Shown here: in pieces, positions 1-64,000 of the stretch | How positions within the stretch are numbered: the first letter of the stretch is position 1 | Layout of the letters: the number at the start of each line of letters is the position of its first letter | Assembly: GCA_964567895.1 (NCBI GenBank) | Contig: CAZMOX010000001.1 | Span: 20,992 to 84,991, forward strand | DNA: 64,000 bases | From: an uncultured Spirochaetales bacterium | GTDB lineage: Bacteria; Spirochaetota; Spirochaetia; JABMQR01 | Reading direction: 5' to 3' | Position numbers and translations under genes: made by a program | Notes under the pieces: model-generated | Seen by the model: only the letters and a program-made list of their open reading frames with translations | Told to the model about the DNA's origin: nothing | Databases searched by the model: none

Positions 1-459
1 AATAATGCTGCTCATACCCTTTTGGAGAGAACTCTCGATGATTCTGCCAACAGACGTGAAATACTGCCTGCTGCATTCCTCACTGCAGATGAAATACTCA
101 AAACAATGAATATGGTTATTTCCGGCGTACGCTTTCATACTGAATCTATCGAACGAAATCTTTCCACCTATGGTGTTTTTGCAGCCACCGAGCGCTTGCT
201 GATGGAACTTGGGCGACGGGGCGGAGATCGTCAGGAGATGCATGAAGTAATACGGGAACACTCACTGGTCGGTTGGGCAGAACTGCAAAAGGGTAAAAAA
301 AACACATTGAGCAAGCTCCTCGCTGGTGATCCAAGAATCACAAAATTTATTCCTGAAAATGATGTTCTGGAACTCCTGGATGCTTCGGAATACATTGGTG
401 ATGCCCGGGAGCGTGCACTATTAGTTGCTGAAGAACTTGAATCACTATTAACGGATTGA
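1..459 (+). CDS. purB: adenylosuccinate lyase, C-terminal part (5' end lies outside the window)
   Basis: The ORF is open from the window edge. The C-terminal region (ERNLSTYGVFAATERLLMELGRRG...HEVIREHS...DP.I) resembles the PurB C-terminal domain and ends with a stop at 457-459. Confidence 0.7.
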   Translation, partial: NNAAHTLLERTLDDSANRREILPAAFLTADEILKTMNMVISGVRFHTESIERNLSTYGVFAATERLLMELGRRGGDRQEMHEVIREHSLVGWAELQKGKKNTLSKLLAGDPRITKFIPENDVLELLDASEYIGDARERALLVAEELESLLTD

Positions 460-572
460 AGTTTGCAAAGTTAATATTTAAATCTGTGAACTGTGATCTG
501 AATTTATTCCCTTTCCTATTAAACATTGTACAATGCAACAACCTCAGTATATACTATCCCTGAGGTGTTCAG

Positions 573-3500
573 ATGAGGAAAATATTTGGTGTCCTGATTA
601 CAGCTTTACTGCTCTCTCTCTTCCTTGTTTCCTGTGAATCTTACGAAGTCGTACGGGAGCCGGTAATTGTAGAATCAGTCGAACCTATTGCAGCTCCTGC
701 TGCAGATATTTCGGATTCTACTCCAAGTACAGAAGCGGTTCCAGAGCAAGAACCTGAAGCCGAAACACGTCAATCCGAACCTGAGATTGAAATAGAATTA
801 GCCGTAGAAGAACCAATTGTTGAACCAATTGCCGATGAAACTCCTGTCCTTGAGCCGATTGAAGCTGAAATAGTGGAAGTAGAAATAGAAGAAGAAATCT
901 CTGAACCAGTAATTAAAGAGGTCGCTCCGATAGAGACTCTGGAAACAGAGTTGCCCGTCGAAGAACCTCCAGCAGAAGTTCTTGTCACAGAACCAGCAAT
1001 CCCGGAAGAAGAACTAGTTGAAACTATTCCTGAATCGGAACCCGAGCCGGAAGTGGTAATGGAAATAATCATTGAGGAACCGGTTATTGAACCAATTGCC
1101 GATGAAACTCCTGTCCTTGAGCCGATTGAAGCTGAAATAGTGGAAGTAGAAATAGAAGAAGAAATCTCTGAACCAGTAATTAAAGAGGTCGCTCCGATAG
1201 AGACTCTGGAAACAGAGTTGCCCGTCGAAGAACCTCCAGCAGAAGTTCTTGTCACAGAACCAGCAATCCCGGAAGAAGAACTAGTTGAAAATGTTCCTGA
1301 ATCGCAACCGGAAGATATTGTTATCGAGTTTCCTCTTTCACTACCGGTACTATCAAATGAACGTCATCCTGAAAAAACAACTCCTGATTTAAAAACTACT
1401 ACACCTGAGACACCAATAGTCACAGAACTTCCGGAAAGTGCAATAATCGAAACTGAAGATGAAATTGTTGAACCGGAAGTATTAGTCGAACCCGAAATAA
1501 CAGAGATTCCGCCAGAGCCGGAACCTGAATCTGTTCCTGAATCATCAGTTGAACCTGAAGCCAGCCCTGAAGTATCAGAAGAACCAGAAATATCCGAAAC
1601 ACCTGCAGTACATGATGTGTCTGCAGTACCAGAGGTGCCTGTAGTAAAGTATGTCTCTATTTTTGACTCTATAAGAGACAACGAATTGACAGTAACTGAA
1701 CGTTTTATACTTGATGGAGCAGATCCAAACCAGATTGATGAATTCGGAACTCCACCGCTTTATATTGCTGCCGGAACAGGTAATGAGTTAATGATCAGTC
1801 TATTGCTTAAACATGAAGCAGATCCTTCAGTACCAAATGCAGAAGGACAGCTTCCTATACATGCTGCAGCAGAAATTTCTTATGAACTTGCCTCACTCCT
1901 AACAGGAAATGGAAGTCTTATATTTTCAGTTAGTGAGCTTGGAATCAATACGCTAGAAAAAGCCCTTTTAGATGGACCAAAAGCTGTTACAGAACTTCTC
2001 GGTGAAGATCTTGTAAACACAGCAGATGAATACGGAAACACTCCGCTTCATCTGGCAGCAGAGATGGGCGGTGTTGAGAACGTCAGACAATTGCTTATAA
2101 ACGGTGCCGATATCAATATTCGCAACAATAATGATCTCCTACCGCTTGATGTTGCTTTTGGATATACCCACAGCGGTAAACATGTACAAGTAGTTGAAGA
2201 GCTCATTAAAAACTATTCAGACATCCCGTCAAATCAGACTTTTTATTACGCATTCCAGGCAATATCTAATACCGGTGTTGATTCCCGATTTGAAAATGGA
2301 GCAACGGTCCTGCACTATACTGCTCAGTACAACCATCCTGCCCTTATGAGTATGTTTATTAAACGCGGTGCTTATCTGGAAGCACGTGATGAAAACAACA
2401 ACACGCCGATTCACATAGCTGTAGAGTATGGAAATCTTGAAATTGTTGAACTTCTTATTCATTCCGGGGTAGATGTTGATGTAAGAAATGGATCCAGCAG
2501 CACCCCCCTGCACTTAGCGGTAACCCAAAGCGGTAAAAAGGATATTATTGAGTACTTGCTGGACAGTGGTGCTGACATAAACAGCAGAAATATCTTTGGC
2601 GACACTGCCCTTCATATATCCGTAGATCCTGAAGTTTCCTCTGAATTTGTTAAGCTGCTCCTACTCAGGAATGCTGACCCAAACAGCTGTGACAAAACAG
2701 GGAATACTCCCATCATGCTGGCTCTTGCACGTGATAATCGTGAGGCAGTGGAACTTCTCCTGGCAAACAACGCAGATTTATACGCAAAAAACTATAATAA
2801 AATTACTCCGCTCATCCGTGCTCTCATGAAGGGAACAGGTGTAATAAATTGGTTTTATACTCCGGAGATGAATAAAACAATTGATGCATATGGTAATACC
2901 CCTCTGCATACAGCAGTAACTAACAGAGCAGAAATTGATGTGGTCGATTTTATCGTTAATGCTGGAGCTGATCTTAATAAAAAGAATTTTCTCGGTGATA
3001 CCGCACTTCACTCAGCAGTCGAGGTTGATTATGTAGATGCTGCAGCTCTTATGATCGACTATGGAGCCGATCCATTCCTGGCTAATAACCGGGGAAAAGC
3101 TCCGGCTGTTTTGGCCTTTGAACGGGGAATTGAATTCACTTCCCGATTAATAACAACTGAAAACCTCTCTATGACTGACATATCCGGAAACACCCCACTT
3201 CATTTAGCCGCACAGTGGGACTATCTTGATATCGTTTCAGACCTCATTGAACAGGGTGCAGATGTTAATACTCATAATAAAGAAGGATTTACCCCAATTC
3301 ATTATGCGGCAAAAAACAACAGTAGTGAAGTATGTCTGATTCTTGCAAATAACAGTGCACTCATAGATGCGCGGGATTCTTATGGGAATACCCCATTACA
3401 CACCGCTGTATCCTGGGAATCTGTTCAGGCTGCTAAGTTTCTGCTGTTTCGCGGAGCCAATGTTCACTTACGGAATTTAAGCGGAAACACTCCGCTGCAT

Positions 3501-4340
3501 ACAGCAGTCTTACAGCGGGATCAGAATAGTGTAAAAATGCTCATAGAATATGGAGCATCTCTTGAATCCAGAGATAATGTGGGAAGGACTCCCCTTCTGC
3601 TTGCAACAAGAAAGAATTACTGGGAGTTATCAGAACTTCTCATATCACTTGGAGCAGACTTCAATGCGAGAGATAACCGGGGAAATACACCGCTTCATGA
3701 GGCAATCCGGAACAGAAATGAAAAAATATGTACTATTCTAATTGAAGAGGGTGCAGCAATTTTTGCCGAAAATCGGTATGGGGACACCCCTATCAGTCTT
3801 GCGTTTACGGCTGGGGTTGATGTTGTGGACTGGTTTATAAAAGGAGATTCTATATCTGCAAGAGATGATAAAGGTAATACTCCAATCCATTCGGCAATCC
3901 AGAACAACTCTTCCGGGGATATTATCAATCTGTTGATCAGTAAAGGTGCAGATATAAACAGCAGAAATAATTGGATAAATACACCACTGCATACAGCATT
4001 CCTTTCTCTCAATAAAAATGCAGTACTTATCCTCAGTGCGGCCGGAGCTGATATTTTTTCAAGAAATGGCGATGGAAATTCACCTCTTTCCATAGCTTTC
4101 TCTGTGGGTACAGATTCATTATCCTGGATTGTTACGGCCGAAAACAAAGATGTTACAGATCAGTATGGAAATACTCCGCTTCATATTGCAGCTTCCTATG
4201 GGAACAAAGATGCGGTTATCTATCTTATGTCGATTGGAATTTCATCTGAAATAAAAAATCTGGCAGGCGATACGCCGGCAGATATGGCAAGAAAACAGGA
4301 TCATCCGGAACTTGCAACGCTGTTGAGGGAAATTGAGTAA
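573..4340 (+). CDS. large ankyrin-repeat lipoprotein. N-terminal signal peptide with lipobox LVSC, a ~330-aa acidic E/P/V/I-rich low-complexity linker, then more than 20 consecutive ankyrin repeats (roughly 25-27 by length)
   Basis: The N-terminus MRKIFGVLITALLLSLFLVSC gives a signal peptide with a Cys lipobox. Recurrent ankyrin consensus motifs (GNTPLHxAA..G, xxLLxxGADxNxxxxxGxTPL) run from about aa 370 to the C-terminus. Confidence 0.85.
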   Translation: MRKIFGVLITALLLSLFLVSCESYEVVREPVIVESVEPIAAPAADISDSTPSTEAVPEQEPEAETRQSEPEIEIELAVEEPIVEPIADETPVLEPIEAEIVEVEIEEEISEPVIKEVAPIETLETELPVEEPPAEVLVTEPAIPEEELVETIPESEPEPEVVMEIIIEEPVIEPIADETPVLEPIEAEIVEVEIEEEISEPVIKEVAPIETLETELPVEEPPAEVLVTEPAIPEEELVENVPESQPEDIVIEFPLSLPVLSNERHPEKTTPDLKTTTPETPIVTELPESAIIETEDEIVEPEVLVEPEITEIPPEPEPESVPESSVEPEASPEVSEEPEISETPAVHDVSAVPEVPVVKYVSIFDSIRDNELTVTERFILDGADPNQIDEFGTPPLYIAAGTGNELMISLLLKHEADPSVPNAEGQLPIHAAAEISYELASLLTGNGSLIFSVSELGINTLEKALLDGPKAVTELLGEDLVNTADEYGNTPLHLAAEMGGVENVRQLLINGADINIRNNNDLLPLDVAFGYTHSGKHVQVVEELIKNYSDIPSNQTFYYAFQAISNTGVDSRFENGATVLHYTAQYNHPALMSMFIKRGAYLEARDENNNTPIHIAVEYGNLEIVELLIHSGVDVDVRNGSSSTPLHLAVTQSGKKDIIEYLLDSGADINSRNIFGDTALHISVDPEVSSEFVKLLLLRNADPNSCDKTGNTPIMLALARDNREAVELLLANNADLYAKNYNKITPLIRALMKGTGVINWFYTPEMNKTIDAYGNTPLHTAVTNRAEIDVVDFIVNAGADLNKKNFLGDTALHSAVEVDYVDAAALMIDYGADPFLANNRGKAPAVLAFERGIEFTSRLITTENLSMTDISGNTPLHLAAQWDYLDIVSDLIEQGADVNTHNKEGFTPIHYAAKNNSSEVCLILANNSALIDARDSYGNTPLHTAVSWESVQAAKFLLFRGANVHLRNLSGNTPLHTAVLQRDQNSVKMLIEYGASLESRDNVGRTPLLLATRKNYWELSELLISLGADFNARDNRGNTPLHEAIRNRNEKICTILIEEGAAIFAENRYGDTPISLAFTAGVDVVDWFIKGDSISARDDKGNTPIHSAIQNNSSGDIINLLISKGADINSRNNWINTPLHTAFLSLNKNAVLILSAAGADIFSRNGDGNSPLSIAFSVGTDSLSWIVTAENKDVTDQYGNTPLHIAASYGNKDAVIYLMSIGISSEIKNLAGDTPADMARKQDHPELATLLREIE
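821..1291. repeat. two identical 204-bp segments (821-1024 and 1088-1291) repeated with a 267-bp period inside the acidic linker of the ankyrin lipoprotein
   Basis: Direct sequence identity of gaaccaattgccgatgaaactcctgtccttgagccgattgaagctgaaatagtggaagtagaaatag...ggaagaagaactagttgaaa at both positions. The repeat encodes the duplicated peptide EPIADETPVLEPIEAEIVEVEIEEEISEPVIKEVAPIETLETELPVEEPPAEVLVTEPAIPEEELVE. Confidence 0.9.
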
Positions 4341-4363
4341 CCAGGGCAATGATAACAATCTAA

Positions 4364-4393
4364 GAACAAAACAAAGTTTTGTTCCAATTTTCT
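4364..4393 (+). terminator. putative rho-independent terminator after the ankyrin lipoprotein gene
   Basis: Hairpin gaacaaaac-aaa-gttttgttc (9-bp stem) followed by the T-rich stretch caattttct, 24 nt after the stop codon. Confidence 0.45.
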
Positions 4394-4505
4394 GACAATT
4401 TGCCTGGATTCATGCTTACATGAATTAGAAGCTTTCAATCTAACTATCTGTAAATATTTATATTATATAGATCAAAAACTTATGACTAAAAGGATAGGTT
4501 AATTT

Positions 4506-4976
4506 ATGGCGGATATGCTTGTAAAACTATATGACTTACCAGATTTAAAATCTGAGGCTATGAAAGAAATTGGAGTGATTTTACGTCGACCTTTTTCTTT
4601 TGAGAAAAGCATGGTTACAAATTGGGTAAAAAGATGTTTTTCGTCAGGATGGTCGGATGAATGTGAGGTAACTTTTTCAAATCAGCCAATATCTACTTTT
4701 ATAGCTGTCGCAGAGGGGAAAATTATAGGTTTTGCCTCATATGACGCAACTTGCAGAAATTTCTTCGGACCCACAGGAGTGGAGAAAGATTCTCGGAAAA
4801 AAGGGATAGGAGAAGCTCTTCTTCTGCAGGCTTTTATCGCAATGAGAGAGCAGGGTTACGCGTACGGCATAATTGGCGGAGTCGGCCCCGCAGCTTTTTA
4901 TTCCAGAATAGTCGGAGCCGTTATTATAGAGGGGTCTGAACCGGGCATCTATGGAAATCAGCTGAGAAAACAATGA
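4506..4976 (+). CDS. GNAT-family N-acetyltransferase
   Basis: 156 aa. The acetyl-CoA-binding-like segment RKKGIGEALLLQAFIAMREQGYAYGIIGG fits the GNAT fold. Confidence 0.55.
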   Translation: MADMLVKLYDLPDLKSEAMKEIGVILRRPFSFEKSMVTNWVKRCFSSGWSDECEVTFSNQPISTFIAVAEGKIIGFASYDATCRNFFGPTGVEKDSRKKGIGEALLLQAFIAMREQGYAYGIIGGVGPAAFYSRIVGAVIIEGSEPGIYGNQLRKQ

Positions 4977-5000
4977 GGGGAATTACAGCTACTCGTCTGT

Positions 5001-5867
5001 TTATTTGATGGCACCAGCCGAGAGGCCCTGGATGATGTACTTCTGGAAAAATATAACAATGATTAGCGGTGGTATGATTGAAATCATAGTAGCCGCTGAC
5101 ATGAGGTCCCAGTGTACAAAGTACTGACCTATGAATTCTGTCATTGTAACAGTAAGAGGTTTTGATTTAAGGGTATAGGTCAGGACCAGCGGTGCCGCAA
5201 ACATGTTCCAAGTATGGAGAAAGGATACAATAGACACTGCGATAAGCCCGGGCATAACCATCTGAATACTTACCAAAAAAATAGTTTGAACCCTTGTACA
5301 ACCGTCAATTCTTGCGGCATCTTCAATCTCTGCAGGTACAGATTCGAAGTAGCCTTTCATAAACCAGGTTTCGAATGGCAACCGGAATGTAAATGACAGG
5401 AGTATCAGCCCAATTTTTGAATCCAGCAAATGCAGATCACTGAACACTGAGAAAAGTCCGATAAGAACAGGCCACGCGGGCAAAGCTATGATACCGATTA
5501 TGACGTAGAAAAAAAATCTGCTGCCCTTGAATCTCAATCTGGAAAATGCGTATCCCAGAAGAGGGGCAAAGAACATAACAAGAATGGTTGTCGATACAGC
5601 AACAATAATTGAATTCCGAATTCCCTTCCTCAGCAGTTCTGTAGCTGCAATTCCACCGCTTCCGCGGAAGCTCTCTCCTGTAACAAGAACTTTCTTGTAA
5701 GCTTCCAGAGTAGGTTTTTCCGGAATCCAATGGGGAGGGATCGAGTACAGCTCTGTTCTTTCGGAAATTGATGAAATGAAAATCCAAAGTAGAGGAGCTG
5801 CTGACCAAAAGATAATGAGAAATACTAAAACTCCAAGAAAGATACTGTATACCGGTCTTTTTTTCAT
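5001..5867 (-). CDS. carbohydrate ABC transporter permease (MalG/UgpE-like)
   Basis: Multi-pass membrane protein with the EAA-loop motif EDAARIDGCTRVQTIFLVSIQMVMPGL. It overlaps the upstream permease gene by 4 bp. Confidence 0.85.
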   Translation of the reverse strand: MKKRPVYSIFLGVLVFLIIFWSAAPLLWIFISSISERTELYSIPPHWIPEKPTLEAYKKVLVTGESFRGSGGIAATELLRKGIRNSIIVAVSTTILVMFFAPLLGYAFSRLRFKGSRFFFYVIIGIIALPAWPVLIGLFSVFSDLHLLDSKIGLILLSFTFRLPFETWFMKGYFESVPAEIEDAARIDGCTRVQTIFLVSIQMVMPGLIAVSIVSFLHTWNMFAAPLVLTYTLKSKPLTVTMTEFIGQYFVHWDLMSAATMISIIPPLIIVIFFQKYIIQGLSAGAIK

Positions 5868-6757
5868 ATTTTGTCCTTCTTGAAACTCATGCGGATGTAA
5901 AAAAGAGTCATCACAAACATGAAAAAACCTACCAGATAAGCCATTGCGGAACCACGTCCGAATCTTCCCATTTCGAAAGTTAACTCATAGTTATAGATCA
6001 TAGGGGTTTTTGTGGATTCACTGAATTCCATCAATGCATATATCCCGTCAAAAACATTAAACGATGCTATTAGCGTGAGTATTACAGCAATTCCACCTAT
6101 TCGTGACAGGGATGACAGGGTTATATAAAAAAACTGCCTGAAAACACCCGCGCCATCTACCTTTGCAGCTTCATAGAGCTGTTTGGGGACTGACTGAAGT
6201 ACACCCAGAAATAATATTGTTATGAAAGGAGCATAGCGCCAGACAAAGATAAACACTGCAAGGTTTAAGGCTACAAATGAGTTGTTGAGCCAGAACTGAT
6301 ACTCTTTGATTATTCCAAGCTGATAAAGAAGTCCGTTTAGTGCACCGTAGTCTCCATTAAAGATCCACTTCCATAGATGTCCATTTACCACAGGCGGTAA
6401 CGCCCAGGGAATTATTACTACAGCTCTGAGAATACCTCTGCCCCTGAATTTTTTGTTCAGAACCAGAGAGATTCCCAGAGAGATCAGCATAACCACTATT
6501 GTCGCGACTGCCATGAAATACAGCACTCTAAGTACTGAAGCAATAAAAACCGGATCTTTCAGCACGTAAATATAGTTATCAAGTCCATTGAATTCTATTC
6601 TGTTTGGCATTTTGAGATTATATCTCAGCATACTGAACTTAAAAGACTGAAAAGCTGGATAGTAGGCAAAACCCAACAGGAGAAGCAGGGCTGGAGCAAG
6701 GATTACATATGCAAGATGCTGTTCATTATCAAGCCACACGGAAATTTTTTTTATCAT
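5864..6757 (-). CDS. carbohydrate ABC transporter permease (MalF/UgpA-like)
   Basis: Six predicted TM segments and the EAA motif YEAAKVDGAGVFRQFFYITL. Confidence 0.85.
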   Translation of the reverse strand: MIKKISVWLDNEQHLAYVILAPALLLLLGFAYYPAFQSFKFSMLRYNLKMPNRIEFNGLDNYIYVLKDPVFIASVLRVLYFMAVATIVVMLISLGISLVLNKKFRGRGILRAVVIIPWALPPVVNGHLWKWIFNGDYGALNGLLYQLGIIKEYQFWLNNSFVALNLAVFIFVWRYAPFITILFLGVLQSVPKQLYEAAKVDGAGVFRQFFYITLSSLSRIGGIAVILTLIASFNVFDGIYALMEFSESTKTPMIYNYELTFEMGRFGRGSAMAYLVGFFMFVMTLFYIRMSFKKDKI

Positions 6758-6825
6758 GTTATGCCCCAGTTTTTAAACAGGGACTCCCAAAGGAGCCCCT
6801 GTAGTTCTTTTATCATGTGGTGGAA

Positions 6826-8064
6826 TTACTCGTATTCCTTCTGCAGCGCCCTGGTGAAATCACCTAGATCCTTTATTGCCTGATCTACATCAACTTCTCC
6901 TTTGGCAACCCTTATGAGAGAGTTTTTCAATTCTGTCTCAAATTCCGCGAACCATGGAGTACTGTAGGGCAGAGGAATAACATACTTTGCCTGTTCGGAC
7001 ATGGCATCCCATCCGTCAATCTTTCCCTGGGCACCCAGATCGGCAAATACTTGTTTGTTGGCCGGAAACATACCGTTTCCTTCATAGCCGAAAAGCTGGG
7101 GTTCTTCAGAAACCATGAATTCTATGAAGCTCAGAGCAGCCTGGGGATATTCGCTGTAGCTGGAAATAGCAAGACCTGCCGGGAGAGACCAGGTGAAATG
7201 CTGTTCCGGAAGCAATAGATAGTCGGCATTGGGCGCGGTTTTTGATTTTTCAGGATTATTGGCAATAGCCAGAGATCCCTGCCATGCCTGATGAAAAGCT
7301 GCTTGTCCTGCCCAGAAAGAGGGGTGCGCGTTGGGTGATGTAAGTCTTTCGGGTGAAATCATTCCCATCTCAAACCACTTAATGAGTCTTTTGTATGCAT
7401 CATAAGCGGGGTCTGCCGGGTCATCAAAAGTGGGATTGCCGTCTTTATCAAACAGGGTAGATCCTGATGAAAGGGAAATCAGGTACCATGACCAATGTCT
7501 TACAGCAATTGCCAAAGGATATTCATATATTCCCTCATTTTTCAGTTTGAGAGAGATGTCCTCGAAATCCTGCCATGTTTTTATTGCATCAGCGGATGTC
7601 CCAATTTTTTCAAGAGCTGATTTGTCATAATCAATCATTACCATCTGCTGGTATATTGGGACCGCATAGGTGTCCCCATCCATCTGGAAAAAGTTTTTTC
7701 CCGCTACCTTGTTAAAAACAGAATCCGGAACAATACTATCAAGTTCCGCAAGAATCCCGGAGTTGCCGAATGTGCCGAAATGACTTATACCTACAAAGAT
7801 GATGTCTGCAGGATTAACTTTTCCTGCAGCAGCCTGCATTACCTTTGTTTTAAGATCCGCGTCCTTCAGTGTCGAAACTTCCACTTTGATTCCGGATTGG
7901 GCTTCAAACTTAGCCAGAAGTTCTTCCGATGGTGCTCCCCATGAGGGTGTAATGTAGATTAGTTTATCGGGTTTTGCTTCTTCCTGTGCTGCATCTTGTT
8001 TTCCAGCTGCAAATGCGGATACGGTGATAATCAGAATAATTAATACTAAAAAGAGCTTTTTCAT
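6826..8064 (-). CDS. ABC transporter extracellular solute-binding protein (family 1, sugar-type)
   Basis: N-terminal signal peptide MKKLFLVLIILIITVSAFAAG. At 412 aa, its length and composition are typical of sugar substrate-binding proteins. It heads a three-gene operon with the two permeases. Confidence 0.8.
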   Translation of the reverse strand: MKKLFLVLIILIITVSAFAAGKQDAAQEEAKPDKLIYITPSWGAPSEELLAKFEAQSGIKVEVSTLKDADLKTKVMQAAAGKVNPADIIFVGISHFGTFGNSGILAELDSIVPDSVFNKVAGKNFFQMDGDTYAVPIYQQMVMIDYDKSALEKIGTSADAIKTWQDFEDISLKLKNEGIYEYPLAIAVRHWSWYLISLSSGSTLFDKDGNPTFDDPADPAYDAYKRLIKWFEMGMISPERLTSPNAHPSFWAGQAAFHQAWQGSLAIANNPEKSKTAPNADYLLLPEQHFTWSLPAGLAISSYSEYPQAALSFIEFMVSEEPQLFGYEGNGMFPANKQVFADLGAQGKIDGWDAMSEQAKYVIPLPYSTPWFAEFETELKNSLIRVAKGEVDVDQAIKDLGDFTRALQKEYE

Positions 8065-8192
8065 TGCTTACCTCCTGCGTAATAACTCAATTATAAAATG
8101 GCTCCGCCTGTCTGTCAATAAAAAAATATTTTATTTTTTATTATTGGTGATGAAATTTTATTTCAAAACATTTTGACAAAAGTAAGGTTTTT

Positions 8193-9350
8193 ATGCATAA
8201 TGAGTATATGAGAAAAAATAAAGCAATAGGACTCATGTCCGGTACTTCAGTAGACTCTATAGACGCGGCTGTTGTTGATATTGAGGAATCAGATAACTCT
8301 GTTTCTGTAAAACAGATAACAGGAATCGCCTTTTCAATACCCCGGGCTGTCAGAAGTTCTATTTTTGCACTATTTGAGGACAGTAAGGGGTCTTTAAGAA
8401 ATCTCGTTATTATGAATACGGTGCTAGGAGAACTCTTCGCGGAAGCGACAGAACATCTTCTCAGATGTACCAGTCTTGAGCCTGAAGATATTACAGTGAT
8501 AGGATCTCATGGCCAGACTATATATCATCTATCTGAAAAGGTGGAATGCTGCGGCCGGGGGGTAAGGGGTTCCCTTCAGATAGGAGAGGGTTCTATTATT
8601 GCCAGGAAAACAGGGATTCCAACAGTAACCGATTTTAGGCCTGGTGATATCGCGGCCGGAGGTTCCGGGGCTCCTTTGGTACCTTTCTTTGACCTGATTT
8701 TGTCGAAGGAGATGGGGTATAACACTGCTTTTCAGAATATCGGGGGTATTGGGAATGTTACTTTTATAGAAAAACAAGGCGGCAGGCCGATTGCTTTCGA
8801 TACAGGGCCGGGAAACATGATTGTCGATTACCTTGCATCTGAATATTCCGGTGGACAGCTGCAATATGATAAAGATGGGAAAATCGGTAGAGAAGGAAGG
8901 GTAAGGGAAGATCTTCTAGGTGAGTGGATGCACCATCCTTTCTTCCTAAAACCACCACCCAGGTCTACAGGCAGAGAGGAATTCGGCTCTGAGTTTTTCA
9001 ATACCTATCTGAAAGGGGTAGAGATAAACAGCGATCTTGTTAGGACTGCCGAGGAATTTACTGTCAGGACTATTGTTGGTTCGTATAGAAAACATCTGTC
9101 CGGAAAGCCTTCGACACTGATAGTAACCGGCGGGGGAGCTCACAATCCAGTAATCATGAACTCCCTCAAAAAAGAGCTGAAAGAGTGCAGGATACTTACC
9201 GGGGACGAGGCGGGGATAAGCACTGATTATAAGGAAGCAGCAGCTTTTGCGCTTCTTGGATATTTTGCCTATCGAAAACGGGTCAATAATGTACCCGACG
9301 CGACAGGCGCGGAAGGCGAAGCTGTGATGGGAAAACTGTCACTTCCCTGA
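8193..9350 (+). CDS. anmK: anhydro-N-acetylmuramic acid kinase (the start may be the ATG at 8208)
   Basis: N-terminal GLMSGTSVDSIDAAVVDI matches the AnmK signature (MSGTSxDGID), and the whole protein fits the AnmK family. Its length is 385 aa. Confidence 0.85.
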   Translation: MHNEYMRKNKAIGLMSGTSVDSIDAAVVDIEESDNSVSVKQITGIAFSIPRAVRSSIFALFEDSKGSLRNLVIMNTVLGELFAEATEHLLRCTSLEPEDITVIGSHGQTIYHLSEKVECCGRGVRGSLQIGEGSIIARKTGIPTVTDFRPGDIAAGGSGAPLVPFFDLILSKEMGYNTAFQNIGGIGNVTFIEKQGGRPIAFDTGPGNMIVDYLASEYSGGQLQYDKDGKIGREGRVREDLLGEWMHHPFFLKPPPRSTGREEFGSEFFNTYLKGVEINSDLVRTAEEFTVRTIVGSYRKHLSGKPSTLIVTGGGAHNPVIMNSLKKELKECRILTGDEAGISTDYKEAAAFALLGYFAYRKRVNNVPDATGAEGEAVMGKLSLP

Positions 9351-9357
9351 AAATCTT

Positions 9358-10281
9358 ATGAATAAACAGGAGAATAAAATGGATCATCTTGCAAGCCTGA
9401 CCACCGAGCAGTCAAATCCAAGATCACAGGATATAGATACAAAGAGTACATTTGAGATTCTGGAAATAATAAACAGTGAGGATATGGTTATCCCACGGGT
9501 AATTGAAGGTGTTCTCGATAATATTGCCGCAATTGTGGACGCGGCAGTTCACTCCTTCAGAAACGGTGGCAAGCTCTTCTATGTTGGGGCCGGTACCTCA
9601 GGAAGACTTGGCGTACTCGATGCGTCAGAATGTCCTCCCACCTTTGGGACTGATCCTGAAATGATTCAGGGAATAATTGCCGGAGGAAGGGAAGCTCTTA
9701 CTACGGCTGTAGAATGGGCTGAGGATAATGAGGATGAGGGCAGAAAAGCTTTGACTGAAAAAGGAATATGTGAAAAGGATATTGTAATTGGGATAACGGC
9801 CAGCGGCCAGGCTCCATTTGTAATTGGTGCCATGAAACAGGGCAGAGAAGCCGGCGCTGTAGTTTGTGCAATAAGCAGCAACAGTAATTCAAGGACTTTT
9901 GCTTATGCTGATCATAAAATCTGTATCGATGTGGGTCCGGAGATTATTACGGGATCGACCCGTATGAAGTCGGGAACAGCTCAGAAACTCGTGTTGAACA
10001 TGATAACCACAGCCTCAATGATTCGTCTTGGAAAGGTGTTTAATAACCTTATGGTTGATCTTGTTCCCGTAAACAGCAAACTTGTCAACCGTTCAAAAAG
10101 GTTGATCATGCAGATCTGCAACTGTGACGAAAAGACTGCAGCAAAGGCTTTCAAGGACTGTGGGAAAAAGCCTAAGACAGCGATTGTGTCTCTTCTTCTG
10201 GATGTCCCGGCAGAAAAAGCAAGGACTCTCCTGAAAAATAACGATGAACACATTGGCCTCGTTTTAAGGAACTTTCATTAG
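9358..10281 (+). CDS. murQ: N-acetylmuramic acid 6-phosphate etherase (SIS domain). The start may be MDHL at 9379.
   Basis: MurQ signature residues include LTTEQSNPRSQDID, GAGTSGRLGVLDASECPPTF and ITASGQAPFVIGA. It lies directly downstream of anmK. Confidence 0.85.
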   Translation: MNKQENKMDHLASLTTEQSNPRSQDIDTKSTFEILEIINSEDMVIPRVIEGVLDNIAAIVDAAVHSFRNGGKLFYVGAGTSGRLGVLDASECPPTFGTDPEMIQGIIAGGREALTTAVEWAEDNEDEGRKALTEKGICEKDIVIGITASGQAPFVIGAMKQGREAGAVVCAISSNSNSRTFAYADHKICIDVGPEIITGSTRMKSGTAQKLVLNMITTASMIRLGKVFNNLMVDLVPVNSKLVNRSKRLIMQICNCDEKTAAKAFKDCGKKPKTAIVSLLLDVPAEKARTLLKNNDEHIGLVLRNFH

Positions 10282-10284
10282 GCT

Positions 10285-11100
10285 ATGAAGATTTTTGTAC
10301 TCATAAAGCAGGTTCCCGAGACTGATGGGTTGGTACTGGATGAAGAAACGGGAGCTGTAAAAAGAGACGGTGTTGAATCGATTGTAAATCCCCTCGACCT
10401 GTATGCCCTTGAGTCAGCTTCCAAATTCAAAGAAAAATATGAAAACTGTGAAATAACGGCAATTTCCATGGGTCCCTCCGGGGCTGAGCGGGCACTCAGA
10501 GAAGCCTTGTCCATGGGGGCTGATAAGGCTGTTCTCCTGTCTGACAGAGCCTTTGCAGGCTCTGATACATTTTCAACATCATATATCCTGAGTAAGGGGA
10601 TTGAATCCCTCGGCTTACCGGAACTCATAGTTTGTGGGGAAAAGGCAACAGATGGGGACACATCCCAGGTGGGGCCGAGAACCGCTTCTTTTTTGAATCT
10701 ACCGGTTGTATCTTTTGTCTCAAAGATTACCGTCTCCGGAAGCAAATTGATTCTGGAGAGAATGGTTGAATCAGGGGTGGAAAAGATAGGGGCAGGATTT
10801 CCCTTGCTGATTACAGTAGTAAAGGCTATCGGGGAACCCAGGCTCCCTACTCTTTTCGGAAAAAGAAAGGCCAGGGAAGCTGGAATCCCTGTTGTTGGAG
10901 TGGAGAGTCTGGAGCTGGATAGAAACCTTATTGGAACAGGGGGATCTCCCACAAGGGTGTATAAAATCCATTCGCCTAATATATTCAGAAAGCCGGTAAT
11001 TGTAAACGCCAGGAATGATGATGAGATCGAAACAGCGGTTGAACTGATAATAGATTTTCTTCGTTCGAAAGGGCTTATCCCGGCTGGAGGCAGAGAGTGA
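10285..11100 (+). CDS. etfB: electron transfer flavoprotein beta subunit
   Basis: MKIFVLIKQVPETDGLVLDEETGAVKRDGVESIVNPLDLYALESA is the canonical EtfB/FixA N-terminus. Confidence 0.9.
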   Translation: MKIFVLIKQVPETDGLVLDEETGAVKRDGVESIVNPLDLYALESASKFKEKYENCEITAISMGPSGAERALREALSMGADKAVLLSDRAFAGSDTFSTSYILSKGIESLGLPELIVCGEKATDGDTSQVGPRTASFLNLPVVSFVSKITVSGSKLILERMVESGVEKIGAGFPLLITVVKAIGEPRLPTLFGKRKAREAGIPVVGVESLELDRNLIGTGGSPTRVYKIHSPNIFRKPVIVNARNDDEIETAVELIIDFLRSKGLIPAGGRE

Positions 11101-12095
11101 GCATACGGAGAATATGGGTTCTTGGGGAAACCGGGGACATGAGAATAAAGAAGGTTTCCTTTGAACTTATCGCATGGGCAGCTTCTCTGGGAGATAGAGA
11201 GAGGACTGAAGTTTCCGTTGTTCTTCCCGGAGAGGTGGACAATCCGGAGGAACTTTGTTTTTATGGGGCCGACCGGGTACTTCACCTCAATTATCCCGAG
11301 CTAAACCATTTTTCTCCGATCCCCTGGAGCAACGCTGTCTCCTTTCTGCTAAACGGTACAAGGCCGGATGTTTTCCTGGCTGCGGCAATGACTACGGGCA
11401 AAACACTCATGCCCTATGTTGCCGCGAAGCATGAACTTGGACTGACAGCAGACTGTACAAGTCTTGAGTTTGATATGAAGAGCGGCATACTTCTGCAGAC
11501 ACGTCCCGCTGCAGGGGGTAATATAATGGCTACAATAAAAACGATTAAGGGTCTTCCCCAAATGTCTACTCTACGGCCTAATTCGATCAGGATACTCGAA
11601 CGGGATGAGAGTAGATGTGTATCTGTGGAAGAGATTGCAGTTTCCGAAAACCTGATGGTCCCAAAGCTTGAGTATCTTGGGTTTGAACCCTACAACAAGG
11701 ATGAAAAAGATATCCAGGAAGCGGTTTCCATCGTCGCGGGCGGGAAAGGGATGAAAAAGAAAGACAATTTTCAGCTCCTCGAGAATCTTGCGGTTGTACT
11801 TGGCGCCCAGATAGGTGCTTCAAGGGAAGCTGTCGACAAGGGATGGGTCCCTTATCCTGAACAGATAGGATTGAGTGGAAAAACCGTTACCCCGGATCTT
11901 TATATTGCCGCAGGCATATCCGGGGCAATCCAGCATCTTGCGGGGATGCACACGGCCGGCACGATCATATCTATCAACGAGGATCCTGATGCCCAAATTT
12001 TCAATATATCCGATTATGGCCTTGTCGGGGATCTTTTCAGAATACTCCCTGTGCTGACAGACCGGTTGAGATCAGCCGTCCCGGAGAAGGAATAG
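11097..12095 (+). CDS. etfA: electron transfer flavoprotein alpha subunit (GTG start overlapping the etfB stop)
   Basis: FAD-binding C-terminal motif PDLYIAAGISGAIQHLAGM and a 4-bp overlap with etfB. Confidence 0.85.
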   Translation: MSIRRIWVLGETGDMRIKKVSFELIAWAASLGDRERTEVSVVLPGEVDNPEELCFYGADRVLHLNYPELNHFSPIPWSNAVSFLLNGTRPDVFLAAAMTTGKTLMPYVAAKHELGLTADCTSLEFDMKSGILLQTRPAAGGNIMATIKTIKGLPQMSTLRPNSIRILERDESRCVSVEEIAVSENLMVPKLEYLGFEPYNKDEKDIQEAVSIVAGGKGMKKKDNFQLLENLAVVLGAQIGASREAVDKGWVPYPEQIGLSGKTVTPDLYIAAGISGAIQHLAGMHTAGTIISINEDPDAQIFNISDYGLVGDLFRILPVLTDRLRSAVPEKE

Positions 12096-12099
12096 ACTG

Positions 12100-12825
12100 A
12101 TGAACATGATGAACCAGACCTATCAGAAAGTTTCCGCCGGAATTATTGAGAGGCTTGTTGATATTTGCGGCAAGAGAAACGTTTATACCGGCGAAGAGAA
12201 AATGGAAGCCTACTCTCATGACGAAGTAGCGGAATCTAAATACTTCAGAATGCCGGGGGTCGTAACCAATACGATAAATGATGTCCTGAAAGAAGATGGG
12301 TTATGGTTCGCGGGATATCCCATGAGTCTCGAAACATGTTTTATTGGTGGGAATGTCGCGGATAACAAAACGACAATTGAGAGGATCTGGAATATCCGCA
12401 GGAATATTGCCGAAGCCTTCAAGGTGAAGAGCTCTCATCAGAGTCTGGAGGATATTGTTGTACCCACCGCTGCCATACCTTCATTCATGGATGAACTACA
12501 GCTTCTGATAAAAAAGTATGATATTCCTGTTCCCTGTTATGGACACGCGGGTGACGGAAATCTTCACGCTACTGTTGTAAAGCCTGGCGGGATGTCCCCT
12601 TCTGACTGGGAAGAGAAGCTTCCCCTGCTTCTGGAAGATATCTACAAGATTACCGCCTCTCTGGGATGGGTCATATCCGGGGAACACGGAATTGGGTCAA
12701 AACGGAAAAACTTTATTGGAATAAATCTCTCTCCCGATGAAATAGCCCTTATGAAAAGACTCAAAAAGGCTTTTGACCCCAACTGGATCCTGAATCCCGG
12801 AAAGATATTCCCGGATGAGGACTGA
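12100..12825 (+). CDS. FAD-linked oxidase (GlcD/LctD-like) remnant. The ORF is in frame, but two internal segments (FAD-binding PCMH core and cap region) are missing.
   Basis: The N-terminus YSHDEVAESKYFRMPGVV and the C-terminal FAD-oxidase_C motifs (CYGHAGDGNLH, GEHGIGSKRK, NPGKIF) are present. Only about 70 aa separate them, where full-length members have about 300 aa. Confidence 0.6.
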   Translation: MNMMNQTYQKVSAGIIERLVDICGKRNVYTGEEKMEAYSHDEVAESKYFRMPGVVTNTINDVLKEDGLWFAGYPMSLETCFIGGNVADNKTTIERIWNIRRNIAEAFKVKSSHQSLEDIVVPTAAIPSFMDELQLLIKKYDIPVPCYGHAGDGNLHATVVKPGGMSPSDWEEKLPLLLEDIYKITASLGWVISGEHGIGSKRKNFIGINLSPDEIALMKRLKKAFDPNWILNPGKIFPDED

Positions 12826-13888
12826 CGGTATGATCGACTCGATTATTGATGATGAATTGAAAATGGGAACTTTTCCGGGAATTGTTATTCTTGTCAGAAA
12901 AGAAGGACACATTGTACTTTCTATGGCTAAGGGACAAAGGCAGATATACCCGGATTCTGAAGAAATGACATTCGATACAGTTTTTGATCTTGCTTCTCTG
13001 ACAAAGCCCCTGGCTACGACTGTAACCGCCCTTTCTATCCTGGAAAAAGAGAAATTATCTCCCTTGAGTGAAGCTGGAAAATTTATTCCTGAACTTGCAA
13101 AAGGAACAGCTTCTATTACTCTTCATCAGCTTTTTACCCACACTTCCGGACTTCCGCCTGTACCGGAAATCTTTAGGCTTTTCCCGGTAGAAGATGATAT
13201 TGATCAGGAAAAATCCTTGAGTCATCTTTATTCAATTACTCCAACAGTAAAGCCTGGAGTTCGGGTCATATACAGTTGTACAGGGTATATCCTTCTTACC
13301 CAAATCCTGAAAAGGATAACCGGAAGTGATCTTCCCGAACTATTTACGAGACTTATTACGGTTCCTGGGACAATCGATAGTCTTATGTTCAATCCCCCCG
13401 CGGGAACAGGAAATATCGCCCCTACCGAATATTGTTCCTGGCGAAAGAGATGGCTTAAGGGGGAGGTTCATGACGAGAATTCATACTGCCTGGAGGGGGC
13501 GGGAGGTAATGCCGGACTATTTGGGACTGCTTCCGGTGTACTGGAAATACTCAGTCTGTTTAGGGATGACGGGGTTCTGAATAACAATCAAGTCCTCTCA
13601 AAGAAGAGTGTGAGGCTGATGACTTCTAATCAAACCCCCGGCCTTTCGCCAAAAAGGGCATATGGATTTCTGATGCAGGATGAGGGGGTCATGGCTGGAC
13701 CTGCCTTTAGTCCGGAGGCTTTCGGTCATACAGGTTTTACCGGCACAAGTGTCTGGATCGATCCGGATAGAAAACTTGAGTTTGTGATTTTCACTAACAG
13801 GGTTCACCTTGGAAGGAATACAAACAGCGATAAGATCAAATCCTTCAGGGAAAGGATACATACCGCCCTTGTCCGGGAACTTTGCTAA
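12815..13888 (+). CDS. serine hydrolase, beta-lactamase/AmpH-like family
   Basis: Active-site S-x-x-K motif in FDLASLTKPLATT. At 357 aa the size fits class C beta-lactamase or PBP-like esterases. Confidence 0.75.
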   Translation: MRTDGMIDSIIDDELKMGTFPGIVILVRKEGHIVLSMAKGQRQIYPDSEEMTFDTVFDLASLTKPLATTVTALSILEKEKLSPLSEAGKFIPELAKGTASITLHQLFTHTSGLPPVPEIFRLFPVEDDIDQEKSLSHLYSITPTVKPGVRVIYSCTGYILLTQILKRITGSDLPELFTRLITVPGTIDSLMFNPPAGTGNIAPTEYCSWRKRWLKGEVHDENSYCLEGAGGNAGLFGTASGVLEILSLFRDDGVLNNNQVLSKKSVRLMTSNQTPGLSPKRAYGFLMQDEGVMAGPAFSPEAFGHTGFTGTSVWIDPDRKLEFVIFTNRVHLGRNTNSDKIKSFRERIHTALVRELC

Positions 13889-13900
13889 ACCGCGCTGACT

Positions 13901-14755
13901 TTACTTAGTGAATCTCTTAATTGCCCTTACCTTTCTGGTTCTATCCAGATACTTTTTTATTTCCGGATATTCAATGCTGCCCACACCGGTAAAAAGGATA
14001 TCAATGACATTCAATTGAGCAATACGTGAGCCGCGGGCCCCGCTTCTCATACTTGTTTCGGGGGAGGATATAAACAATTTGATGTCCGCTTTTTCGCTTA
14101 AAGTATTATTTCCGAATTTTGTGATTGAAATTGTTGTGGCACCTGTCGTTTTTGCAATTTTTATAGTCTCAACCATATCTCTTGTCTCTCCTGAATAGGA
14201 GATAAATACCGCTACATCCACCATTGAAAGGTTCGCCGCGGCGGTTGCCTGAAGATGAGTGTCCGCGTAGGCCATTGAATATCTGTTGATCCTCATAAAT
14301 TTCTGCTGGGCATCAAGAGCAATGATTCCTGATGCTCCTACACCATAGAAATCGATTCGTTTTGACATATGCAGGACATCTACAGCCCTTTTAATCTCCT
14401 TCGGATCCAGAACAAGGAGGGTATCAGTTATCGATTTTTTATTATTGTGAGAAACATTCTTGATTATCGTATCGAGATTATCTCCGACCCGAATATCTGT
14501 ATATATCTCTTCATTTTCCTTTGTCGATGAGATGTCGGAAGCCATCTTGATTGCAAATTCCCTGTATCCCTCAAATCTCAGGGTTTTACAGAAACGGATA
14601 ACAGCCGCATTGCTGGTGTTGCACCTTTCCGCGAGTTCTCCAACAGAAAGTCCAACGGATTCCTCTGGAAAATTGAGTATATAACTGGCAACCTTTTTTT
14701 CTGATGGTTTTAAATCGTTTAATGCTTCTTTAACTTTTAAAAGACATCCGTTCAT
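13901..14755 (-). CDS. MurR/RpiR-family transcriptional regulator (HTH plus SIS domain)
   Basis: The HTH VGELAERCNTSNAAVIRFCKTLRFEGYREF is typical of RpiR, with a C-terminal SIS domain. It overlaps the upstream nagZ by 4 bp. Confidence 0.8.
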   Translation of the reverse strand: MNGCLLKVKEALNDLKPSEKKVASYILNFPEESVGLSVGELAERCNTSNAAVIRFCKTLRFEGYREFAIKMASDISSTKENEEIYTDIRVGDNLDTIIKNVSHNNKKSITDTLLVLDPKEIKRAVDVLHMSKRIDFYGVGASGIIALDAQQKFMRINRYSMAYADTHLQATAAANLSMVDVAVFISYSGETRDMVETIKIAKTTGATTISITKFGNNTLSEKADIKLFISSPETSMRSGARGSRIAQLNVIDILFTGVGSIEYPEIKKYLDRTRKVRAIKRFTK

Positions 14756-16254
14756 TTAACAGTCTCCGTATTAGATTTTATGAATAGTTTTTGCAATATT
14801 TCTTTCTGCTGGCTGCTACTATATCCAAATGAGCAAATTGCATTTTCAATACCCCTGATATCTGCATCATAGGGGTTCCTTAGCGCGATCAGCACAAGAT
14901 CATCAGAAAGCCTGGCTAGCTTCTCTATGAACTCTACCTGTGAGAGTGCAAGGTGTGCGTTTTCTGTAAAGATGATATTTCGTTTCCCTGCCGCAGTCTT
15001 TAACAGGGAAGCTGATTCTTCTTTAGAAATTTCCCTGCTGTAAACAGTTATAGGACACTTCAGGAACTCTCCGGTTCTGGTCACAGCCATGTGTATTCCC
15101 TGCAGGGTGTCTTCCACCAGTACAAGCCTGGCTGCTTTAACCGCAAAAATATTGTCAACCCTGTTTAAGGGGATAAGATTGCTCCTGTTTTTCCGTATTC
15201 TTACCGATTCTGAGGATATTCTGTCCATTTCAACCCTGTTGTCCTCAAATTCCAAACGGATATCAGCAGGGGGTTCTGTTTCTTTACGCTGCCTGAACAG
15301 ATTTTCAATCCTGCCCGCGGCCCCGGAGATTCTTTCCGCGAGCTTATCGTTTTCGACAATCTTCCCATCCAGAAACTTCCTGACTTGTATCTGTTTTTCC
15401 GTATTATCACAGAAAGAGATCATGTCCATCCCCGCTTCCAGTGTTTTTAATGCGATTTCTTCAGGGGGATAGAAATTGGACACTCCCCCCATATTGAGAT
15501 CATCTGCAATAAGAACTCCTTCATACTTTAATTCATCCCGGATCATATCTGTAAGGACTTCCCTGGAAACAGTTATAGGCTCCTTTGAAGTCTGGATTGC
15601 AGGTACATGGATATGTGTAGGCATCCAGCTTGGAGAATTAATAGCAAGAAAGGGCGCAAGTTCAGTCCGGTATATCTCATCCCTGGAAATATTGAGAATG
15701 GGCATATCCAGATGAGGATCGGTAACAACTCTTCCGATTCCGGGAAAGTGTTTCAGGCATGTTATGATCCCGCTCTCCCTCAAGCCTGCTGTAAACTTCG
15801 AAGCATACTCAATTACAGTATCCTTGTCCCTGGAAAAACTCCGAATACCGATACCCGGGTTCTGAGAATTATTGTTGATATCGACCACCGGCGCAAGGTT
15901 CCAGTCAATACCGACTGCCTTCATTTCTGATCCGAGTATTATTCCTGCTCTGTATGCATTGTTCGGATTCTCTGTAGATGCCAACGCCATGGCGCTGGGT
16001 GAAACAGTAAATCCCTTTGTAAGTCTTGTGACTATTCCTCCCTCCTGATCAATTGCTATGAGTGGTTTATAGCCAAGGAAGTCTGTAATTCCCCTGATAA
16101 AAGCTACAACCTGCTCTCTATCTTTTATATTTCGCCCAAACAGAATGACTGATCCCGGCCGTACTACCTCAAGCACTCTTTTCGCCGGATCATTAATTTC
16201 CGAGGAGGGTAATCCAATCATGAAAATTTTTCCGGTCAGCTCCTTCAAATCCAT
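14752..16254 (-). CDS. nagZ: beta-N-acetylhexosaminidase (glycoside hydrolase family 3)
   Basis: GH3 N-terminal motifs LIAIDQEGGIVTRL and KHFPGIGRVVTDPHLDMP. The protein is 500 aa. Confidence 0.85.
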   Translation of the reverse strand: MDLKELTGKIFMIGLPSSEINDPAKRVLEVVRPGSVILFGRNIKDREQVVAFIRGITDFLGYKPLIAIDQEGGIVTRLTKGFTVSPSAMALASTENPNNAYRAGIILGSEMKAVGIDWNLAPVVDINNNSQNPGIGIRSFSRDKDTVIEYASKFTAGLRESGIITCLKHFPGIGRVVTDPHLDMPILNISRDEIYRTELAPFLAINSPSWMPTHIHVPAIQTSKEPITVSREVLTDMIRDELKYEGVLIADDLNMGGVSNFYPPEEIALKTLEAGMDMISFCDNTEKQIQVRKFLDGKIVENDKLAERISGAAGRIENLFRQRKETEPPADIRLEFEDNRVEMDRISSESVRIRKNRSNLIPLNRVDNIFAVKAARLVLVEDTLQGIHMAVTRTGEFLKCPITVYSREISKEESASLLKTAAGKRNIIFTENAHLALSQVEFIEKLARLSDDLVLIALRNPYDADIRGIENAICSFGYSSSQQKEILQKLFIKSNTETVK

Positions 16255-16413
16255 TTTGGTATTGTAACATGAACATACGCATGTTACAATATATATTTTT
16301 ATAGATGGTAATTTGTTTTGAAATATATTTTTATAAGCTTTTTGTGTTCTGTTATTTCTGATCTGATCGATTCAGCTTCCTGTAAAAAAAACCATACTCT
16401 TTCAACAGCTGTT

Positions 16414-17490
16414 TCATGGGATCATTGTGCCTGAAATCCCCAGTCCCGGAGCTTCAGGCAGCGTTATTACAGTACCATGATATTCGGTACCACCTTTTTC
16501 CTTTTTCTCGCTGCAGAGAAGGGGCACATCAAGATCCACCTCCCGGACTACTGCTCTCGCCGCTGCCAAATGAGCAGCGGCGGTCAAGCCTGCATGGCTC
16601 TCCATCATTGATCCAACCATACAGAAAAGACCGGCTGTTTCTGCAATATCCGCTATTTTAACCGCATTGTAGATCCCCCCGGACTTCATAAGTTTGATGT
16701 TTATTCCGTCAGCCGCTCCCATATTAACGATCCTCAGAGCATCCGCAGGGGAAAAAACACTTTCGTCTGCTATCACCGGAACCGTCACCCTCTCTCTGAC
16801 ATAACGCATTCCTTCAAAATCATCCGCACCAACAGGCTGTTCTACAAAATCGAGCCCGATACCCTCATTCTGCATGAGGTTTACAATCTCTACCGCTTCT
16901 TTCGGTTTCCATCCCTGGTTTGCATCAATTCTGAGCCTTACATCCGAGCCTGCCGCTTCCCGGACAGCCTTAATTCTGGCTAAATCCATTTCGGTATTTC
17001 CGCCGACCTTGATTTTTAGTATTTTTACTCCCTGACGCACTGCTTCCATGCTCTCTTCTGCCATCTCCTCAGGTGAATTAAGGCTGATAGTAAGATCTGT
17101 AACAAGGGTGTTTCTGAATCCCCCCAGAAGCCTGTAGACCGGTGCTGAATAGAACTTTCCATACAGATCGTAAATGGCCATATCCACTGCAGCTTTCGCG
17201 GAAGTGTTTCCGGCCATGGAGCCGTTGATTTTCTGCATTATTATTTCCAGGTTTCTGATATCGAGTCCTACTATCCTGTCTATGATAAACTGTATACCTT
17301 CTGTTATAGAACCAGCTGTATCCCCTGTTATCACAGCAGTCGGGGCGGCGCCGCCGTACCCGGTTTTATCGGAGTCAGTGGTAATCTCGATCAGAATATT
17401 CTCAATGGATTCGAGGGTTCTCAAGGCAGTCTTGAATGGTCTTTTCAGACCTGTTGACATCCGACTAATTTTTACTCCTGTTATCAGCAT
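16414..17490 (-). CDS. enolase-superfamily dipeptide epimerase (L-Ala-D/L-Glu epimerase-like, MR/MLE family)
   Basis: 358 aa. The capping and barrel domains carry metal-binding acidic residues in the MR/MLE pattern (IDANQGW...DESV...), as in muropeptide-recycling epimerases. Confidence 0.7.
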   Translation of the reverse strand: MLITGVKISRMSTGLKRPFKTALRTLESIENILIEITTDSDKTGYGGAAPTAVITGDTAGSITEGIQFIIDRIVGLDIRNLEIIMQKINGSMAGNTSAKAAVDMAIYDLYGKFYSAPVYRLLGGFRNTLVTDLTISLNSPEEMAEESMEAVRQGVKILKIKVGGNTEMDLARIKAVREAAGSDVRLRIDANQGWKPKEAVEIVNLMQNEGIGLDFVEQPVGADDFEGMRYVRERVTVPVIADESVFSPADALRIVNMGAADGINIKLMKSGGIYNAVKIADIAETAGLFCMVGSMMESHAGLTAAAHLAAARAVVREVDLDVPLLCSEKKEKGGTEYHGTVITLPEAPGLGISGTMIP

Positions 17491-17495
17491 AAATT

Positions 17496-17927
17496 CTATG
17501 TAATTCCTTTCTGTTGGTTTTTCCAGTCTGATCTGATCCTCATAAGGTTGGCGGTGTCTGATAATTCTGAAATTGTCTTGACTGCACCGGTGTTCTCTAC
17601 CAAGTGATTATAGTGATTATAGTGATTATAGTGATTATGATCATACCACCGGTGCCAGGTTCCAGTCAATGCCAGCTGCCCTGTACGCATTGTCCGGATT
17701 CTTTGTAGATGCCAGCGCCATGGCACCGGGTGAAACAGTAAATCCTTCCGTAAGTCTTCAATTGCCCTGATAAAACCTACAACCTGCTCTCTATCTTTTA
17801 TATTTCGCCCAAACAGAATGACTGATCCCGGCTGTACTACCTCAAGCACTCTTTTCGCCGGATCATCAATTTCCGGGGAGGGTAATCCAATCATGAAAAC
17901 TTTTCCGCTCAGCTCATCTAAATCCAT
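17496..17927 (-). pseudogene. decayed duplicate of the nagZ 5' end. About 58 N-terminal codons are conserved, followed by out-of-frame junk with internal deletions.
   Basis: The translation MDLDELSGKVFMIGLPSPEIDDPAKRVLEVVQPGSVILFGRNIKDREQVV closely matches the NagZ N-terminus at 16254. The DNA of 17648-18000 aligns to 15890-16350 with two deletions. Confidence 0.8.
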
Positions 17928-18073
17928 TTTGGTATTTTAACATGAACATAAATGTGTTACATATATATATTTTTATAAGCTTTTTGTGTTCTGTTATTTC
18001 TGATTTGATCCTCGTAAGTTTGGCGATATCTGATAATTCTGAAACTGCCTTGACAGCACCGATGTTCTCTACC
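17524..18073. repeat. segmental duplication of the nagZ 5' end and promoter region, with deletions. A ~75-bp element (ttctgatctgatcctcataaggttggcggtgtctgataattctgaaattgtcttgactgcaccggtgttctctacc) sits at both ends, at 17524-17600 and 17997-18073. Its beginning also occurs at 16356.
   Basis: Direct DNA comparison with 15890-16385. Confidence 0.8.
17604..17639. repeat. 9-bp microsatellite (gtgattata) x4, at the junction of the duplicated nagZ fragment
   Basis: The sequence gtgattatagtgattatagtgattatagtgattatg is directly visible. Confidence 0.9.
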
Positions 18074-18692
18074 TTGCGAATTTCTCAACTATGCTAAATC
18101 CGCTTTTTATGAGAAGGTAGTATACAATCATTCTCGGGATCCGTGAAAAACAGGCAATAAATACCTTTTTTGATGGTACTTCCAACAATCCGGCAATCCA
18201 GCAAATAGTGGAAAAAGGAATCGGAGTAAAACCGGCTATAACTACTGCCCAGGCTCCATATCGGTTGATTAATGACTCTCCCCGTTTTCTGTAAGAACTT
18301 GTCACCCTTTGCACATAGCGGAAGTGATTAAAACTTCTTGCTATCCAGTATCCCAAATATCCTCCAAGAATTGATGCTGCTGACATTACAGATAAAAGTA
18401 AATAGGGATCCCACTCCATAGCAAATGGAAAAACGACATCGGCAGTAGTCGGGATAATAATGGCATCAACAACAAAGATATAAATTGCTACACCACTATA
18501 CCCAAGCTCCCTTCCAAGCCATATACCGATTTTTGCCAACTGTTCACGGAAAAGCAGGCCGAGGATACCATATATAACCAATATAGCTGCGGCTAATAGG
18601 AATGTTTTAATAATGAGAGATTTCCACTGCAGCGGTTGGTCAATAATATCTTGTTTAGAATCCTTTTGTTCCATGCTCTTATATTTCTCCAT
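18069..18692 (-). CDS. DedA/TVP38 (VTT-domain) family membrane protein
   Basis: 207-aa multi-pass membrane protein. The VTT-like core (GYLGYWIARSF...TPIPFSTICWIAGLLEVP) is typical of the DedA family. Confidence 0.65.
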   Translation of the reverse strand: MEKYKSMEQKDSKQDIIDQPLQWKSLIIKTFLLAAAILVIYGILGLLFREQLAKIGIWLGRELGYSGVAIYIFVVDAIIIPTTADVVFPFAMEWDPYLLLSVMSAASILGGYLGYWIARSFNHFRYVQRVTSSYRKRGESLINRYGAWAVVIAGFTPIPFSTICWIAGLLEVPSKKVFIACFSRIPRMIVYYLLIKSGFSIVEKFAR

Positions 18693-19398
18693 GCAGGTAA
18701 GCTACCCGCTCCTCTTCAGGGAATTTCTCAATAGCGTATCGAAGCATCGTGCGGGGCATAGATTTATACCGGGTATCAAGGTAATCCCGTTCGGCCTGAG
18801 GATCTCTATTTCCTACCTCTCTCAGCATCCACCCTACTGCTTTATGGATAAGGTCATGAGGATGATCAAAGAGGATATCTGCAATCTTAAGTGTGGTAGT
18901 ATAATCCTGCTGCCTGATAAAATAGTAGGTCGTTATTATGGCTATTCGCTGATGCCAGAGATTGTCAGCAGTTGCCAGCTCTACTAATTTTGTCCGATCT
19001 CTTCCGTAAAACCAGGGGCCCAGTATTTTGGGACAGGTAACATCGACAAGATCCCAGTTATTAATCCAGTCCATATGGGTTACATAGAAATCAACATAGG
19101 GTTTTGGATCTGATCTCCCCGATCGGCTTTCAGCACCTGCAACAAGCATGAGTAGTGCTGTCATTCGGTGATCATGTACTTCAGACATGATCAATATACT
19201 CAACTGATCCAAAGGACAGTCACGAAAATTGAGTCGCGCAATTTTTCTCTGTTCAGGGATTGTGATGCCGAGAAATCTATCATCTTCCCCATATTGTCCG
19301 GGACCGGTTTTAAAAAACCTCTCCAACTGTTTAGCTTTTTCAGGGTTGGCCAGAGCTTCCAGTTCACTCATTATAGTTTCAGCAAGTACCATGAACAC
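18679..19398 (-). CDS. DNA alkylation repair enzyme (AlkD-like HEAT-repeat glycosylase family)
   Basis: The fold pattern LEALANPEKAKQLERFFKTGPGQYGEDDRFLGI...WDLVD is characteristic of the DNA_alkylation family. Confidence 0.65.
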   Translation of the reverse strand: MFMVLAETIMSELEALANPEKAKQLERFFKTGPGQYGEDDRFLGITIPEQRKIARLNFRDCPLDQLSILIMSEVHDHRMTALLMLVAGAESRSGRSDPKPYVDFYVTHMDWINNWDLVDVTCPKILGPWFYGRDRTKLVELATADNLWHQRIAIITTYYFIRQQDYTTTLKIADILFDHPHDLIHKAVGWMLREVGNRDPQAERDYLDTRYKSMPRTMLRYAIEKFPEEERVAYLHGEI

Positions 19399-19411
19399 TC
19401 CTTCTGTGATG

Positions 19412-20731
19412 CTATTCCTGCCCTACAAGTTTTACAAATTCTGCCAAAAATCTATCTATCCCACCACCATCCATGCTGCTCCCTTTTCCTTGCCAAACAG
19501 GAGGTTTCCCTCCGCCTTTTGCATCTATTAAAGGAAACAGGATTTTTCTCACAGCAGGAAAATCCACAAGGTTTTCCCGATTTGCTGCAATAGACCAAAT
19601 TAAATCAGTTTCATCAAGTTTCTGGATTCCACAGAAAACCAGAGGTTTGTCTGTGGGAAGATTCTTTACGGCGTTTTTCAAAAAACCAGGTCGCTCGGTA
19701 CTGAAATCACCGATAATAACAGGAATATTGTTGTAACTAACAGCCTGAGACGCCAATTCTGTCATTTTCAGACGGACAACCGTGGTTTCAAGTTCCAAAA
19801 CGATTTGCTGGGCAATTCTGAGCTGCTCTGCTTTAGCAATAGCAGAGGCAACTATACTGTTCTGCGGTGAGGAGTAGAGTTCCGACAGTTTCTTTACTAT
19901 TTCTGTTTTTTCCCGATAATCCTGAAGTGCCCTATCTCCGACCTTCCAAATGAGACGAGCATGCCCGCGAATTTTCTCCAGCCCTATCCACGAAACCAGA
20001 CGTACTTCACTGCTATCGGAAATATGCATGCCGCCGCAGGCAACAATATCATACGCTCCAACCTGTACCAGTCTAACATCCCCGGAAACTTTTGGAGCCC
20101 TTCGCAGATTCATTTTTCCAGCTTCTACATCGTCTACAGTAAAAATAGTGATGGGAATATTCTGGGTAATAATCCGGTTTGTCTCATTTTCTACAGCAAG
20201 TATCTCCTCTTCACTTATCTCTTCCCGATCGGTCTCGATAGTAAGATACTCTTCTCCCTGATGCACAGATACGGTAGCAATTGCACATAAAGAGTGCATT
20301 ACTCCTGATAAAATATGCTGACCTGTGTGCTGCTGCATATAATCATACCGTCGATCCCAGTCAAGTGTACAATCAACAACATCACCTGGCTGAAATTCAG
20401 GGAATTTCTCTGTGATATGATATATATATACGTCTTTTTTTCTGGTATCGATTATCCTGGCGCTCCCAATAAATCCGGTATCACCCGGTTGTCCGCCCCC
20501 TTCAGGGTAGAAAATGGTATGGCTCAAAACAATCCCATAATTATTTTTCAGCTGAACCACTTTTTGGATAGTAACTGAATCTACTCTTTTGTACTGATCG
20601 TTATAATATGTTTGTTCTGTCATGGGATCATTGTACGGGGTTTTAGAATGGGGAGCAAGCAGAAATATAATTGATGGACTTTCAACTATCATTACATGAT
20701 TTTTTTGTCTATTGATGTTGTTATTTTGCAT
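19412..20731 (-). CDS. alaX: alanyl-tRNA editing protein AlaX-L (AlaRS editing domain plus DHHA1)
   Basis: Zinc-binding editing motifs HTGQHILSGVMH (HxxxH) and CGGMHISDSSEV (CxxxH), plus a C-terminal DHHA1-like GGGKPPVWQGKG. Confidence 0.7.
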   Translation of the reverse strand: MQNNNINRQKNHVMIVESPSIIFLLAPHSKTPYNDPMTEQTYYNDQYKRVDSVTIQKVVQLKNNYGIVLSHTIFYPEGGGQPGDTGFIGSARIIDTRKKDVYIYHITEKFPEFQPGDVVDCTLDWDRRYDYMQQHTGQHILSGVMHSLCAIATVSVHQGEEYLTIETDREEISEEEILAVENETNRIITQNIPITIFTVDDVEAGKMNLRRAPKVSGDVRLVQVGAYDIVACGGMHISDSSEVRLVSWIGLEKIRGHARLIWKVGDRALQDYREKTEIVKKLSELYSSPQNSIVASAIAKAEQLRIAQQIVLELETTVVRLKMTELASQAVSYNNIPVIIGDFSTERPGFLKNAVKNLPTDKPLVFCGIQKLDETDLIWSIAANRENLVDFPAVRKILFPLIDAKGGGKPPVWQGKGSSMDGGGIDRFLAEFVKLVGQE

Positions 20732-20786
20732 AAACTTAGCTATCTTCTAATTATACTATTTTGATCAATAAAATGGAGATATATAC

Positions 20787-21422
20787 ATGGCACGAATTCG
20801 TTCAGCTTTAGAAATAGCCCTTGAGAGAACTGAATCAGTAGCAGGAGATCCTGAAAAAATCAGGAACAGTGAACTCATAAAAACTGGTAAAAGATTAATG
20901 GGCACCTTTTTATTTGAGCATGATTCGACCGCGGAATCACTTGCAGAAAAGTTGAACGCTATTCCGGAGGCTGATCGGACACTTGTCAGAAAGCATATGA
21001 TTGAAACTCTTATGTTAAACATCTCCTTACCACAGGATGAATTGTATGTTATGGCTCTTGGGAAGTTAAAAAGCGCTTCAGAACTTCTTGCCCCTAATAC
21101 CGAAATCAATACGGAAGTTGCTGAGGAAACTGTCCCGGAATCTAATCCTGTAACACAGCTTTTCATACAACTTGATCAACTGTACCTTCAATACCTGCAG
21201 TCCCGTGAACAATTATTGGAAATGGCAAAACAGCAGTATGCTCCTCATTTAAAACAGAAAGAAGAACAACTGTCCCGCCAAACAGGTAAACAGGTGAATC
21301 TACAACCGGAACAGGATCCTGATTTTATTAAATTCCTGGAAGCAAACTATCAGAAGCTGGAAGAGAAATTCCAGGAAGCTATTCAGGGATTACGCGATCA
21401 ATTGAGAACGTTGCTCGGGTAA
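20787..21422 (+). CDS. hypothetical protein with a coiled-coil, Q/E/L-rich C-terminal half
   Basis: The ORF has an AGGA-like ribosome-binding site. No recognisable family. Confidence 0.4.
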   Translation: MARIRSALEIALERTESVAGDPEKIRNSELIKTGKRLMGTFLFEHDSTAESLAEKLNAIPEADRTLVRKHMIETLMLNISLPQDELYVMALGKLKSASELLAPNTEINTEVAEETVPESNPVTQLFIQLDQLYLQYLQSREQLLEMAKQQYAPHLKQKEEQLSRQTGKQVNLQPEQDPDFIKFLEANYQKLEEKFQEAIQGLRDQLRTLLG

Positions 21423-21539
21423 TAACCAAAAATCCTCAATCTTTTTCTCAATAAACAGAGTAATTAACCCCATTCTAATAGTGTTAATTACCATTTATGT
21501 AATTTTTTCACAAATATTAATTTTTATTTATTTTCTCCC

Positions 21540-21596
21540 TTGACAAATCTCCATTTCTGTTTTACATTATTAGTGTATTAGTTGATTAGTACACTA
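21540..21596 (+). promoter_or_regulatory. sigma70-like promoter (TTGACA, 17 nt, TACATT) followed by the 26-bp inverted repeat TAGTGTATTAG-ttga-TTAGTACACTA. Candidate operator of the downstream YtrA-like GntR operon.
   Basis: Hexamers at 21540-21545 and 21563-21568, and the palindrome at 21571-21596, are read directly from the sequence. Confidence 0.45.
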
Positions 21597-21623
21597 GCAA
21601 ATTAGAAAACCATTTATAGGGAA

Positions 21624-22490
21624 ATGGTAAAAGCAAAGGAGCAAAATATGATAAAACTTAAAGATGTTTCGTTTGACTACAGCAAAACAAAACTGTTTAA
21701 CGAACTGACGATCGATATACCAGGGGGCAATATTTATGGCCTGCTTGGTATGAATGGAGCCGGTAAAACCACCCTTCTGAAAATTATATCCGGCCAACTC
21801 TATATTAAAAGCGGCGAAGCTGATGTTCTTGGGCATAATCCACAAAAACGTAATTCCAAAATGCTGGAGCAGATTTTCTACTTACCGGAAGAGTTCTATC
21901 TACCGAATATAGAACTAAAAGAGTACTTACTTATTAATGTACCGTTTTACCCGGGATTTGATAAAGTCGCATTTGATCGATACACCAAAGCATTCGACCT
22001 CGACTTCAGCAAAAAACTGAGTGAGTTCTCCTATGGGCAGAAAAAGAAATTCCTGCTCTCTTTTGGACTTGCTTCCAACACTTCATTGCTGATCCTTGAT
22101 GAACCGACTAACGGCCTGGATATCCCATCAAAAAGCCAGTTCAGAAGGACTCTGGCATCAGCAATGACTGCTAACCGCACCTTCATCATATCTACACACC
22201 AGGTACGGGACATGGAAAATCTTATTGATCCGATTATTATCCTGAATGAAGGAAAAGTAGTTTTTAACAACTCTTTGAATGAAGTAACTTCCGCACTTAC
22301 ACTCTCCTTAACTCCAACCGAGCCGGAAAACACAGAGTGTGTGTTTAAGGAAAAGGTTCCCGGGGGATGGTCAGCTCTCAAAATGAGAAATGATGAAGAT
22401 CCGGAGACTAACGTTGACCTGGAGACACTCTTCAACGCTGTCGTCGCAAATCCTGCAGCAATCACAAATCTTATGAATAAAGGAGTATAA
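21624..22490 (+). CDS. ABC transporter ATP-binding protein. The start is likely the ATG at 21648 (MIKLKDV).
   Basis: Walker A GLLGMNGAGKTTLLKIISG, signature and Walker B LLILDEPTNGLD, and an H-loop. Confidence 0.85.
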   Translation: MVKAKEQNMIKLKDVSFDYSKTKLFNELTIDIPGGNIYGLLGMNGAGKTTLLKIISGQLYIKSGEADVLGHNPQKRNSKMLEQIFYLPEEFYLPNIELKEYLLINVPFYPGFDKVAFDRYTKAFDLDFSKKLSEFSYGQKKKFLLSFGLASNTSLLILDEPTNGLDIPSKSQFRRTLASAMTANRTFIISTHQVRDMENLIDPIIILNEGKVVFNNSLNEVTSALTLSLTPTEPENTECVFKEKVPGGWSALKMRNDEDPETNVDLETLFNAVVANPAAITNLMNKGV

Positions 22491-22491
22491 G

Positions 22492-23289
22492 ATGAAACTA
22501 TTATACTTATTAAGAAAAGATATACTGGAAAGCCGTAAGGGAATGCTAATATATGCACTAACCCTTTTCATGCTCATGCTTCTGCCAAGCATCCTTACAA
22601 TGATATTTGGCGGATCTTCATACTCTGAACTGGCAACATACTATAGTAATTATTTTGTCAGTTTCCTTTTTGTCGGAGGGTTTATTATCACAAGCCTCTC
22701 TTTCCGTGAAGACATGTATGGAAAATCAACCCAGCACAACTGGCTCATGCTCCCTGCATCACCACTAGAGAAACTTTCAGTTAAGGTTATCTTCTCGGCA
22801 ATTCTCTACCCCATATTACTGCTGCTTTTTATATCAGCATCGTCACTGATCATAGAGGGAGTGAATACCCTGTTCTTTGGAAAGCACTACCTGGTTTTTA
22901 ACCCTGTACAGCCTTTCTATTGGAAAATGATCCTTATCTATATCGTCACCCAATCAATCTTTCTCATGGGAGCTGCCTACTTCAGGAAAGCCTCCTTTGT
23001 TAAGACCATACTGATGTCAAACTTATTAAGCCTTGTCATCGGATTAATCAGCCTTCTGGTAGTAAGAATTATTTTCAATAAATATTTTGATGGAATGTCC
23101 ATTGATAATGTTTTAATTGGAAACAATTTTGAAATCAGATTCAGCTCCCCTGAATCCATTGACAGTATAGTTGAATTCAGAGTTTTCGAGACTCTCGGCA
23201 AGGTTCTGTTCTGGGTCTTTGTTGCTCCTTTCTGCTGGGTAGTCAGCTACTTCAGAGTTCGGGAGGTACAGGCAAATGATGCAGTTTAA
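22492..23289 (+). CDS. ABC-2-type transporter permease / integral membrane protein
   Basis: 265 aa with about six hydrophobic helices. It starts 1 bp after the stop codon of the ATPase gene. Confidence 0.6.
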   Translation: MKLLYLLRKDILESRKGMLIYALTLFMLMLLPSILTMIFGGSSYSELATYYSNYFVSFLFVGGFIITSLSFREDMYGKSTQHNWLMLPASPLEKLSVKVIFSAILYPILLLLFISASSLIIEGVNTLFFGKHYLVFNPVQPFYWKMILIYIVTQSIFLMGAAYFRKASFVKTILMSNLLSLVIGLISLLVVRIIFNKYFDGMSIDNVLIGNNFEIRFSSPESIDSIVEFRVFETLGKVLFWVFVAPFCWVVSYFRVREVQANDAV

Positions 23290-23659
23290 AGAACAAAAAT
23301 CAATATATCTGCAAATTGCAGGTCATATGGAGGACAATATACTTATGAAAGTTTGGAAAAATGGTGAACGAATTCCCTCTATCAGGGAGACGGCTATACA
23401 GATGGAAGTTAATCCTAATACCGTTATGAGAACCTATAATTTTCTTCAGGAAAAAAAGGTCATATTTAACAAACGCGGTATTGGATATTTTATTGCACCG
23501 GATGCACTGGAACAAGTATTGGCAGAAAAGAAAGAGTCTTTTATCCAGCAGCAGCTGCCTGAATTATTTAAGGCTATGCGGACATTGCTGATAACACCGG
23601 AAGAAATACTTTCTTTATACAAAAAATCAGATAAGGAGTTGAATGATGAAAACCAGTAA
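23276..23659 (+). CDS. GntR-family transcriptional regulator (short YtrA-like subfamily)
   Basis: The winged HTH RIPSIRETAIQMEVNPNTVMRTYNFLQEKKVIFNKRGIGYFIA in a 127-aa protein is typical of YtrA. Confidence 0.8.
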   Translation: MMQFKEQKSIYLQIAGHMEDNILMKVWKNGERIPSIRETAIQMEVNPNTVMRTYNFLQEKKVIFNKRGIGYFIAPDALEQVLAEKKESFIQQQLPELFKAMRTLLITPEEILSLYKKSDKELNDENQ

Positions 23660-23788
23660 CAAGTTACTATTAGGTGGATTCGGTTTAATAGTGATCCTGG
23701 TAATTGCTGCCCTGATCACAGGGAAAGCAGTGCTGGACAGAGAAATTGGAATAGGAACCTTGGAACAGCCAGCAGCCATTGTTAAGAT
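23643..23788 (+). CDS. small (48 aa) single-pass membrane peptide overlapping the 3' end of the GntR gene. It is not in the ORF track because it is under 60 aa.
   Basis: The ORF MMKTSNKLLLGGFGLIVILVIAALITGKAVLDREIGIGTLEQPAAIVKIVG has a hydrophobic helix, a GGAG ribosome-binding site and a terminator hairpin downstream. Confidence 0.35.
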
Positions 23789-23823
23789 TGTAGGATAACT
23801 TTTAAATAACCAAATCTATTATA

Positions 23824-23858
23824 TGGCGGGAGAAATCCCGCCTTTTCCTTTATTTGAA
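23824..23858 (+). terminator. rho-independent terminator closing the GntR/ABC operon
   Basis: Hairpin ggcggga-gaaa-tcccgcc followed by ttttcctttattt. Confidence 0.65.
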
Positions 23859-24021
23859 TCCTTTAGCTGCACAGACTTACCCATTTGTCCGCGACTCTTT
23901 TCCATCAGGAAATGCAGCATTCCATTCTACAGGTATGAAAGTTGTTATTGAGAGCTGGTTGTTGACCAGTGAATAATTATATATTATTATAAATGCAGAT
24001 AATGAGTCATGGAGGCATAGT

Positions 24022-24273
24022 ATGAGTCAAATAACTCTTCGCCAGATACCGGCCGCTCTTGACAGCCAGTTAAGAAGTCTTGCCAAAAAAAATAAAACCA
24101 GCCTCAATAAGGTGATACTTGCTCTTCTCATGAAAACTATGGGATTGTCTGTTGATTCAAGCAAAAAAAGAAATTTAGGTGATCTATGCGGTAACTGGAA
24201 TCCAGATCAATTTGCCGAGTTCAAGAAAAATACAGAAGAGTTTAGCCGGATAGATCCTGAAGTGTGGAAGTGA
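24022..24273 (+). CDS. vapB: VapB-type antitoxin (putative RHH/AbrB-like DNA-binding protein)
   Basis: 83-aa ORF ending 3 bp upstream of the PIN-domain gene. The N-terminus MSQITLRQIPAALDSQLRSLAKKNK is typical of antitoxins. Confidence 0.6.
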   Translation: MSQITLRQIPAALDSQLRSLAKKNKTSLNKVILALLMKTMGLSVDSSKKRNLGDLCGNWNPDQFAEFKKNTEEFSRIDPEVWK

Positions 24274-24276
24274 AAA

Positions 24277-24666
24277 ATGAAATTATCACTTGATACAAAT
24301 GCCTATTCGGCTTTTAAAAATGGTAACCTGGAACTTATGCGAATGCTGGAAGATGCTGATGAGTTATTTGTTCCGGTAACAGTACTGGGAGAACTCTACT
24401 CGGGTTTTCAGATTGGCAGTTTGACAGAGAAAAATTTAACTGAGTTGAATACATTTTTATCAAAACCAGGGATCAGCATCACTGCTGTCACGAATGAGAT
24501 TGCATTCAGGTATGGGTATCTCATAAAAACTCTTCGTAAGCAGGGAACCCCTATCCCAACAAATGATATCTGGATTGCAGCATCAACCATGGAAACAGGA
24601 TCGATCCTGCTTACTGGTGATAAACACTTCAATCATGTTCCAGGGCTAATGGTACTGGATTATTAG
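24277..24666 (+). CDS. vapC: PIN-domain toxin VapC
   Basis: 129 aa with conserved acidic residues (LDTNA..., ...TGD) in PIN spacing. Tightly coupled to the upstream small gene. Confidence 0.75.
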   Translation: MKLSLDTNAYSAFKNGNLELMRMLEDADELFVPVTVLGELYSGFQIGSLTEKNLTELNTFLSKPGISITAVTNEIAFRYGYLIKTLRKQGTPIPTNDIWIAASTMETGSILLTGDKHFNHVPGLMVLDY

Positions 24667-24680
24667 TACTAAGTCTTCGC

Positions 24681-25967
24681 TTACAACCAGTATTTTTTCA
24701 TTCTGTCATTAAGCTGCCGGGTATATGCATCCCAATCCTCTATAGGATATTTTGCAAGACCCTCTTCACATGCCGCTTTTGCTACTGCTACCGCTTCCCA
24801 CTCAATTACACGTTTATCAAAAGGCTTCGGTACAATATAATCACGGCCAAAAGAAAATTTACGCCCACCGTAAGCAGCACTGATCTCTTCTGGAACTGGT
24901 TCTTTAGCAAGAGCAGCCAGTGCTTTTGCTGCTGCCATTTTCATCCCTTCAGAAATTTTTGTTGCTCTTACATCCATTGCCCCACGGAAAATAAAGGGAA
25001 ATCCAAGAACGTTGTTGATTTGGTTAGGGAAATCACTTCGTCCAGTAGCCATGATAACATCATCTCTGGTTGCCACTGCTGTCTCATATTTAATTTCAGA
25101 ATTAGGATTGCTCATAGCAAATACAATAGGATCTTTTGCCATGGAGAGCAGCATCTCAGGTGTTACACAATCTGCAACTGATAATCCCATAAATACGTCA
25201 GCTCCAACCATAGCTTCGGCAAGTGTTCTTGCGTCAGTTTCTACAGCCAGTTCTACCTTTTCAGGTGTCATCCGCTCAACTCGTCCTTTATAGATAACAC
25301 CCTTGCTGTCACACATGATAATATTTTCTCGTTTGGCGCCGGCAGCTTCAAACATCTTGCTGCAGGATACTCCCGCCGCACCGGTACCATTGAAAACAAT
25401 CTTTAAGTCTTCCATCTTTTTCCTGACTATCTCAGAAGCATTCAGGAGACCGGCTGTGGAAATAATAGCAGTACCATGTTGATCATCATGAAAAATTGGA
25501 ATATTACACTCTTTAATAAGAGTCTGCTCAATTTCAAAACATTCAGGAGCCTTAATATCCTCAAGGTTCACACCGCCAAAAGTAGGTTCAAGTAGTTTTA
25601 CCACTTCAATGATCTTCTTTGGATCCTTTGTATCTAATTCGATATCAAACACATCTATATCCGCAAATCTTTTAAAAAGAACCCCTTTCCCCTCCATAAC
25701 TGGTTTTGAGGCAAGAGCTCCCTGATCTCCAAGACCCAGAATTGCGGTACCATTAGAAATAACTGCAACCAAATTTCCTTTGGAAGTATACTTGTAGGCA
25801 TTCTCCGGATCAGCTGCTATTTCCATTACGGGCTTTGCAACGCCTGGAGTGTATGCCAATGAAAGGTCGTCAGCTGTCAGACAAGGTTTTGTCGGAACAA
25901 CTTCAATTTTTCCGGGAATTCCATCCATGCTGTGATATTTTAAAGCTTTCTCTTTCAGTTCATCCAT
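24681..25967 (-). CDS. NAD(P)-dependent malic enzyme
   Basis: Malic enzyme motifs include [39 protein letters not shown] and the NAD-binding FNGTGAAGV. Confidence 0.85.
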
Positions 25968-25993
25968 TATCCAATCTCCTGTTAATGTAGTTT

Positions 25994-27118
25994 TTATTCA
26001 AAATCGAAGGTGTAATCCATATCCCACCTGTCGCGAAGCTCAATCATTACCTTCTGCAGTGATGGCGGTACCGGACAGCCATGATCTTTACGATATTGCC
26101 ACGCAATATACTCTTTCTCCCCTGCAGTATAAATCTGCTCTTCCCCCGGAGCTTTTTTGGAATTTCGCACTTCCCGGCAAATAGTCCCGGCAATGCGTTT
26201 AAAAGTTTCCAATCCCATAAACCGTTCCGGATCAATTACTATGAAAAAGTGGCCCAGTGGATAGGGAATTTTATTACCATCTGCATCAAAACCATTCAGG
26301 TCTTTCAGGCAGCCTCCATCCTGGAGAGCGGCAGAGAGAATTTCTACTACCATTGAGTATCCATATCCCTTATACCCGCCGGTGGTTTCACCCAGTCCTC
26401 CCAGAGGAGCCAGAGCAGCCTTTCCTTTGGTCAGGTCAATAAGGATCTGTTTTGTATCAGTACGTGTGTTTCCATCATTTCCAATTACCCATCCGGCTGG
26501 AAGGTCTTTCCCGGAGCGCCCGTATACTTCAATTTTTCCACGTTGGGAAACTGATGTTGCACAATCCAGAATAAAGGGAAACTCTTCATCGGTGGGAAGC
26601 CCGAATGTTAACGGGTTGGTTCCCAGCATATTCTCAACTCCAAATGTCGGAGCTATCGACGGTCGGGCATTTGTACCGGTAATACCGATCATACCTGCTT
26701 CAGCTGCCATCAAAGTATAATATCCGGCAATTCCATAATGTGTAGAATTTCTTACCGCAACCATACTCATACCAAACTCTTTCGCCTTTTCAATTGCTAT
26801 TTCCATGGCTTTTTTTGAAACAACATGTCCCATCCCGTTGTTTCCATCCAGAACAGCTGCTGTTTTATCATCTTTCAAAATATCAATTTTTGTTTCCGGG
26901 TTAAGAATTCCGGCATCAATCCTATCAATATAGATTGGTTTAAGTCTGCCAATACCATGAGAATCTATTCCCCGCTTATCCGAGGCAATAAGTACATCAC
27001 AAATCACATCAGCATCTGCCTCAGGGATTCCTGATTTGACCAGAGCTTCCTTCATGAAACTTTCCAACACCTTAAAATCGACCCATACACAATCTTTATA
27101 TGCATCCTGATAAGCCAT
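25994..27118 (-). CDS. Ldh_2-family (malate / L-lactate / L-sulfolactate dehydrogenase type 2) oxidoreductase
   Basis: 374 aa. The N-terminal pattern [30 protein letters not shown] is characteristic of the Ldh_2 family. Confidence 0.7.
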
Positions 27119-27159
27119 GACAGCCTCCCTAATAGTGTGAACCTATAATACGTAAAGGT

Positions 27160-27945
27160 TCATTTCTGTACTCCAGCAAAAAGCAGCTCAACTCCCGCTT
27201 GGTGCAGCTCTTCTTCCGATAACATGTGCCCTGCTCCATGATCAGTAATAAGATAATCAATTTTTTCCAGAGCTGCTGTCTTAAAATTTGAAATAACTCC
27301 AATTTTACTGCTGTCAGCAACCACAATTACCGATCCTACTGTTTTCTCTATCATTTTCCGGGTCATCTCCGCTTCCTGCATAACAGGAGTAGTGAGGCCG
27401 TAGGTCAGACTGAATCCATCAACTCCGATTACAGCCTTATTTGCATAAATTCTATCCAAAGCCTGCAGTCCGACATCTCCGGTTACCGAGTGAGATTGAG
27501 GACGATAACTACCGCCAATAAAAAGGAGATCGAAAGCTGCTTCATCCGCTATCTGGGCAGCTCCGATATTATTGGTAATAATAGTTATTTTTTTACTCTT
27601 CAGTGCCTCAATAACAGCCTGAGTGGTGGATCCGCTATTTATAATAACCATGTCACCATCTTCAATAAGTGCTGCAGCCGTAAGGGCAATGAGTTCTTTT
27701 TCAGTCTTATTTACCAGCTCTTTTTGAGAAAACAGGGGTTCTACCGACATTGACTGTCTAAGCACAGCACCGCCATGAGTTCGTTCGAGATATCCCTGCT
27801 TTTCAAGCTGATCCAGATCTCTACGGATGGTAAGCACAGAGACATCCAGCTGTTCGCTTAATTCATTTACGCGTACGATTCCCTGTATTCGTATCTGCTC
27901 TGTAATCAATTTCTGTCTATCTGCAGGAATATGTCCCGATGACAT
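27160..27945 (-). CDS. DeoR/GlpR-family transcriptional regulator. The start is chosen at MSSGH, which has a GGAGGG ribosome-binding site; the ORF extends to 27978.
   Basis: HTH IVRVNELSEQLDVSVLTIRRDLDQLEKQGYLERTHGGAV plus a DeoR C-terminal sugar-phosphate-binding domain. Confidence 0.8.
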   Translation of the reverse strand: MSSGHIPADRQKLITEQIRIQGIVRVNELSEQLDVSVLTIRRDLDQLEKQGYLERTHGGAVLRQSMSVEPLFSQKELVNKTEKELIALTAAALIEDGDMVIINSGSTTQAVIEALKSKKITIITNNIGAAQIADEAAFDLLFIGGSYRPQSHSVTGDVGLQALDRIYANKAVIGVDGFSLTYGLTTPVMQEAEMTRKMIEKTVGSVIVVADSSKIGVISNFKTAALEKIDYLITDHGAGHMLSEEELHQAGVELLFAGVQK

Positions 27946-28037
27946 CTTTGTCCCTCCCAGTAATACCTGATAAGACATGGTTTTTTATGAACGTTTTTTA
28001 TCATTTATGTTCTATAGTTGTAGAATACAGAGTGTTG

Positions 28038-28056
28038 TTATTGTTGTCAACAATAA
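28038..28056. promoter_or_regulatory. perfect 19-bp palindrome TTATTGTTG-T-CAACAATAA upstream of the DeoR gene and just downstream of the polB stop. Possibly an operator.
   Basis: Read directly from the sequence. Confidence 0.3.
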
Positions 28057-28094
28057 ATATGAATCTTTTTGTTCTTTTTCAATCTTTTTTATCG

Positions 28095-30488
28095 CTAAAT
28101 GTCCGGAGAAAAAAGTTCCAGCTGCCGCCCGTCAACAATAGCCTCAAAACTATCGTTCATGGCGAACAGCACACCATCAGCCAATGGTTTGATCTGCTTT
28201 TCGATGTAGTGGCGGTAATCAATATCTTTCGGTTCCATCTCGATAGGGACAGCTCCATTGGAAGTCATGATATAACTGATCTCCCTTAAGTGCCTGACCC
28301 CCTCGGGATCAAGCATTCGAACTGCCTTAATATGAGGCGGTGTTGTTTTCTCGTACTGCTCTGCACTTCTTCTCAGCCGTTTACGGTAGACCAGCAGATC
28401 ATCCATCTCACCATCCCACAATCTTTTAACAAACGATTTTATCCACAAGCGTATCTCCTGCTCCTGAAAAAATCGGGAAAAGAGCTCCTGCTGAAACTGT
28501 TTAGCCAGCTCTGTCCAGTCTGAACGTACAACTTCAAGCCCTTTATACTCGATCGTCCCATCGTCCAGCAGTCCTGCATACCGCTTTTTCGAACCTTCAG
28601 TTGAAGAACGTTTCGCGGGAAGAAAAAACTTCTCATAGTATTTCTCAAACTCCATCTCCAGCATCGACTCAACACCGAACTCTTCCAGGATTTTTCGACT
28701 GAAATAGGTATTTACCTGCTTCACTAATGTTATACCTGATTCCTCAGGGTTTTGCTGCTGACTGCTTTTTAACACGACAAACACCGAGTCTGTATCACCA
28801 TAAATCACCGTATACCCCTGAGCACGAATAAATTCTGCTGTGTTTTTTAGGATCCATTGGCCAGTTTCAGTGATAGATGCGGGAAGGTCTGCATGATAAA
28901 ACCTGCAGCCGGTAGTTCCCATAACTCCATAAAAACTATTCATCAAAATCTTAATTGCGGTAGAGAGATATGAGTCATGTTGGTTCTTTGCCTGTTCTCT
29001 CTTTTCCATAAGATGTTTTAGAAATTCAGGGAGAATATGATGGGTTTTGGAAAATTTTATTCCATTGGGCGTGGTAACGGTATCTGTATCTGTCTCTGCA
29101 TTAATCCTGGAGTAGGGGTCGATCGAGAATGTGCGGATAATAGTAGGATAGAGACTTTTGAAATCAAGCACTACTACATGGTGATACAGCCCGGGCAGTG
29201 AAGTGAATACATATCCGCCGGCAGCACGACCGCCAGAAACTATGTCATCTGTCTCAGGAGCAGCATATCCTTTCCTATGTATGCCCGGGAGCATTACATG
29301 ATCGAACGATGCCACGGACATGCTTATTCGATCCAGGGTAAGTCCGGTTATAAGACTGCGTGCCTTTATCTGCTCTATAAGACCGGTTTTTTTGAAAATT
29401 TCGGTAACAAGCACACAGTCTTCAAGATTATAGCGGGCCAGAGCCTCCTTGTCATATAAAAATCTGCGGGTAATTTCCTGAACCTTCTCCTCATTTGGTC
29501 TGATATCTTTCCCTTTGCCGAGAATTGCCTGAGCTACTGTCTCAAGGGTAAAATCATCAAACTTGAAAAACCCCATCCTCATATTTTGAGGACCGTCAAT
29601 AACCACCCTGCCCTCGATATCGGTAGAAAATATTCCGCTGCGTTTTGCTGATATCCTGACCGCTCTATTTCCCCGGCCAACTAAAAAGGGAATCTGAAGC
29701 AGTGCGCACTTATCAATAAGAAATTTCAGATCAAACCCAATTACATGCCAACCAATTATCAGGTCAGGATCCCATTCATTGAGTTCCTTGATAAAAGCAA
29801 GCAGGATATCCTTCTCTGTTGGAAGAATGATGGGTTTAATAGTTTTTTCATCTATTTTGTCAGAACTGCCGGGATCAGAAGTTTCTCCCACTACAAACAC
29901 TTTTTTCATTTCCTGATTTCCGTAAGTGCCCTGCATGGCTATGGAATAGAGATTTGTATTTTCGTTTTCAGGCTGACCAGTTTCGATATCTATTGAAAGC
30001 CAACTGAATTCCGGTAAGTACTCTGCAGGCTGCATCCGGGGATTAATCCAAACCGTAACATTTCCTTCTTTATGATGTTTGCCGCTAATTTCAACACTGC
30101 TGTTGATAAACCTCTCCATAATATACCTGTCGGCAGGACGTACATCTGATTCATAGGTTTTTATCTGGTGCATGCGAAGCTTTTTCCGGGCATTGTAGTA
30201 ATCATTCAGAGTTCTAAAATAGAGGGCATCAACCTTTTCGTGTTCAAAGGTTTCCAGCGGTACTTCTCTCCGAGTCATGCCTATAAGGGGGGGAAGTGTC
30301 GCATTTTGCGGAGATGTCGCAGGATGCGGATACAGTGCAGGACTATTTCTCACAAAAAAAAGTGGCATATGGGGTGTAATGACGATCCTGAACGATCCCG
30401 AATCGCTCCTGCCGTAGTAGTGAAGCTCACAATGTCCGTTTCTGTCTACTGCATGACGTGTGAGAATAAATCCTTTTTCAGTTTCCAT
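28095..30488 (-). CDS. polB: family B DNA polymerase (DNA polymerase II-like) with 3'-5' exonuclease domain
   Basis: Exo I motif FDIETG, polymerase motif A DFKSLYPTII, motif B KILMNSFYGVMG and motif C YGDTDSVFV. Length 797 aa. Confidence 0.85.
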   Translation of the reverse strand: METEKGFILTRHAVDRNGHCELHYYGRSDSGSFRIVITPHMPLFFVRNSPALYPHPATSPQNATLPPLIGMTRREVPLETFEHEKVDALYFRTLNDYYNARKKLRMHQIKTYESDVRPADRYIMERFINSSVEISGKHHKEGNVTVWINPRMQPAEYLPEFSWLSIDIETGQPENENTNLYSIAMQGTYGNQEMKKVFVVGETSDPGSSDKIDEKTIKPIILPTEKDILLAFIKELNEWDPDLIIGWHVIGFDLKFLIDKCALLQIPFLVGRGNRAVRISAKRSGIFSTDIEGRVVIDGPQNMRMGFFKFDDFTLETVAQAILGKGKDIRPNEEKVQEITRRFLYDKEALARYNLEDCVLVTEIFKKTGLIEQIKARSLITGLTLDRISMSVASFDHVMLPGIHRKGYAAPETDDIVSGGRAAGGYVFTSLPGLYHHVVVLDFKSLYPTIIRTFSIDPYSRINAETDTDTVTTPNGIKFSKTHHILPEFLKHLMEKREQAKNQHDSYLSTAIKILMNSFYGVMGTTGCRFYHADLPASITETGQWILKNTAEFIRAQGYTVIYGDTDSVFVVLKSSQQQNPEESGITLVKQVNTYFSRKILEEFGVESMLEMEFEKYYEKFFLPAKRSSTEGSKKRYAGLLDDGTIEYKGLEVVRSDWTELAKQFQQELFSRFFQEQEIRLWIKSFVKRLWDGEMDDLLVYRKRLRRSAEQYEKTTPPHIKAVRMLDPEGVRHLREISYIMTSNGAVPIEMEPKDIDYRHYIEKQIKPLADGVLFAMNDSFEAIVDGRQLELFSPDI

Positions 30489-30577
30489 ATCTCTATTATA
30501 CCTCTATGTCAGGAACCTGCAAACAGAAAATTCCAGGGGGGAGGAAGTTAACATATATACCGATTTTTATACCGGAA

Positions 30578-30605
30578 CCGGTAAATTTATACCGGTAAAT
30601 TTATA
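30578..30605. repeat. tandem 14-bp direct repeat (ccggtaaatttata x2) preceded by the palindromic accggaaccggt, in the polB/DUF134 divergent intergenic region. Possible regulator binding site.
   Basis: Direct inspection of 30565-30610. Confidence 0.5.
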
Positions 30606-30764
30606 CGCAGGTTGTTGTTCAAACTTATAAGAAATGGTGATATTATCTCATAATTGTGGAAAAACTTTTTACAAAAGTTTGCAATGCAGACTTCGGTGAG
30701 TCAGGCTTTTATTTTTTACGAGTATCGCATAAGCTGTAATTAAATTTTATATAAGGAGGCTGGA

Positions 30765-31061
30765 ATGCCCCGATATCAAATACAGAGACGTGTTCGATCC
30801 TGCTCTCCAACCTATACCGTATTTAAACCCGCTTTTACCCCAGTAAAAAAACTGGAAAAAATAGTTATGACTCTTGATGAGCTTGAGGCCTTATGTCTAA
30901 TGGACTGCGAAGGTTTGTATCAAAAAGAGGCTGCAGGGAAAATGGGTGTATCCCGACAAACTTTTGGGAATATTTTGACAACTGCAAGAAAAAAGAGTAC
31001 CGAAATGCTGACAAAGGGCAGGGTTCTGGTAATTGAGGGCGGAAATGTCTGTTGTTGTTGA
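30765..31061 (+). CDS. DUF134 (UPF0251) family predicted DNA-binding protein
   Basis: The N-terminal MPRYQIQRRV...F.P and central LTLDELEALCLMDCEGLYQKEAAGKMGVSRQTFGNILTTARKK match the family pattern. Confidence 0.65.
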   Translation: MPRYQIQRRVRSCSPTYTVFKPAFTPVKKLEKIVMTLDELEALCLMDCEGLYQKEAAGKMGVSRQTFGNILTTARKKSTEMLTKGRVLVIEGGNVCCC

Positions 31062-31087
31062 CCTTTAAAATTGGATATAGTTAAAAT

Positions 31088-32632
31088 ATGAAAACATATG
31101 ATGCAGTTATCGTAGGTGCCGGTGTTATTGGCTGTGCAATTGCGCGAACTCTTGCCCAAACAAACCTCTCTCTATTGATTATTGAAAAAGAACCGGATAC
31201 CGGTTTCGGCATCAGCAGCAGAAACAGCGGGGTGGTGCATTCAGGTATTCACTATGCCCCAGGCTCAAACAGAGCTGTGTATAATGTCCGGGGTAACCGC
31301 ATACTGGAAGAACTCTGCAGCGAACTTAAGGTTCCCTACAAAAGATCCGGTAAAATAACAGTTGCCTTTTCCGATGAACAAGTGCACATATTAACAACAC
31401 TGCTGAAGCAGGGAACAGAGAATGGTGTACCCGGTATCAAACTGATCGATAAAAATGAGATGGAAATACTCCAACCGGGGACCGGGGGGAAAGCCGCACT
31501 TTATACCCCGTCAACTGGTATTGTCAGCCCATACGAACTTACTATCGCATTGGCAGAGAGTGCTTATGCGAATGGAGCAGAATTCAGGTTCAATCATACC
31601 GTTAAATCTGTTGATCTCCCCGATCCGGCACAACACAGAGAACATTTCCTTCTGCATACCGAGCATGTAGAAAGTTCCAGAACAAAAAGGATCTCCTATG
31701 CTGCTAAAGTTGTCATAAATGCCGCAGGCCTTGGTTCTGCCGATATAGCTAAAATGGCCGGAATTGATGAATACACAATCTACCCTTGCCGGGGTGAATA
31801 CTATGTCCTTGATAAAAGACTACGGAACTCACTAAATTTGTTAATATACCCTGTTCCCGGTGCTCATAGCAGCGGGCTGGGAATACATCTTACCAATACC
31901 GTTGATGGAAATATTCTTATCGGTCCCTCAAATGAATATATTATGGATGATGAAGATACTTCTACCACTATTAATATAATGGAGACACTCCGGGAGGAGG
32001 GGCATCATCTTCTGCCTACTTTGGGCGGTTCGGATTTTATCAGGAATTTTTCCGGTATTCGACCAAAGCTTGCTCCGCCGGAAGAGGGAGGTTTTCGGGA
32101 TTTTGTAATCGAATCGCGTTCGGATATTCCTGGTTTTATTAACCTTATGGGCATTGAGAGCCCCGGCCTTACCGCTTCACCTGCAATTGCTGAGAAGGTA
32201 AAGGTATTAGTAGGAAAGCTTATCCCACTGCAGAATCGGGAGAACATTGTACGAGGGCGACCTGTTATACACAATACTCCATTTACTGAAAAGTCTTTTT
32301 CCTCCTGTTCCAAGGAAGAAAAATCCAGGCTTATTTCACACAATCCCGACTACGGTTCTATTGTCTGCCGCTGTGAAGAAGTTACTTTAGCAGAAATTAA
32401 AGAAGCTGCTGCACGTACACTTGGTCCTGTTACTTTTGCAGGAATTAAATATCGCACCCGGGCTATGATGGGAAGATGTCAGGGGGGTTTCTGCCTACAG
32501 CGGTTAACTGAAATTCTCCGGGAATCGTTTGGTATTACCGTAGAAGAACAAACCCTGAAAGGTCCAGGCACAGAACTTTTCATGGGTTCGTTAAGAACAT
32601 CTCAAACACCCGATATAAAAGAGTCACTATGA
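31088..32632 (+). CDS. FAD-dependent oxidoreductase of the anaerobic glycerol-3-phosphate dehydrogenase GlpA-like type, with a C-terminal BFD-like [2Fe-2S] domain
   Basis: Dinucleotide-binding fold YDAVIVGAGVIGCAIAR at the N-terminus, and BFD cysteines CRCEEVTLAEI...GRCQGGFC. Confidence 0.75.
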   Translation: MKTYDAVIVGAGVIGCAIARTLAQTNLSLLIIEKEPDTGFGISSRNSGVVHSGIHYAPGSNRAVYNVRGNRILEELCSELKVPYKRSGKITVAFSDEQVHILTTLLKQGTENGVPGIKLIDKNEMEILQPGTGGKAALYTPSTGIVSPYELTIALAESAYANGAEFRFNHTVKSVDLPDPAQHREHFLLHTEHVESSRTKRISYAAKVVINAAGLGSADIAKMAGIDEYTIYPCRGEYYVLDKRLRNSLNLLIYPVPGAHSSGLGIHLTNTVDGNILIGPSNEYIMDDEDTSTTINIMETLREEGHHLLPTLGGSDFIRNFSGIRPKLAPPEEGGFRDFVIESRSDIPGFINLMGIESPGLTASPAIAEKVKVLVGKLIPLQNRENIVRGRPVIHNTPFTEKSFSSCSKEEKSRLISHNPDYGSIVCRCEEVTLAEIKEAAARTLGPVTFAGIKYRTRAMMGRCQGGFCLQRLTEILRESFGITVEEQTLKGPGTELFMGSLRTSQTPDIKESL

Positions 32633-33948
32633 AAAAAAACCTGAATTTTTCATTAGAGAATGAGCCTCAATTTGCTGTTGCCATAATTGGGGCAGGGCCG
32701 GCGGGGTTGGCCGCTGCTTTCGGGGCGGCAAAAGCGGGTGCTGAATCTGTCGTAATTATTGAACGGAACTATCAACCTGGAGGAATTCTCAACCAGTGTA
32801 TTCACGATGGTTTTGGTTTACACCGATATAATGAATCTCTCTCCGGGCCGGAATATGCTGCCCGGGAAAATAATATTTTACAGAATAAAGAGATAATTGA
32901 TAAAATCACCCTGTTAGCCGGAACCTTTGTTCAAGATCTCGTACCGGAAAATCAGGGTTTTTCGCTTGCAGTTATGTCTTCAGGATCTTTTAGGGTAATA
33001 AGAGCGGCGGCTGTTGTTTTAGCTATGGGTTGTCGGGAGCGAACCGCCGGTGCAATCTCTTTACCAGGAACCAGGCCTGCCGGAATCTTTACTGCAGGAA
33101 CAGCCCAACGCCTAATGAATATGCAGAATATAAGTGTTGGTAAACGTGCTGTTATTATTGGATCGGGTGATATTGGACTAATAATGGCCAGAAGGCTTAC
33201 CCTGGAAAGCGCTGACGTTGCCGCGGTTACTGACATACAGCCCTATCCCGGGGGACTCGACCGGAATGTTAGACAATGTCTTCATGATTTTAATATTCCG
33301 CTTATGCTATCCACCGGAGTCGTTAAAGTACATGGGAAAAAACGGGTTGAAGGAATTACTGTTGCCCCCCTGGATACTTTAGGTAATTTGGAATTATCAT
33401 CATCAACCTATATTTCCTGTAATACCATTCTACTCTCAGTAGGTCTTATACCGGAACATGAACTGGCAAGGGGTGCCGGTGCGGCACTGGATACATCCAC
33501 ACAAGGTCCAATAGTTGACCAGCATCTTATGACAACAGTTCCAGGGTTGTTCGCCTGCGGAAATGTACTGCAGGTGCATGATCTTGTCGATTTTGTATCG
33601 GAAGAAGCGGAGTATGCCGGATCTTGTGCGTCTAACAAGGTACTTACCCCACCCCGGCTCTCTATAGAAACCACTCAGGCCAACAGCACCACTTTGTCTT
33701 TAAAAGTAGGATCCAATTTGCGTTATGTGCTTCCTCATACCATTACAGAACCAGGCCGCATAACTCTCTCTATGCGTGTAACCGTACCGGAAGTAAATTT
33801 CCGTGTCCATGTAGCACGTCTGGAAAAAAGTGCTGACAGGATCCTGTTAACAAAAACATTCAGCAGAGTGTCACCATCTGAGATGTTACGATTTACCTTT
33901 AACTGTGATACAGTTGAGCCCTTGGAGGTGTATGGTGAATCTTTCTGA
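32629..33948 (+). CDS. FAD/NAD(P)-binding pyridine nucleotide-disulfide-type oxidoreductase (second subunit of the triad)
   Basis: Two dinucleotide-binding folds, AIIGAGPAGLAAAFGAA and VIIGSGDIGLIMARRL. There is a 4-bp overlap with the upstream gene. Confidence 0.7.
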   Translation: MKKNLNFSLENEPQFAVAIIGAGPAGLAAAFGAAKAGAESVVIIERNYQPGGILNQCIHDGFGLHRYNESLSGPEYAARENNILQNKEIIDKITLLAGTFVQDLVPENQGFSLAVMSSGSFRVIRAAAVVLAMGCRERTAGAISLPGTRPAGIFTAGTAQRLMNMQNISVGKRAVIIGSGDIGLIMARRLTLESADVAAVTDIQPYPGGLDRNVRQCLHDFNIPLMLSTGVVKVHGKKRVEGITVAPLDTLGNLELSSSTYISCNTILLSVGLIPEHELARGAGAALDTSTQGPIVDQHLMTTVPGLFACGNVLQVHDLVDFVSEEAEYAGSCASNKVLTPPRLSIETTQANSTTLSLKVGSNLRYVLPHTITEPGRITLSMRVTVPEVNFRVHVARLEKSADRILLTKTFSRVSPSEMLRFTFNCDTVEPLEVYGESF

Positions 33949-34393
33949 TCAGGAAAAACATATCGTAGAAGAACTCACCTGCATTGTTTGCCCAAAAAGT
34001 TGTGTTCTCAGGGTTGAGAAAGACAAAATATCCGGGACAATTACCGCAATACATAATGCAAATTGCCAGCGGGGAATCGCTTGGGTTACCCAGGAACTGC
34101 TTCATCCAACCAGAAGTGTCTGCAGCTCAGTACTGGTTGAAAATGGAACCGAACCGCTGACAGGGGTCAGAACAAATCAGCCAGTTTCCAGGGATGATGT
34201 GTTTAAGGTTATGGGGGCAATAAAGAGTTGTCGAATCTCTGCGCCGGTAGCTATTGGTGCAATAGTACTGGAAAATCCCGGCGGTGTTCCCTGCAGAGTC
34301 ATCGCAACAAGAGCGGTTGGAAGAGAAGATCGGAAGCTGGAGACGGGAAGCCGGAAGATGAAGAGAAAAATTTTAATACAACTTCCAACTTGA
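33932..34393 (+). CDS. DUF1667 domain protein (third subunit of the triad). The start is chosen at MVNLSD, which has a GGAGG ribosome-binding site.
   Basis: The Cys motif CIVCPKSCVLRV is typical of DUF1667. It is co-linear with the two oxidoreductase genes. Confidence 0.6.
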   Translation: MVNLSDQEKHIVEELTCIVCPKSCVLRVEKDKISGTITAIHNANCQRGIAWVTQELLHPTRSVCSSVLVENGTEPLTGVRTNQPVSRDDVFKVMGAIKSCRISAPVAIGAIVLENPGGVPCRVIATRAVGREDRKLETGSRKMKRKILIQLPT

Positions 34394-34426
34394 TCTTGTT
34401 AAATTTTAGAATTGGCTCCTGTTCCA

Positions 34427-34445
34427 GCAGTTGCAAAGCAACTGC
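34427..34445. terminator. hairpin GCAGTTGC-aaa-GCAACTGC between the convergent DUF1667 and radical SAM genes, adjacent to a direct repeat tactctcagcc x2. It lacks a U-tract.
   Basis: Read directly from the sequence. Confidence 0.25.
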
Positions 34446-34505
34446 CAAGCTGAGTACTCTCAGCCCTTTTCCAGCTGTGATACTCTCAGCCAAGCTCCCT
34501 GTCCA

Positions 34506-35912
34506 CTAGCCCCTTGTTTCTCTTGCCAACAACTTTAATCTCTGAAGATCATCACGCGTCTGCCCCCGCCATTCTGTCGGAAAAAAAAGGTTATTATGAT
34601 AGAGAGGCTCTTCAGCAAGCGGAAAATCGCTGGCTTTTACGGCATCCTCCCACATTGGGGTTCCGGGAACAGGTGAATATTCTGCAATAGATACACTTAC
34701 TCCGGCTTCAGCAGCAACCCTGATTGAAGCTTCTACCTCATCAGCATGCTGACCGGGAAGTCCTGTAAGGATATATACAGGAAGCTCCTTTTTTGTAAAC
34801 CCGGCTTTGAGCAGCATCTCTATAGAGTCATGGAATTGCATCGTTGAGAATTTATGATCATGAAGCAGATGGAACTCACTGGAGGCTGATTCAAAACCCA
34901 TTCGTATCTCCTGGAAACCGGCTCTCTTCATAAGCCGGGCACTCTCCTCATCTATATACCGGACATGTACTGCATTGGGTGTATAGAAAGAGAATGGTAT
35001 ACCGGATTGAATAACCCGCTCCAGGAAAGGAAGCAGAACCTTCTCTTTATTAACCAAAAGAGCATCATCATAGAATCCAAAATGTCTTATCCCTTTTCTC
35101 TGGTAGAGATTTCGAATAAGCGTAAAGGCTTCATCAGGATTACCACTGTCAAAAATTGGGTTTATCAAATTCGAGGCACAATAGTCGCAGTGCAGCGGAC
35201 AGCCGATGTTGAGCCGAATCACTCCGGCTCCCTGACCCCAGAAATCTGCACCTTTTCCAGGTTCTACATATGTAGGGATCGACGGATAGCGTGGGATCGA
35301 CCCGGAAGGCATCGGAAACCCATTTACTGATAGAAAGGCTTGTATTGGATCCGGACTATCCCCTTTCACTACAAGATCTGCTCCGGTTACTCGTTCGGCA
35401 TGTTCGGGCATAAGTGAGGCATAGATTCCACCAACCAGTATCCTGGTTTTCGGTACCAGCTTTCGAACAATTTCTGCAGTCTCTACAACTCCCTGATACC
35501 AATAGGTCATTCCGGATGTAATGCAGACTATATCAGGTTGTGATTTCCTGATTTTATCTGCCAAAACTTCTCTCAGAATTCCATACCTTCCAAATATTCG
35601 GGGGATGCTCCTGATGCTCTCAGGGAGTGGTATATGCTGCTTAAAAAACTTTCCCGTTCCATTCTGCTTTCGTTTGGGTTTTCCAAGAACTTGTTCGGTT
35701 TCCGGATCCTGCCAGTTGAGGGCATTGATATAGGCTGTATCGTATCCAGCCTCTCGAAACCAGGTCTCAAGCCGTATAAGGCCATAGGGTTTGAGAAAAA
35801 GATCATAGAGTGCAAAATCATATATAGGGGGTTGGATGAATAATACTTTGGGTTTTTGATTTACTGCAGATTCCATGATATGAAAGATACCAGAGGCAAA
35901 TTTAATAATCAA
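34506..35912 (-). CDS. B12-binding-domain radical SAM protein
   Basis: The CxxxCxxC motif GCPLHCDYC follows an N-terminal cobalamin-binding-like Rossmann region. Length 468 aa. Confidence 0.75.
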   Translation of the reverse strand: MIIKFASGIFHIMESAVNQKPKVLFIQPPIYDFALYDLFLKPYGLIRLETWFREAGYDTAYINALNWQDPETEQVLGKPKRKQNGTGKFFKQHIPLPESIRSIPRIFGRYGILREVLADKIRKSQPDIVCITSGMTYWYQGVVETAEIVRKLVPKTRILVGGIYASLMPEHAERVTGADLVVKGDSPDPIQAFLSVNGFPMPSGSIPRYPSIPTYVEPGKGADFWGQGAGVIRLNIGCPLHCDYCASNLINPIFDSGNPDEAFTLIRNLYQRKGIRHFGFYDDALLVNKEKVLLPFLERVIQSGIPFSFYTPNAVHVRYIDEESARLMKRAGFQEIRMGFESASSEFHLLHDHKFSTMQFHDSIEMLLKAGFTKKELPVYILTGLPGQHADEVEASIRVAAEAGVSVSIAEYSPVPGTPMWEDAVKASDFPLAEEPLYHNNLFFPTEWRGQTRDDLQRLKLLARETRG

Positions 35913-35970
35913 GATTATGAAATTTATCTTGAATTAACATTGTATTTCTGATACTGTAGGAAACCGAAAT

Positions 35971-36042
35971 GGCGCCGTACCCAAGTGGTAAGGGAGAGGT
36001 CTGCAAAACCTTTATGCACCGGTTCGAATCCGGTCGGCGCCT
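35971..36042 (+). tRNA. tRNA-Cys (anticodon GCA)
   Basis: Cloverleaf with acceptor stem ggcgccg/cggcgcc, anticodon stem gaggt/acctt, anticodon loop cuGCAaa, T-loop ggttcgaatcc and discriminator U. Confidence 0.8.
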
Positions 36043-36062
36043 TAAATTTTTTTAGTTATGTA

Positions 36063-37208
36063 TCATTCTCCCACAATCGAAGATTCTATCCTGCCCCCTC
36101 CCATCCGTTTAGCCTGATACAGAAATTCATCTGCTCTTCTTACTAAATCGTCAGGTTCTTTATCCTCTCCATTAATCTCAACTACACCGATACTGACAGC
36201 CATCTGGATCTGATGTCCATCCACAAGAACCACTTCATCATGTATCATTTTCTTTATACGGTTTAATGCACTAACAGCTTCTTTGAGCAAAGTAAAAGGA
36301 AGAATTAACCCAAACTCATCACCGCCAAGTCTTCCAAAGTGGTCCGTTTCCCTTTGAGTCATGGATACAATCTCACATACTTTTTTCAGAACGATATCTC
36401 CCGCATGGTGTCCCAGCTGGTCATTTATCATCTTTAATTTATCAAGATCGAAGATTGCAAGGGAAAAAGTATTTTGATAACGGCTGTATTTTTTACACTC
36501 ATCATCTAATCTGCGTATAAACTCACGTCGGTTTGTGATTCCCGTCAAAAAATCGGTTTTTGCAAAGAGTTTGAGCTCATCCATAAGTTTTTCGGTTCGT
36601 ATCTTCGTTACATATTGATTTCGGCGGTAGTTATAGATACGGGAGGAAGCGATAAATGCAATGATACTCATACTGATAAGCATAAGCGCAATGGTGATTT
36701 TATGAGGAATTTCTATATGCTGATCAATTACAAAGAGATTAAAGAGAGAAGATAAAGTAAGTAACATGACTGCAAATGTTCTATAAAGCAGTGTTGTAGA
36801 AATAATCAGGAATAAACAAAATATAATTGAGAGATCAATTATATAAGTTACATAGGTTGCATTAATATCACTGGTATGAACCAATCTGATTAAAAAACTC
36901 ATTAGAGGCAGCGAGAGCATCCACACAAAAGCAAAAACATCAAAAAAAATGATTTCTTTGTTTCTTTTGAGAAATATAAGAAAACATACGGACAAAGCAA
37001 CAAAAGCACCGCGAATCAGGTACAAAATAAATACTTCTTTCTGCTGATTAAAAATCCAGATTTCAATTGCTAAGAAAATAGAATTGAGAACAGTGGATAT
37101 TAAAACAAAAGCAAAAACTTGATTTTCATCTTCTTTCAGGTGATGCTGCCGATACGCTTTTTCCTGCGTACCTAGACTGGGTTCAAAATACTTTATTAAT
37201 TTTATCAT
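36063..37208 (-). CDS. membrane-anchored GGDEF-domain diguanylate cyclase
   Basis: About six N-terminal TM helices, then a GGDEF domain (RLGGDEFGLILP, FDLDKLKMINDQLGHHAGD). Confidence 0.85.
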   Translation of the reverse strand: MIKLIKYFEPSLGTQEKAYRQHHLKEDENQVFAFVLISTVLNSIFLAIEIWIFNQQKEVFILYLIRGAFVALSVCFLIFLKRNKEIIFFDVFAFVWMLSLPLMSFLIRLVHTSDINATYVTYIIDLSIIFCLFLIISTTLLYRTFAVMLLTLSSLFNLFVIDQHIEIPHKITIALMLISMSIIAFIASSRIYNYRRNQYVTKIRTEKLMDELKLFAKTDFLTGITNRREFIRRLDDECKKYSRYQNTFSLAIFDLDKLKMINDQLGHHAGDIVLKKVCEIVSMTQRETDHFGRLGGDEFGLILPFTLLKEAVSALNRIKKMIHDEVVLVDGHQIQMAVSIGVVEINGEDKEPDDLVRRADEFLYQAKRMGGGRIESSIVGE

Positions 37209-37650
37209 TCTACAATCAATACCTTTATTAAATTTTATCTCTTAACATATTAAGTATTCTATTCTCATTACAATCATCTGTTCATTAAAAAGTTGAATAT
37301 TGTATAGAAGATTTTTTATATAAATTATATAGAACGACCTTATAGTATCATCATTCCAACTTTCTTTAAATAGGTTTTTCTTTTTGCACATATTTTTTCA
37401 ATATAATTCTTTCCAGAGTTATATAACATTTACAAAGAAAGAAAATACCACAATCCGCATAATATCTGCCGTTTGCCACCTGTCTAGTACTAGTCCCTGA
37501 TCATAGTTTCTTACGTAATTTATTCTCACTATTTGACAAACTCCCCCTGTAAGAAAATTCCGTTTCCCTCTATACTGTATTTTTTCTTAAAACTTGCTAA
37601 ATTTGCTGGGTTTAATAAATTTAACATATACCATAAAAATGAGGCAGCAG

Positions 37651-38610
37651 ATGAAACACACATATCACATCGTTATTGCCGGTACCGGAGTATTTGGTAC
37701 CGCATTGGCTCAGCGCCTATCATGGAACTCAAAGAACCACATAACGCTCTATTCCATTGAACCGGATGTGGTTAAGGATATCAATGAAAAAAATCAAAAT
37801 TCTAAATACTTCCCCGGCAGGCATATCAATAATGATATCAGAGCAACTCTTGATATTTCCTGCGCATATAACGCTGATGTTATTTTTCTGGCAATTCCTT
37901 CTCAGGTTATTGAACCGTATACCCATAAAATAGCACCTTACACCCGCAAAGATACCCGTATAATTAATCTTTCAAAAGGTCTCTCTGCTGACGGCAGCTT
38001 TTTAGTAGATTCAATACCTTTTCCCCATGTAGGTTCATTAAAGGGACCAACATTTGCTGTTGAAGTTATGAACGGTGTTCCTACAGCCCTTACCTACGGA
38101 GGAACAACTGATGATTTTTCTTATATAAGGAATATATTACTGGAAACTGGTATCTCTCTCGATCATACTGACGATCTTAGAGGTGTCGAGCTGGTTAGCG
38201 TGCTGAAAAATATGTATGCTATAGCCATTGGAATCGTCTCCGGCCGCTACAACTCCCCAAATGTAGATTTCCTGGTAATGACAAAAGCAGTCAATGAGAT
38301 GCGTGATCTTCTGGAATTATATGGATGCAGCAGCAATACCATTTTCAATTACTGCGGGATTGGTGATTTAGGCCTAACAGCTTTAAACGATCTCAGTAGG
38401 AACAGAACTCTGGGGCTTCTGATCGGTAAGGGTTTTTTCAATGATCCCAAAAGTTCTACGGTAATTGAAGGACTCAGAACGATCCGCCTGCTGGGTGAGT
38501 TGGTGAGGGAAAAGGGGCTTGAAGACAAATTTGTCGTACTTGAAGCCCTCTATGCTCTTATGTATTCAGGAGTGAGTTTAAATGAGTATTATCTTAAAGT
38601 TCTATCCTGA
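37651..38610 (+). CDS. gpsA: NAD(P)H-dependent glycerol-3-phosphate dehydrogenase-like protein. The start is at MKHTYH, which has a GAGG ribosome-binding site; the ORF track extends to 37594.
   Basis: Rossmann fold IVIAGTGVFGTALAQRL and GpsA-like conserved blocks (FLAIPSQV, NLSKGL, VLKNMYAIAIG). Confidence 0.65.
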   Translation: MKHTYHIVIAGTGVFGTALAQRLSWNSKNHITLYSIEPDVVKDINEKNQNSKYFPGRHINNDIRATLDISCAYNADVIFLAIPSQVIEPYTHKIAPYTRKDTRIINLSKGLSADGSFLVDSIPFPHVGSLKGPTFAVEVMNGVPTALTYGGTTDDFSYIRNILLETGISLDHTDDLRGVELVSVLKNMYAIAIGIVSGRYNSPNVDFLVMTKAVNEMRDLLELYGCSSNTIFNYCGIGDLGLTALNDLSRNRTLGLLIGKGFFNDPKSSTVIEGLRTIRLLGELVREKGLEDKFVVLEALYALMYSGVSLNEYYLKVLS

Positions 38611-38618
38611 ACGCTATA

Positions 38619-39239
38619 TTACTGCGCGGCCACTTCAACATTCAAAATCTTTTTCCCTTCAAGGTACGCTTCAAGAATATCTCCAATATGAACCGGTCCA
38701 ACACCTTCAGGAGTTCCTGTCAAGATTATATCTCCTGGATCAATTGATACAAATCGTGACAGATGGGCAACAAGTTGATCGATTGGGAATATCATGTCTC
38801 TGGTACTCCCTTTCTGGCGGGTTTCTCCGTTTATACGCAACTCAATATCAAGATTTTGTACCCCTTTCCCAAGGCTAGCTATTTCAACCCAGTCTCCAAT
38901 TGGAGCTGAATCTTCAAAAGACTTACTGATCTCCCAGGGAAATCCCAGTTTTTTCTGTCGCCGCTGCAGATCACGGGCAGTAAAATCAATACCAATGGAG
39001 ACCTTAGAATAGCACTCAGATGCCATAACTTGTGAAATATTCCGCACACGGCTATCTATCAATACAGCAAGTTCCACCTCATGATGAACTTCAGAAGAAA
39101 ATTCAGGATAAGGAAAAATACCATCAACAGACGATCCTGCATTGTCTGGTTTAAAAAAGAACATCGGTTCTGATGGTTTGGCTCCACCCATCTCATTCGC
39201 ATGCGCCAGATAGTTTTTTCCAATACAGATAAATTTCAT
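38619..39239 (-). CDS. fumarylacetoacetate hydrolase (FAH)-family protein. The start is chosen at MKFICIG; the ORF continues upstream through a poly-G tract to 39266.
   Basis: FAH-family blocks KFICIGKNY.AHA.E, HHEVELAVLI and GTPEGVGPV. Confidence 0.7.
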   Translation of the reverse strand: MKFICIGKNYLAHANEMGGAKPSEPMFFFKPDNAGSSVDGIFPYPEFSSEVHHEVELAVLIDSRVRNISQVMASECYSKVSIGIDFTARDLQRRQKKLGFPWEISKSFEDSAPIGDWVEIASLGKGVQNLDIELRINGETRQKGSTRDMIFPIDQLVAHLSRFVSIDPGDIILTGTPEGVGPVHIGDILEAYLEGKKILNVEVAAQ

Positions 39240-39463
39240 TACCCCCCCCCGACCTTTTCTCATCAATTAATTGAAATTATATGAGTTTCTTTCAAAATTA
39301 TATTACTCTACCTTAAATCTTGCTGGCAAGACAAGAGCGATCCATTACGCATCTTAAGATTGATGTTCCTCCGAAATGTAAGTTTTTGAAATGTTTTTCA
39401 CCCTTATTCCCGGTTAATTCAATGTATTCAGTTAACTCTTTATATGTAGGATTCTTTAAATTA

Positions 39464-39509
39464 ACACTACATTTAGATTGACGAAATCCACATACACAAT
39501 ATATAGTGT
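39464..39509. promoter_or_regulatory. NrdR-box-like site. A perfect palindromic box acacaatatatagtgt (39494-39509) is matched by a degenerate partner acactacatttagatt (39464-39479) about 30 bp upstream. Both lie upstream of nrdD.
   Basis: Match to the NrdR box consensus acaCwAtATaTwGtgt. The tandem arrangement at about three helical turns is typical. Confidence 0.45.
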
Positions 39510-39661
39510 TATTGGGTGTTGTGTAGGGACAGGGTTTTTCAGCAAAACATGTTTGAGAATAGCAGTTGATCACTTATGAACAACTGTAATAAAGTATTAA
39601 TTTTTTACATTTCCCACCCACAATTAAAAAAAGTACATTTGCATATAAAAAGGAGCAATTC

Positions 39662-42364
39662 ATGATGGATCAATCTCTGCAGTTTGACGGATTCAGGAAA
39701 AGAAGCGGGGACATCGTCCCATTCAGCCGGGAAAAAATTGAGTCAGCAATCCTGAATGCCGGTGAGGCTGTGCGGAGAAATGGCGGAGAATCTTCTATCT
39801 CCTCATCAGAAGCAAACCGATTGACTGAGATCATCCTGGATCAGTTGAACACCCCATCATCAGAATATTATGTGCGTGTACAAGCCGATAATACCAGAAT
39901 ACCGCACATTGAGGATGTACAGGACCTGGTTGAGATAGCACTCTCCGAAGAGGGGCACGCCTCTGTTGTTTCCACATATAAACGTTATAGAAAACAGCGG
40001 GAAGTTGCCCGTAAACAGATCCGTGTCCGCAGCAATCTGGAGAAAACTGAAGTTGATGTTACAGATGCCAGTCTTCTTCTGGTTGAATCTATTTCTGGAA
40101 ATATCACAAAACCCTGGGACAGAACCGAAATTGTCCGACAGATTGTTGAAGAGACAGATCTATCAGTTGAAGCCTCTATAAGTGTAGCAAAAGAGGTTGA
40201 AAATATGGTTCTTCGGGGATCATTCAGACTATTGAACACTGCCTTAATCCGGGAACTGGTCAATAATGTATTGATTGACCGTGGATACACTACTCAGCTT
40301 CAGGATCTCTCAATCTATCGTATACCCAAGAAATTCGTAGAGCAGTTGATGTTTACAAAAGGGACAGAGAACAGTAATATCGTCAACAACAATCCTGAAG
40401 CAGTAAATCTTGGACTTTCTGAACTGGTATTAAAACAGTGGGGGCTTGAAACTATTTTCTCACCTGAAGTTAAACGTGCGCATGACACAGGAGCAATTCA
40501 TCTTCATGATCTCGGATATCCGCACCGTGTCTACTGCTCTTCACACTCGATAGAATATATTAAAAAATATGGCCTTACCGGCCTTAGTAATCTTAATACC
40601 GAATCAAAACCTGCACGTACTGCAAGCGTTCTGACAGGTCATCTTAATACTTTCCTTGCAAGCATGCAGGCCAATTACGCGGGGGCTCTGGGAATAGCAT
40701 ATATCAATATTCTTTATGCCCCCTACCTGGAGGATATGGAATTTCCGCAAATAAAACAGATTGCTCAGGAATTAATCTTCAATGGTGCACAGAATGCCTT
40801 TTCCCGGGGCGGGCAAACCCTATTCCTTGATTTCAATATTCATACTGGTGTTCCAGGATATATGAAAGATGTACCGGCTATTGGCCCACGCGGTAAATAT
40901 ATGATCCTCGTAGATGAAGAAAAACTTCCTCTTGAAGAGGTTCTGCGAAAAGAGCTGGATCATGCTGGTAACAAGCTTATGGATCTTTTCTATACCGATG
41001 CAGAAGGAAACAGACACCTGGTCTTGAGTGAACTTGCAGATGCTGACAAAGGCCTTATCTATGATAAAACAGTCGAGGCTGTGGTTAAAGAGAACAACTG
41101 GAAAATAGTTACCTATGGAGATTATACAAAAGAGGCCAGAGATTTTGCCGGTGCACTGCTTACCGTCTGGGGTGAGGGTGATAAGAATGGTCGAATTTTT
41201 GAGTTTCCAAAATGCGATTTCCATGTAAGTGATGAAACATTCAATGATCCTGCACAATACGCAATATATATGAAGGCATGTGAATTGGCAAGCAGAAACG
41301 GTTCAACCTATTTCATCTTTGATCGCGATGAAGTAACCTTATCCGCCTGCTGTCGGCTCAGGACTACCATCCAGGATAACCGTATGCTCAAGCATCCTGA
41401 ATCCATGCGTTTCTGCGGGTTTCAAAATGTAACAGTGAACATTCCCCAGGCGGCCTACCGTGCAGCCAGGAAAGGGCAAAAGAGTCTGGATGGCCTGTTT
41501 AGCGAACTTGATGCCACCATGAATCTGGCTGTTGAGGCACATCTTCAGAAAAAAGCCAGAATTCAGGTGATGATGAGTGAACCGGGAAGACCCCTCTACC
41601 AACTAGGAAAAGAGGCCTGCGACGGACGCCCCTATGTCGAACTGGAAAAAGCAACGTATATTCTTGGTTTGATTGGTGTTAACGATGCGGTTAATTATCT
41701 CTTTGGAATGGAACTGCATGAGAATGATGAAGCCATGAATATTGGTCTCAAGATTGTTGCCCATATGTTTCTCAAAGCTAAGAAACTGGCAGCAAAACAC
41801 AATCTGAAATTCAGCCTTGAAGAATCTCCTGCAGAGAGTGCCTCAAGAAGATTGGCTAAAACCGACCTTATCTATTACGGAAATGAGGCTGGTTCTATAG
41901 TAAAGGGTGAAGATGAGGATTCAGTCTATTATACCAATTCTATCCATATGACTGCAGATGCTCCAATTTCACTGGTTGAACGTATCCGTCTACAGAGTAA
42001 GTTTCACAGCATGATAGAATCCGGAGCAATCACCCATGCTTTTGTGGGAGAAGAACAGCCGTCAGCTGAATCAATTGCCGAATTAATGAAAGAGATATTG
42101 TTTCGGACTCAAAGTGCTCAGGTGACCATTTCCCCGGAATTTACTTTCTGTATGGATTGTAATCACAATTTCCGTGGATTGGTAGAAACCTGTGAACGGT
42201 GTGGATCAACAAATGTATTTGGAGAGACACGCGTAGTAGGTTATTTCAGCCGCATCCAGAACTGGAATAAGTCTAAACGATATGGAGAGCTGGTAGCCCG
42301 ACAACGCGGCAACTATGCTGTTGAAACAGCTGAACAGAGTGAAGAGATTATCCAATTTGCATAA
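39662..42364 (+). CDS. nrdD: anaerobic ribonucleoside-triphosphate reductase (class III) with N-terminal ATP-cone
   Basis: C-terminal glycyl-radical region TRVVGYFSRIQNW, and zinc-ribbon cysteines CMDCNHNF...CERCGS. Length 900 aa. Confidence 0.85.
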   Translation: MMDQSLQFDGFRKRSGDIVPFSREKIESAILNAGEAVRRNGGESSISSSEANRLTEIILDQLNTPSSEYYVRVQADNTRIPHIEDVQDLVEIALSEEGHASVVSTYKRYRKQREVARKQIRVRSNLEKTEVDVTDASLLLVESISGNITKPWDRTEIVRQIVEETDLSVEASISVAKEVENMVLRGSFRLLNTALIRELVNNVLIDRGYTTQLQDLSIYRIPKKFVEQLMFTKGTENSNIVNNNPEAVNLGLSELVLKQWGLETIFSPEVKRAHDTGAIHLHDLGYPHRVYCSSHSIEYIKKYGLTGLSNLNTESKPARTASVLTGHLNTFLASMQANYAGALGIAYINILYAPYLEDMEFPQIKQIAQELIFNGAQNAFSRGGQTLFLDFNIHTGVPGYMKDVPAIGPRGKYMILVDEEKLPLEEVLRKELDHAGNKLMDLFYTDAEGNRHLVLSELADADKGLIYDKTVEAVVKENNWKIVTYGDYTKEARDFAGALLTVWGEGDKNGRIFEFPKCDFHVSDETFNDPAQYAIYMKACELASRNGSTYFIFDRDEVTLSACCRLRTTIQDNRMLKHPESMRFCGFQNVTVNIPQAAYRAARKGQKSLDGLFSELDATMNLAVEAHLQKKARIQVMMSEPGRPLYQLGKEACDGRPYVELEKATYILGLIGVNDAVNYLFGMELHENDEAMNIGLKIVAHMFLKAKKLAAKHNLKFSLEESPAESASRRLAKTDLIYYGNEAGSIVKGEDEDSVYYTNSIHMTADAPISLVERIRLQSKFHSMIESGAITHAFVGEEQPSAESIAELMKEILFRTQSAQVTISPEFTFCMDCNHNFRGLVETCERCGSTNVFGETRVVGYFSRIQNWNKSKRYGELVARQRGNYAVETAEQSEEIIQFA

Positions 42365-42388
42365 TTTATCACAGGAAGGAGCATTAGC

Positions 42389-42794
42389 TTTGGATTTAAG
42401 ACCTTATCAAATTGTCATTTTCGGTAAAGCAGGCTGCGAAAAATGCAAAATGCTTAATAAGCGAGTCGATAAGATTCTCGAAAATTCTGAATGGCAGGAT
42501 TTTAAAAAAGTATATCTTGATATCATGACAGAGGATGGGTTGATTGAGTTTTGCAATGCTGAGTGTATCAATCCACAGAGGATTCCGGCCTTCACTGTCA
42601 AGAAATTTGACCCCGAACGGGAAAGATATGAGTTTATTATGAATAAAAACCCTGGTTCGCATGATGTGGTATACGGTAGTACAAAACTATACACCTATCT
42701 TGGCATACAGACTGACTATAGTTCGACAGGGACAATTACCCCAAAGATGATTCAGCACATTCTGCTGGAGGCAAAAAAAAAGACTGATACCTGA
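42389..42794 (+). CDS. thioredoxin/glutaredoxin-like protein (CxxC) between nrdD and nrdG. A TTG start with an AGGAAGGAG ribosome-binding site is proposed; the ORF track extends upstream into nrdD.
   Basis: The pattern IVIFGKAGCEKCKML has a beta strand followed by CxxC, typical of the Trx fold. Confidence 0.45.
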
Positions 42795-42795
42795 T

Positions 42796-43527
42796 ATGAA
42801 CCAATCCATTTTTCAGCAGATCCCGGAACAGACGCCGCTCTTCGGCTTTCTGCAAAAACCCTCTCTGGTCGATTTTCCCGGCAAGATCTCTGCAGTATTC
42901 TTTACATCCGGCTGCAATTTCACCTGTGGGTATTGCCACAATGCGCCGCTGCTTGGCATAAAAAAACAGGGACTTAAAAAGGACGATTTTGTAAAAGCCG
43001 TGCGAAAATTCCGGGAAACCGATTGGATCTCCGGAGTTACCATCACCGGTGGCGAACCAACCCTCTGTCCTGATATTCCAATTATCATCTCCTGGCTGAA
43101 ATCTCTGGGGCTTGCCGTTAAACTCGATACAAATGGATCCAATCCTGCGATGCTTAAGGAATTACTTCCTTTGGTAGATTATATTGCCATGGACATAAAA
43201 TGCTCACTGCCTGCCTACCCGAATTTTGTTAGATACAATAAAATTAATAATATATCCACCTCTATTGAACTAATAAAGTCGCATGCATTAGATTATGAGT
43301 TTCGTACCACCATTATTGAGACTATTCACACTAATGAAGAGATGCATAAAATAGGAGCATTGATTAATGGAGCCAACCGTTACACACTTCAGCCGTTCCT
43401 CCCCCGGGAAGATCTGCCAGGTAAAGAGTATCGAACAATGAAACGCACCTCCCCCGATTTGCTGGCAAGATATCGTTATTTGATGGCTCCGTATGCACGA
43501 AAAGTTGTTTGGAAAGGAAATTTGTAA
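42796..43527 (+). CDS. nrdG: anaerobic ribonucleoside-triphosphate reductase activating protein (radical SAM)
   Basis: The CxxxCxxC motif CNFTCGYCHN lies near the N-terminus. Length is 243 aa, and the gene is directly downstream of nrdD. Confidence 0.8.
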   Translation: MNQSIFQQIPEQTPLFGFLQKPSLVDFPGKISAVFFTSGCNFTCGYCHNAPLLGIKKQGLKKDDFVKAVRKFRETDWISGVTITGGEPTLCPDIPIIISWLKSLGLAVKLDTNGSNPAMLKELLPLVDYIAMDIKCSLPAYPNFVRYNKINNISTSIELIKSHALDYEFRTTIIETIHTNEEMHKIGALINGANRYTLQPFLPREDLPGKEYRTMKRTSPDLLARYRYLMAPYARKVVWKGNL

Positions 43528-44000
43528 TGGAGAAACTTATCTCTGAAACAAAAATAGAATTTATCCAACCGCCCTATAAAACTCCATCGAAGGAATACAC
43601 GCAATTGCAACAGATTCTGGCTATCAGAAAAGAGGTTTTTGTCTTTGGACAGAATGTAGATCCAGCAATAGATCAGGATGGGAAGGATAGTGGTCTGGAG
43701 CACTTTCTTATTGTACGCGGAGACGAACCAGCTGGATGCCTCAGATTCCGGCCTCTTGACAATACCACTGTCAAGCTGGAACGAATCGCCATTGTATCAA
43801 AATTCAGGGGGTTGGGTCTGGGCAAAAGACTCGTTCAGGCGGCTGTTAAAGAAGCGGGTAAACGAAACTACCAAAAGCTTGTCATGTATGCCCAATTCTA
43901 TCTTCTTGATTATTATGAGGATCTTGGATTTATTGCTGTCGGAGAACCATTTTATGAGGCAAATATCAAACATATCAAAATGATTCATTGCAGAAATTAA
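43509..44000 (+). CDS. GNAT-family N-acetyltransferase
   Basis: CoA-binding motif RFRGLGLGKRLVQAAVKEAGKRNYQKLVMYAQ. Confidence 0.65.
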   Translation: MERKFVMEKLISETKIEFIQPPYKTPSKEYTQLQQILAIRKEVFVFGQNVDPAIDQDGKDSGLEHFLIVRGDEPAGCLRFRPLDNTTVKLERIAIVSKFRGLGLGKRLVQAAVKEAGKRNYQKLVMYAQFYLLDYYEDLGFIAVGEPFYEANIKHIKMIHCRN

Positions 44001-44004
44001 AGGT

Positions 44005-44592
44005 TTATCCGTCTAGATTCATTTTTATCAGGTTCATTCGGCGCATATAAAAGCCCATTGATATCATCATTATACCGTTGTTATACTCGCCCTGCCCCAT
44101 TGAAGCCAACACTTCTTTCACAGGAACCGGAACAACATCTATAAGCTCATTTTTATCAAGTTCCTGCTCCCGGATCAGTTCCAGCCCATCAGCGAAAAAA
44201 GTTGATACGGTATTATTCATAAAAGCAGGATTAGGTGAAACTTCTCCAATCAATTCAAGGGAACCTGCTCTATATCCAGTCTCTTCAAGGAGCTCTCTCC
44301 CAGCACAATATTCAGCAGCCTCCCCCTTCTCTACCATACCTGCAGGAAACTCGAGGGTTATCTCATTACTTCCGTGCCGGTACTGACGAACCATAAGAAA
44401 ACAGGATCCCAGTTTTTTATCAGTAATATGGGGGATGATTGTAACCCAGTCTGGTGCATCCACTTCATAAAAGGTTCCAGAGAGTCCGTTTACCGTCTCC
44501 CGTTGAACCTGATATATATTGAAAATCCGAAAATCATTCAGCCATTTTCTACTGATAGTTTTCCAGACCAAATGGTCATCATTTTTTTTCAT
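44005..44592 (-). CDS. NUDIX hydrolase (ADP-ribose pyrophosphatase-like)
   Basis: Nudix box GMVEKGEAAEYCAGRELLEETGY. Confidence 0.8.
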   Translation of the reverse strand: MKKNDDHLVWKTISRKWLNDFRIFNIYQVQRETVNGLSGTFYEVDAPDWVTIIPHITDKKLGSCFLMVRQYRHGSNEITLEFPAGMVEKGEAAEYCAGRELLEETGYRAGSLELIGEVSPNPAFMNNTVSTFFADGLELIREQELDKNELIDVVPVPVKEVLASMGQGEYNNGIMMISMGFYMRRMNLIKMNLDG

Positions 44593-45451
44593 CCAGTGCT
44601 CCTCGCACCGCTTCCAGCACCTTATCAGTAATATTCATTATTGCCCGGGCGCTTTCACTATCCGGAAACTCTTTCATAAAAAGTCTTCCGGCATCTTCAG
44701 CCTGCATGAGTTCTTTCTCCAGAGGTATACTGCCTAAAAAGGGAACCTGCATCTCTTTAGCGGCTTTCTCTCCGCCGCCTTTACCAAAGATATCAATAGA
44801 ATCACCGCAATGAGGACATTTAAAGCCGCTCATATTTTCAACAACTCCTAACACATGAGCATCTGTTTTTTTGGCAAAATTAATACTCTTTCTTGAATCC
44901 AGAATAGCCACTTCCTGTGGAGTAGTAACTATTACACAACCCGCAAGATCTGGTACAGACTGTACAACAGTAAGTGGTTCATCTCCTGTGCCCGGTGGGG
45001 AATCAATGATCAGAAAATCGAGATTACCCCAGTTTACATCTGCCAGAAACTGTTTTATTACAGTAATTTTTATTGGTCCGCGCCAAATAACCGGTTCATC
45101 ATCATCGTTGCCGGAGAGCGCCAGACTTACAGCTTTTATAGGAGCTCCTCCTTCTAAGGGAGAGCCAACTTCAAATGGTTCAATGGTATTTTCAGCACTG
45201 GAAAAGAGTCTTTCACCCTGAACTCCAAGCATTTTCGCAATATTGGGTCCATGAAGATCGGTATCTACAACCCCAACACTATAGCCTTTCATGGCAATAG
45301 CCAAAGCCAGATTTATTGCAACTGTTGTCTTCCCAACTCCCCCTTTCCCGCTCATGACTAGTATTTTATGAGTGATAGCACCCATTCTCTCCTGTAAACG
45401 TTTATCTTGCGCTTCACGTGCTACTTTCTGTGCTTCCTGTGGTCCCTGCAT
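44579..45451 (-). CDS. Mrp/NBP35/ApbC-family P-loop ATPase (Fe-S cluster carrier)
   Basis: Deviant Walker A SGKGGVGKTTVAINLALA, plus CxxC (CPHCGDS) in the C-terminal half. Confidence 0.8.
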   Translation of the reverse strand: MQGPQEAQKVAREAQDKRLQERMGAITHKILVMSGKGGVGKTTVAINLALAIAMKGYSVGVVDTDLHGPNIAKMLGVQGERLFSSAENTIEPFEVGSPLEGGAPIKAVSLALSGNDDDEPVIWRGPIKITVIKQFLADVNWGNLDFLIIDSPPGTGDEPLTVVQSVPDLAGCVIVTTPQEVAILDSRKSINFAKKTDAHVLGVVENMSGFKCPHCGDSIDIFGKGGGEKAAKEMQVPFLGSIPLEKELMQAEDAGRLFMKEFPDSESARAIMNITDKVLEAVRGALDEKK

Positions 45452-45603
45452 ACTGTTACTCCTTATCTATAAGAACTTTTTATTAACATAAGTTCAAAAC
45501 TCACTGGCAACAACATAACAGAATAGGAGATTTTCAGCAATAATGTTAACTTGATTCTCATTACCAATCATAATTTAATGAGGCATATAAAAATTCTACC
45601 GGG

Positions 45604-46680
45604 TTATAATCGGATTCCCACCTGAAACCCAAGCTTTTCGGGTAAAATAATGGGATTCAATGAAATTTTATAATCTTTTTCTACTATTTCGGGTTCCATA
45701 TTTCTTGTAAGCCAAATCGCCGCTGCCTGACCGGCAATTGTTGTACCTAAAACAATACTTGCCTGCGTTCTGGGGTCTACTGATGTTATATCATCCAGGA
45801 TCATAGTAGTAAAAAAGCCAATTAAACCGCCTCCAAGCCCGCCTACCGTTACCAATCCCGTACGTAAAGGACTCCACTTAAGATCTTCCCATAGTTTCAA
45901 GCTCCCATATACTGCCAGATCGGTAGTTATCAAACCCCCAATACTTGTTGCCCTGGTATCATCAAACTCAAGAACTGCCTGCGTAAACAGCAGGTAGTAG
46001 TAATTTGCCCAAAAATAGCTGTGCAGCATAAAACTTCCCTGCCCTTCCGGAGGGGCACCATCCTTAAACAGAGCATATGCTGCGGCACGGGAACCAACCA
46101 GAGTCAGAAGTTGTCCGCCAAGCTCAATTTTTCTACTAAGTGGAAAAGTCCAAATACTGGAAGGATCCACTATTCCTGTGAGGTAGAGATAATTTCCCAG
46201 AGATATAAGCTGGGTACTTTCAATCCACCAATCCTGACCACTGCTAATGGAATGATCCTTTGACATAAGCCAGGCACTGCTCAACCCGAGTCCAACACCT
46301 GCCAATCCTGTTACTCCGGCCATTACATCATCAAATTCATATCCGAAAAGAGATGGCAGCATCATAGATGTATATGTTGCTGTTGCAAGGTTCCCAAGAT
46401 AGAATGTGACAATCCCGGAGTTATCCTGGACATCCCGTAAATCCTGAATACGTTTTAGCGCAGATTCCGCGTACGGTGATTCGGGGAATTTATCAAGCAA
46501 AGCGAAAAATGAATCTTGTGCCCTGCCGGTATTATTATCGAGCAGCAGCTCAAGACCATCAATATAGAGTGAAGTATCAGTAGTTTCCAGGGCTGATAAT
46601 GATAAAGTCGGGATAATCATTAAGCTAATTGCCAGAATGAAAATTGCTTTTTTATTCATAGTATCCCCTTGAAGTTCCAA
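45604..46680 (-). CDS. hypothetical secreted or membrane protein. Signal peptide, then a TPR-like N-terminal segment and a Gly-rich hydrophobic C-terminal domain.
   Basis: MNKKAIFILAISLMIIPTLSLSA gives a signal peptide. No recognisable family. Confidence 0.45.
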   Translation of the reverse strand: MELQGDTMNKKAIFILAISLMIIPTLSLSALETTDTSLYIDGLELLLDNNTGRAQDSFFALLDKFPESPYAESALKRIQDLRDVQDNSGIVTFYLGNLATATYTSMMLPSLFGYEFDDVMAGVTGLAGVGLGLSSAWLMSKDHSISSGQDWWIESTQLISLGNYLYLTGIVDPSSIWTFPLSRKIELGGQLLTLVGSRAAAYALFKDGAPPEGQGSFMLHSYFWANYYYLLFTQAVLEFDDTRATSIGGLITTDLAVYGSLKLWEDLKWSPLRTGLVTVGGLGGGLIGFFTTMILDDITSVDPRTQASIVLGTTIAGQAAAIWLTRNMEPEIVEKDYKISLNPIILPEKLGFQVGIRL

Positions 46681-46887
46681 ATGATAACAAAAAGTATACA
46701 GTAAGGCTCACTAATAGATCAAGACGGACGCTTCTATGATTGCTATTGAAATACAGGCAGAGAACATTGACTGCTGTCCGGGATGGGGATATACTTTCTT
46801 TACAACCGTGGTAATACCACCAGCCATATACATTTTTAGCTTTTTGATTCAGGTTTTTCTGAATGGCCAAATCATGGAGGTTTAATA

Positions 46888-47616
46888 TTGAGATTTAAAC
46901 TGAATCCTGTTACTGTCCCAACTCCTAAAAATATATTCGTAAAACAAATTGAAGAACTTATTCTCTCGGGAGAAGTAGACCCTGGAGAAAAAATACCGTC
47001 GGAACGTATCCTTGCAGGTAAAATGGGAATATCCAGACCGGTTGTACACGAAGGATTGATCGAGCTTGCCAGCAAAGGGCTGGTTACCATGAAACCACGA
47101 CACGGCTGCTATATAAATGATTATAGGAAATCCGGCTCTTTTGAGTTGCTAAACGCTCTCTATCACTACAATTCCGGCGAATTGACAGAAGAAATCCGGG
47201 ATGGATTGGAAGAACTCAGGACTCTCATTGGTATTGATGCAATCCGGAAAATTACCCAAAAGCCGGAAATAAATAAAATTGCGGATGAACTTACGTCCAT
47301 TATGAAAGAGGGAGAAATTCTGAAACCCGGTCAGCCTGCTGCGAAAGCAGAAAATGACTATCGGTTTCATTATACAGTCCTGTATCATAGCGGAAATATG
47401 ATTTATCCCCTGATACTCAACTCAGCCAGAGGAGTTTATCTGAACCTTCTTGAGCATTTTTTCCGTACTCCGGATATTGATATATCGGTAAATAAAATCA
47501 AGAAACAATTAATAGATTCCATGACTGCGGGAAATACTGATACTACTAGTGGGCTAATGAAAAAACTCACATCATATAGAACCTATTTTCAGGAATCATA
47601 TAATGCATCCACGTAA
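46888..47616 (+). CDS. GntR-family transcriptional regulator (FadR/FCD-type C-terminal domain)
   Basis: HTH SERILAGKMGISRPVVHEGLIELASKGLV followed by a helical C-terminal domain. Length 242 aa. Confidence 0.75.
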   Translation: MRFKLNPVTVPTPKNIFVKQIEELILSGEVDPGEKIPSERILAGKMGISRPVVHEGLIELASKGLVTMKPRHGCYINDYRKSGSFELLNALYHYNSGELTEEIRDGLEELRTLIGIDAIRKITQKPEINKIADELTSIMKEGEILKPGQPAAKAENDYRFHYTVLYHSGNMIYPLILNSARGVYLNLLEHFFRTPDIDISVNKIKKQLIDSMTAGNTDTTSGLMKKLTSYRTYFQESYNAST

Positions 47617-49411
47617 ACCAGCCGTAAAAACACTTCACAACATATCAAGAAAACTCAAAAAAAAAAGGTTATCCAGGGTAAAAATCGAAACCTGTTATGA
47701 TGGTAAATCTATCAGGCTTTCCGGGAAAGTCCAAACCTGGCAACAAAAAGTTGAGGCAGGAAATGTAGCTGCCTCTCTTTCCCGAAAATGTAAGGGAATC
47801 GTAAATGACATCATCGCTGAATCAGTGCATGAGCCCCGGTTAAAAACACCCGGATCCGGCGATTTTGATAAAACCCTGGATGGTCTGTCGTATGATGCGG
47901 TAATAATCGGAGCCGGAGTAATCGGCTGTTTCATTGCGAGAGAACTTGCACGCTATGAATTATCTGTCGCAGTCCTGGAAAAAGAGACAGATGTAGCAAT
48001 GCATGCTTCCGGAAGAAACGATGGAATGATTCATCCCGGATTTGCACCCAAACCGGGAACCTTGAAGGCAATGTACAACAGCAAGGGCAACAGCATGTAC
48101 CCGGCAATAGCTAAAGAACTTGATATTGAGTATCGGCAATGTGGATCTATCCTCTTGTTTTCATCATCCTGGATGCGTCTGCTTGTACCGTTTATAAAAT
48201 ACCGATGCAGGAGAAACGGGGTTTCCGGAAACTACCGGTATATTACATGTATGCAAGTCCGGAACCTGGAACCTCATGTAACGCATAAACAGAAAGGCGG
48301 TTTTTATTTCCCCACTGCCGGGATTGTATCGCCTTTTCAGATAACTATCGCTTGTGCGGAACATGCAGCACAGAATGGTGCTGTTTTCCATAGAAATACC
48401 TTTGTAACCGGGTTTAAAAACCTGAACAGAAAAAACAAAAGGAAAATTACAGGAATTATTACCAACCATGGGATTATCAGGGCCAATGTTATTATCAACG
48501 CGGCAGGGATATGGGCAGATTACATTGCAGGTATGGCTGATGATCAATTCTTTTCCCTTCATGGAAGAAAAGGAACCGATGCAATACTCGATAAAAAAAC
48601 CGGCAGATACCAAAAGCATATAATGGCAATGCCGTCTTTATTGAAAACGTCGGGTAACCACACCCACTCAAAAGGTGGGGGGATAGTCGTTTGCATTGAG
48701 GGGAATACCCTGTTGGGACCTACAGTAGAGGAAATCCCGGATAGGGAAGATTATTCCACGCATAAAAATGAATTTATAAAACTGGAAAAGCATTTGTCCC
48801 TCAATACCCGGCTGAAAAAGAGTGATATAATTAACTACTACTCAGGTGTGCGTGCGGCAACATGGAAAGAAGATTTTATCGTGGAAAAATCTGAGCGGAT
48901 ACCAAACCTGGTTCATGCCGCCGGCATACAATCACCCGGCCTTGCAAGTGCTCCTGCTATAGCTGTTGATATCCGCAAAATGGTCCTGGATATCCTTTCC
49001 ACAGAAAGGGTCGAAAAAGTTGGAAAAACTGATCCAATTCCACTGAAACAAAACTATATTCCCAGCCGTCAACATCTGCCTGTTCTTAAACTCCTTTCAG
49101 ACGATGAGAAAAAAGCGTTAATCAGGAAAGACCCGCTTTACGGCAATATTATCTGCAGATGTGAGGAGATTTCTGAGGGGGAAGTCCGGGACGCACTCCA
49201 TTCATCACTACCGGCTGTTACCATTGACGGAATAAAACGGCGTACCCGGGCTGGAACAGGGAGGTGTCACGGAGGATTTTGCCTATCAAATGTCCTGGAG
49301 ATAATCAGCATTGAAACAGGAATCCCCCAGTCACAGATCACCAGAAAGGGTGGAGATTCAAGAATAATCATCCGGGACATTGGGGGAAAAGAGGGCAGAT
49401 ATGGGGACTGA
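47603..49411 (+). CDS. GlpA-like FAD-dependent oxidoreductase with C-terminal BFD [2Fe-2S] domain and a ~100-aa BON-like N-terminal extension. Paralog of 31088-32632.
   Basis: The motifs YDAVIIGAGVIGCFIAREL at aa ~108 and CRCEEISEGEV...GRCHGGFC match the first triad. The extension IETCYDGKSIRLSGKVQTWQQKVEAGNVAASL resembles a BON domain. Confidence 0.7.
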   Translation: MHPRKPAVKTLHNISRKLKKKRLSRVKIETCYDGKSIRLSGKVQTWQQKVEAGNVAASLSRKCKGIVNDIIAESVHEPRLKTPGSGDFDKTLDGLSYDAVIIGAGVIGCFIARELARYELSVAVLEKETDVAMHASGRNDGMIHPGFAPKPGTLKAMYNSKGNSMYPAIAKELDIEYRQCGSILLFSSSWMRLLVPFIKYRCRRNGVSGNYRYITCMQVRNLEPHVTHKQKGGFYFPTAGIVSPFQITIACAEHAAQNGAVFHRNTFVTGFKNLNRKNKRKITGIITNHGIIRANVIINAAGIWADYIAGMADDQFFSLHGRKGTDAILDKKTGRYQKHIMAMPSLLKTSGNHTHSKGGGIVVCIEGNTLLGPTVEEIPDREDYSTHKNEFIKLEKHLSLNTRLKKSDIINYYSGVRAATWKEDFIVEKSERIPNLVHAAGIQSPGLASAPAIAVDIRKMVLDILSTERVEKVGKTDPIPLKQNYIPSRQHLPVLKLLSDDEKKALIRKDPLYGNIICRCEEISEGEVRDALHSSLPAVTIDGIKRRTRAGTGRCHGGFCLSNVLEIISIETGIPQSQITRKGGDSRIIIRDIGGKEGRYGD

Positions 49412-50753
49412 GATTACAGGTCGACAACCTGAAAAGCAGTATGACATTCTCATAATCGGGGGAGGGCCGGCTGGTATGGCTGCTGCTGCTGCCGGGGCGG
49501 AACATGGTGCATCTGTTTGCCTTATTGAACGAAACAACAAATTAGGCGGAATCCTGAAGCAGTGTATTCATGATGGATTTGGGATTATTAAGTTTAGTGA
49601 GCGTTTAACGGGGCCGGAATACGCTTACCGATATAGAAACCTGGTGAAATCATACGGCAGCAAGGTAACAGTACTAACCTCCGCGTATGCCTCAGAAATC
49701 TCATACCATCCTGGGAAATCAGCCGTTTACCCGTTTACCACAGAGATAATAACAGCTCAAAATGGAGCTCTTTGCTTTACATCATCAAACTTGATACTGG
49801 CAATGGGATGCCGGGAAAAAAGTGACAGACAGGTTTTTATCCATGGTGACAGACCGGCCGGAATTCTCACCGCCGGACAGGCGCAATATTTTATTAATAT
49901 TCAGGGACTTATGCCCTGCAAACGCTGCATAATCCTGGGAAGCGGTGATATCGGTCTGATTATGGCAAGAAGGCTTGTTCTTGAGGGAGCTGAGGTAGAA
50001 GGAGTATACGAAATCCAGAACGAACCCTCAGGACTAAAGCGTAATATTGTACAATGCCTGGATGATTTCTCGATTCCGCTTCATCTCCAAACAACCGTAA
50101 CTGAAGTGCATGGAAGAGAACGGGTGGAATCAATAACCGTATGCAAGGTAGATGATAATCAAAAAGAAATACTGGGGACTGAAAAAACTATTAATTGTGA
50201 TTCTCTTATCGTCAGTGTCGGGTTAATCCCCGAAAATGATATTCTCAATTTCCCTCAGGTTTTACTTGACCCCCATACCGGCGGTCCGGAAGTAGACCAA
50301 AATATGCAGACAAGAATTCCCGGGTTGTTTTCCTGTGGTAATGCCTTACATGTTTGTGACCTTGTTGATTATGTATCTGAGAGCGGAGAGACCGCAGGGA
50401 CTTATGCAGCAAAAGTTTCACAAAATTCGGGGATTCCCAACAGAACTGTGGAAATACAATCCTCCGGAAACCTGACCTACCAGATTCCACACTTTATTTC
50501 TCTCCCCGACAGCATGAAGGAATCAGCACCCGCACAAAGCATACCGGTCTATTTCAGGGTCGCAAAAAGCACAGAAAAGGCTGAACTTGTTATCAGAAGC
50601 GGTAAATCTGTACTAGTACGGAAACGATACACTAATCTTTCACCTCCGGAAATGAAGCGGGTCGAACTTCCCCTGGCTGCTGTTGCCAAAGCCGCTCTCT
50701 CATCATCGCTGATTGAGTGCATCATGACAGATTTGGGAGAAATTGATGGATAG
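49401..50753 (+). CDS. FAD/NAD(P)-binding pyridine nucleotide-disulfide-type oxidoreductase. Paralog of 32629-33948.
   Basis: Shares ILIIGGGPAGMAAAAAGA and ILGSGDIGLIMARRLVLEGA with the first copy. The whole length is clearly similar. Confidence 0.7.
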   Translation: MGTEITGRQPEKQYDILIIGGGPAGMAAAAAGAEHGASVCLIERNNKLGGILKQCIHDGFGIIKFSERLTGPEYAYRYRNLVKSYGSKVTVLTSAYASEISYHPGKSAVYPFTTEIITAQNGALCFTSSNLILAMGCREKSDRQVFIHGDRPAGILTAGQAQYFINIQGLMPCKRCIILGSGDIGLIMARRLVLEGAEVEGVYEIQNEPSGLKRNIVQCLDDFSIPLHLQTTVTEVHGRERVESITVCKVDDNQKEILGTEKTINCDSLIVSVGLIPENDILNFPQVLLDPHTGGPEVDQNMQTRIPGLFSCGNALHVCDLVDYVSESGETAGTYAAKVSQNSGIPNRTVEIQSSGNLTYQIPHFISLPDSMKESAPAQSIPVYFRVAKSTEKAELVIRSGKSVLVRKRYTNLSPPEMKRVELPLAAVAKAALSSSLIECIMTDLGEIDG

Positions 50754-51114
50754 CAAAGAAAAAGAAATTTTTTGTATACGGTGCCCGAAAGGATGCCTTA
50801 TGCATGTAATTATGCGAAAATCGGGTATAGAAGTAACAGGGGCTGAATGCAGAAATGGTATAACTTATGCGGAGTCGGAAATCATTTGCCCTGTGAGGCT
50901 GCTTACCACAACCGTAAAAACTGCTTTTCCCAGACAACCAAGACTGCCGGTTAAAACTTCAGGGGAAATCCCTCTTAGTAAGTTTCCTGAAGTTCTTAGG
51001 AAGGCTGGTGAAATACTTGTGATAACCGCTCTCCAGCCCGGGGATATAGCAGTAAAAGATATCACTGAGAATGGTATTCATCTTATTTGCACAGGAGGCA
51101 TCGATAATGACTGA
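50743..51114 (+). CDS. DUF1667 domain protein (paralog of 33932-34393)
   Basis: Contains CIRCPKGCLMHV. 123 aa. Confidence 0.65.
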   Translation: MMDSKEKEIFCIRCPKGCLMHVIMRKSGIEVTGAECRNGITYAESEIICPVRLLTTTVKTAFPRQPRLPVKTSGEIPLSKFPEVLRKAGEILVITALQPGDIAVKDITENGIHLICTGGIDND

Positions 51115-52666
51115 TATACTGCTCGTAATTGATTGCGGAACGCAAAGTTTACGGACAGTCCTGTTTAATTCTAAAGGAAAAATAATTGAGAAAGTGAAAA
51201 TTGAGTATGCTCCTTATACTTCCCCCAAACCTGGCTGGGCAGAACAGGATCCGGAAATTTTTTGGCAGTCCCTGGTTAAGGGCTGCCGCATCCTGAAAAG
51301 TAACCAACCGGAAATGTTTGCATCAATTAGCGGGGTCGGAGTCACAACCCTCCGTGACACCATGATTAATCTATCTGAGGATGGGACAGCCCTTCGACAT
51401 GCAACAACCTGGCTGGATACCAGAAAAGCTTCTCCTGTATATAAACCCGGTTTTATCATGCAGTCCGCATATTCCCTTGTCGGGATGCTGGGAACCATCC
51501 GTCAGATTATGGCCGAAGGGAAATTAAACTGGATCAGACAATACCAGCCTGAACTTTGGGAAAAAACATGGAAATTTGTCCAGGTCTCCGGATTCCTGAA
51601 TTTCCGGTTAACCGGCCAGGCAGCTGACTCAATAGCTTCGATGGTTGGTCATATCCCGGTTAACCATAAAAAAAGAACCTGGGCAAGAAGGGGTTCGTTA
51701 CTGGATCATATTTTTCCACTTGAGACTGAAAAGCGTCCGCAAATTGTTGAACCTGGAAAGGAAATTGGCACTATAACCAAAAAAGCTGCACTGGAAACAG
51801 GCATAGCTGCAGGTACTCCCGTTATCGCATGCGGCGCTGATAAAAGCTGCGAAATAGTAGGAATGGGTGTTCTGGAACCCGACATCGGATCCATCAGTTT
51901 TGGGACAACCGCAACTATTTCATTCTCAACAAAACGATACTTCTCACCAATACGGTTTATGCCTGCTTATACCGCAGCTGTTCCCGGCTACTGGGTCCCT
52001 GAAATTGAGATATTCCGCGGGTACTGGATGCTTCGCTGGTTCCGCGATGAGCTGGGATACGAGGAAGAGGAAGAGGCAAAAAGAGTCGGAATACTCCCGG
52101 AAGAACTTCTTAATACCCTTCTTGACGCAGACCCGCCGGGTAATAACGGTTTGATCCTACATCCTTACTGGAGCCCCGGTCTAAACGTACCCGGTGCCAA
52201 AGGCGCAATTATCGGATTTGGCGGGATACATAAAAAAAGCTCAATCTACAGAGGTATCATTGAGGGCCTTGGATATGCTCTGCGTGATGGTATGGAAACG
52301 TTAGAGCGGCGGGGAAGAATTTCCTGCAGCTCAGCAGTGGTTTCCGGCGGGGCAAGTCAGAGTGACAGAATTTGCCAGATAACTGCGGATATTCTTGGAA
52401 AAAACCTTATCCGTGGGGAAACATATGAAACATCCGCCCTTGGAGCAGCGATTATAACCTCAACAGGAGTCGGAATTCATGAATCCATTCCAGCAGCAAC
52501 CCGGGTTATGGTCCGCTATACCAGGAAATTCATTCCCGATAAAAAGAACAGTCAACTCTATGATCGTCTGTATAACGAAGTGTACCTGCAAATTTACAAA
52601 AAATTACGAAATCTGCATGAGACAATTCGGGATATAACAGGCTACCCGGAAAATAATCCGGATTAA
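51104..52666 (+). CDS. FGGY-family carbohydrate or polyol kinase. The start is chosen at MTDILLVIDCGTQSLR; the ORF track extends to 51071.
   Basis: N-terminal sugar-kinase fold (DCGTQSLR, PKPGWAEQDPEIFW) and C-terminal FGGY motifs (GGASQSDRICQITADILG, ETSALGAA). Confidence 0.75.
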   Translation: MMTDILLVIDCGTQSLRTVLFNSKGKIIEKVKIEYAPYTSPKPGWAEQDPEIFWQSLVKGCRILKSNQPEMFASISGVGVTTLRDTMINLSEDGTALRHATTWLDTRKASPVYKPGFIMQSAYSLVGMLGTIRQIMAEGKLNWIRQYQPELWEKTWKFVQVSGFLNFRLTGQAADSIASMVGHIPVNHKKRTWARRGSLLDHIFPLETEKRPQIVEPGKEIGTITKKAALETGIAAGTPVIACGADKSCEIVGMGVLEPDIGSISFGTTATISFSTKRYFSPIRFMPAYTAAVPGYWVPEIEIFRGYWMLRWFRDELGYEEEEEAKRVGILPEELLNTLLDADPPGNNGLILHPYWSPGLNVPGAKGAIIGFGGIHKKSSIYRGIIEGLGYALRDGMETLERRGRISCSSAVVSGGASQSDRICQITADILGKNLIRGETYETSALGAAIITSTGVGIHESIPAATRVMVRYTRKFIPDKKNSQLYDRLYNEVYLQIYKKLRNLHETIRDITGYPENNPD

Positions 52667-52681
52667 TAACAGGAGTAGAAC

Positions 52682-54451
52682 ATGGGAACCGGCACAGGCG
52701 AAAGAAAGCGATACAAAGGATTCAAACCTGAGTGGGAACAAGTACCTCCTCCGGAAAAATCATTCAGGTCAATTCTCAAATGGGGAAACCCTTTAGTCTT
52801 CAAGGAACCGAACGAGCGGCTTTACTCACTTTTAAAGCAGGTCTTAAATCTTTCTGACAAAGATTTTTCCGGAAAAATGAAAGAAGGTCATGAGCAAATA
52901 GTAGATTCTGTCCCCTGCTTATTACATCAGCATATTATTGACAAACTGACTGCTATTGTGGGTGTGGGGGAAAAAGGTTTTTCAACACATACTTACGACC
53001 GGCTCTCAGCTTCATATGGAAAAACAATGTTTGATCTCTTCCGACTCAGGGAAAAAATTATTGAGAACATTCCCGACATTGTATTATTCCCGGGATCAAA
53101 AAAGGAAATTGAGGATATTACCGCTGTTTGTGCTGAATATAGTGTACCACTCTATGTGTATGGAGGCGGTTCATCAGTAACACGCGGAACTGAAGCAGTA
53201 AAGGGAGGGGTAACCCTTGACTTGAGAAAAAACTTTAACAAAGTCGTGGAATTTAATGAAACAAACCAGACAATTACCGTTGAAGCCGGAATATCTGGAC
53301 CAAAGCTGGAGGAAGTCCTGAACAATGCGGAAAAGTTATTTAACGCAAAACGGTCGTATACATGCGGTCACTTTCCTCAGTCATTTGAGTACTCAAGCGT
53401 AGGCGGGTGGGTGGTTACCCGTGGAGCCGGCCAGAATTCCACCTATTACGGAAATATTAAGGATATAGTCTTCAGACAGTGGTATTCTACTCCTGTCGGC
53501 CCAATAAGCACCTACGGGCTTCCCGCTCATGCAGTCGGTCCTGACCTGGATGAAATAATGATGGGAAGTGAGGGAGCTTACGGGGTTTTAACCCATGTTA
53601 CATTACGATTTTTCCGGTATCAGCCGGAGAATCGAAAACGATTCAGTTATATTTTTCGAACCTGGGAGGATACTATAGGGGCTGCGCGGGAAATTGTGCA
53701 ACATGAAGCTGGTTTCCCATCAGTTTTTCGCCTTTCGGATCCGGAAGAGACTGATGTTATGCTTAAGATGTATAAAGTTGAGGGGACAATCATTGAAAGC
53801 GCCATGAATCTTTTCGGGTACAAACCTATGGAGCGCTGCCTTTTTCTAGGGTGGACAGAGGGAGAAAAGGGGTTCTCAAAAAACCTGAATCAAACCATTG
53901 GAAAAATCTGCAGAAAATTCGGCGGTTTTTATCTTACCGGCTACCCCGTTTCCAGCTGGGAACATGGGCGGTTTACCGATCCCTATCTCCGCGAATCCCT
54001 GCAGGATTACGGAATTATTATTGATACTATGGAGTGCGGAGTAACTTGGGATAGCATGAAGGATGTTCACGCCTATGTACGGGCATTTGCAAAATCCCGC
54101 CCGGACACTGTGTGCATGACACATATTTCACATGCCTATCCACAGGGAGCTAATCTTTACTTCATCTTTATCGGGAAATTTAATGATAAGGAAGAATACC
54201 TCGAATACCAGTCTGGAATTTTTGATAATATCCTTTCCAGCGGTGCTTCCATGAGTCATCATCATGGTGTCGGGAAAATGACAGCACAATGGGTTGAGCA
54301 GTCTGTTGGTAGTGAGCGAATGAATGTTTTCCGTGCCCTGAAAAATCATTTTGACCCGGATAATATTATGAACCCGGGAGGAACCCTTGGTCTGGATATG
54401 ACAGAAAAGGAGAGACGCAAACCTCGCTTTTCTGGAAAAAAGTGGGGATAA
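52682..54451 (+). CDS. FAD-linked oxidase of the alkyldihydroxyacetonephosphate synthase (ADAPS/AgpS)-like family
   Basis: 589-aa protein of the VAO/PCMH FAD-binding type. The C-terminal SHHHGVGK is characteristic of ADAPS homologs, not of GlcD, and an N-terminal LKWGNP resembles the ADAPS WNGWG region. Confidence 0.55.
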   Translation: MGTGTGERKRYKGFKPEWEQVPPPEKSFRSILKWGNPLVFKEPNERLYSLLKQVLNLSDKDFSGKMKEGHEQIVDSVPCLLHQHIIDKLTAIVGVGEKGFSTHTYDRLSASYGKTMFDLFRLREKIIENIPDIVLFPGSKKEIEDITAVCAEYSVPLYVYGGGSSVTRGTEAVKGGVTLDLRKNFNKVVEFNETNQTITVEAGISGPKLEEVLNNAEKLFNAKRSYTCGHFPQSFEYSSVGGWVVTRGAGQNSTYYGNIKDIVFRQWYSTPVGPISTYGLPAHAVGPDLDEIMMGSEGAYGVLTHVTLRFFRYQPENRKRFSYIFRTWEDTIGAAREIVQHEAGFPSVFRLSDPEETDVMLKMYKVEGTIIESAMNLFGYKPMERCLFLGWTEGEKGFSKNLNQTIGKICRKFGGFYLTGYPVSSWEHGRFTDPYLRESLQDYGIIIDTMECGVTWDSMKDVHAYVRAFAKSRPDTVCMTHISHAYPQGANLYFIFIGKFNDKEEYLEYQSGIFDNILSSGASMSHHHGVGKMTAQWVEQSVGSERMNVFRALKNHFDPDNIMNPGGTLGLDMTEKERRKPRFSGKKWG

Positions 54452-54550
54452 TCTTACGTAAAAAAAATTTGCTTCCATTAGCCTTCCATTACCCTTGTAC
54501 TGTCTTAAGATATTAAGTATTATCTTGGTTTATAACTTACGTTATATTGA

Positions 54551-55417
54551 ATGCAGAATTATTGCGTTTTTGCCTTACTGATGGGGGGACTTATAGCAGT
54601 GAGCGGGCTATCTTTCAGGCGTGCTGTGATAACGGGCGGTTCAAGTGGTATAGGGTTCTCAATAGCAGCCTGGCTTATTCAGCAGAATACAGAAGTTCTG
54701 CTGGTAGCCAGGGATCCGAAAAAACTTGAACAGGCAGCAACACACCTCACATCGACTTACGGTACAACTACCGGGGTCAAGACTCTTTCTCTTGATATTG
54801 CTGATCGTGCATTAGTTACAGAAAAACTGGGAAAAGCCTGCAGTGATGAGTTGGCCCCGGATTTGCTGGTTAACTGCGCGGGTTTGTCACATCCAGACTA
54901 TTTTCAGGAACTAGACTCGGATATTTTCGATGCAACTGTCAGGACAAACCTTACCGGGACCTGGAATGTCCTGAAAACCGTTGTACCGTATATGAAACAG
55001 GGAAGCAGAGTGGTGAATGTCTCATCTGTTGCCGGTCTTATCGGTACGTTTGGCTATACTGCTTATGCTGCCACGAAATTCGGTATAGTAGGTTTGAGTG
55101 AGGCTTTGAGAAACGAACTCTCCCTTAAGGGAATCCGTGTTTCTGTATTATGCCCTCCTGATACCCATACCCCCCAGCTTGAAAGAGAAAACCTGACAAA
55201 ACCCCCGGAAACAAAAGCTATATCCGGAAACGCCGGTATTCTGAAACCTGAACAAGTTGCACGGGCACTTTTCAAGGGACTTCGCAAAAATAGATTTATC
55301 ATAATACCCGGTTTTCAGAGTAAAATGATATATTTGCTGAAGCGTCTTTTCCCCGGAATTATTTATGCAATGATTGATATGTACGCAAAAAAACCCATAG
55401 GAAGTGATGATGAGTAA
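54551..55417 (+). CDS. short-chain dehydrogenase/reductase resembling 3-ketodihydrosphingosine reductase (KDSR). An acyl/alkyl-DHAP reductase is an alternative.
   Basis: N-terminal TM helix, then VITGGSSGIGFSIA...LLVARDPKKLEQA, which closely parallels the KDSR/FVT1 VTGGSSGIG...LVARN.KL. The catalytic YAATK is present. Confidence 0.55.
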   Translation: MQNYCVFALLMGGLIAVSGLSFRRAVITGGSSGIGFSIAAWLIQQNTEVLLVARDPKKLEQAATHLTSTYGTTTGVKTLSLDIADRALVTEKLGKACSDELAPDLLVNCAGLSHPDYFQELDSDIFDATVRTNLTGTWNVLKTVVPYMKQGSRVVNVSSVAGLIGTFGYTAYAATKFGIVGLSEALRNELSLKGIRVSVLCPPDTHTPQLERENLTKPPETKAISGNAGILKPEQVARALFKGLRKNRFIIIPGFQSKMIYLLKRLFPGIIYAMIDMYAKKPIGSDDE

Positions 55418-56636
55418 TAAAGAAGAGAATCAAAAAATATCTCCTGTTTTCAAAAAATGCTATGCTTTTGAGGATGCAAATGAGGCCCGGCAGGCCGGAC
55501 TCTACCCATTTTTTAAGCCAATCCAGCGGAACAGCGGGACTAAAGTGTATATTGACGATCGTGAATTACTGATGGCCGGCTCTAACAACTACCTGGGACT
55601 TGCAAATGACCCGCGGTTAAAAGAGGCTGCCGAGAGTGTTGTTGAACAATATGGAACAAGCTGTTCCGGATCACGTTTTATGAATGGAACACTTGATCTT
55701 CATGAACAGTTGGAGGTAGAGCTTGCAGATTTTGTCAAAAAAGATGCTGCTTTGTGCTTTACAACCGGGTACCAGACCAATCTCGGAGCCATATCAGCAG
55801 TGCTGGGAAAAGGGGATCACATAATAAGTGATAAATATAATCATGCCTCTATTATGGACGCAGTGTTCCTTACTACCGGGATGAAGCGAAATATCAACCT
55901 GCACAGATACAAACATAACAACATGGAAGAACTGGAAAGAATCCTGAAACGCATACCCAGGAACGCGGGAAAATTAATTGTAACCGATGGGGTCTTTTCC
56001 ATGGAAGGGGATATTACTGAACTGGTGAAAATACGGGAACTGGCAGATGCCTATAAAGCCGGCATCTATCTTGATGAAGCTCACGCAATTGGGGTAATTG
56101 GAAAAACCGGGAGGGGAACCTGTGAGCATTACGAAAACGACTCCCTTGCTGATATCATAATGTGTACCTTCTCAAAATCTTTCGGTTCAATCGGGGGTTT
56201 TGTTGCAGGAAGTGCTGAAGTGATAGATTATATTAAACACATGTCAAGGCCTCTTATTTTCAGTGCATCTATGCCGCCGGCTAATATTGCCGCTGCCCGG
56301 AAAGCACTTGAAATCATCAAGACAGAACCGGAAAGAGTTCACCGGCTCCAGGCAATTGCTAAAAAAATGATATCCGGCTTCAAGTCTATTGGTTTCAATG
56401 TAGGGACTGCTGTAACTCCGGTTGTTCCGCTTATTATTGGGAATAATGAAAAAACTTTTATGTTCTGGAAAAATCTGTATGAACGCGGGATCTATGTAAA
56501 CCCGGTTATCTCACCTGCGGTCCCGCCAAAAAGATCACTTATCAGGACTTCTTATATGTCCATTCACAAGGACGATGAGCTTGACTGGCTGCTGGAAGTT
56601 GCAGAGGAAGAAGGAAAGAAACTGGGAATTATCTGA
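55404..56636 (+). CDS. PLP-dependent alpha-oxoamine synthase, serine palmitoyltransferase-like
   Basis: The TFSKSFGSIGGFVAG PLP-lysine block matches the SPT TFTKSFG pattern rather than BioF or Kbl. The N-terminal GSNNYLGL substrate block is also present. Confidence 0.6.
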   Translation: MMMSNKEENQKISPVFKKCYAFEDANEARQAGLYPFFKPIQRNSGTKVYIDDRELLMAGSNNYLGLANDPRLKEAAESVVEQYGTSCSGSRFMNGTLDLHEQLEVELADFVKKDAALCFTTGYQTNLGAISAVLGKGDHIISDKYNHASIMDAVFLTTGMKRNINLHRYKHNNMEELERILKRIPRNAGKLIVTDGVFSMEGDITELVKIRELADAYKAGIYLDEAHAIGVIGKTGRGTCEHYENDSLADIIMCTFSKSFGSIGGFVAGSAEVIDYIKHMSRPLIFSASMPPANIAAARKALEIIKTEPERVHRLQAIAKKMISGFKSIGFNVGTAVTPVVPLIIGNNEKTFMFWKNLYERGIYVNPVISPAVPPKRSLIRTSYMSIHKDDELDWLLEVAEEEGKKLGII

Positions 56637-56683
56637 GGAATCCTTTTTAGAGATTTAAAGGTTGAATTTGTTTTCTTTGTTGG

Positions 56684-57388
56684 CTAATGAAGATAAACAC
56701 AAATATATTTTGCAAAATCCCGGCTCAAGCTGTTTAATTCTCCGGTTTTTTTGGAAATAAGAGTAATAGTATCATCCAGTACTTCAGAAATCTCATATAT
56801 CATTCCCGGCATAACACCAATCTCAAAGCAAGTGTGAAGAAGCCCCGGAATCCGTTCTCCTTCCTCAGTAATTCGAACAATCTTCACTATTTCTCCCGGT
56901 TTCGCCTTTGTAAGTCGGGGAGCGTTGAGAATCACTGCTGCATCAGGATTATCCGGAAACGGGTTGCCGTGGGGACATGTCTTGGGAAAATCCAGATATT
57001 TATCCAAATGATTAATAAAATCCGGGGAAACCTTATCCTGCAAATGCTCTGCTTCGTTATCTGAAAGCTCCCAGGGGAACTGAAGTTTCTTAACCATGAG
57101 GTATTCCAGCAAATAGTGTCTTTTAAGAAGTTCTTCTGCCAGTAATTTTCCGTCAACACACAGGTTTATCATCCCATATTTGTCCTGTTCGACAAAATTG
57201 AGTTTTTTCAGGCGCAAAATTGCTTGGGATACAGCCGAAGCCGAAACTCCAATATGCTCGGCAAGCCTTTTATTATTACAATAGAAATAATCCCGTAAAA
57301 TCAGGTAGATTTGAGTAATATACTCTGATGCAGCGGGATACTTTTTCGTTAGCTCGTTTATTGTTAAGCTCATTCTGTACTTTATCAT
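56684..57388 (-). CDS. DtxR/MntR-family metal-dependent transcriptional regulator with C-terminal FeoA/SH3-like domain
   Basis: HTH at the N-terminus, metal-site CPHGNPFP, and a C-terminal FeoA-like domain. Confidence 0.75.
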   Translation of the reverse strand: MIKYRMSLTINELTKKYPAASEYITQIYLILRDYFYCNNKRLAEHIGVSASAVSQAILRLKKLNFVEQDKYGMINLCVDGKLLAEELLKRHYLLEYLMVKKLQFPWELSDNEAEHLQDKVSPDFINHLDKYLDFPKTCPHGNPFPDNPDAAVILNAPRLTKAKPGEIVKIVRITEEGERIPGLLHTCFEIGVMPGMIYEISEVLDDTITLISKKTGELNSLSRDFAKYICVYLH

Positions 57389-57477
57389 ACTCCTTCTGTT
57401 ATTTCGAGTATAATTACCTGTTTTCTTATCGGAGCGTCAAGTGAAGGTTGACTCAGCACTAGTACTCCGACAGACTT

Positions 57478-59778
57478 CTAAAAGAATACTGCCGCATTTA
57501 ACTTCTTGTGATCCTTTCTCCGCCCCAGAGCTGCCAGGCTCAGGTATATCAATATAAACCCTAATCCTGCCGCGGCAATCCAGCCAAGGGAATGACCTTC
57601 AGCAATCTGATAAAACAGAACCGAAACAATCCACGCCAGAAGTGTCAGGTACCCGACAAGCAGTGTCCCATATAGTTTCCCGATTTCCCGTAAAGTTACT
57701 CCCAACACTGCCACACAAGGAAAATAGATAAGAACAAACAACATATACGCGTATGCTGCGGCTGGTGTAAACCGGGAGCGAAGAGCCGTAAACATATTCT
57801 TTTCTGCATCAATTTCATCTGATACTGAGGTCTCACTTCCAGAGACAATCCCTTTAACCAAACCGAGAAGATTCTGTCCCAATACCTGAAAAGCCCTTCC
57901 TGCTTCTAGTAAAATAACGTGAATATTCTTCTGGCCATACTCAGACTCCTCCTGACTGGCATTATCAGATTCGATATAAAGGCTATTCAAAGAACCGATA
58001 ATAGCTTCTTTCGCAAAAATACCTGTAAAAAGCCCCACGGTTGCCGGCCAGTTTTTTTCAGTAATTCCTATTGGCTTAAAAATGGGGGTAATTGTTTTTC
58101 CTATTATGGAAAGAACAGATTTTTCTGAATCATCGTTACCGAAAGTCCCATCGGTTCCCCAGCTGTTTAGGACTGATAGCACAACTACCACTATCAAGAT
58201 CACTTTACCAGCCCGGAAAACAAACAACTTTAATCTTCCAAACGCATTTTTCAGTACTTTCTGTATTACGGGTACATTATATTCCGGCAGCTCCATGATA
58301 AACGGCGAAAAGGATCCTTTGAAAAGCGTACTTTTCATGATCAACCCGGTAAGCATAGCAAGCAGTATTCCTGCAATGTATACCGAAAACACTATCAATC
58401 CCGCATATTTGCTGAAAAAAGCAGCCGCAAACAAGGCGTATACCGGAAGTCTTGCACCGCAGGACATAAACGGTACCATAAAAATAGTCAAAAATCTGTC
58501 GCGCTTATTTTCCAGTGTCCGGGTGGCCATTATAGCCGGAACCGTGCAGCCAAACCCCACAAGCATTGGTACAAATGCCTTTCCCGGCAGACCGACTAAC
58601 CGCATAAATCTATCCATCACAAAGGCTGCTCTGGCCATATACCCTGAATCTTCCAGTATTCCCAGCATCAGGAACATAAAGAAAATTATCGGTATGAATG
58701 TTGAGATTGTCTGAATTCCTCCGCCCAGTCCACCGGCTAAGAATGCTATAATCCAATCTGGAGCACTAATTGCCTGCAAAAGGAATTCCGGCCCCTGTAC
58801 AAAAACAGCTCCAAACAAAATATCAAAGAAATCTATAAATGCACCACCAATAGACATGGTTACCAGAAAAACCAGGTACATCACTCCAAAGAAAATGGGT
58901 ATACCCCAGAATTTATGAAGAACAATATCGTCAAGATTAATCTTTTTTTTCCTGACTTTCCTATGAGTAATATATTCCTGCAGCTTCTGAATACCCTCAT
59001 ACCGGGCTTCGGCAAGCACAATGTCAGGATCATCCGTAAGCTGGGTTTTAACTCCATTCGCTGCAGCGATGAGTTCTTCTGAGATCTCAGGATACTGAAC
59101 CTGAATTTCTTTTATGATTACCGGGTCACTCTCAAGAAAGCCTAACAGTACACTTCTTCTCCCGATTCGCGCATTTTGGAGAAGAACGTGCTCCGGAAGT
59201 TGTGATGCAGCCAAATAGTTTCTTATAGCTTCCGGGTACTGCACCAGCTTTCGGTTCTCTTCCAGAACTCCTTTTTCCAGTATTTCTTTCAGTATTTGAG
59301 AAAATCTCTCAATATCTTTCAAGTTGTTTGCGGACATTGCTATAACCGGAATACCAAGTTTTTTGCTTAACCCGTTAACATTTATTTCAATTCCATTTTT
59401 CCCTGCAATATCCATTTTGTTAAGAACCAGCATCATGGGGATTTCAAATTCTTTAAGCTGCATTGTAAGGTATAGATTCCTTTCCAGATTTGCCGCATCA
59501 ACAATATTGATAACCAGGTTGTACTTCTCTGTAGCAAGAAAAGTCCTGGCTGCCATTTCATCCTCTGAATCGGGAATGAGTGTATAAATACCCGGAAGAT
59601 CAATAACTGATCCTGTTAAAGCGCCCAGCCGCAAGCCCCCTTCTATTTTCTCAACGGTTACCCCGGGCCAGTTCCCAACCCTTTGATCACTGCCGGTTAG
59701 AGCATTAAATAAGGTTGTCTTTCCACAGTTCGGGTTCCCTGCTATAGCAACTGTTATTGCATTTTGTTGTTTACTCAT
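57478..59778 (-). CDS. feoB: ferrous iron transport protein B
   Basis: N-terminal G-domain VAIAGNPNCGKTTLFNALTG, followed by a polytopic membrane domain. Length 766 aa. Confidence 0.9.
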   Translation of the reverse strand: MSKQQNAITVAIAGNPNCGKTTLFNALTGSDQRVGNWPGVTVEKIEGGLRLGALTGSVIDLPGIYTLIPDSEDEMAARTFLATEKYNLVINIVDAANLERNLYLTMQLKEFEIPMMLVLNKMDIAGKNGIEINVNGLSKKLGIPVIAMSANNLKDIERFSQILKEILEKGVLEENRKLVQYPEAIRNYLAASQLPEHVLLQNARIGRRSVLLGFLESDPVIIKEIQVQYPEISEELIAAANGVKTQLTDDPDIVLAEARYEGIQKLQEYITHRKVRKKKINLDDIVLHKFWGIPIFFGVMYLVFLVTMSIGGAFIDFFDILFGAVFVQGPEFLLQAISAPDWIIAFLAGGLGGGIQTISTFIPIIFFMFLMLGILEDSGYMARAAFVMDRFMRLVGLPGKAFVPMLVGFGCTVPAIMATRTLENKRDRFLTIFMVPFMSCGARLPVYALFAAAFFSKYAGLIVFSVYIAGILLAMLTGLIMKSTLFKGSFSPFIMELPEYNVPVIQKVLKNAFGRLKLFVFRAGKVILIVVVVLSVLNSWGTDGTFGNDDSEKSVLSIIGKTITPIFKPIGITEKNWPATVGLFTGIFAKEAIIGSLNSLYIESDNASQEESEYGQKNIHVILLEAGRAFQVLGQNLLGLVKGIVSGSETSVSDEIDAEKNMFTALRSRFTPAAAYAYMLFVLIYFPCVAVLGVTLREIGKLYGTLLVGYLTLLAWIVSVLFYQIAEGHSLGWIAAAGLGFILIYLSLAALGRRKDHKKLNAAVFF

Positions 59779-59815
59779 CAGAATTTGTTCCTTATGCCTG
59801 TATCTATTATTCCTG

Positions 59816-60094
59816 CTAGTTCTGTACTTTTCTTAAAAGCAAGACTTTTGCTTCTTCTTTTCTGAGACTGAGGGAATAACCGCGCAATTTGATTTCGACC
59901 GGGTCACCCAGGGGCGCTGATTTCACATACTCAATAACCACTCCGCGGGTTAACCCCATGGATAAGAGTTTTCTTCTGTATTGTCTGTCTGAATCTATAA
60001 ACCCCGTTACTTTTGCCCTGTCTCCGGGCTTTAGATTAGAGAGAGTTTCTTCTGTATTCATTTCTTCCCCCATAAGTCGATTAAGCCGAGTCAT
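59816..60094 (-). CDS. feoA: ferrous iron transport protein A
   Basis: 92 aa with a FeoA SH3-like domain (LKPGDRAKVTGF...LLSMGLTRGVVIEYVKSAPLGDPVEIKLRGYSLSLRKEEAKVLLL). Confidence 0.8.
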   Translation of the reverse strand: MTRLNRLMGEEMNTEETLSNLKPGDRAKVTGFIDSDRQYRRKLLSMGLTRGVVIEYVKSAPLGDPVEIKLRGYSLSLRKEEAKVLLLRKVQN

Positions 60095-60107
60095 TCCAAA
60101 TACCTTC

Positions 60108-60509
60108 CTAACTTACTCTTACAACTTGAATAAAATCAGCCATGCGTGAATTAATCATAAAGGTACTGCCGCTGAGCCGAACACAGATACCGGAACCGCA
60201 ACCATTCCCTCTTCTGACACACTCAACCCTGCTTCCCGGAATCATCCCAAGTGAAAGTAGTTTTTTCCGGAATCCCGACTCTTGAACTATACTCGTAACA
60301 ACCGCAGTATCTCCGGGGTATAATTCTCCAAGTAAGCACTCCGCACGTGCCAATCTATTCTGTCCATTACAGGTATGAGCAGGATTTCTCCCACGACCCC
60401 GCTGAAACCGAAATCTTTTTCTTTTTCCGCCGGTTCTGCACTCTCTTTGATTGTTCATGCTGCATTCCCCTATAGGAAGTTCTTGATCCTTACGCTTTTT
60501 ATCAAACAA
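60108..60509 (-). CDS. second FeoA-domain protein with a ~60-aa Arg/Lys/Cys-rich N-terminal extension
   Basis: The C-terminal FeoA domain (LYPGDTAVVTSI...LLSLGMIPGSRVECV) is preceded by ...GGKRKRFRFQRGRGRNPAHTCNGQNRLARAEC. Confidence 0.65.
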   Translation of the reverse strand: MFDKKRKDQELPIGECSMNNQRECRTGGKRKRFRFQRGRGRNPAHTCNGQNRLARAECLLGELYPGDTAVVTSIVQESGFRKKLLSLGMIPGSRVECVRRGNGCGSGICVRLSGSTFMINSRMADFIQVVRVS

Positions 60510-60522
60510 CTCGTTTACTATG

Positions 60523-60545
60523 TGATAATATCAATTATTTAATAT
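60523..60545. promoter_or_regulatory. Fur/metalloregulator-like box tGATAATATCAATTATTTAAtat upstream of the feoA-feoA-feoB-dtxR operon
   Basis: GATAAT-type hexamer repeats resemble a Fur box. The site lies 14-36 bp upstream of the first feoA start. Confidence 0.25.
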
Positions 60546-60670
60546 AATGTCAATTACTTTTGTTTATATGTATTAACTTTTTTACAATAATATTGTAGCT
60601 GCTAAGTATGCTTGCTTAATTTCAGTTATAAAACTTGTAGTAAGATGCCCTATACGATAAAATACTTTTT

Positions 60671-60961
60671 ATGAAAATACTATTTATTGGCGGAACGGGG
60701 AATATCAGCACTTCAGTAAGCAGCTTGGCAATAGAACTACTTAAAGGATATACATGGGATGCGGTAGTAAACTGGATCGCATTTACGCCGAAAGATGTAA
60801 AGAGAGACTTCCGTCTTTTTTCAGGAAAAACACGGCAATATATTTTCATCAGCTCTGCTTCCTGCTATCAAAAACAAGCGGATACCCCATTAATAACTGA
60901 ATCAACTCCTTTGCATAATCCTCTCTGGGACTACTCAATGCAGAAAATTTTTGATTATTAA
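60671..60961 (+). pseudogene. truncated NAD-dependent epimerase/dehydratase remnant. Only the N-terminal ~96 aa are present.
   Basis: Rossmann N-terminus MKILFIGGTGNIS and YIFISSASCYQK, then a stop after 96 aa where the family is normally about 300 aa. Confidence 0.55.
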
Positions 60962-61073
60962 AAATTCTTAACCTTTCTCTTACCCAATCTTCACCTCCTG
61001 ACTTTACATTCAATATTGAAAGGGAAATACATATAAATCCCATATTAAAAAAATATTACATTGGAGAAAAAAA

Positions 61074-61715
61074 ATGAAAAAACTAATTACCGTATTGAGT
61101 ATACTAATTTTACTAATATCAGTTCCTGCATATTTGTTTGCTGAAGGAACCGTAGAGACTACACAACAAACTGAACCTGTACAGCAGGAAACAGCATCTA
61201 TCGTGGTACCGACAGACCTGAGTCAGGACGAGTACGATGGCCTGCTCCTTATGCGTGAAGAAGAAAAACTTGCCCGCGATGTATATCTGGAATTAAGTGA
61301 TATCTGGGGTGTAAGGGTATTCAGTAATATTGCCGGTAGTGAACAGACTCACATGGATGCAGTTCTTACTGTCATGGAAACTTATCATATGGTTGATCCG
61401 ATTCAGGATGATTCTCGAGGTATATTTACCAACCCGGAACTTGCCGATCTATATGAGCAGCTGATAGAAAAGGGATCCAATTCGCTAACCGATGCTTTCA
61501 CCGTCGGAGCCATTATTGAAGATCTCGATATTAAAGACCTGCGAGTGCTGCTTTCGAAAACAGAAAATGCAGTTATAATACGGGTCTATGAAAATCTTGA
61601 GAAAGGATCAGAAAATCACATGAGAGCCTTTATCCGTCAGATTGAGAATAATCGATCCTCGTATGAAGCACAATTTATTACTGCTGAAGAACTAGCAGAA
61701 ATATTGGGAAAATGA
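61074..61715 (+). CDS. secreted DUF2202 (ferritin-like superfamily) protein
   Basis: Signal peptide MKKLITVLSILILLISVPAYLFA. The DUF2202-type four-helix pattern includes EEEKLARDVY and SEQTHMDAV. Confidence 0.55.
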   Translation: MKKLITVLSILILLISVPAYLFAEGTVETTQQTEPVQQETASIVVPTDLSQDEYDGLLLMREEEKLARDVYLELSDIWGVRVFSNIAGSEQTHMDAVLTVMETYHMVDPIQDDSRGIFTNPELADLYEQLIEKGSNSLTDAFTVGAIIEDLDIKDLRVLLSKTENAVIIRVYENLEKGSENHMRAFIRQIENNRSSYEAQFITAEELAEILGK

Positions 61716-61864
61716 TTAAAGTATGCAATGCATACTTTTTTAGAAAATCGAAAAATACCTTTTTAAAAATTCCGGTTTGCTCTATATGAAGATATGCAAA
61801 TCGGGATTTTTTTTATTTTCAGATTAGTAATTCCACCACACAACACCCCGCACCACAATAAAAG

Positions 61865-63100
61865 TTATTCTCTCCCGGTAATTCTCTTACAGTCAATCCG
61901 TTTTGCGGCAAATACTCCTGAAAATATTATTAAAGATGAAATCACCATAACAGCCGGGAAACCAATTAATCGAATAAGCACTCCTGCAATAATCGGAAAG
62001 ATCATGCTCATAATACTTCCAGCTCCAGATAAACCAGTATAAACAGTACGGTTTTCATCATTTGATATCTCGAGAAGTACTCCCGGAGCTGCAATTTGAT
62101 ATAAAGCAAGGCTGATTCCGCTTAACAGGAAAACAATCATATAAAGTGTTTGATTTGAAGAGAGAAGTAATGCCGCTATCGGTACCGTGGTTCCTGTCAA
62201 AATAAACATATAGAGAATCCCCTTATACCGCTGATTTTTATTCATCAAATTAAGAATAATATTAGTTGCAAGGCTCCCGCTCATTTGAACCAGCAAATAG
62301 GTACCAACCATGGTTCCGGTAAGTTCAAATTTCGTACGTCCCAAAAGTATAAAAAAGGGAATAGTAACAAGAATTATTCCTGAGGTATTAATAAGCAGTA
62401 GATACATCTGTAAATTTCTATCTTTACTAATTGCATCACGAAAAGCCCGAAACCTTTCTGCCATACTTATTTTCTTTTTTTCTACCCCGGCAGGCTCCCT
62501 TATAAGCCAGAAACCAATTGTTCCAATGAGCAGCAGTACACCTGCAGATATAAAGAGAATACTGTAGTTTACCGGGTAGGCAAAAAAGCCTAACACAAGT
62601 TTGACAAGCAGTGCAGAAATAATAACGCCAAAGCTCGAAATAAGCTGCTTCATCAGAAAAAAACGTTTTCTGCTATCCGGTTCAATCGCCCTTCCGAGAA
62701 TATCCGTATAAGCAATACTTGCAAAAGAACCGCTAAAGGAGAATATGGTCATAATTCCCAATATGACAAACACCTTCCAAATTCCCTCTGATCCTGATCC
62801 ATCCACCCCTAAAAGAAATACTCCCAGAAGAATAAGTGCTGCAACCCTAAGATAGATACCGATAATGAGGAAACGTTTCTTTTTGGGATACGGCATAAGA
62901 ATTCCTGCAAAAAAGAGCTGCATAAAGCTTGTGCCGCCAATCATTATAGCCGACAATATACCAAGATGCACTGATGACCCACCAGCCTCGGCAATCATGT
63001 TCGGAACAACAGTATTGATATTAATGAAATTCATTGTCAATGCAAGAAACAGGGCATGGAATGTAAATGCAAAAAAATTTCGATTAGTGGTTTTTTTCAT
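61865..63100 (-). CDS. MFS-family transporter
   Basis: 411 aa with about 12 TM helices in a 6+6 arrangement separated by a cytoplasmic loop (REPAGVEKKKISMAERFRAFRD). Confidence 0.7.
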   Translation of the reverse strand: MKKTTNRNFFAFTFHALFLALTMNFININTVVPNMIAEAGGSSVHLGILSAIMIGGTSFMQLFFAGILMPYPKKKRFLIIGIYLRVAALILLGVFLLGVDGSGSEGIWKVFVILGIMTIFSFSGSFASIAYTDILGRAIEPDSRKRFFLMKQLISSFGVIISALLVKLVLGFFAYPVNYSILFISAGVLLLIGTIGFWLIREPAGVEKKKISMAERFRAFRDAISKDRNLQMYLLLINTSGIILVTIPFFILLGRTKFELTGTMVGTYLLVQMSGSLATNIILNLMNKNQRYKGILYMFILTGTTVPIAALLLSSNQTLYMIVFLLSGISLALYQIAAPGVLLEISNDENRTVYTGLSGAGSIMSMIFPIIAGVLIRLIGFPAVMVISSLIIFSGVFAAKRIDCKRITGRE

Positions 63101-63250
63101 TGCGGCCTCGCTTACTTTCGCTATTTTATACTACTATATATTTGGGAGTCTATGGAATTTATCACTATTCAGGGTCAATCTGATTTTTCCGACGGGAAAA
63201 CACTAAAAAAAGCAGATTCTTTAAAAAATAAAAAATATATTAAAATAGTC

Positions 63251-63315
63251 TTGACAATATCGATAAAAATTGTTTAATTGTCAACAGCAACTATTGCTAT
63301 TAGCAACTATAGTTG
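63251..63315. promoter_or_regulatory. MFS/MarR divergent control region. It holds an inverted repeat TTGACAAT-n18-ATTGTCAA, a direct repeat agcaactat x2 and a perfect palindrome CAACTATAGTTG (63304-63315).
   Basis: Read directly. The position is typical of MarR operators, overlapping the promoter of the marR-like gene. Confidence 0.45.
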
Positions 63316-63738
63316 ACTAAAGATAAAAGGATTATATCGGATATGATTGATGAGATTCTCGAGTTGAAAAAACGTTGTAATTTTGGTGATGAAATTGGAC
63401 AAACTTTCAATCTTACTCTTGGTGAAGTATCCTGCCTTTCAATTATTGCCAGACACAAAACACTCTCATCAAAAAACCTTTCCGCACTTATGGAGTTGTC
63501 CCCCTCACGAGGAAGCAGGGTAATAAGCCGATTGTCTCATCGTGGTTTCATTGTTGGCAGATCTGACGAGTCTGACCGCCGGTATCTTTTACTTACTCTT
63601 ACAGAAGCTGGGAAAAAATGCGATCTTGTAATACAGAAAGAGAAGAAAAATTATGAAGAGCGGATTCTAGCAAAGCTCACCAATGAACAAAAATCGACCG
63701 TTAATAACGGTTTAAGTATACTTTTACAAATTTTATAG
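63313..63738 (+). CDS. MarR-family transcriptional regulator
   Basis: 141 aa with a winged HTH (LTLGEVSCLSIIARHKTLSSKNLSALMELSPSRGSRVISRLSHRGFIVGRSDESDRRYLLLTLTEAG). Confidence 0.8.
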   Translation: MTKDKRIISDMIDEILELKKRCNFGDEIGQTFNLTLGEVSCLSIIARHKTLSSKNLSALMELSPSRGSRVISRLSHRGFIVGRSDESDRRYLLLTLTEAGKKCDLVIQKEKKNYEERILAKLTNEQKSTVNNGLSILLQIL

Positions 63739-63763
63739 GGAGAATGAGATAATAATTACAGAA

Positions 63764-64000
63764 GTGAACAGCGCTATAAACCTGCGCTATTCTGAACTGG
63801 CAGAAAGCAGTTGCTGCCTCTCGTGTGGAGGAGCAATAAACCACAGTAAGGTATCTGAGGGAGAGACCTGTGTAGACCTTGGAAGCGGTCGGGGAACAGA
63901 TGTGCTTCGCATGGCAGAAAGCGTTGGATCTGAAGGATATGTCTATGGTGAGATGATTCCTTTTTTGAAAATTTTCAGACAAGGAAACAAAGAATTAGCC
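63764..64000 (+). CDS. SAM-dependent methyltransferase, ArsM-like. 5' part only, with a putative GTG start; the gene runs off the window.
   Basis: A Cys-rich segment SSCCLSCGG is followed by the SAM-binding motif VDLGSGRGTD. This resembles the arsenite methyltransferase N-terminus. Confidence 0.35.
   Translation, partial: MNSAINLRYSELAESSCCLSCGGAINHSKVSEGETCVDLGSGRGTDVLRMAESVGSEGYVYGEMIPFLKIFRQGNKELA

Follow-up and report, generated by a model that had tools for sequence, protein, structure and literature searches.

Bacterial ankyrin-repeat proteins have mostly been treated as effectors directed against eukaryotic hosts. Long superhelical solenoids built from the same kind of repeat are found in the membrane-binding domains of eukaryotic ankyrin-1 and ankyrin-B (24 repeats; PDB 4RLV, 8CS9) and in the 29-repeat spring of NOMPC (5VKQ), proteins that are cytoplasmic and carry ZU5, UPA, death or channel domains. 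A different precedent is Escherichia coli LpoB, an outer-membrane lipoprotein in which the lipid anchor is followed by a disordered linker that reaches across the periplasm and brings a folded domain to a distant partner. AnkB of Pseudomonas aeruginosa has been reported to be periplasmic, and a peroxide-responsive ankyrin gene of Leptospira adjoins katE and perR (PMC7567364). Among the spirochaetes, TP_0835 of Treponema pallidum has been listed as an ankyrin mimicry candidate in a mimicry screen (PMC5359739).

The gene described here lies in a 64-kb window, by which we mean the whole stretch of DNA that was analysed. It combines known parts and belongs to a widespread family, so that it is real but fairly ordinary. 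Like the eukaryotic ankyrins and NOMPC, its product contains a long superhelical solenoid, but the protein is exported, predicted to be lipid-anchored and devoid of their additional domains. The order of anchor, unstructured linker and folded domain known from LpoB is also predicted for the present protein; here, in contrast, the linker has several times the length, is polyanionic and consists of tandem repeats, and an ankyrin solenoid takes the place of the folded domain.

Gene organization and lipoprotein signal

The open reading frame at 573..4340 (+) begins with ATG and encodes a 1255-aa protein composed of a lipoprotein signal peptide, an acidic spacer and an ankyrin solenoid. Exact look-up of the 1255-aa protein returned no identical record, and the 64-kb window holds neither a second ankyrin gene nor another protein with an acidic spacer. 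A Shine-Dalgarno sequence, GAGGTG (562..567, +), read from the sequence, lies 5 nt 5' of the start codon, and a consensus scan with 9/12 matches places a promoter-like site (TGTACA, 17-nt spacer, TATACT) at 527..555 (+), which counts as weak evidence because such sites show no enrichment over shuffled sequence. A hairpin that resembles a terminator, with a T-rich tail behind it (4364..4384, +), occurs 24 nt past the stop codon. Flanked by these two sites, and with no conserved operon partner, the gene would appear to form its own transcription unit.

The N-terminus, MRKIFGVLITALLLSLFLVSC, has positive charges at R2 and K3, then a hydrophobic stretch free of charges at residues 4-20, and the run F-L-V-S-C that ends in Cys21. 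Residues 1-20 (MRKIFGVLITALLLSLFLVS; 573..632, +) make up the signal peptide with the lipobox L-V-S directly ahead of Cys21 (633..635, +), which is predicted to carry the lipid and to become residue 1 of the mature protein. The signal peptide conforms to the PROSITE lipoprotein pattern PS51257, applied by reading the sequence, and to its positional rules (Cys at 15-35). An equivalent lipobox is kept in nearly all spirochaete orthologues, and both results support the LVSC lipobox and lipid anchor proposed in the first-pass annotation.

The ankyrin solenoid

Residues 359-1255 (1647..4337, +) form the solenoid, delimited through Pfam, our own HMM, AlphaFold2, Foldseek and the repeat register. Pfam Ank (PF00023) matches at 426 bits and Ank_2 (PF12796) at 433, where the gathering cut-offs are 21.1 and 27.3, with E ~1e-133 for these matches. 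In the AlphaFold2 model the solenoid has a mean pLDDT of 88.5, with helix pairs spaced 31-34 residues apart in a regular 33-aa period, and Foldseek relates it at probability 1.00 to ankyrin-1, ankyrin-B (AnkB, the 24-repeat structure), NOMPC and DARPins. The ankyrin identity first read from the sequence is thus borne out by Pfam, structure prediction and fold comparison together; the accompanying count of about 25 repeats was slightly low, as the model and the repeat register give 27 helix pairs plus one single-helix insert at ~aa 552-574. The array is not strictly uniform: an irregular segment at ~aa 540-575 has a pLDDT of 62-69, and five variant repeats of 31 aa (R4, R13, R16, R23 and R26) are without the GAD-x-N hairpin.

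Among solved structures the matches are eukaryotic ankyrins, toxins and DARPins, with no spirochaete member. NOMPC is among the best fold matches, and the Foldseek values for ankyrin-1, ankyrin-B and NOMPC (E 1e-38 to 1e-31, 22-25% identity) represent generic repeat similarity. More specific identities were tried and rejected. All 11 of the listed type IV secretion Ank models fall far below their cut-offs, the best for a Dot/Icm effector at 283 against 600 bits; AnkY, AnkH, AnkG and other Legionella proteins, which are also bacterial ankyrin-repeat proteins, give partial matches of 283/600, 243/600 and 166/500 bits. The model of MzaA, a protein of the MZA anti-phage system expected to carry a sigma-70 domain, reaches 261 of the 800 bits required by its cut-off, with the match confined to the repeats. 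As for the eukaryotic ankyrins ANK1-3, Pfam finds only ankyrin-type models in our protein, and the vertebrate matches carry PF00791, PF17809 and PF00531.

The acidic spacer

Between Cys21 and the solenoid stretches a polyanionic, Pro/Val/Ile-rich spacer of 337 aa (aa 22-358; 636..1646, +), disordered as judged from composition and AlphaFold2. Over aa 22-360 it contains 28.6% E, 15.9% P, 13.3% V and 10.6% I, D/E making up 31%, with 105 D+E against 8 K+R (net charge -97); Gly is absent and aromatic residues number 3. The spacer falls under the Uversky boundary (H 0.472 < 0.516). The AlphaFold2 model, made on the one-copy allele described below, gives the spacer a pLDDT of 26-33, and residues 1-266 have pLDDT <50 and no secondary structure, in keeping with the acidic, proline-rich and probably extended linker of ~330 residues that had been claimed.

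Tandem Repeats Finder detects a 267-nt unit present 1.8 times at 820-1309 with 98% matches. Together with base-by-base comparison this places the first copy of an 89-aa (267-nt) unit at aa 84-172 (822..1088, +) and the second, also 89 aa, at aa 173-261 (1089..1355, +). The comparison also reveals an identical core of 204 nt (820-1023 = 1087-1290), and ~40 nt on either side of the duplicated unit have diverged. Because only the core is identical and its flanks have diverged, the duplication itself must be older, with its core homogenised or recently recombined; the unit had earlier been called recently duplicated, a description that holds for the duplication and only in part for its recency. 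A metagenome contig of 99.9% identity (L081, encoding P0001) is without one 267-nt unit, so that in the window's strain the spacer measures either 250 aa (the one-copy form) or 339 aa; L081 is a k141 short-read assembly, and the one-copy form may represent a true polymorphism or a short-read collapse of the repeat. The spacer also contains a non-acidic island, FPLSLPVLSNERHPEKTTPDLKTTTPETPIV (aa 253-283; 1329..1421, +), which is recognisable in the closest relatives and conserved in P0002/L001 as a segment that begins FPLSLPILLNEHQPEK.

A family of spirochaetal ankyrin lipoproteins

Colinear ankyrin lipoproteins of ~930 aa occur in ~75 species-level Spirochaetia genomes that span Treponema, Brucepastera and aquatic metagenome-assembled genomes (MAGs), with tblastn covering residues ~5-910 of a 911-residue query. 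Spirochaete-type genomes account for 76 of the best 80 genome loci, and the large majority of orthologues at these loci have a lipobox Cys, called by pattern or by eye, 0-40 aa ahead of the array. In alignment A1 the match to Treponema proteins 929-936 aa long is colinear from end to end, with few short gaps and ~200 invariant columns; a profile search returned 1471 proteins at E<=1e-100, some eukaryotic ankyrin-repeat proteins among them. The first-pass annotation had regarded such arrays as rare in free-living bacteria and usually linked to host interaction or to large scaffolds; the picture of a rare, host-linked protein is not borne out by a family of this size with free-living aquatic MAGs among its members.

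The arrays of the ~930-aa lipoproteins from Treponema and Brucepastera parasyntrophica, which databases list as 'ankyrin repeat domain-containing protein', align end to end with ours at ~30% identity, with the variant repeats at the same places and an N-terminal lipobox Cys in common. They differ in the distance from Cys to array, 0-40 residues against 337. The aquatic-clade orthologues (L001-L005 and P0125, P0135, P0138, P0141, P0144, P0156, P0162 and P0164) share the layout of lipobox, acidic spacer and the same array, at 48-84% identity. What varies within this clade is the length and type of the spacer. The more distant members, which are 48-58% identical and all carry a lipobox, have E/P-rich spacers of 82-212 aa; L001, from a Black Sea MAG, has 734 aa composed of 93-aa units (279-nt unit x4.8); and L003, whose lipoprotein start was located by manual three-frame reading, has ~750 aa of (AEEARL)n (18-nt unit x120), a length that is uncertain since the repeat region contains frameshifts. 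The spacer is a feature of the aquatic clade that grows by tandem repeats.

The isolate names of the MAGs that hold the closest relatives suggest a depth of 150 m in the Black Sea water column and one of 13.5 m in a lake; other close relatives likewise come from environmental MAGs, and the strain of the window is itself a population from a metagenome. These sources count against the idea, which had drawn attention to the gene in the first-pass annotation, that the protein is a host-interaction factor mimicking eukaryotic ankyrin. Its best non-spirochaete matches in both sequence and fold are vertebrate ankyrin-1/2/3, TP_0835 has been named in this connection, and there are the partial matches to NCBIfam models of Legionella Dot/Icm effectors. 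Those matches, however, lie so far under the cut-offs that they reflect generic ankyrin similarity, the export signal is of the signal peptidase II type and not one for effector secretion, a lipoprotein route unlike that of the Dot/Icm effectors, and Pfam detects no ZU5, UPA or death domain like those of the eukaryotic proteins. We regard mimicry of a host ankyrin as very improbable.

At 934 aa, TPANIC_0835 fits the length of the family, which probably includes T. pallidum TP_0835, likened to it by length and ankyrin label. The syphilis agent thus probably has a member of the family, yet the literature searched on TP0835 and on Treponema and T. denticola ankyrin lipoproteins yielded no functional study, the relevant matches being limited to a modelling table and the mimicry screen. 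In a periodontitis paper, the ankyrin matches were to human genes.

Gene neighbourhood

When the open reading frames of 77 loci were clustered, no neighbour proved to be conserved across the whole family. The neighbours in the window, also found in its clade, are purB, a GNAT acetyltransferase, a sugar ABC transporter and AnmK; purB is the only conserved neighbour within the aquatic clade, and only in this clade does it lie upstream of the ankyrin gene, as it does in L003 and L082. The genes that recur beside the orthologues in individual sub-clades are housekeeping genes or regulators, with a Trp-repressor-like gene, Fur/PerR, rubrerythrin and a VTT-domain protein confirmed by Pfam. TatD, RsmI and BAX-inhibitor-like neighbours were identified by eye only.

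At ~9 Treponema-type loci, genes for rubrerythrin and a Fur/PerR-family regulator stand immediately upstream of the orthologue and share its strand. This would suit a periplasmic accessory to oxidative-stress enzymes, comparable to P. aeruginosa AnkB or the Leptospira ank-katE protein, which support catalase activity. Such a role seems to us quite unlikely, as the arrangement is absent from most orthologous loci and no such genes flank the ankyrin gene in the window or its clade. The ankyrin proteins AnkB and ank-katE are small, moreover, and a solenoid of 27 repeats is far larger. The neighbourhood gives no functional clue.

A conserved concave groove

Across 67 distant orthologues, the best-conserved stretch of the concave face is formed by repeats R17-R20 (aa 871-1002; 3183..3578, +). 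Mean conservation in this set is 0.44 for the concave face against 0.36 for the outer face (Mann-Whitney p = 9e-4), rising to 0.60-0.71 against 0.25-0.39 in R17-R19, a contrast that is somewhat inflated because the concave-face set includes position 3, the Asn of the general ankyrin consensus. R17-R20 also have the highest pLDDT of the model (94-96), and the Trp residues in R17 and R19 are invariant in the five proteins of alignment A1. Since the concave face is better conserved than the outer face, the groove points to a conserved partner made by the spirochaete itself.

A proposed role in the envelope

In contrast to the bacterial ankyrin proteins aimed at hosts, the spirochaete family uses a lipoprotein export route, is conserved repeat for repeat in host-associated and free-living spirochaetes, and retains a conserved groove. 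These features together point to a function within the cell envelope of the spirochaete itself, and we prefer, with somewhat better than even confidence, to think of the protein as an exported, lipid-anchored ankyrin-repeat scaffold borne on a leash. The lipoprotein would be exported by the Sec pathway and cleaved by signal peptidase II ahead of Cys21, whose acylated form would sit in a membrane leaflet. The 337-residue polyanionic, proline-rich and disordered spacer would serve as a long flexible leash with the solenoid of 27 repeats and ~900 residues at its far end, where one or more conserved proteins of the same envelope are the most likely ligands of the concave groove (R8-R11, R14 and above all R17-R19). 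The aquatic clade would have added the spacer, with its length rising or falling through gain and loss of tandem repeats, and a spacer of variable length would let the solenoid range tens of nanometres from its anchor.

We lean towards a periplasmic location over surface exposure. The alternative is a surface lipoprotein anchored in the outer leaflet of the outer membrane, in which the acidic spacer acts as a stalk or brush and the solenoid binds external ligands such as cells, particles or host molecules. Spacers of 730-750 residues seem excessive for a periplasmic leash and resemble the stalks of surface proteins. Variation by tandem repeats, here from 82 to ~750 aa with a one-unit difference within a strain, is likewise typical of many surface proteins and counts against a periplasmic leash, as does the helix-prone (AEEARL)n array of L003, which could form a very long rod, by its estimated length longer than the periplasm is wide. 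The acidic start of the mature protein (C-E-S-Y-E) also favours surface exposure. However, a surface that faces ligands or an immune system would be expected to vary, whereas solenoid and groove are conserved repeat for repeat in host-associated and free-living lineages; the frameshifts in L003 leave its true spacer length, and with it the length of the rod, uncertain; and the Treponema orthologues have almost no spacer, which suggests that projection from the membrane is unnecessary for the core function. We give surface exposure clearly less credence than the tethered envelope scaffold.

For that scaffold, the eukaryotic ankyrins offer an analogy: the solenoid could work as they do, its groove holding several partners near the membrane. 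It is a considerably bolder proposal, and one that we consider unlikely, that the 27-repeat solenoid is their functional counterpart, a membrane-anchored adaptor or elastic element joining the membrane to a spirochaete-specific periplasmic structure such as the flagellar ribbon or peptidoglycan; if so, the tandem-repeat spacer of the aquatic clade would be an evolvable tether that sets the reach of the adaptor. Across the family, tethers of 0 to ~750 residues on one folded domain constitute a natural series that could be used to probe both location and reach.

Gene and signal peptide

The ankyrin gene occupies window positions 573-4340 on the + strand, exactly as in the first-pass annotation; it opens with an ATG and encodes 1255 residues. 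The ATG at 573 is the first possible start downstream of an in-frame stop, and sequence reading places a Shine-Dalgarno motif (GAGGTG, + strand) 5 nt ahead of it. Because it lies between an upstream promoter-like site (527-555) and a downstream terminator-like hairpin (4364-4384), the gene looks like its own transcription unit. Its G+C content (41-45%) is unremarkable and similar to that of its surroundings.

The protein begins with MRKIFGVLITALLLSLFLVSC, followed by ESYE. In this N-terminus two basic residues precede a hydrophobic stretch free of charge, and F-L-V-S-C then puts the cysteine at position 21. Read by eye against PROSITE PS51257, the lipobox proposed earlier agrees with the pattern as well as with its rules on position. 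Conservation supports a putative lipoprotein signal more strongly than this match: 76 of the 80 best related genome loci hold spirochete-type orthologs, and in most of these 76 a simple pattern search finds a lipobox cysteine just N-terminal to the array, while most of the loci that it misses have an obvious lipobox by eye (FMSCGS, LPACKS, AGCAS and YSCAS are examples). These N-termini suggest that the window protein is lipidated.

The ankyrin array

The ankyrin identity of the repeats is borne out by Pfam Ank and Ank_2 matches (E ~1e-133), and a custom HMM made from the repeats of this protein detects 19 units. An AlphaFold2 model of residues 345-1255 (mean pLDDT 88.5) has helix pairs every 31-34 residues, the fold that had been claimed, and resolves the array into 27 repeats (R1-R27) plus a single long helix at about residues 552-574. 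Five 31-residue variants lack the usual GAD-x-N loop, namely R4 (aa 456-486, nt ~1938-2030), R13 (aa 742-772, nt ~2796-2888), R16 (aa 840-870, nt ~3090-3182), R23 (aa 1069-1099, nt ~3777-3869) and R26 (aa 1167-1197, nt ~4071-4163). Their second helix often contains tryptophan, successive variants lie 9, 3, 7 and 3 repeats apart, and their positions are conserved across the family; they may divide the solenoid into modules. Foldseek ranks erythrocyte ankyrin-1, the 24-repeat AnkB structure and the spring of NOMPC highest (E 1e-38 to 1e-31, 22-25% identity), and a search of solved structures returned none for any spirochete relative.

A family across the spirochetes

An initial protein search returned two close relatives, along with Treponema proteins (929-936 residues, 31-32% identity); the alignment of these with the window array runs from end to end, needs few gaps and leaves about 200 columns invariant. 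When genomes were scanned, one per species, about 75 gave colinear matches to the array. They are labeled Treponema (among them T. pectinovorum, T. berlinense, and MAGs labeled T. denticola and T. brennaborense), Brucepastera parasyntrophica, Treponemataceae, Spirochaetaceae and Spirochaetia, and their sources include termite gut, rumen, feces and open water. Four of the 80 best loci encode unrelated ankyrin proteins, two from Alphaproteobacteria, one from an archaeon and one from Aquirickettsiella.

Searching with a profile brought up 1471 proteins at E<=1e-100; among the 120 matches listed, most have 920-950 residues and a few are longer, with some eukaryotic ankyrin-repeat proteins in the same score range. 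T. pallidum TPANIC_0835, judging by its length (934 aa) and its listing as an ankyrin, probably belongs to the family. Public databases already list members under a generic name, and a protein near-identical to that of the window is in ENA; the literature searched yielded no functional study of the family. As an architecture, the form with a spacer is a variant assembled from known parts.

The acidic spacer

Between the lipobox cysteine and the array, residues 22-360 comprise 28.6% Glu, 15.9% Pro, 13.3% Val and 10.6% Ile, with 105 acidic against 8 basic residues, three aromatic residues and neither Gly nor Cys; the repeat register sets the C-terminal limit of the spacer at residue 358. The description of this segment as an acidic, proline-rich, probably extended linker holds up. 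Its charge and hydropathy (H 0.472 vs a boundary value of 0.516) place it among disordered sequences. In the full-length AlphaFold2 model of P0001, a database protein equal to the window protein minus one repeat unit, residues 1-266 have pLDDT 26-33 and no secondary structure, and the array is confident from about residue 272. A non-acidic island at residues 253-283 (FPLSLPVLSNERHPEK...) is recognizable in the closest relatives.

Tandem Repeats Finder reports a 267-nt unit in 1.8 copies at 820-1309 (98% matches), and when the copies are compared base by base, 820-1023 and 1087-1290 are identical over all 204 nt, with about 40 nt on each side of this core diverged between the copies. The duplication of an 89-residue unit noted in the first-pass annotation is therefore real, but its supposed recency stands only in part: the diverged flanks indicate that the two-copy state is not brand new, and the identical core has been homogenized or recently recombined. 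The contig that encodes P0001 (L081; ENA ERZ27315541, k141_331168) matches the window at 99.5-99.9% identity across 10 kb but has exactly one unit fewer, its protein reading head of copy 1, core, tail of copy 2. A genuine deletion by recombination would give this form, and so would collapse of the repeat during short-read assembly, because the 204-nt perfect repeat exceeds k = 141.

Spacer length varies widely among relatives. Treponema-type orthologs, with array identity to the window of ~30%, mostly have 0-40 residues between cysteine and array; eight intermediate relatives, all with a lipobox (array identity 48-58%), have 82-212 residues with 21-30% Asp/Glu and 12-27% Pro; and the window strain has 337, or ~250 in the one-copy form. 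A Black Sea MAG from 150 m (L001, JADHUD010000022.1; array identity 84%) has 734 residues with a net charge of -187, containing a 279-nt (93-aa) unit repeated 4.8 times at 4120-5424 of that locus. The 1118-residue database protein P0002 seems to come from a truncated prediction of this gene. Two further relatives, L003 and L004 (array identity 62-64%), have an (AEEARL)n spacer in place of the acidic proline-rich sequence. In L003 (JAGYPA010000007.1, 3290-6000) the lipoprotein start LLLLSC, followed by ETS, leads into about 120 copies of an 18-nt unit (~750 residues), a helix-prone charged repeat whose interrupting frameshifts are probably assembly errors. Spacers of this aquatic clade keep their character, being charged, net acidic, of low complexity and probably extended, and keep neither sequence nor length.

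A conserved concave face

In an alignment of 67 distant orthologs, the concave-face positions, chosen as those randomized in designed ankyrin binders, were compared with exposed positions of helix 2. Mean conservation is 0.44 on the concave face and 0.36 on helix 2 (Mann-Whitney p = 9e-4), a contrast that is somewhat overstated because one concave position carries the general consensus Asn. It is greatest in R17-R19 (0.60-0.71 vs 0.25-0.39), where two non-consensus tryptophans are invariant across five aligned family proteins. Even so, the pattern fits a partner that is itself conserved across spirochetes.

Architecture, fold, family and spacer behavior are established for the window protein. 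Beyond these we infer, as the simplest explanation, a scaffold that is anchored by lipid in the spirochete's own envelope and that in the aquatic clade would be held on a long polyanionic leash. We lean toward a periplasmic location because both free-living and host-associated lineages conserve the solenoid, because orthologs work without a spacer, and because the predicted binding face is conserved. Exposure at the cell surface, argued for mainly by the great length that some spacers reach through repeats, seems to us rather unlikely, and host mimicry is a minor alternative to an envelope scaffold.

Gene neighborhood

No conserved operon was found across the whole family. In the window the 3' end of purB (22-459) lies immediately upstream of the ankyrin gene, as purB also does in L003, L081 and L082, three aquatic-clade relatives, with no apparent functional link; in L082, purA and two phosphoribosyltransferase genes precede purB. 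Downstream, a gene for a GNAT acetyltransferase comes first, followed on the opposite strand by a sugar-type ABC transporter (binding protein and two permeases, 5001-8064) adjoined by the gene for the anhydro-N-acetylmuramic acid kinase AnmK (8193-9350), which together may form a peptidoglycan-recycling or amino-sugar uptake cluster.

Elsewhere, in sub-clades, 21 loci have a Trp-repressor-family gene (product ~108 aa) beside the ankyrin gene, in one orientation or the other (L079 at 8755-9081, L043, L046 and L052-L054 are examples). At about nine loci of a Treponema sub-clade, rubrerythrin, a Fur/PerR-family regulator and, directly downstream, the ankyrin gene follow one another on one strand (L060, L061, L063, L067, L069, L071 and L079; partial in L030, L040 and L051). 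This arrangement recalls the Leptospira ank-katE-perR cluster, and a peroxide-stress role for the ankyrin lipoprotein is given minor weight beside that of an envelope scaffold. In the whole window, the only Rfam match at gathering score is a tRNA gene at 35971-36042.

What the first reader, a model, noticed from the sequence alone, without database searches (positions are those of the whole stretch)
10285..12825. etfBA followed by a GlcD/LctD-like oxidase that lost its FAD-binding core by in-frame deletions
EtfB-EtfA-(FAD-linked 2-hydroxyacid dehydrogenase) is the gene order of electron-bifurcating lactate dehydrogenase/Etf complexes.

Here the third gene keeps the N-terminal YSHDE...MPGVV segment and the complete C-terminal cap (CYGHAGDGNLH, GEHGIGSKRK, NPGKIF). 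It is missing about 240 residues, including the PCMH FAD-binding domain, yet the reading frame stays open at 241 aa.

This is either a recently decayed gene or a repurposed non-catalytic subunit. It also sits inside a peptidoglycan-recycling island.
Basis: partly seen in the sequence, partly recalled or inferred. Interest (0 to 1): 0.55.

Follow-up and report, generated by a model that had tools for sequence, protein, structure and literature searches.

The report
Gutted D-lactate dehydrogenase gene in MurNAc operon
A D-lactate dehydrogenase gene in a cell-wall-sugar recycling operon has lost half its length, including its flavin-binding core, through two in-frame deletions; only this one species shows the loss, so it is most likely a young, still-open pseudogene.

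Summary
etfB (10285-11100), etfA (11097-12095) and a 241-aa LctD/GlcD-like ORF (12100-12825) lie in one tightly packed operon: anmK-murQ-etfB-etfA-ORF-PBP4B-like. Compared with the intact 469-aa orthologue in a fully collinear relative (L029), the ORF has two in-frame deletions of 70 and 167 codons.

These remove the FAD pyrophosphate loop, most of the PCMH domain and the first ~95 positions of the cap domain.

Both junctions sit in short direct repeats (CCnG; GTn-GCn-GA, a 10-nt exact repeat in L011).

Seven related murQ-etfBA loci hold a full-size dehydrogenase gene (six intact at 469-484 aa; L034's carries a 1-nt frameshift). MurQ releases D-lactate, which would make this dehydrogenase its disposal step. 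An exhaustive search of 1.84 billion representatives found no other protein with the short architecture.

The short form is fixed in at least 30 contigs from independent assemblies of one species. It carries a common Y147C variant at a conserved aromatic next to a metal ligand. The rest of the remnant is not detectably degraded.

Verdict: a recent, lineage-specific loss of function. The frame probably stays open because of in-phase repeats, youth and perhaps translational coupling to the downstream gene. A repurposed subunit is unlikely but not excluded.

The parts
8173..8201 (+). sigma-70-like promoter match (TTGACA-17-CATAAT) in front of the anmK operon; a divergent 12/12 match at 8118-8090 faces the ABC-transporter genes
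   Evidence: This is a consensus match only; the number of matches in the region is no greater than in shuffles.
8193..9350 (+). anmK, anhydro-N-acetylmuramic acid kinase
   Evidence: Pfam AnmK 2.8e-98. NCBIfam NF007148 scores 414 bits against a cut-off of 387.
9358..10281 (+). murQ, MurNAc-6-phosphate etherase; its products are GlcNAc-6-P and D-lactate
   Evidence: NCBIfam NF003915 394 bits (cut-off 168) and TIGR00274 356 bits (cut-off 302). The reaction is as described in PMC6165865.
10285..11100 (+). etfB, bifurcating-type small Etf subunit; Gly124 matches the Gly123 determinant of A. fermentans
   Evidence: Pfam ETF. PDB best hits are the bifurcating Etfs 4kpu_B, 6fah_B, 5ol2_B and 7qh2_B at 172-183 bits, against 81-93 bits for canonical Etfs; the DGDT alignment is in the same call. 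The Gly123 criterion is from PMC12630350.
11097..12095 (+). etfA, large Etf subunit; intact, with no N-terminal ferredoxin domain
   Evidence: Pfam ETF + ETF_alpha. It aligns to LctC residues 82-391 only. It deviates at 3 of 100 conserved columns, which is within the family range of 0-9.
12100..12825 (+). 241-aa remnant of lctD (FAD-dependent D-lactate dehydrogenase, GlcD/VAO family)
12100..12252 (+). segment A, aa 1-51: the N-terminal lead-in up to YSHDEVAESKYFRM, matching L029 aa 1-43
12250..12258 (+). junction 1 (ATG|CCG GGG): 70 codons are missing, including the RGAGSGLSGG FAD pyrophosphate loop; the microhomology is CCnG
   Evidence: Codon-level comparison with L029 and L011.
12253..12366 (+). 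segment B, aa 52-89: a surviving 38-aa piece of the PCMH FAD-binding domain
   Evidence: 82% identical to L011 aa 119-156. The Pfam FAD_binding_4 match is sub-threshold at 18.6 bits against a cut-off of 26.4.
12355..12366 (+). junction 2 (GTC GCG GAT AAC = VADN): 167 codons are missing; the crossover lies inside the direct repeat VAEN/VADN
   Evidence: L011 keeps an exact 10-nt repeat, ACGTTGCAGA, at both ends of the deleted block.
12355..12825 (+). segment C, aa 86-241: second half of the cap domain plus the C-terminal arm, carrying metal ligands H149, H156 and E195 and catalytic base H196
   Evidence: Pfam FAD-oxidase_C positions 96-248. Residue mapping uses the alignment to 7qh2_C, with residue roles.
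12539..12539 (+). polymorphic site: A in the window (Tyr147, ancestral), G in 9 of the 20 fetched same-species loci (L001-L004, L006-L010) (Cys147)
   Evidence: The position is Y in 70, F in 9 and I in 1 of 80 sequences (the window's own plus 79 homologues), and never C.
12815..13888 (+). PBP4B-like serine hydrolase (beta-lactamase fold); its start overlaps the remnant's stop by 11 nt (an alternative ATG at 12830 lies 4 nt after the stop)
   Evidence: Pfam Beta-lactamase 6e-47. The best NCBIfam hit is PBP4B, below its cut-off. The overlapping or abutting stop/start is conserved in L029-L032.
13901..14755 (-). RpiR/MurR-family regulator
14752..16254 (-). GH3 beta-N-acetylhexosaminidase (NagZ-like)
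   Evidence: NF003740, 220 bits against a cut-off of 207.
16414..17490 (-). MR/MLE-family L-Ala-D/L-Glu epimerase-like gene

Best explanation
ORF 12100-12825 is a recently inactivated lctD, the FAD-dependent D-lactate dehydrogenase partner of a bifurcating-type EtfAB.

**Ancestral role (inferred).** In this group of Spirochaete-like bacteria the operon anmK-murQ-etfB-etfA-lctD-PBP4B-like degrades MurNAc. MurQ splits MurNAc-6-P into GlcNAc-6-P and D-lactate. LctD/EtfAB then oxidises the D-lactate to pyruvate, probably by the ferredoxin- and NAD-linked confurcation known from A. woodii.

**What happened here (shown).** In this species, two deletions between short in-phase direct repeats removed 70 and 167 codons. 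One repeat is CCnG; the other is about 10 nt, GTn-GCn-GA. Lost with them were the FAD pyrophosphate loop, most of the FAD-binding domain, the first half of the cap domain and half of the residues that dock EtfB.

**Consequence (inferred).** Any product cannot hold FAD in the family's way, so it cannot oxidise lactate or pass electrons to Etf. D-lactate from MurNAc must be excreted or handled by another enzyme.

**Why the frame is still open (inferred).**
- Recombination between repeats that encode the same peptide in the same phase is automatically in frame.
- Too little time has passed for further decay.
- Possibly, only in-frame lesions keep ribosomes running to the overlapping start of the downstream PBP4B-like gene. 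That junction is conserved in the relatives.
For: **Orthology and breakpoints**
- L029 is fully collinear from the GNAT gene to the epimerase and holds a 469-aa gene in the same slot.
- The three homology blocks and codon-level junctions were mapped against it.

**Restricted to one lineage**
- A full-size gene follows murQ-...-etfB-etfA in L011, L029, L030, L031, L032, the P0124 contig and L034; six are intact at 469-484 aa. The L034 copy is disrupted by a 1-nt frameshift, and there a kinase gene separates murQ from etfB.
- No second protein with the short architecture exists among 1.84 billion representatives.
- The ~240-aa look-alikes are plain C-terminal halves with a complete cap domain.
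- No full-length allele of this species appears in the 5.8-billion-cluster search.

**Real and fixed**
- At least 30 contigs from several assemblers carry the ORF, at 99.7-100% nucleotide identity.

**Loss of function**
- The Pfam FAD_binding_4 match is below threshold, and only positions 96-248 of FAD-oxidase_C remain.
- Of the Ldh residues listed as contacting EtfB in the A. woodii complex, positions 273, 277, 297, 301 and 312 fall inside deletion 2.
- AlphaFold gives pLDDT below 50 for aa 1-12, 23-50 and 71-86.

**Relaxed constraint (hints only)**
- Y147C, beside metal ligand H149, is present in 9 of the 20 fetched same-species loci (L001-L004, L006-L010); these loci were retrieved by allele, so this is not a population frequency. 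That position is never Cys in the 79 homologues.
- G190W sits where 78 of 78 homologues have Gly.

**Recent event**
- The remnant is 73.6% identical to L029, no lower than etfA (68%) or etfB (63.5%).
- It shows no significant rate excess: 17 versus 11 unique changes.

**Pathway logic**
- MurQ yields D-lactate (PMC6165865).
- The same LctD subfamily sits in a lactate permease-etfBA-lctD-larA operon in L033.

**In-frame bias without selection**
- Deletions in multiples of three, linked to microhomology, are typical of bacterial pseudogenes (PMC6054270).
Against: - The ORF has no stop codon or frameshift. A Shine-Dalgarno-like AGAAGGA lies upstream, and it is tightly coupled to both neighbouring genes.
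- All four metal and catalytic residues (H149, H156, E195, H196), plus R100, D118 and N154, are intact.
- It deviates from conserved family positions no more often than intact orthologues do: 3 of 62 against 1-5.
- Two of the three population SNPs are synonymous.
- etfB and etfA are still intact. That is unexpected if their only partner died long ago.
- All of this fits equally well with continued selection on the remnant. No expression data were available.
Confidence: 0.78

Rival explanations
1. Repurposed small protein. The 241-aa product is made, and it is retained as an FAD-less metal- or 2-hydroxyacid-binding module. It could act as a sensor, a scaffold, or a partner for another FAD-binding subunit or for EtfAB.
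For: - The frame is open and translational signals are retained.
- The metal triad and catalytic His are conserved.
- There is no excess of substitutions.
- AlphaFold models aa ~100-230 with good confidence.
- EtfAB is kept intact.
Against: - It is confined to one species; all relatives keep a full-size gene.
- The cap domain is cut in mid-fold, and half of the EtfB-docking positions are gone.
- The N-terminal 86 aa are predicted to be disordered.
- A Y147C variant next to a metal ligand is carried by 9 of the 20 fetched loci, and G190W lies before the SGEHG motif.
- The AlphaFold confidence in the C-terminal part comes from an alignment of full-length enzymes. It says nothing about stability without the missing half.
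Confidence: 0.1
2. The coding content is irrelevant and only the open frame is selected. The remnant then serves as a translated spacer that carries ribosomes from etfA to the overlapping start of the PBP4B-like gene. This would avoid polarity on a gene still needed for peptidoglycan recycling.
For: - The stop/start overlap or abutment between lctD and the serine-hydrolase gene is conserved in the window, L029, L030, L031 and L032.
- Both deletions are in frame.
- No internal promoter or terminator stands out.
Against: - In-phase repeats and youth explain the open frame without any selection. By chance alone, two deletions are both in frame 1 time in 9, and pseudogene deletions are biased towards multiples of three.
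- In L011 the hydrolase gene lies elsewhere, so the coupling is not universal.
- This idea overlaps with the best explanation rather than excluding it.
Confidence: 0.1
3. Artefact or minority variant. The deletions would be assembly errors, or one haplotype among full-length alleles in the population.
For: None found. The one direct test could not reach these samples: a metagenome scan for the 26-mer left of junction 1 returned nothing, because that collection lacks these contigs.
Against: - The identical junctions occur in all 20 fetched loci, which come from megahit, JGI and Logan assemblies of different samples.
- Two alleles share both deletions.
- No full-length protein over 61% identical turned up in the 5.8-billion-cluster search.
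Confidence: 0.02

Closest known systems
LctD, the Ldh subunit of the electron-confurcating Ldh-EtfAB (LctBCD) complex of Acetobacterium woodii (PDB 7QH2)
   Same: - It is the best solved-structure match.
- The gene order etfB-etfA-ldh is the same.
- The metal ligands His/His/Glu and the catalytic His are conserved.
- The Etf is of the bifurcating type.
   Different: - The window protein lacks roughly LctD residues 45-114 and 155-313, which cover the FAD site, half of the cap domain and half of the EtfB-docking positions.
- EtfA lacks the N-terminal [4Fe-4S] ferredoxin domain. The A. woodii paper found that domain necessary for confurcation.
- The operon is a MurNAc/anhydro-MurNAc catabolic one, not a lactate permease/racemase operon.
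Intact orthologues in relatives: L029 (469 aa), L011 (473 aa), L030-L032 (473-484 aa)
   Same: - The operon position is the same, after murQ-etfB-etfA.
- The retained columns are 67-74% identical.
- The stop/start junction with the downstream serine-hydrolase gene is the same.
   Different: They are full length, with both Pfam domains. The window gene is 51% of that length.
Ldh-ETF-Bcd system of Fusobacterium nucleatum (canonical ETF; PMC12630350)
   Same: A GlcD-family D-lactate dehydrogenase is encoded next to etfBA and hands electrons to the Etf.
   Different: That Etf is canonical, with Phe in place of Gly123 and AMP in the beta subunit. The window EtfB has the Gly. There is also no bcd gene in the window operon.
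E. coli murQ-murP-yfeW (PBP4B) operon with MurR (from my own knowledge of the literature; not checked here)
   Same: It combines a MurQ etherase, a PBP4B-like serine hydrolase and an RpiR/MurR regulator.
   Different: E. coli has no etfBA-lctD in the operon; D-lactate is handled by the separate enzyme Dld. The window uses an ABC transporter and AnmK rather than the PTS MurP.
Bacterial pseudogenes formed by microhomology-flanked deletions in multiples of three (PMC6054270)
   Same: Both involve in-frame deletions flanked by short direct repeats in a gene that has lost function.
   Different: The deletions here are large (210 and 501 nt) rather than the few-nucleotide events analysed in that paper. 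The gene also shows no other lesion yet.

Membership tests
VAO/PCMH FAD-linked oxidase, GlcD/LctD-type D-2-hydroxyacid dehydrogenase | PCMH-type FAD-binding domain (Pfam FAD_binding_4) with the RGxGxGxxGG pyrophosphate loop | tested here: not met
   The match scores 18.6 bits against a cut-off of 26.4, and only profile positions 70-109 of 139 are present. The loop lies inside deletion 1.
VAO/PCMH FAD-linked oxidase, GlcD/LctD-type D-2-hydroxyacid dehydrogenase | Complete substrate/cap domain (Pfam FAD-oxidase_C) | tested here: not met
   Only profile positions 96-248 of 248 are present. The cap domain is residues 219-417 in LctD, and the remnant resumes at about LctD residue 314.
VAO/PCMH FAD-linked oxidase, GlcD/LctD-type D-2-hydroxyacid dehydrogenase | Metal ligands His377/His384/Glu422 and catalytic His423 (A. 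woodii numbering) | tested here: met
   H149, H156, E195 and H196 align to these residues.
VAO/PCMH FAD-linked oxidase, GlcD/LctD-type D-2-hydroxyacid dehydrogenase | Descent from a family member (orthology by synteny) | tested here: met
   L029 is collinear across 13 genes and has a 469-aa gene in the same slot.
Electron-confurcating Ldh-EtfAB (LctBCD) complex | Gene order etfB-etfA-ldh in one operon | tested here: met
   Relatives show the same order.
Electron-confurcating Ldh-EtfAB (LctBCD) complex | EtfB able to hold beta-FAD: Gly at A. fermentans position 123 | tested here: met
   Window EtfB Gly124, in DGDT, aligns to Gly123 of 4kpu_B. The criterion is from PMC12630350.
Electron-confurcating Ldh-EtfAB (LctBCD) complex | N-terminal ferredoxin ([4Fe-4S]) domain on EtfA, as in LctC | tested here: not met
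   Window EtfA residues 14-323 align to LctC 82-391, so there are no residues for the extra domain. Other bifurcating Etfs, such as 4KPU, also lack it.
Electron-confurcating Ldh-EtfAB (LctBCD) complex | Dehydrogenase surface that docks the EtfB recognition loop, and d-FAD facing alpha-FAD | tested here: not met
   Five of the ten listed Ldh contact positions (273, 277, 297, 301, 312) lie in deletion 2, and there is no FAD site.
Electron-confurcating Ldh-EtfAB (LctBCD) complex | Lactate + reduced ferredoxin + 2 NAD+ activity | not testable with these tools
   This needs biochemistry, both for the remnant and for the intact orthologues.
Pseudogene (unitary, by deletion) | Much shorter than orthologues, with loss of an essential domain, in one lineage only | tested here: met
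   The ORF is 241 aa against 469-484 aa. The short form is found only in this species.
Pseudogene (unitary, by deletion) | Evidence of neutral evolution: stops, frameshifts, raised substitution rate, or pN/pS near 1 | tested here: inconclusive
   There are no stops or frameshifts. The relative-rate test gives 17 versus 11 unique changes, which is not significant. There are 3 SNPs, 1 non-synonymous, at a conserved site. The sample is too small, and it is biased by how the contigs were retrieved.

The most novel reading that the evidence does not exclude
The two deletions carved a new small protein out of LctD. It would consist of the metal- and 2-hydroxyacid-binding half of the cap domain plus the C-terminal arm, fused to short N-terminal pieces. 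It would be kept in the MurNAc operon as an FAD-less D-lactate or metal-binding module that acts with, or regulates, the still-intact bifurcating EtfAB. That would be domain-level gene birth by internal deletion, caught at the population stage.
Probability: 0.07. Interest if true: 0.6.

Novelty: new member of a known kind. Interest (0 to 1): 0.3.

Why it matters
**The truncated gene.** It is an ordinary event, a young lineage-specific loss of function, but an unusually clean example. Both breakpoints can be read at codon level against intact syntenic orthologues. Both lie in short in-phase repeats. The gene shows no other damage yet. It therefore illustrates how an automatic annotation of 'FAD-binding oxidoreductase' can hide a dead enzyme.

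**The context it exposes.** This is the more useful by-product. Seven related loci place a bifurcating-type etfBA plus an LctD-type dehydrogenase gene in the same gene cluster as murQ, directly downstream in six and after a kinase gene in L034. MurQ's by-product is D-lactate. This suggests that some anaerobic Spirochaete-like bacteria hard-wire an Etf-coupled D-lactate oxidation step into MurNAc catabolism. I found no paper in the searchable library that combines MurQ, D-lactate and electron transfer flavoprotein. That library holds open-access papers only, so this is not proof of novelty.

**What the species offers.** It is a natural knock-out of that step.

Tried and rejected
1. **Assembly artefact: rejected.** The junctions are identical in 20 loci from three assembly sources, and two alleles share them.
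2. **Conserved short family: rejected.** phmmer against 1.84 billion representatives found only the species' own cluster matching residues 1-241 in one stretch. Ten proteins of similar length proved to be complete FAD-oxidase_C halves with a different architecture.
3. **Paralogue in the window that could replace the gene or convert it: none found.**
   - The 468-aa ORF at 34506-35912 is a B12/radical-SAM protein.
   - The only other PCMH-family gene, 52682-54451 (589 aa), is 29% identical and sits with a sugar kinase, an SDR and an aminotransferase.
   - No trace of the deleted segments exists elsewhere in the window.
4. **Relative-rate and conserved-site tests for accelerated decay: no significant signal**. 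They only exclude an old pseudogene.
5. **SNP density: suggestive, not usable as a statistic.** The remnant has 3 segregating sites in 726 nt, against about 9 in 15 kb of flanks. However, the contigs were retrieved by exact match to the two protein alleles, and coverage differs along the locus.
6. **dN/dS against L029 or L011: not attempted.** At 63-77% amino-acid identity, synonymous sites are saturated.
7. **Scan of metagenome contigs for an undeleted allele: uninformative.** The 26-mer left of junction 1 gave no hits because that collection does not hold these samples.
8. **Global MAFFT alignment: not used for breakpoints.** It misplaced the N-terminal segment across the gaps. Breakpoints were taken from BLASTP blocks, a low-extension-penalty pairwise alignment and codon inspection.
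9. **AlphaFold model: limited value.** It shows which parts lack support, but it cannot say whether the C-terminal part is stable on its own.
Full report
**What is there**

Between 8193 and 13888 the plus strand carries six tightly packed genes:
- anmK (8193-9350)
- murQ (9358-10281)
- etfB (10285-11100)
- etfA (11097-12095, overlapping etfB by 4 nt)
- a 241-aa ORF (12100-12825, starting 4 nt after etfA)
- a beta-lactamase-fold gene (12815-13888, overlapping the ORF's stop by 11 nt)

Pfam and NCBIfam confirm the gene identities. AnmK and MurQ pass their equivalog and subfamily cut-offs. The two Etf subunits have ETF and ETF + ETF_alpha. The last gene is most like PBP4B, although below that model's cut-off.

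On the minus strand follow an RpiR/MurR regulator, a GH3 NagZ-like hexosaminidase and an L-Ala-D/L-Glu epimerase-like gene. Upstream, and divergent, lies an ABC sugar transporter. A consensus promoter pair sits in the 8064-8193 gap; this is a pattern match only.

**The 241-aa ORF**

It matches FAD-oxidase_C at E = 4e-36, but only profile positions 96-248 of 248. It also gives a sub-threshold 40-residue match to the middle of FAD_binding_4. The best solved relative is LctD of the A. woodii Ldh-EtfAB complex (7qh2_C, E = 1e-27). Three collinear pieces align to it: query 7-47 to LctD 2-42, query 52-92 to 115-154, and query 89-236 to 317-463.

The cap domain is not complete. LctD's cap spans residues 219-417, and roughly its first 95 residues are missing here.

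**Orthologues and breakpoints**

A scan of GTDB genomes found a Spirochaetales MAG (L011). It has murQ-etfB-etfA followed by a 473-aa gene and then the RpiR regulator.

A search with EtfA found a closer relative, L029 (EtfA 68-70% identical). L029 is collinear with the window over 13 genes and holds a 469-aa gene in the slot of the 241-aa ORF.

Against L029 the window gene lacks 70 codons (about aa 45-114) and 167 codons (about aa 148-314), both in frame. At codon level:
- Junction 1 reads ATG|CCG GGG GTC. The relatives have ATG CCn GAn GCn GTn GTn on the left and GAn CCn GGn GTn GTn on the right, so they share CCnG.
- Junction 2 reads AAT GTC GCG GAT AAC. It lies inside the repeat pair NVAEN...YVADN.
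- In L011 both copies of that repeat share the exact 10-mer ACGTTGCAGA.

These are the signatures of slippage or microhomology-mediated deletion between short direct repeats. Because each repeat pair encodes the same peptide in the same phase, the deletions are in frame by construction. A bias towards deletions in multiples of three, linked to microhomology, has been described for bacterial pseudogenes (PMC6054270).

**What was lost and what was kept**

Lost:
- the RGAGSGLSGG pyrophosphate loop and the first alpha+beta subdomain of the FAD domain
- the end of the FAD domain (NAGGG onward)
- the first half of the cap domain
- five of the ten Ldh positions that contact EtfB in the A. woodii complex: 273, 277, 297, 301 and 312

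Kept:
- the N-terminal lead-in
- a 38-residue stretch of the FAD domain
- the second half of the cap domain and the C-terminal arm
- R100, D118, H149, N154, H156, E195 and H196, which correspond to LctD R328, D346, H377, N382, H384, E422 and H423

AlphaFold, run with 79 homologues as the alignment, gives pLDDT below 50 for aa 1-12, 23-50 and 71-86. Confidence is good only for about aa 100-230. That confidence is inherited from full-length relatives.

Without an FAD site, the protein cannot do the family's chemistry.

**Is the short form a family?**

No.
- The 5.8-billion-cluster search found the species' own cluster and then nothing above 61% identity.
- The exhaustive phmmer run over 1.84 billion representatives found only that cluster matching residues 1-241 in one stretch. 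Full-length proteins matched in two or three stretches, and short ones matched only the C-terminal part.
- Ten representatives of 233-250 aa were checked. All are complete FAD-oxidase_C halves.
- Every related murQ-etfBA locus examined has a full-size gene: six intact at 469-484 aa (L011, L029, L030, L031, L032 and the P0124 contig), plus L034, whose gene carries a 1-nt frameshift.

**Is it real and fixed?**

Yes.
- The window's exact protein (P0121) is indexed in 36 blocks of the collection. A variant (P0001) is on 10 further contigs. The sources are ENA, JGI, Logan and NCBI.
- Twenty fetched loci are 99.7-100% identical to the window, and all contain the junction sequence.
- The two alleles differ by a synonymous site (12411) and by Y147C (12539). 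Tyr is ancestral: the position is Y in 70, F in 9 and I in 1 of 80 aligned sequences (the window's own plus 79 homologues). It lies two residues before metal ligand H149.
- A third SNP, at 12405, is synonymous.
- The remnant also has Trp at position 190, where 78 of 78 homologues have Gly.

These are hints of relaxed constraint. They are few, and the contigs were retrieved through these very alleles, so they cannot serve as a statistic.

**How old is the lesion?**

Young, relative to the split from L029.
- The retained columns are 73.6% identical to L029. That is higher than etfB (63.5%), etfA (68.0%), anmK (62.6%) and the hydrolase (62.2%).
- With L011 as outgroup, the window branch has 17 unique changes against 11 in L029, which is not significant. 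The figures for etfA are 34 against 23, and for murQ 19 against 18.
- The remnant departs from family-conserved positions at 3 of 62 columns, against 1-5 for intact orthologues.
- EtfA is normal at 100 conserved columns.

These results exclude an old pseudogene. They cannot separate 'recent' from 'still constrained'.

**The Etf**

- EtfA and EtfB score far higher against bifurcating Etfs (A. fermentans 4KPU, CarDE 6FAH, C. difficile 5OL2, LctBC 7QH2) than against canonical ones.
- EtfB has Gly124 at the position (Gly123 in A. fermentans) that is invariant in bifurcating Etfs and bulky in canonical ones.
- EtfA lacks the N-terminal ferredoxin domain of LctC. In this respect the module resembles the A. 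fermentans type rather than the A. woodii type.

**Why it sits in a peptidoglycan island**

MurQ cleaves MurNAc-6-P into GlcNAc-6-P and D-lactate (PMC6165865). A D-lactate dehydrogenase directly downstream of murQ therefore completes the pathway.

The linkage murQ-etfB-etfA-lctD recurs in seven relatives. It usually comes with the PBP4B-like gene, the epimerase, NamZ or NagZ, a BcrAD/BadFG-type kinase and MurR.

The same LctD subfamily also occurs in a classical lactate operon with lactate permease and LarA racemase (L033). More distant etfBA-lctD loci in Victivallales and Thermotogaceae lack murQ.

I found no paper combining MurQ, D-lactate and electron transfer flavoprotein in the searchable library. 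That library is limited to open-access papers.

**Most likely mechanism**

Shown:
- descent from an intact LctD
- two repeat-flanked in-frame deletions
- loss of the FAD site and half of the cap domain
- restriction to one species, and fixation within it

Inferred:
- The product is catalytically dead.
- The ancestral complex oxidised MurQ-derived D-lactate through EtfAB.
- The frame remains open because of in-phase repeats and youth.
- Possibly, out-of-frame lesions would uncouple translation of the downstream hydrolase gene. That gene's start overlaps or abuts the lctD stop in the window and in L029-L032.

**Verdict**

The finding is real and correctly read, apart from the 'complete cap'. It is most likely a young unitary pseudogene. 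Its interest as such is low to moderate. The conserved MurNAc-Etf-LctD cassette that it reveals is the more noteworthy result.

Noticed in passing
L011 4704-9068; L029 7263-11407; L030 4276-8425; L031 4267-8437; L032 4266-8446; L034 23-5122: The cassette murQ-etfB-etfA-lctD, with a bifurcating-type Etf and a full-size dehydrogenase gene, is conserved in MurNAc/peptidoglycan-utilisation loci of several Spirochaete-like metagenomic lineages. In L034 a kinase gene separates murQ from etfB and the lctD gene carries a frameshift. The arrangement implies Etf-coupled oxidation of the D-lactate released by MurQ. No description turned up in the searchable literature.
   Followed up: partly
L033 3687-5122 and L034 3703-5122 (also 21 of 79 database homologues): Many of the closest database homologues are gene calls that start at the same internal Met. 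In L033 and L034 the cause is an independent 1-nt frameshift in a C/G homopolymer tract (CCCCGGGGGCC and ACCCCCCCGGGGGGC). That tract encodes the TPRGAG FAD-pyrophosphate loop. This is either a sequencing-error hot spot or a real slip-strand inactivation site; it was not resolved.
   Followed up: partly
window 17496-17927 (-), with repeats 16079-16288/17752-17961, 15945-16027/17676-17758 and 16323-16368/17965-18010: A 143-aa ORF is a partial copy of the 5' end of nagZ plus its upstream region (88-98% identical). It runs into an NHYNHYNHY repeat. This is a second sign of local rearrangement or decay in this locus.
   Followed up: partly
L005 about 8800-10950 (same species; diverges from the window after about 17689): One population variant carries a DDE_Tnp_1 transposase and a 202-aa ORF where the window has other sequence. 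This is an IS insertion polymorphism next to the recycling locus.
   Followed up: no
window 19777-20279 (inside ORF 19412-20731, AlaX-like tRNA-synt_2c/tRNA_SAD): About 40 SNPs cluster in 500 nt between the window and contigs L001/L002, in a locus that is otherwise over 99.9% identical. This looks like a recombination tract from a diverged allele.
   Followed up: no
window 52682-54451 (+): A second PCMH/VAO-family flavoprotein (589 aa, with both Pfam domains complete, 29% identical to LctD). It is flanked by an FGGY sugar kinase, an SDR and an aminotransferase, and is unrelated to the Etf locus.
   Followed up: partly
window 31088-34393 and 47603-50753: Two paralogous gene pairs, each a DAO-family flavoprotein with a BFD-like [2Fe-2S] domain followed by a Pyr_redox_2 protein. 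The second pair lies behind a GntR/FadR regulator.
   Followed up: no
window 573-4340 (+): A 1255-aa protein made almost entirely of ankyrin repeats (Pfam Ank, E = 4e-133), which is unusual for a bacterium. Its length differs among the population contigs (597-1052+ aa calls that run off the locus ends).
   Followed up: no
window 28095-30488 (-): A family-B DNA polymerase (797 aa, with exonuclease and polymerase domains). I did not check whether it is a chromosomal Pol II homologue or part of a mobile element.
   Followed up: no

What the first reader, a model, noticed from the sequence alone, without database searches (positions are those of the whole stretch)
15890..18073. Decayed duplicate of the nagZ 5' end and promoter flanking the dipeptide epimerase, with a (gtgattata)4 microsatellite
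About 500 bp comprising the first ~100 codons of nagZ plus its upstream region (15890-16385) recur at 17648-18015. There is roughly 10% divergence and two internal deletions, giving the 143-aa pseudo-ORF.

A ~75-bp element is present at both ends of the duplicate, and its start also occurs at 16356. A 9-bp tandem microsatellite lies at the junction.

This points to past duplication or recombination that placed the epimerase gene between two copies of the nagZ promoter region. No transposase is present. The duplicated promoter may still drive the epimerase or the dedA gene.
Basis: seen in the sequence. Interest (0 to 1): 0.5.

Follow-up and report, generated by a model that had tools for sequence, protein, structure and literature searches.

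The report
Decayed duplication scar around a peptidoglycan-recycling epimerase
An uncultured spirochaete carries a real but broken second copy of the start and promoter of its nagZ gene just upstream of a neighbouring cell-wall-recycling gene; it is an ordinary scar of a past duplication or recombination event, still shifting slightly in the wild population.

Summary
All genes lie on the minus strand, in the order dedA-like | 75-nt spacer E75(B) | nagZ promoter copy P(B) | nagZ' remnant | 43-nt filler holding the 9-bp x4 microsatellite | E75(A) | L-Ala-D/L-Glu epimerase | 12 nt of the E75 end | P(A) | intact nagZ | rpiR.

The upstream copy (429 nt) equals the 1718-nt downstream unit minus four deletions of 1170, 58, 31 and 30 nt. 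Each deletion is flanked by short direct repeats. The copies also differ by about 9-12% substitutions.

It is not an assembly artefact. The same structure occurs at 99.3-100% identity in about 20 separate contigs from independent metagenome assemblies.

The closest relative (nagZ 74% identical in protein) has a single epimerase-nagZ-rpiR unit. The epimerase is therefore ancestral here, not inserted.

Best reading: a direct-duplication scar with a decaying upstream copy. The copied promoter is largely intact: extended -10 kept, -35 weakened. It could feed the epimerase. It cannot drive dedA, which lies upstream on the same strand.

The microsatellite varies in the population (2, 3 or 4 units). 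Two singleton contigs look like the deletion and amplification products of recombination between the copies, but neither is verified at read level.

This is an ordinary kind of feature, with low to moderate interest.

The parts
14752..16254 (-). Intact nagZ (GH3 beta-N-acetylhexosaminidase, 500 aa). Codons 1-123 (15884-16254) are the part repeated in copy B.
   Evidence: PF00933 E=1.8e-66; orthologues 74-58% identical in spirochaetes.
16255..16356 (-). P(A), the nagZ promoter region. It reads TTGTAA-N17-TG-n-TACAAT, then 6 nt, then ATG. It contains the 31 nt that copy B lacks.
   Evidence: Promoter scan hit 16289->16261. The geometry is conserved in five orthologous loci.
16262..16289 (.). Inverted repeat with perfect 10-bp arms, TTGTAACATG-N8-CATGTTACAA; flanking complementary bases extend the predicted stem to 12 pairs. 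It overlaps the -35 and -10 boxes of P(A). It is derived in copy A; B and the outgroup lack it.
   Evidence: Fold z = -3.98 for A against -0.02 for B.
16357..16368 (.). 12-nt direct repeat TCTGATCTGATC, identical to the first 12 nt (plus strand) of E75(A). It marks one end-point of the 1170-nt deletion that removed the epimerase from copy B.
   Evidence: families D3/D4 overlap at 17999-18010.
16414..17490 (-). L-Ala-D/L-Glu-type epimerase (enolase superfamily, 358 aa), flanked by the two repeat copies.
   Evidence: PF13378 and PF02746. It is 71% identical to the epimerase at the same position in the closest relative.
17527..17601 (-). E75(A), the 75-nt spacer element upstream of the epimerase.
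   Evidence: family D3. No RNA structure signal; no Rfam hit.
17602..17644 (.). 43-nt filler at the novel joint. It includes the (AGTGATTAT)x4 microsatellite at 17603-17638; on the gene strand each unit reads TATAATCAC.
   Evidence: Alleles of 2, 3 and 4 units occur. No significant homology to nagZ downstream of codon 123.
17645..17927 (-). nagZ' remnant. Codons 1-58 are in frame. A 58-nt frameshifting deletion and a 30-nt deletion follow, and the remnant ends at the equivalent of codon 123.
17496..17927 (-). 143-codon chimeric pseudo-ORF running through nagZ', the filler, E75(A) and the leader. Its TAG stop lies 5 nt before the epimerase ATG.
17640..17669 (-). Promoter-like site TTGACT-18-TG-n-TATGAT created at the joint. 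It is a consensus match only.
   Evidence: 10 of 12 matches, the best in 16150-18750, but the overall count is not above the shuffles.
17928..17998 (-). P(B), the copy of the nagZ promoter. It reads ATGTAA-N17-TG-n-TAAAAT, then 6 nt, then ATG. It lacks 31 nt and the palindrome is not formed.
17999..18073 (-). E75(B), which begins at the dedA stop codon and fuses to P(B) at the 12-nt repeat.
18069..18692 (-). dedA/VTT-domain membrane protein gene, the upstream neighbour and the left boundary of the duplication.
   Evidence: PF09335.

Best explanation
This is the scar of a direct (tandem) duplication in the chromosome of an uncultured spirochaete.

A 1718-nt unit was duplicated head to tail. The unit runs from just after the dedA stop codon, through the 75-nt spacer, the epimerase gene and the nagZ promoter, to nagZ codon 123. 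The two units are joined through 43 nt of filler DNA.

The redundant upstream unit then decayed:
- A 1170-nt deletion between two 12-nt direct repeats removed its epimerase.
- Three further deletions of 58, 31 and 30 nt followed, each flanked by microhomology.
- Point substitutions accumulated to about 9-12%.

What remains is a 429-nt remnant, E75(B)-P(B)-nagZ'. It encodes no functional NagZ.

Inferred consequences, not shown:
1. The remnant keeps the extended -10 box of the nagZ-type promoter, though its -35 is weaker. That box sits 6 nt before an ATG, and the reading frame from that ATG stays open to 5 nt before the epimerase start. It may therefore add nagZ-like transcription and translational coupling to the epimerase.
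2. The two diverged direct repeats and the joint microsatellite remain substrates for slippage and unequal recombination in the population.
For: Structure:
- The copies are colinear and in the same orientation. Sizes add up exactly: 1718 - (1170+58+31+30) = 429 nt.
- Each deletion is flanked by a direct repeat present twice in A and once in B: TCTGATCTGATC, AAGTCT, ATATAT..TTTATA and CTGC.

Polarity:
- The closest relative (L020/L021) has a single epimerase-nagZ-rpiR-beta-lactamase unit.
- Its epimerase-nagZ spacer aligns with P(A), including the 31 nt missing from B.
- So the epimerase is ancestral and B is the deleted form.

Reality:
- The structure recurs in about 20 separate contigs from independent JGI and ENA assemblies.

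No mobile-element features are present. There is no RNA family or fold signal in E75.

Promoter inference:
- TGnTAnAAT lies exactly 6 nt before the ATG, with no Shine-Dalgarno sequence, in five orthologous loci and in both window copies.

Open leader ORF:
- 85 codons stay open after the frameshift; shuffle P is about 0.006.

Ongoing instability:
- Microsatellite alleles of 2, 3 and 4 units occur.
- L116 is a B/A chimeric, in-frame, full-length nagZ lacking the epimerase.
- L117 is an A/B chimeric joint linking the epimerase 3' end to the epimerase 5' end.
Against: - Polarised amino-acid changes do not show the remnant as the more derived copy. B keeps the outgroup state at about 7 positions (4, 10, 21, 55, 87, 95, 98); A keeps it at about 4.
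- Synonymous and non-synonymous differences are unevenly spread: codons 1-58 have 1 synonymous and 11 non-synonymous, while codons 77-123 have 10 and 5. A simple 'in-situ duplication, then neutral decay of B' does not predict this. Numbers are small and there is a strong transition bias.
- No unduplicated allele of the same species was found, and no intermediate relatives exist in the databases.
- L116 and L117 are singletons from MEGAHIT assemblies. Pattern scans of JGI metagenome contigs found neither junction.
- P(B) falls below the consensus threshold of the promoter scan because its -35 is weaker.
- One population variant (L015) has an IS element between P(B) and the epimerase. P(B) may therefore not be needed.
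Confidence: 0.6

Rival explanations
1. Loss followed by re-acquisition through homology-facilitated illegitimate recombination.

In this model a resident lineage had already lost the epimerase through the 12-nt repeat deletion, giving dedA-E75-P-nagZ. DNA from a relative about 10% diverged, carrying E75-epimerase-P-nagZ..., then integrated. One end joined illegitimately inside the resident nagZ at codon 123, creating the filler joint. The other end recombined by homology downstream.

Copy B would then be the truncated resident gene and copy A the imported allele.
For: - It explains why B retains ancestral residues at least as well as A.
- It explains why codons 77-123 differ mostly at synonymous sites, as between two functional genes.
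- It explains how about 10% divergence can sit inside a population that differs by 0.2% or less at this locus.
- Imported tracts at high SNP density exist close by in some contigs: window 19777-20279 with about 45 SNPs and 21215-21335 with 23 SNPs.
Against: - No B-type full-length nagZ and no lineage at 75-99% identity exist in a 15-billion-protein collection.
- Codons 1-58 show the opposite pattern, 1 synonymous against 11 non-synonymous differences.
- The model needs two rare events, whereas tandem duplication is common.
- L116 is not a pure resident type. It is A-type from codon 51 onward.
Confidence: 0.25
2. The epimerase is an inserted cassette, and the 12-nt repeats (16357-16368 and 17527-17538) are a target-site duplication. 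The ancestral locus would then be dedA-E75-P-nagZ.
For: An identical 12-nt direct repeat flanks a 1158-nt segment that holds only the epimerase.
Against: - There is no transposase, integrase or terminal inverted repeat.
- The closest relative has the epimerase (71% identical) immediately upstream of nagZ, with a homologous spacer. An insertion would therefore have to pre-date a split far older than the 10% A/B divergence.
Confidence: 0.03
3. Assembly artefact: two strain variants of the nagZ 5' region were stitched in tandem.
For: The window comes from metagenome-type data, and the copies differ by about 10%, which resembles strain or species variants.
Against: - The identical joint, deletions and filler occur in about 20 separate contigs from different samples and assemblers, both JGI and ENA.
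- Copy B has its own unique flanks, the dedA stop on one side and the filler plus E75(A) on the other.
- Length alleles of the microsatellite exist within the same structure.
Confidence: 0.02
4. The remnant is kept by selection as a working regulatory and copy-number device.

- P(B), together with the open leader ORF, would express the epimerase.
- The flanking repeats would let the epimerase be deleted or amplified by unequal recombination.
- Pop-out would regenerate an intact nagZ, because B keeps the promoter and 58 in-frame codons.
For: - The extended -10 box is conserved in P(B).
- The frame stays open for 85 codons after the frameshift (P about 0.006) and ends 5 nt before the epimerase ATG.
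- All length alleles keep the frame.
- L116 and L117 look like reciprocal recombination products.
Against: - 9-nt units keep the frame automatically.
- The open frame is a post-hoc observation.
- L116 and L117 are unverified singletons.
- An IS-interrupted variant exists.
- The remnant has lost 119 nt in small deletions.
- No expression data are available.
Confidence: 0.1

Closest known systems
Bacterial tandem duplications and their decay into gene remnants (duplication-amplification literature, e.g. PMC1428787, found; text not read)
   Same: - Head-to-tail repeat of a kb-sized unit with a novel joint.
- The redundant copy is eroded by deletions between short direct repeats.
- No mobile element is required.
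   Different: - Only one decayed remnant is left.
- The copies are about 10% diverged, which is unusually old for an unselected tandem duplicate, or else points to an imported allele.
- It is seen in an uncultured natural population, not in laboratory selection.
Recombination between direct repeats of about 0.4 kb that flank an intervening segment (experimental system in Deinococcus radiodurans: 438-bp repeats, 1.5-10.5 kb spacers; PMC4627823, abstract seen)
   Same: - The geometry is nearly identical: 429-nt repeats, about 1.7 kb start to start.
- The expected product is a precise deletion that restores one intact gene, as in contig L116.
   Different: - Here the repeats are only about 90% identical, and the longest identical run is 56 nt.
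- The product is seen once and is not verified at read level.
RecA-dependent copy-number phase variation between flanking repeats (IS-mediated duplication in Burkholderia thailandensis; PMC9946442, abstract seen)
   Same: A region bounded by direct repeats that could switch between one copy, more copies or none within a population.
   Different: - The repeats here are duplication remnants, not IS elements.
- No phenotype or stable subpopulation has been demonstrated.
- Membership was not established.
Simple-sequence-repeat contingency loci (own knowledge: Haemophilus and Neisseria promoter or ORF repeats)
   Same: A perfect short tandem repeat near a promoter-like site, polymorphic in copy number (2, 3 or 4 units).
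   Different: - The unit is 9 nt, so it never shifts the frame.
- It lies downstream of the only properly spaced -10 box, not between the -35 and -10 boxes.
- No on/off logic is evident.
Homology-facilitated illegitimate recombination in naturally transformable bacteria (own knowledge)
   Same: One homologous anchor plus one illegitimate joint with filler would give this architecture and an instant 10% divergence.
   Different: No donor lineage has been identified, and transformability of this organism is unknown.

Membership tests
Direct (tandem) segmental duplication with decayed copy | Two colinear copies in the same orientation, adjacent on the chromosome | tested here: met
   four colinear blocks at 86-98% identity, all direct, with no other copy in the window.
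Direct (tandem) segmental duplication with decayed copy | The end of one unit abuts the start of the next (a novel joint) | tested here: met
   The equivalent of nagZ codon 123 (17645) is joined through a 43-nt filler to the first base of E75(A) (17601). E75(B) starts at the dedA stop codon.
Direct (tandem) segmental duplication with decayed copy | The shorter copy is explained wholly by deletions from the longer one | tested here: met
   1718 - (1170+58+31+30) = 429 nt. Every deletion is flanked by a 4-12-nt direct repeat. The outgroup shows the 31 nt are ancestral.
Direct (tandem) segmental duplication with decayed copy | A single-copy arrangement in relatives or in the same species | tested here: inconclusive
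   The relative at 74% protein identity has a single epimerase-nagZ-rpiR unit. No unduplicated allele of the same species was found among the 24 contigs read that carry dedA.
Transposon or cassette insertion of the epimerase | A transposase or integrase gene, or terminal inverted repeats | tested here: not met
   No such ORF or Pfam hit and no flanking inverted repeat.
Transposon or cassette insertion of the epimerase | An empty site in close relatives | tested here: not met
   L020 and L021 carry the epimerase at the same place with a homologous spacer.
Simple-sequence-repeat contingency locus | A perfect short tandem repeat that is polymorphic in copy number | tested here: met
   (4.0 copies, 100% identical). 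Alleles of 2, 3 and 4 units.
Simple-sequence-repeat contingency locus | A copy change shifts a reading frame or alters the -35/-10 spacing | tested here: not met
   The unit is 9 nt, a multiple of 3. The repeat starts one base after the TATGAT -10-like box, not in a promoter spacer.
Repeat-flanked amplifiable or deletable unit | Direct repeats with identical runs long enough for homologous exchange | tested here: met
   A 210-nt block at 92% identity, with identical runs of 56 and 23 nt at the two observed crossovers.
Repeat-flanked amplifiable or deletable unit | Deletion and amplification (or circle) products present in the population | tested here: inconclusive
   L116 (deletion with chimeric nagZ) and L117 (epimerase-to-epimerase joint) are each one MEGAHIT contig. 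There were no hits for either joint in JGI metagenome contigs. Reads could not be inspected.
Leaderless, extended -10 promoter (for nagZ and its copy) | TGnTAnAAT at a fixed short distance from the start codon, with no Shine-Dalgarno sequence, conserved in orthologues | tested here: met
   The -10 box lies 6 nt before the ATG in window copies A and B and in L020/L021, L105, L022 and L024.
Leaderless, extended -10 promoter (for nagZ and its copy) | A mapped transcription start at the A of the ATG | not testable with these tools
   No transcript data are available.
GH3 NagZ (for the remnant ORF) | An intact Glyco_hydro_3 catalytic domain | tested here: not met
   No Pfam hit for the 143-aa ORF. 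There is a frameshift after codon 58 and truncation at codon 123.

The most novel reading that the evidence does not exclude
The remnant is not junk but a maintained device. A copy of the leaderless nagZ promoter, plus a frame-preserved 143-codon leader ORF, would couple expression of the murein-peptide epimerase to nagZ-type control.

The two diverged repeats would let the epimerase be lost or amplified by unequal recombination. Each pop-out would regenerate a functional, in-frame nagZ. That would amount to a natural presence/absence and dosage switch for one step of peptidoglycan recycling.
Probability: 0.1. Interest if true: 0.55.

Novelty: new member of a known kind. Interest (0 to 1): 0.28.

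Why it matters
Mostly this is a clean worked example. A bacterial duplication scar can be reconstructed base by base: unit, joint, four microhomology deletions, and polarity from an outgroup. It is also seen fixed in a wild, uncultured population, with its microsatellite still varying.

If the recombinant contigs are real, remnants of an old duplication can keep a single metabolic gene excisable and amplifiable without any mobile element. If the copied promoter is active, this would be a natural case of promoter capture by duplication.

None of this changes current understanding, so the practical value is modest. It mainly matters for annotation: the 143-aa ORF should be flagged as a nagZ pseudogene fragment, not a hypothetical protein.

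Tried and rejected
1. E75 as an RNA element or terminator. Rfam found no hit in 14000-20000 at E<=1. Fold z-scores were -0.14 and +1.56. No terminator-like site was found on the gene strand. Of the nine A/B differences in E75, 7 would be non-synonymous in the open frame (own reading), so it is not a coding remnant either. Rejected; I treat E75 as plain spacer.

2. The microsatellite or filler as a derivative of nagZ codons 124 onward. The local alignment was no better than 28% of shuffles. Rejected.

3. The P(A) palindrome as a repeated operator. It is unique in the window, even allowing 3 mismatches. It is derived in A only. No regulon evidence was found.

4. The epimerase as an inserted cassette with a 12-nt target duplication. 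Contradicted by synteny in L020/L021.

5. Independent confirmation of the L116 and L117 junctions. Two pattern scans of JGI metagenome contigs returned 0 hits.

6. A B-type full-length nagZ allele or intermediate relatives. None exist in the 90% cluster or among the homologues.

7. The source genome in GTDB species representatives. It was not recovered. The nearest named record is a Spirochaetia MAG at 69% identity.

8. Literature on spirochaetes from the suspected source environment. Nothing useful was found.

9. A simple dN/dS reading of the remnant. The aggregate value is 0.43, but the two halves give opposite patterns and there is a strong transition bias. I do not lean on it.


Full report
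**1. What is in the sequence**

All genes in this stretch are on the minus strand. Pfam assigns them as follows:
- 18692->18069: a DedA/VTT-domain protein
- 17490->16414: an enolase-superfamily epimerase of the L-Ala-D/L-Glu type
- 16254->14752: a GH3 NagZ
- 14755->13901: an RpiR/SIS regulator
- 12815-13888 (plus strand): a beta-lactamase-fold protein

Four colinear direct blocks link 15884-16368 (copy A) to 17645-18010 (copy B) at 86-98% identity. That is 35 differences in 378 nt.

A 75-nt element occurs at 17527-17601 and 17999-18073 (66/75 identical). Its first 12 nt, TCTGATCTGATC, recur at 16357-16368. A perfect 9-bp x4 repeat lies at 17603-17638. The window holds no further copy.

**2. 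Anatomy on the gene strand**

The order is: dedA stop | E75(B) | P(B) | nagZ' | 43-nt filler with the microsatellite | E75(A) | 36 nt | epimerase | 45 nt | 12-nt repeat | P(A) | nagZ.

The A unit, from the first base of E75(A) (17601) to the last homologous nagZ base (15884), is 1718 nt. The B unit (18073->17645) is 429 nt. The difference of 1289 nt is exactly the sum of four gaps, each flanked by a short direct repeat that is present twice in A and once in B:

| Gap | Flanking repeat | Effect |
|---|---|---|
| 1170 nt | two TCTGATCTGATC copies | removes the whole epimerase |
| 58 nt | AAGTCT | frameshift after codon 58 |
| 31 nt | the ATATAT..TTTATA repeats, in the promoter region | shortens the promoter region |
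| 30 nt | CTGC | in-frame loss |

So B is A minus four microhomology deletions, plus substitutions.

**3. Not an artefact**

An exact look-up of the 143-aa ORF found it in 27 blocks of the collection. Together, the three look-ups for the ORF, the epimerase and dedA returned about 20 separate contigs that carry the whole structure. They come from independently assembled JGI and ENA metagenomes and match the locus at 99.3-100% identity.

The environment is not given by the tools. From memory, the JGI sample numbers resemble Antarctic saline-lake projects, but I could not verify that.

The nearest named NagZ is from Sediminispirochaeta at 58% identity. The nearest MAG title is 'Spirochaetia bacterium' at 69%.

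**4. Polarity from relatives**

The closest relative (L020/L021) has NagZ 74% and epimerase 71% identical. Its gene order is MFS(-) | epimerase | nagZ | rpiR | beta-lactamase(-), with no duplicate.

Its epimerase-nagZ spacer aligns with P(A) and contains the 31 nt that B lacks, so B is the deleted form. The epimerase-nagZ adjacency therefore pre-dates the A/B split. That rules out reading the 12-nt repeats as a target-site duplication of an inserted epimerase.

More distant relatives have NamZ(-) | nagZ | ABC transporter instead.

**5. Promoter**

The motif TG-n-TAnAAT lies exactly 6 nt before the ATG, preceded 17 nt upstream by TTGTAA-like bases, with no Shine-Dalgarno sequence. This holds in window copy A, copy B, L020/L021, L105, L022 and L024. 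The scan tool lists the A site.

I infer a leaderless, extended -10 nagZ promoter. P(B) keeps TGTTAAAAT and the 6-nt distance, but its -35 is weaker (ATGTAA), so it falls below the scan threshold.

Copy A has a derived cluster of four substitutions. B reads GTAACACATTTATG and the outgroup GTAACACAATTATG, while A reads GTAACATGCGTATG. These changes complete an inverted repeat with perfect 10-bp arms over the -35 and -10 boxes. Fold z is -3.98 for A against -0.02 for B, and the palindrome is unique in the window. It may be an operator; this is untested.

**6. The remnant ORF**

Translation from the P(B) ATG gives 58 NagZ codons, then a shifted frame. That frame stays open for 85 more codons through the filler, the microsatellite and E75(A). 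It stops at a TAG 5 nt before the epimerase ATG.

A shuffle gives P of about 0.006 for such openness. The other two frames have 3 and 6 stops over the same stretch. This is post hoc. It fits the idea that translation of the leader is useful, either by avoiding polarity or by coupling to the epimerase, but it does not prove it.

No terminator-like site lies between dedA and the epimerase on the gene strand. The best promoter-like match in the region is TTGACT-18-TATGAT at the joint. The overall count of such matches is not above chance (10 found against 6.0 +/- 2.6 expected).

P(B) cannot drive dedA, which lies upstream on the same strand.

**7. How the copies differ**

Nei-Gojobori counts over the 96 comparable codons give Sd 11 and Nd 16, with an aggregate dN/dS of 0.43. 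The distribution is uneven:
- codons 1-58: 1 synonymous, 11 non-synonymous
- codons 77-123: 10 synonymous, 5 non-synonymous

Transitions dominate the differences.

Polarising with nine outgroups, B keeps the outgroup residue at about 7 positions, including D21, which all nine outgroups share. A keeps it at about 4. So the intact gene is at least as derived as the remnant.

This is awkward for a simple 'duplicate, then B decays neutrally' history. It keeps alive a rival. In that rival, B is the truncated resident gene of a lineage that had lost the epimerase. A then arrived with the epimerase from a relative about 10% diverged, through one homologous and one illegitimate joint.

Imported tracts at high SNP density are indeed seen nearby in some contigs: 19777-20279 and 21215-21335. 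Against the rival, no B-type full-length allele or intermediate lineage exists in the databases. I favour in-situ tandem duplication at about 0.6 against 0.25 for the import model.

**8. Variation in the population**

- *Microsatellite.* Four units is the common allele. Three units occur in two samples and two units in two samples. All alleles keep the frame, which is automatic for a 9-nt unit.
- *L015.* An IS element (DDE_Tnp_1 transposase plus a 202-aa ORF) abuts window position 17689 inside nagZ'.
- *P0132.* This allele carries the ancestral R32 in copy B.
- *L116.* The order is dedA | E75(B) | P(B) | full-length nagZ | rpiR, with no epimerase. Its nagZ is B-type through codon 32 and A-type from codon 51. 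The crossover therefore falls in the 56-nt identical run, as expected for a pop-out between the repeats.
- *L117.* This 798-nt contig runs from the epimerase 3' end through P(A), A-type codons 1-10, B-type codons 18 onward, the filler and E75(A) to the epimerase 5' end. That is the reciprocal joint expected in a tandem amplification or an excised circle.

L116 and L117 are single MEGAHIT contigs. Neither joint was found in JGI metagenome contigs. I rate them as roughly even odds of being real.

**9. Comparison with what is known**

The feature works like, and is best filed under, bacterial tandem duplication followed by deletional decay. Its geometry matches experimental direct-repeat recombination substrates (PMC4627823). 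If the recombinants are real, it also matches repeat-flanked copy-number variation (PMC9946442, PMC1428787).

It fails the defining tests for a transposon or cassette insertion. It also fails those for a frame-shifting or spacer-changing contingency repeat.

**10. Verdict**

The mechanism is now specified, the dedA suggestion is excluded, and promoter capture by the epimerase remains plausible but untested. This is a new instance of a well-known kind of genome scar. Interest is 0.28.

Noticed in passing
window 820-1309: A 267-bp tandem repeat (1.8 copies, 98% identical) lies inside a 1255-aa ORF (573-4340, plus strand). The ORF has a lipoprotein-like N-terminus, a long acidic E/P-rich region and many ankyrin-type repeats by eye.
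   Followed up: partly
window 19777-20279 (AlaX-like gene) and 21215-21335: Some population contigs carry dense SNP tracts here, while the rest of the locus differs by 0.2% or less. L002, L004 and L014 have about 45 SNPs in about 500 nt; L006 and L009 have 23 SNPs in 120 nt. These look like tracts imported by recombination from diverged relatives.
   Followed up: partly
L015 1-2633, abutting window 17689: An IS element adjoins the nagZ' remnant in one sample. It carries a 440-aa DDE_Tnp_1/DDE_Tnp_1_assoc transposase and an upstream 202-aa ORF. A palindromic end lies near L015 430-475. The IS is absent from the 64-kb window.
   Followed up: partly
window 16305-16342 (in L001): Contig L001 has five clustered SNPs in the distal part of P(A), within and next to the 31-nt segment that copy B lacks. 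The cause is unknown.
   Followed up: no
window 16079-16254 against 17752-17927 (nagZ codons 1-58): There are 11 non-synonymous differences against 1 synonymous difference between the copies. About half of the changes are derived in the intact gene, including N21 where all nine outgroups have D. This is the opposite of codons 77-123 and remains unexplained.
   Followed up: partly
L020 9358-12819 and L022/L023/L105 upstream of nagZ: Relatives place nagZ next to other peptidoglycan-recycling genes: MurQ-like SIS, AnmK, NamZ and an ABC sugar transporter. Two alternative neighbourhoods exist, epimerase-nagZ-rpiR and NamZ(-)-nagZ-ABC.
   Followed up: no
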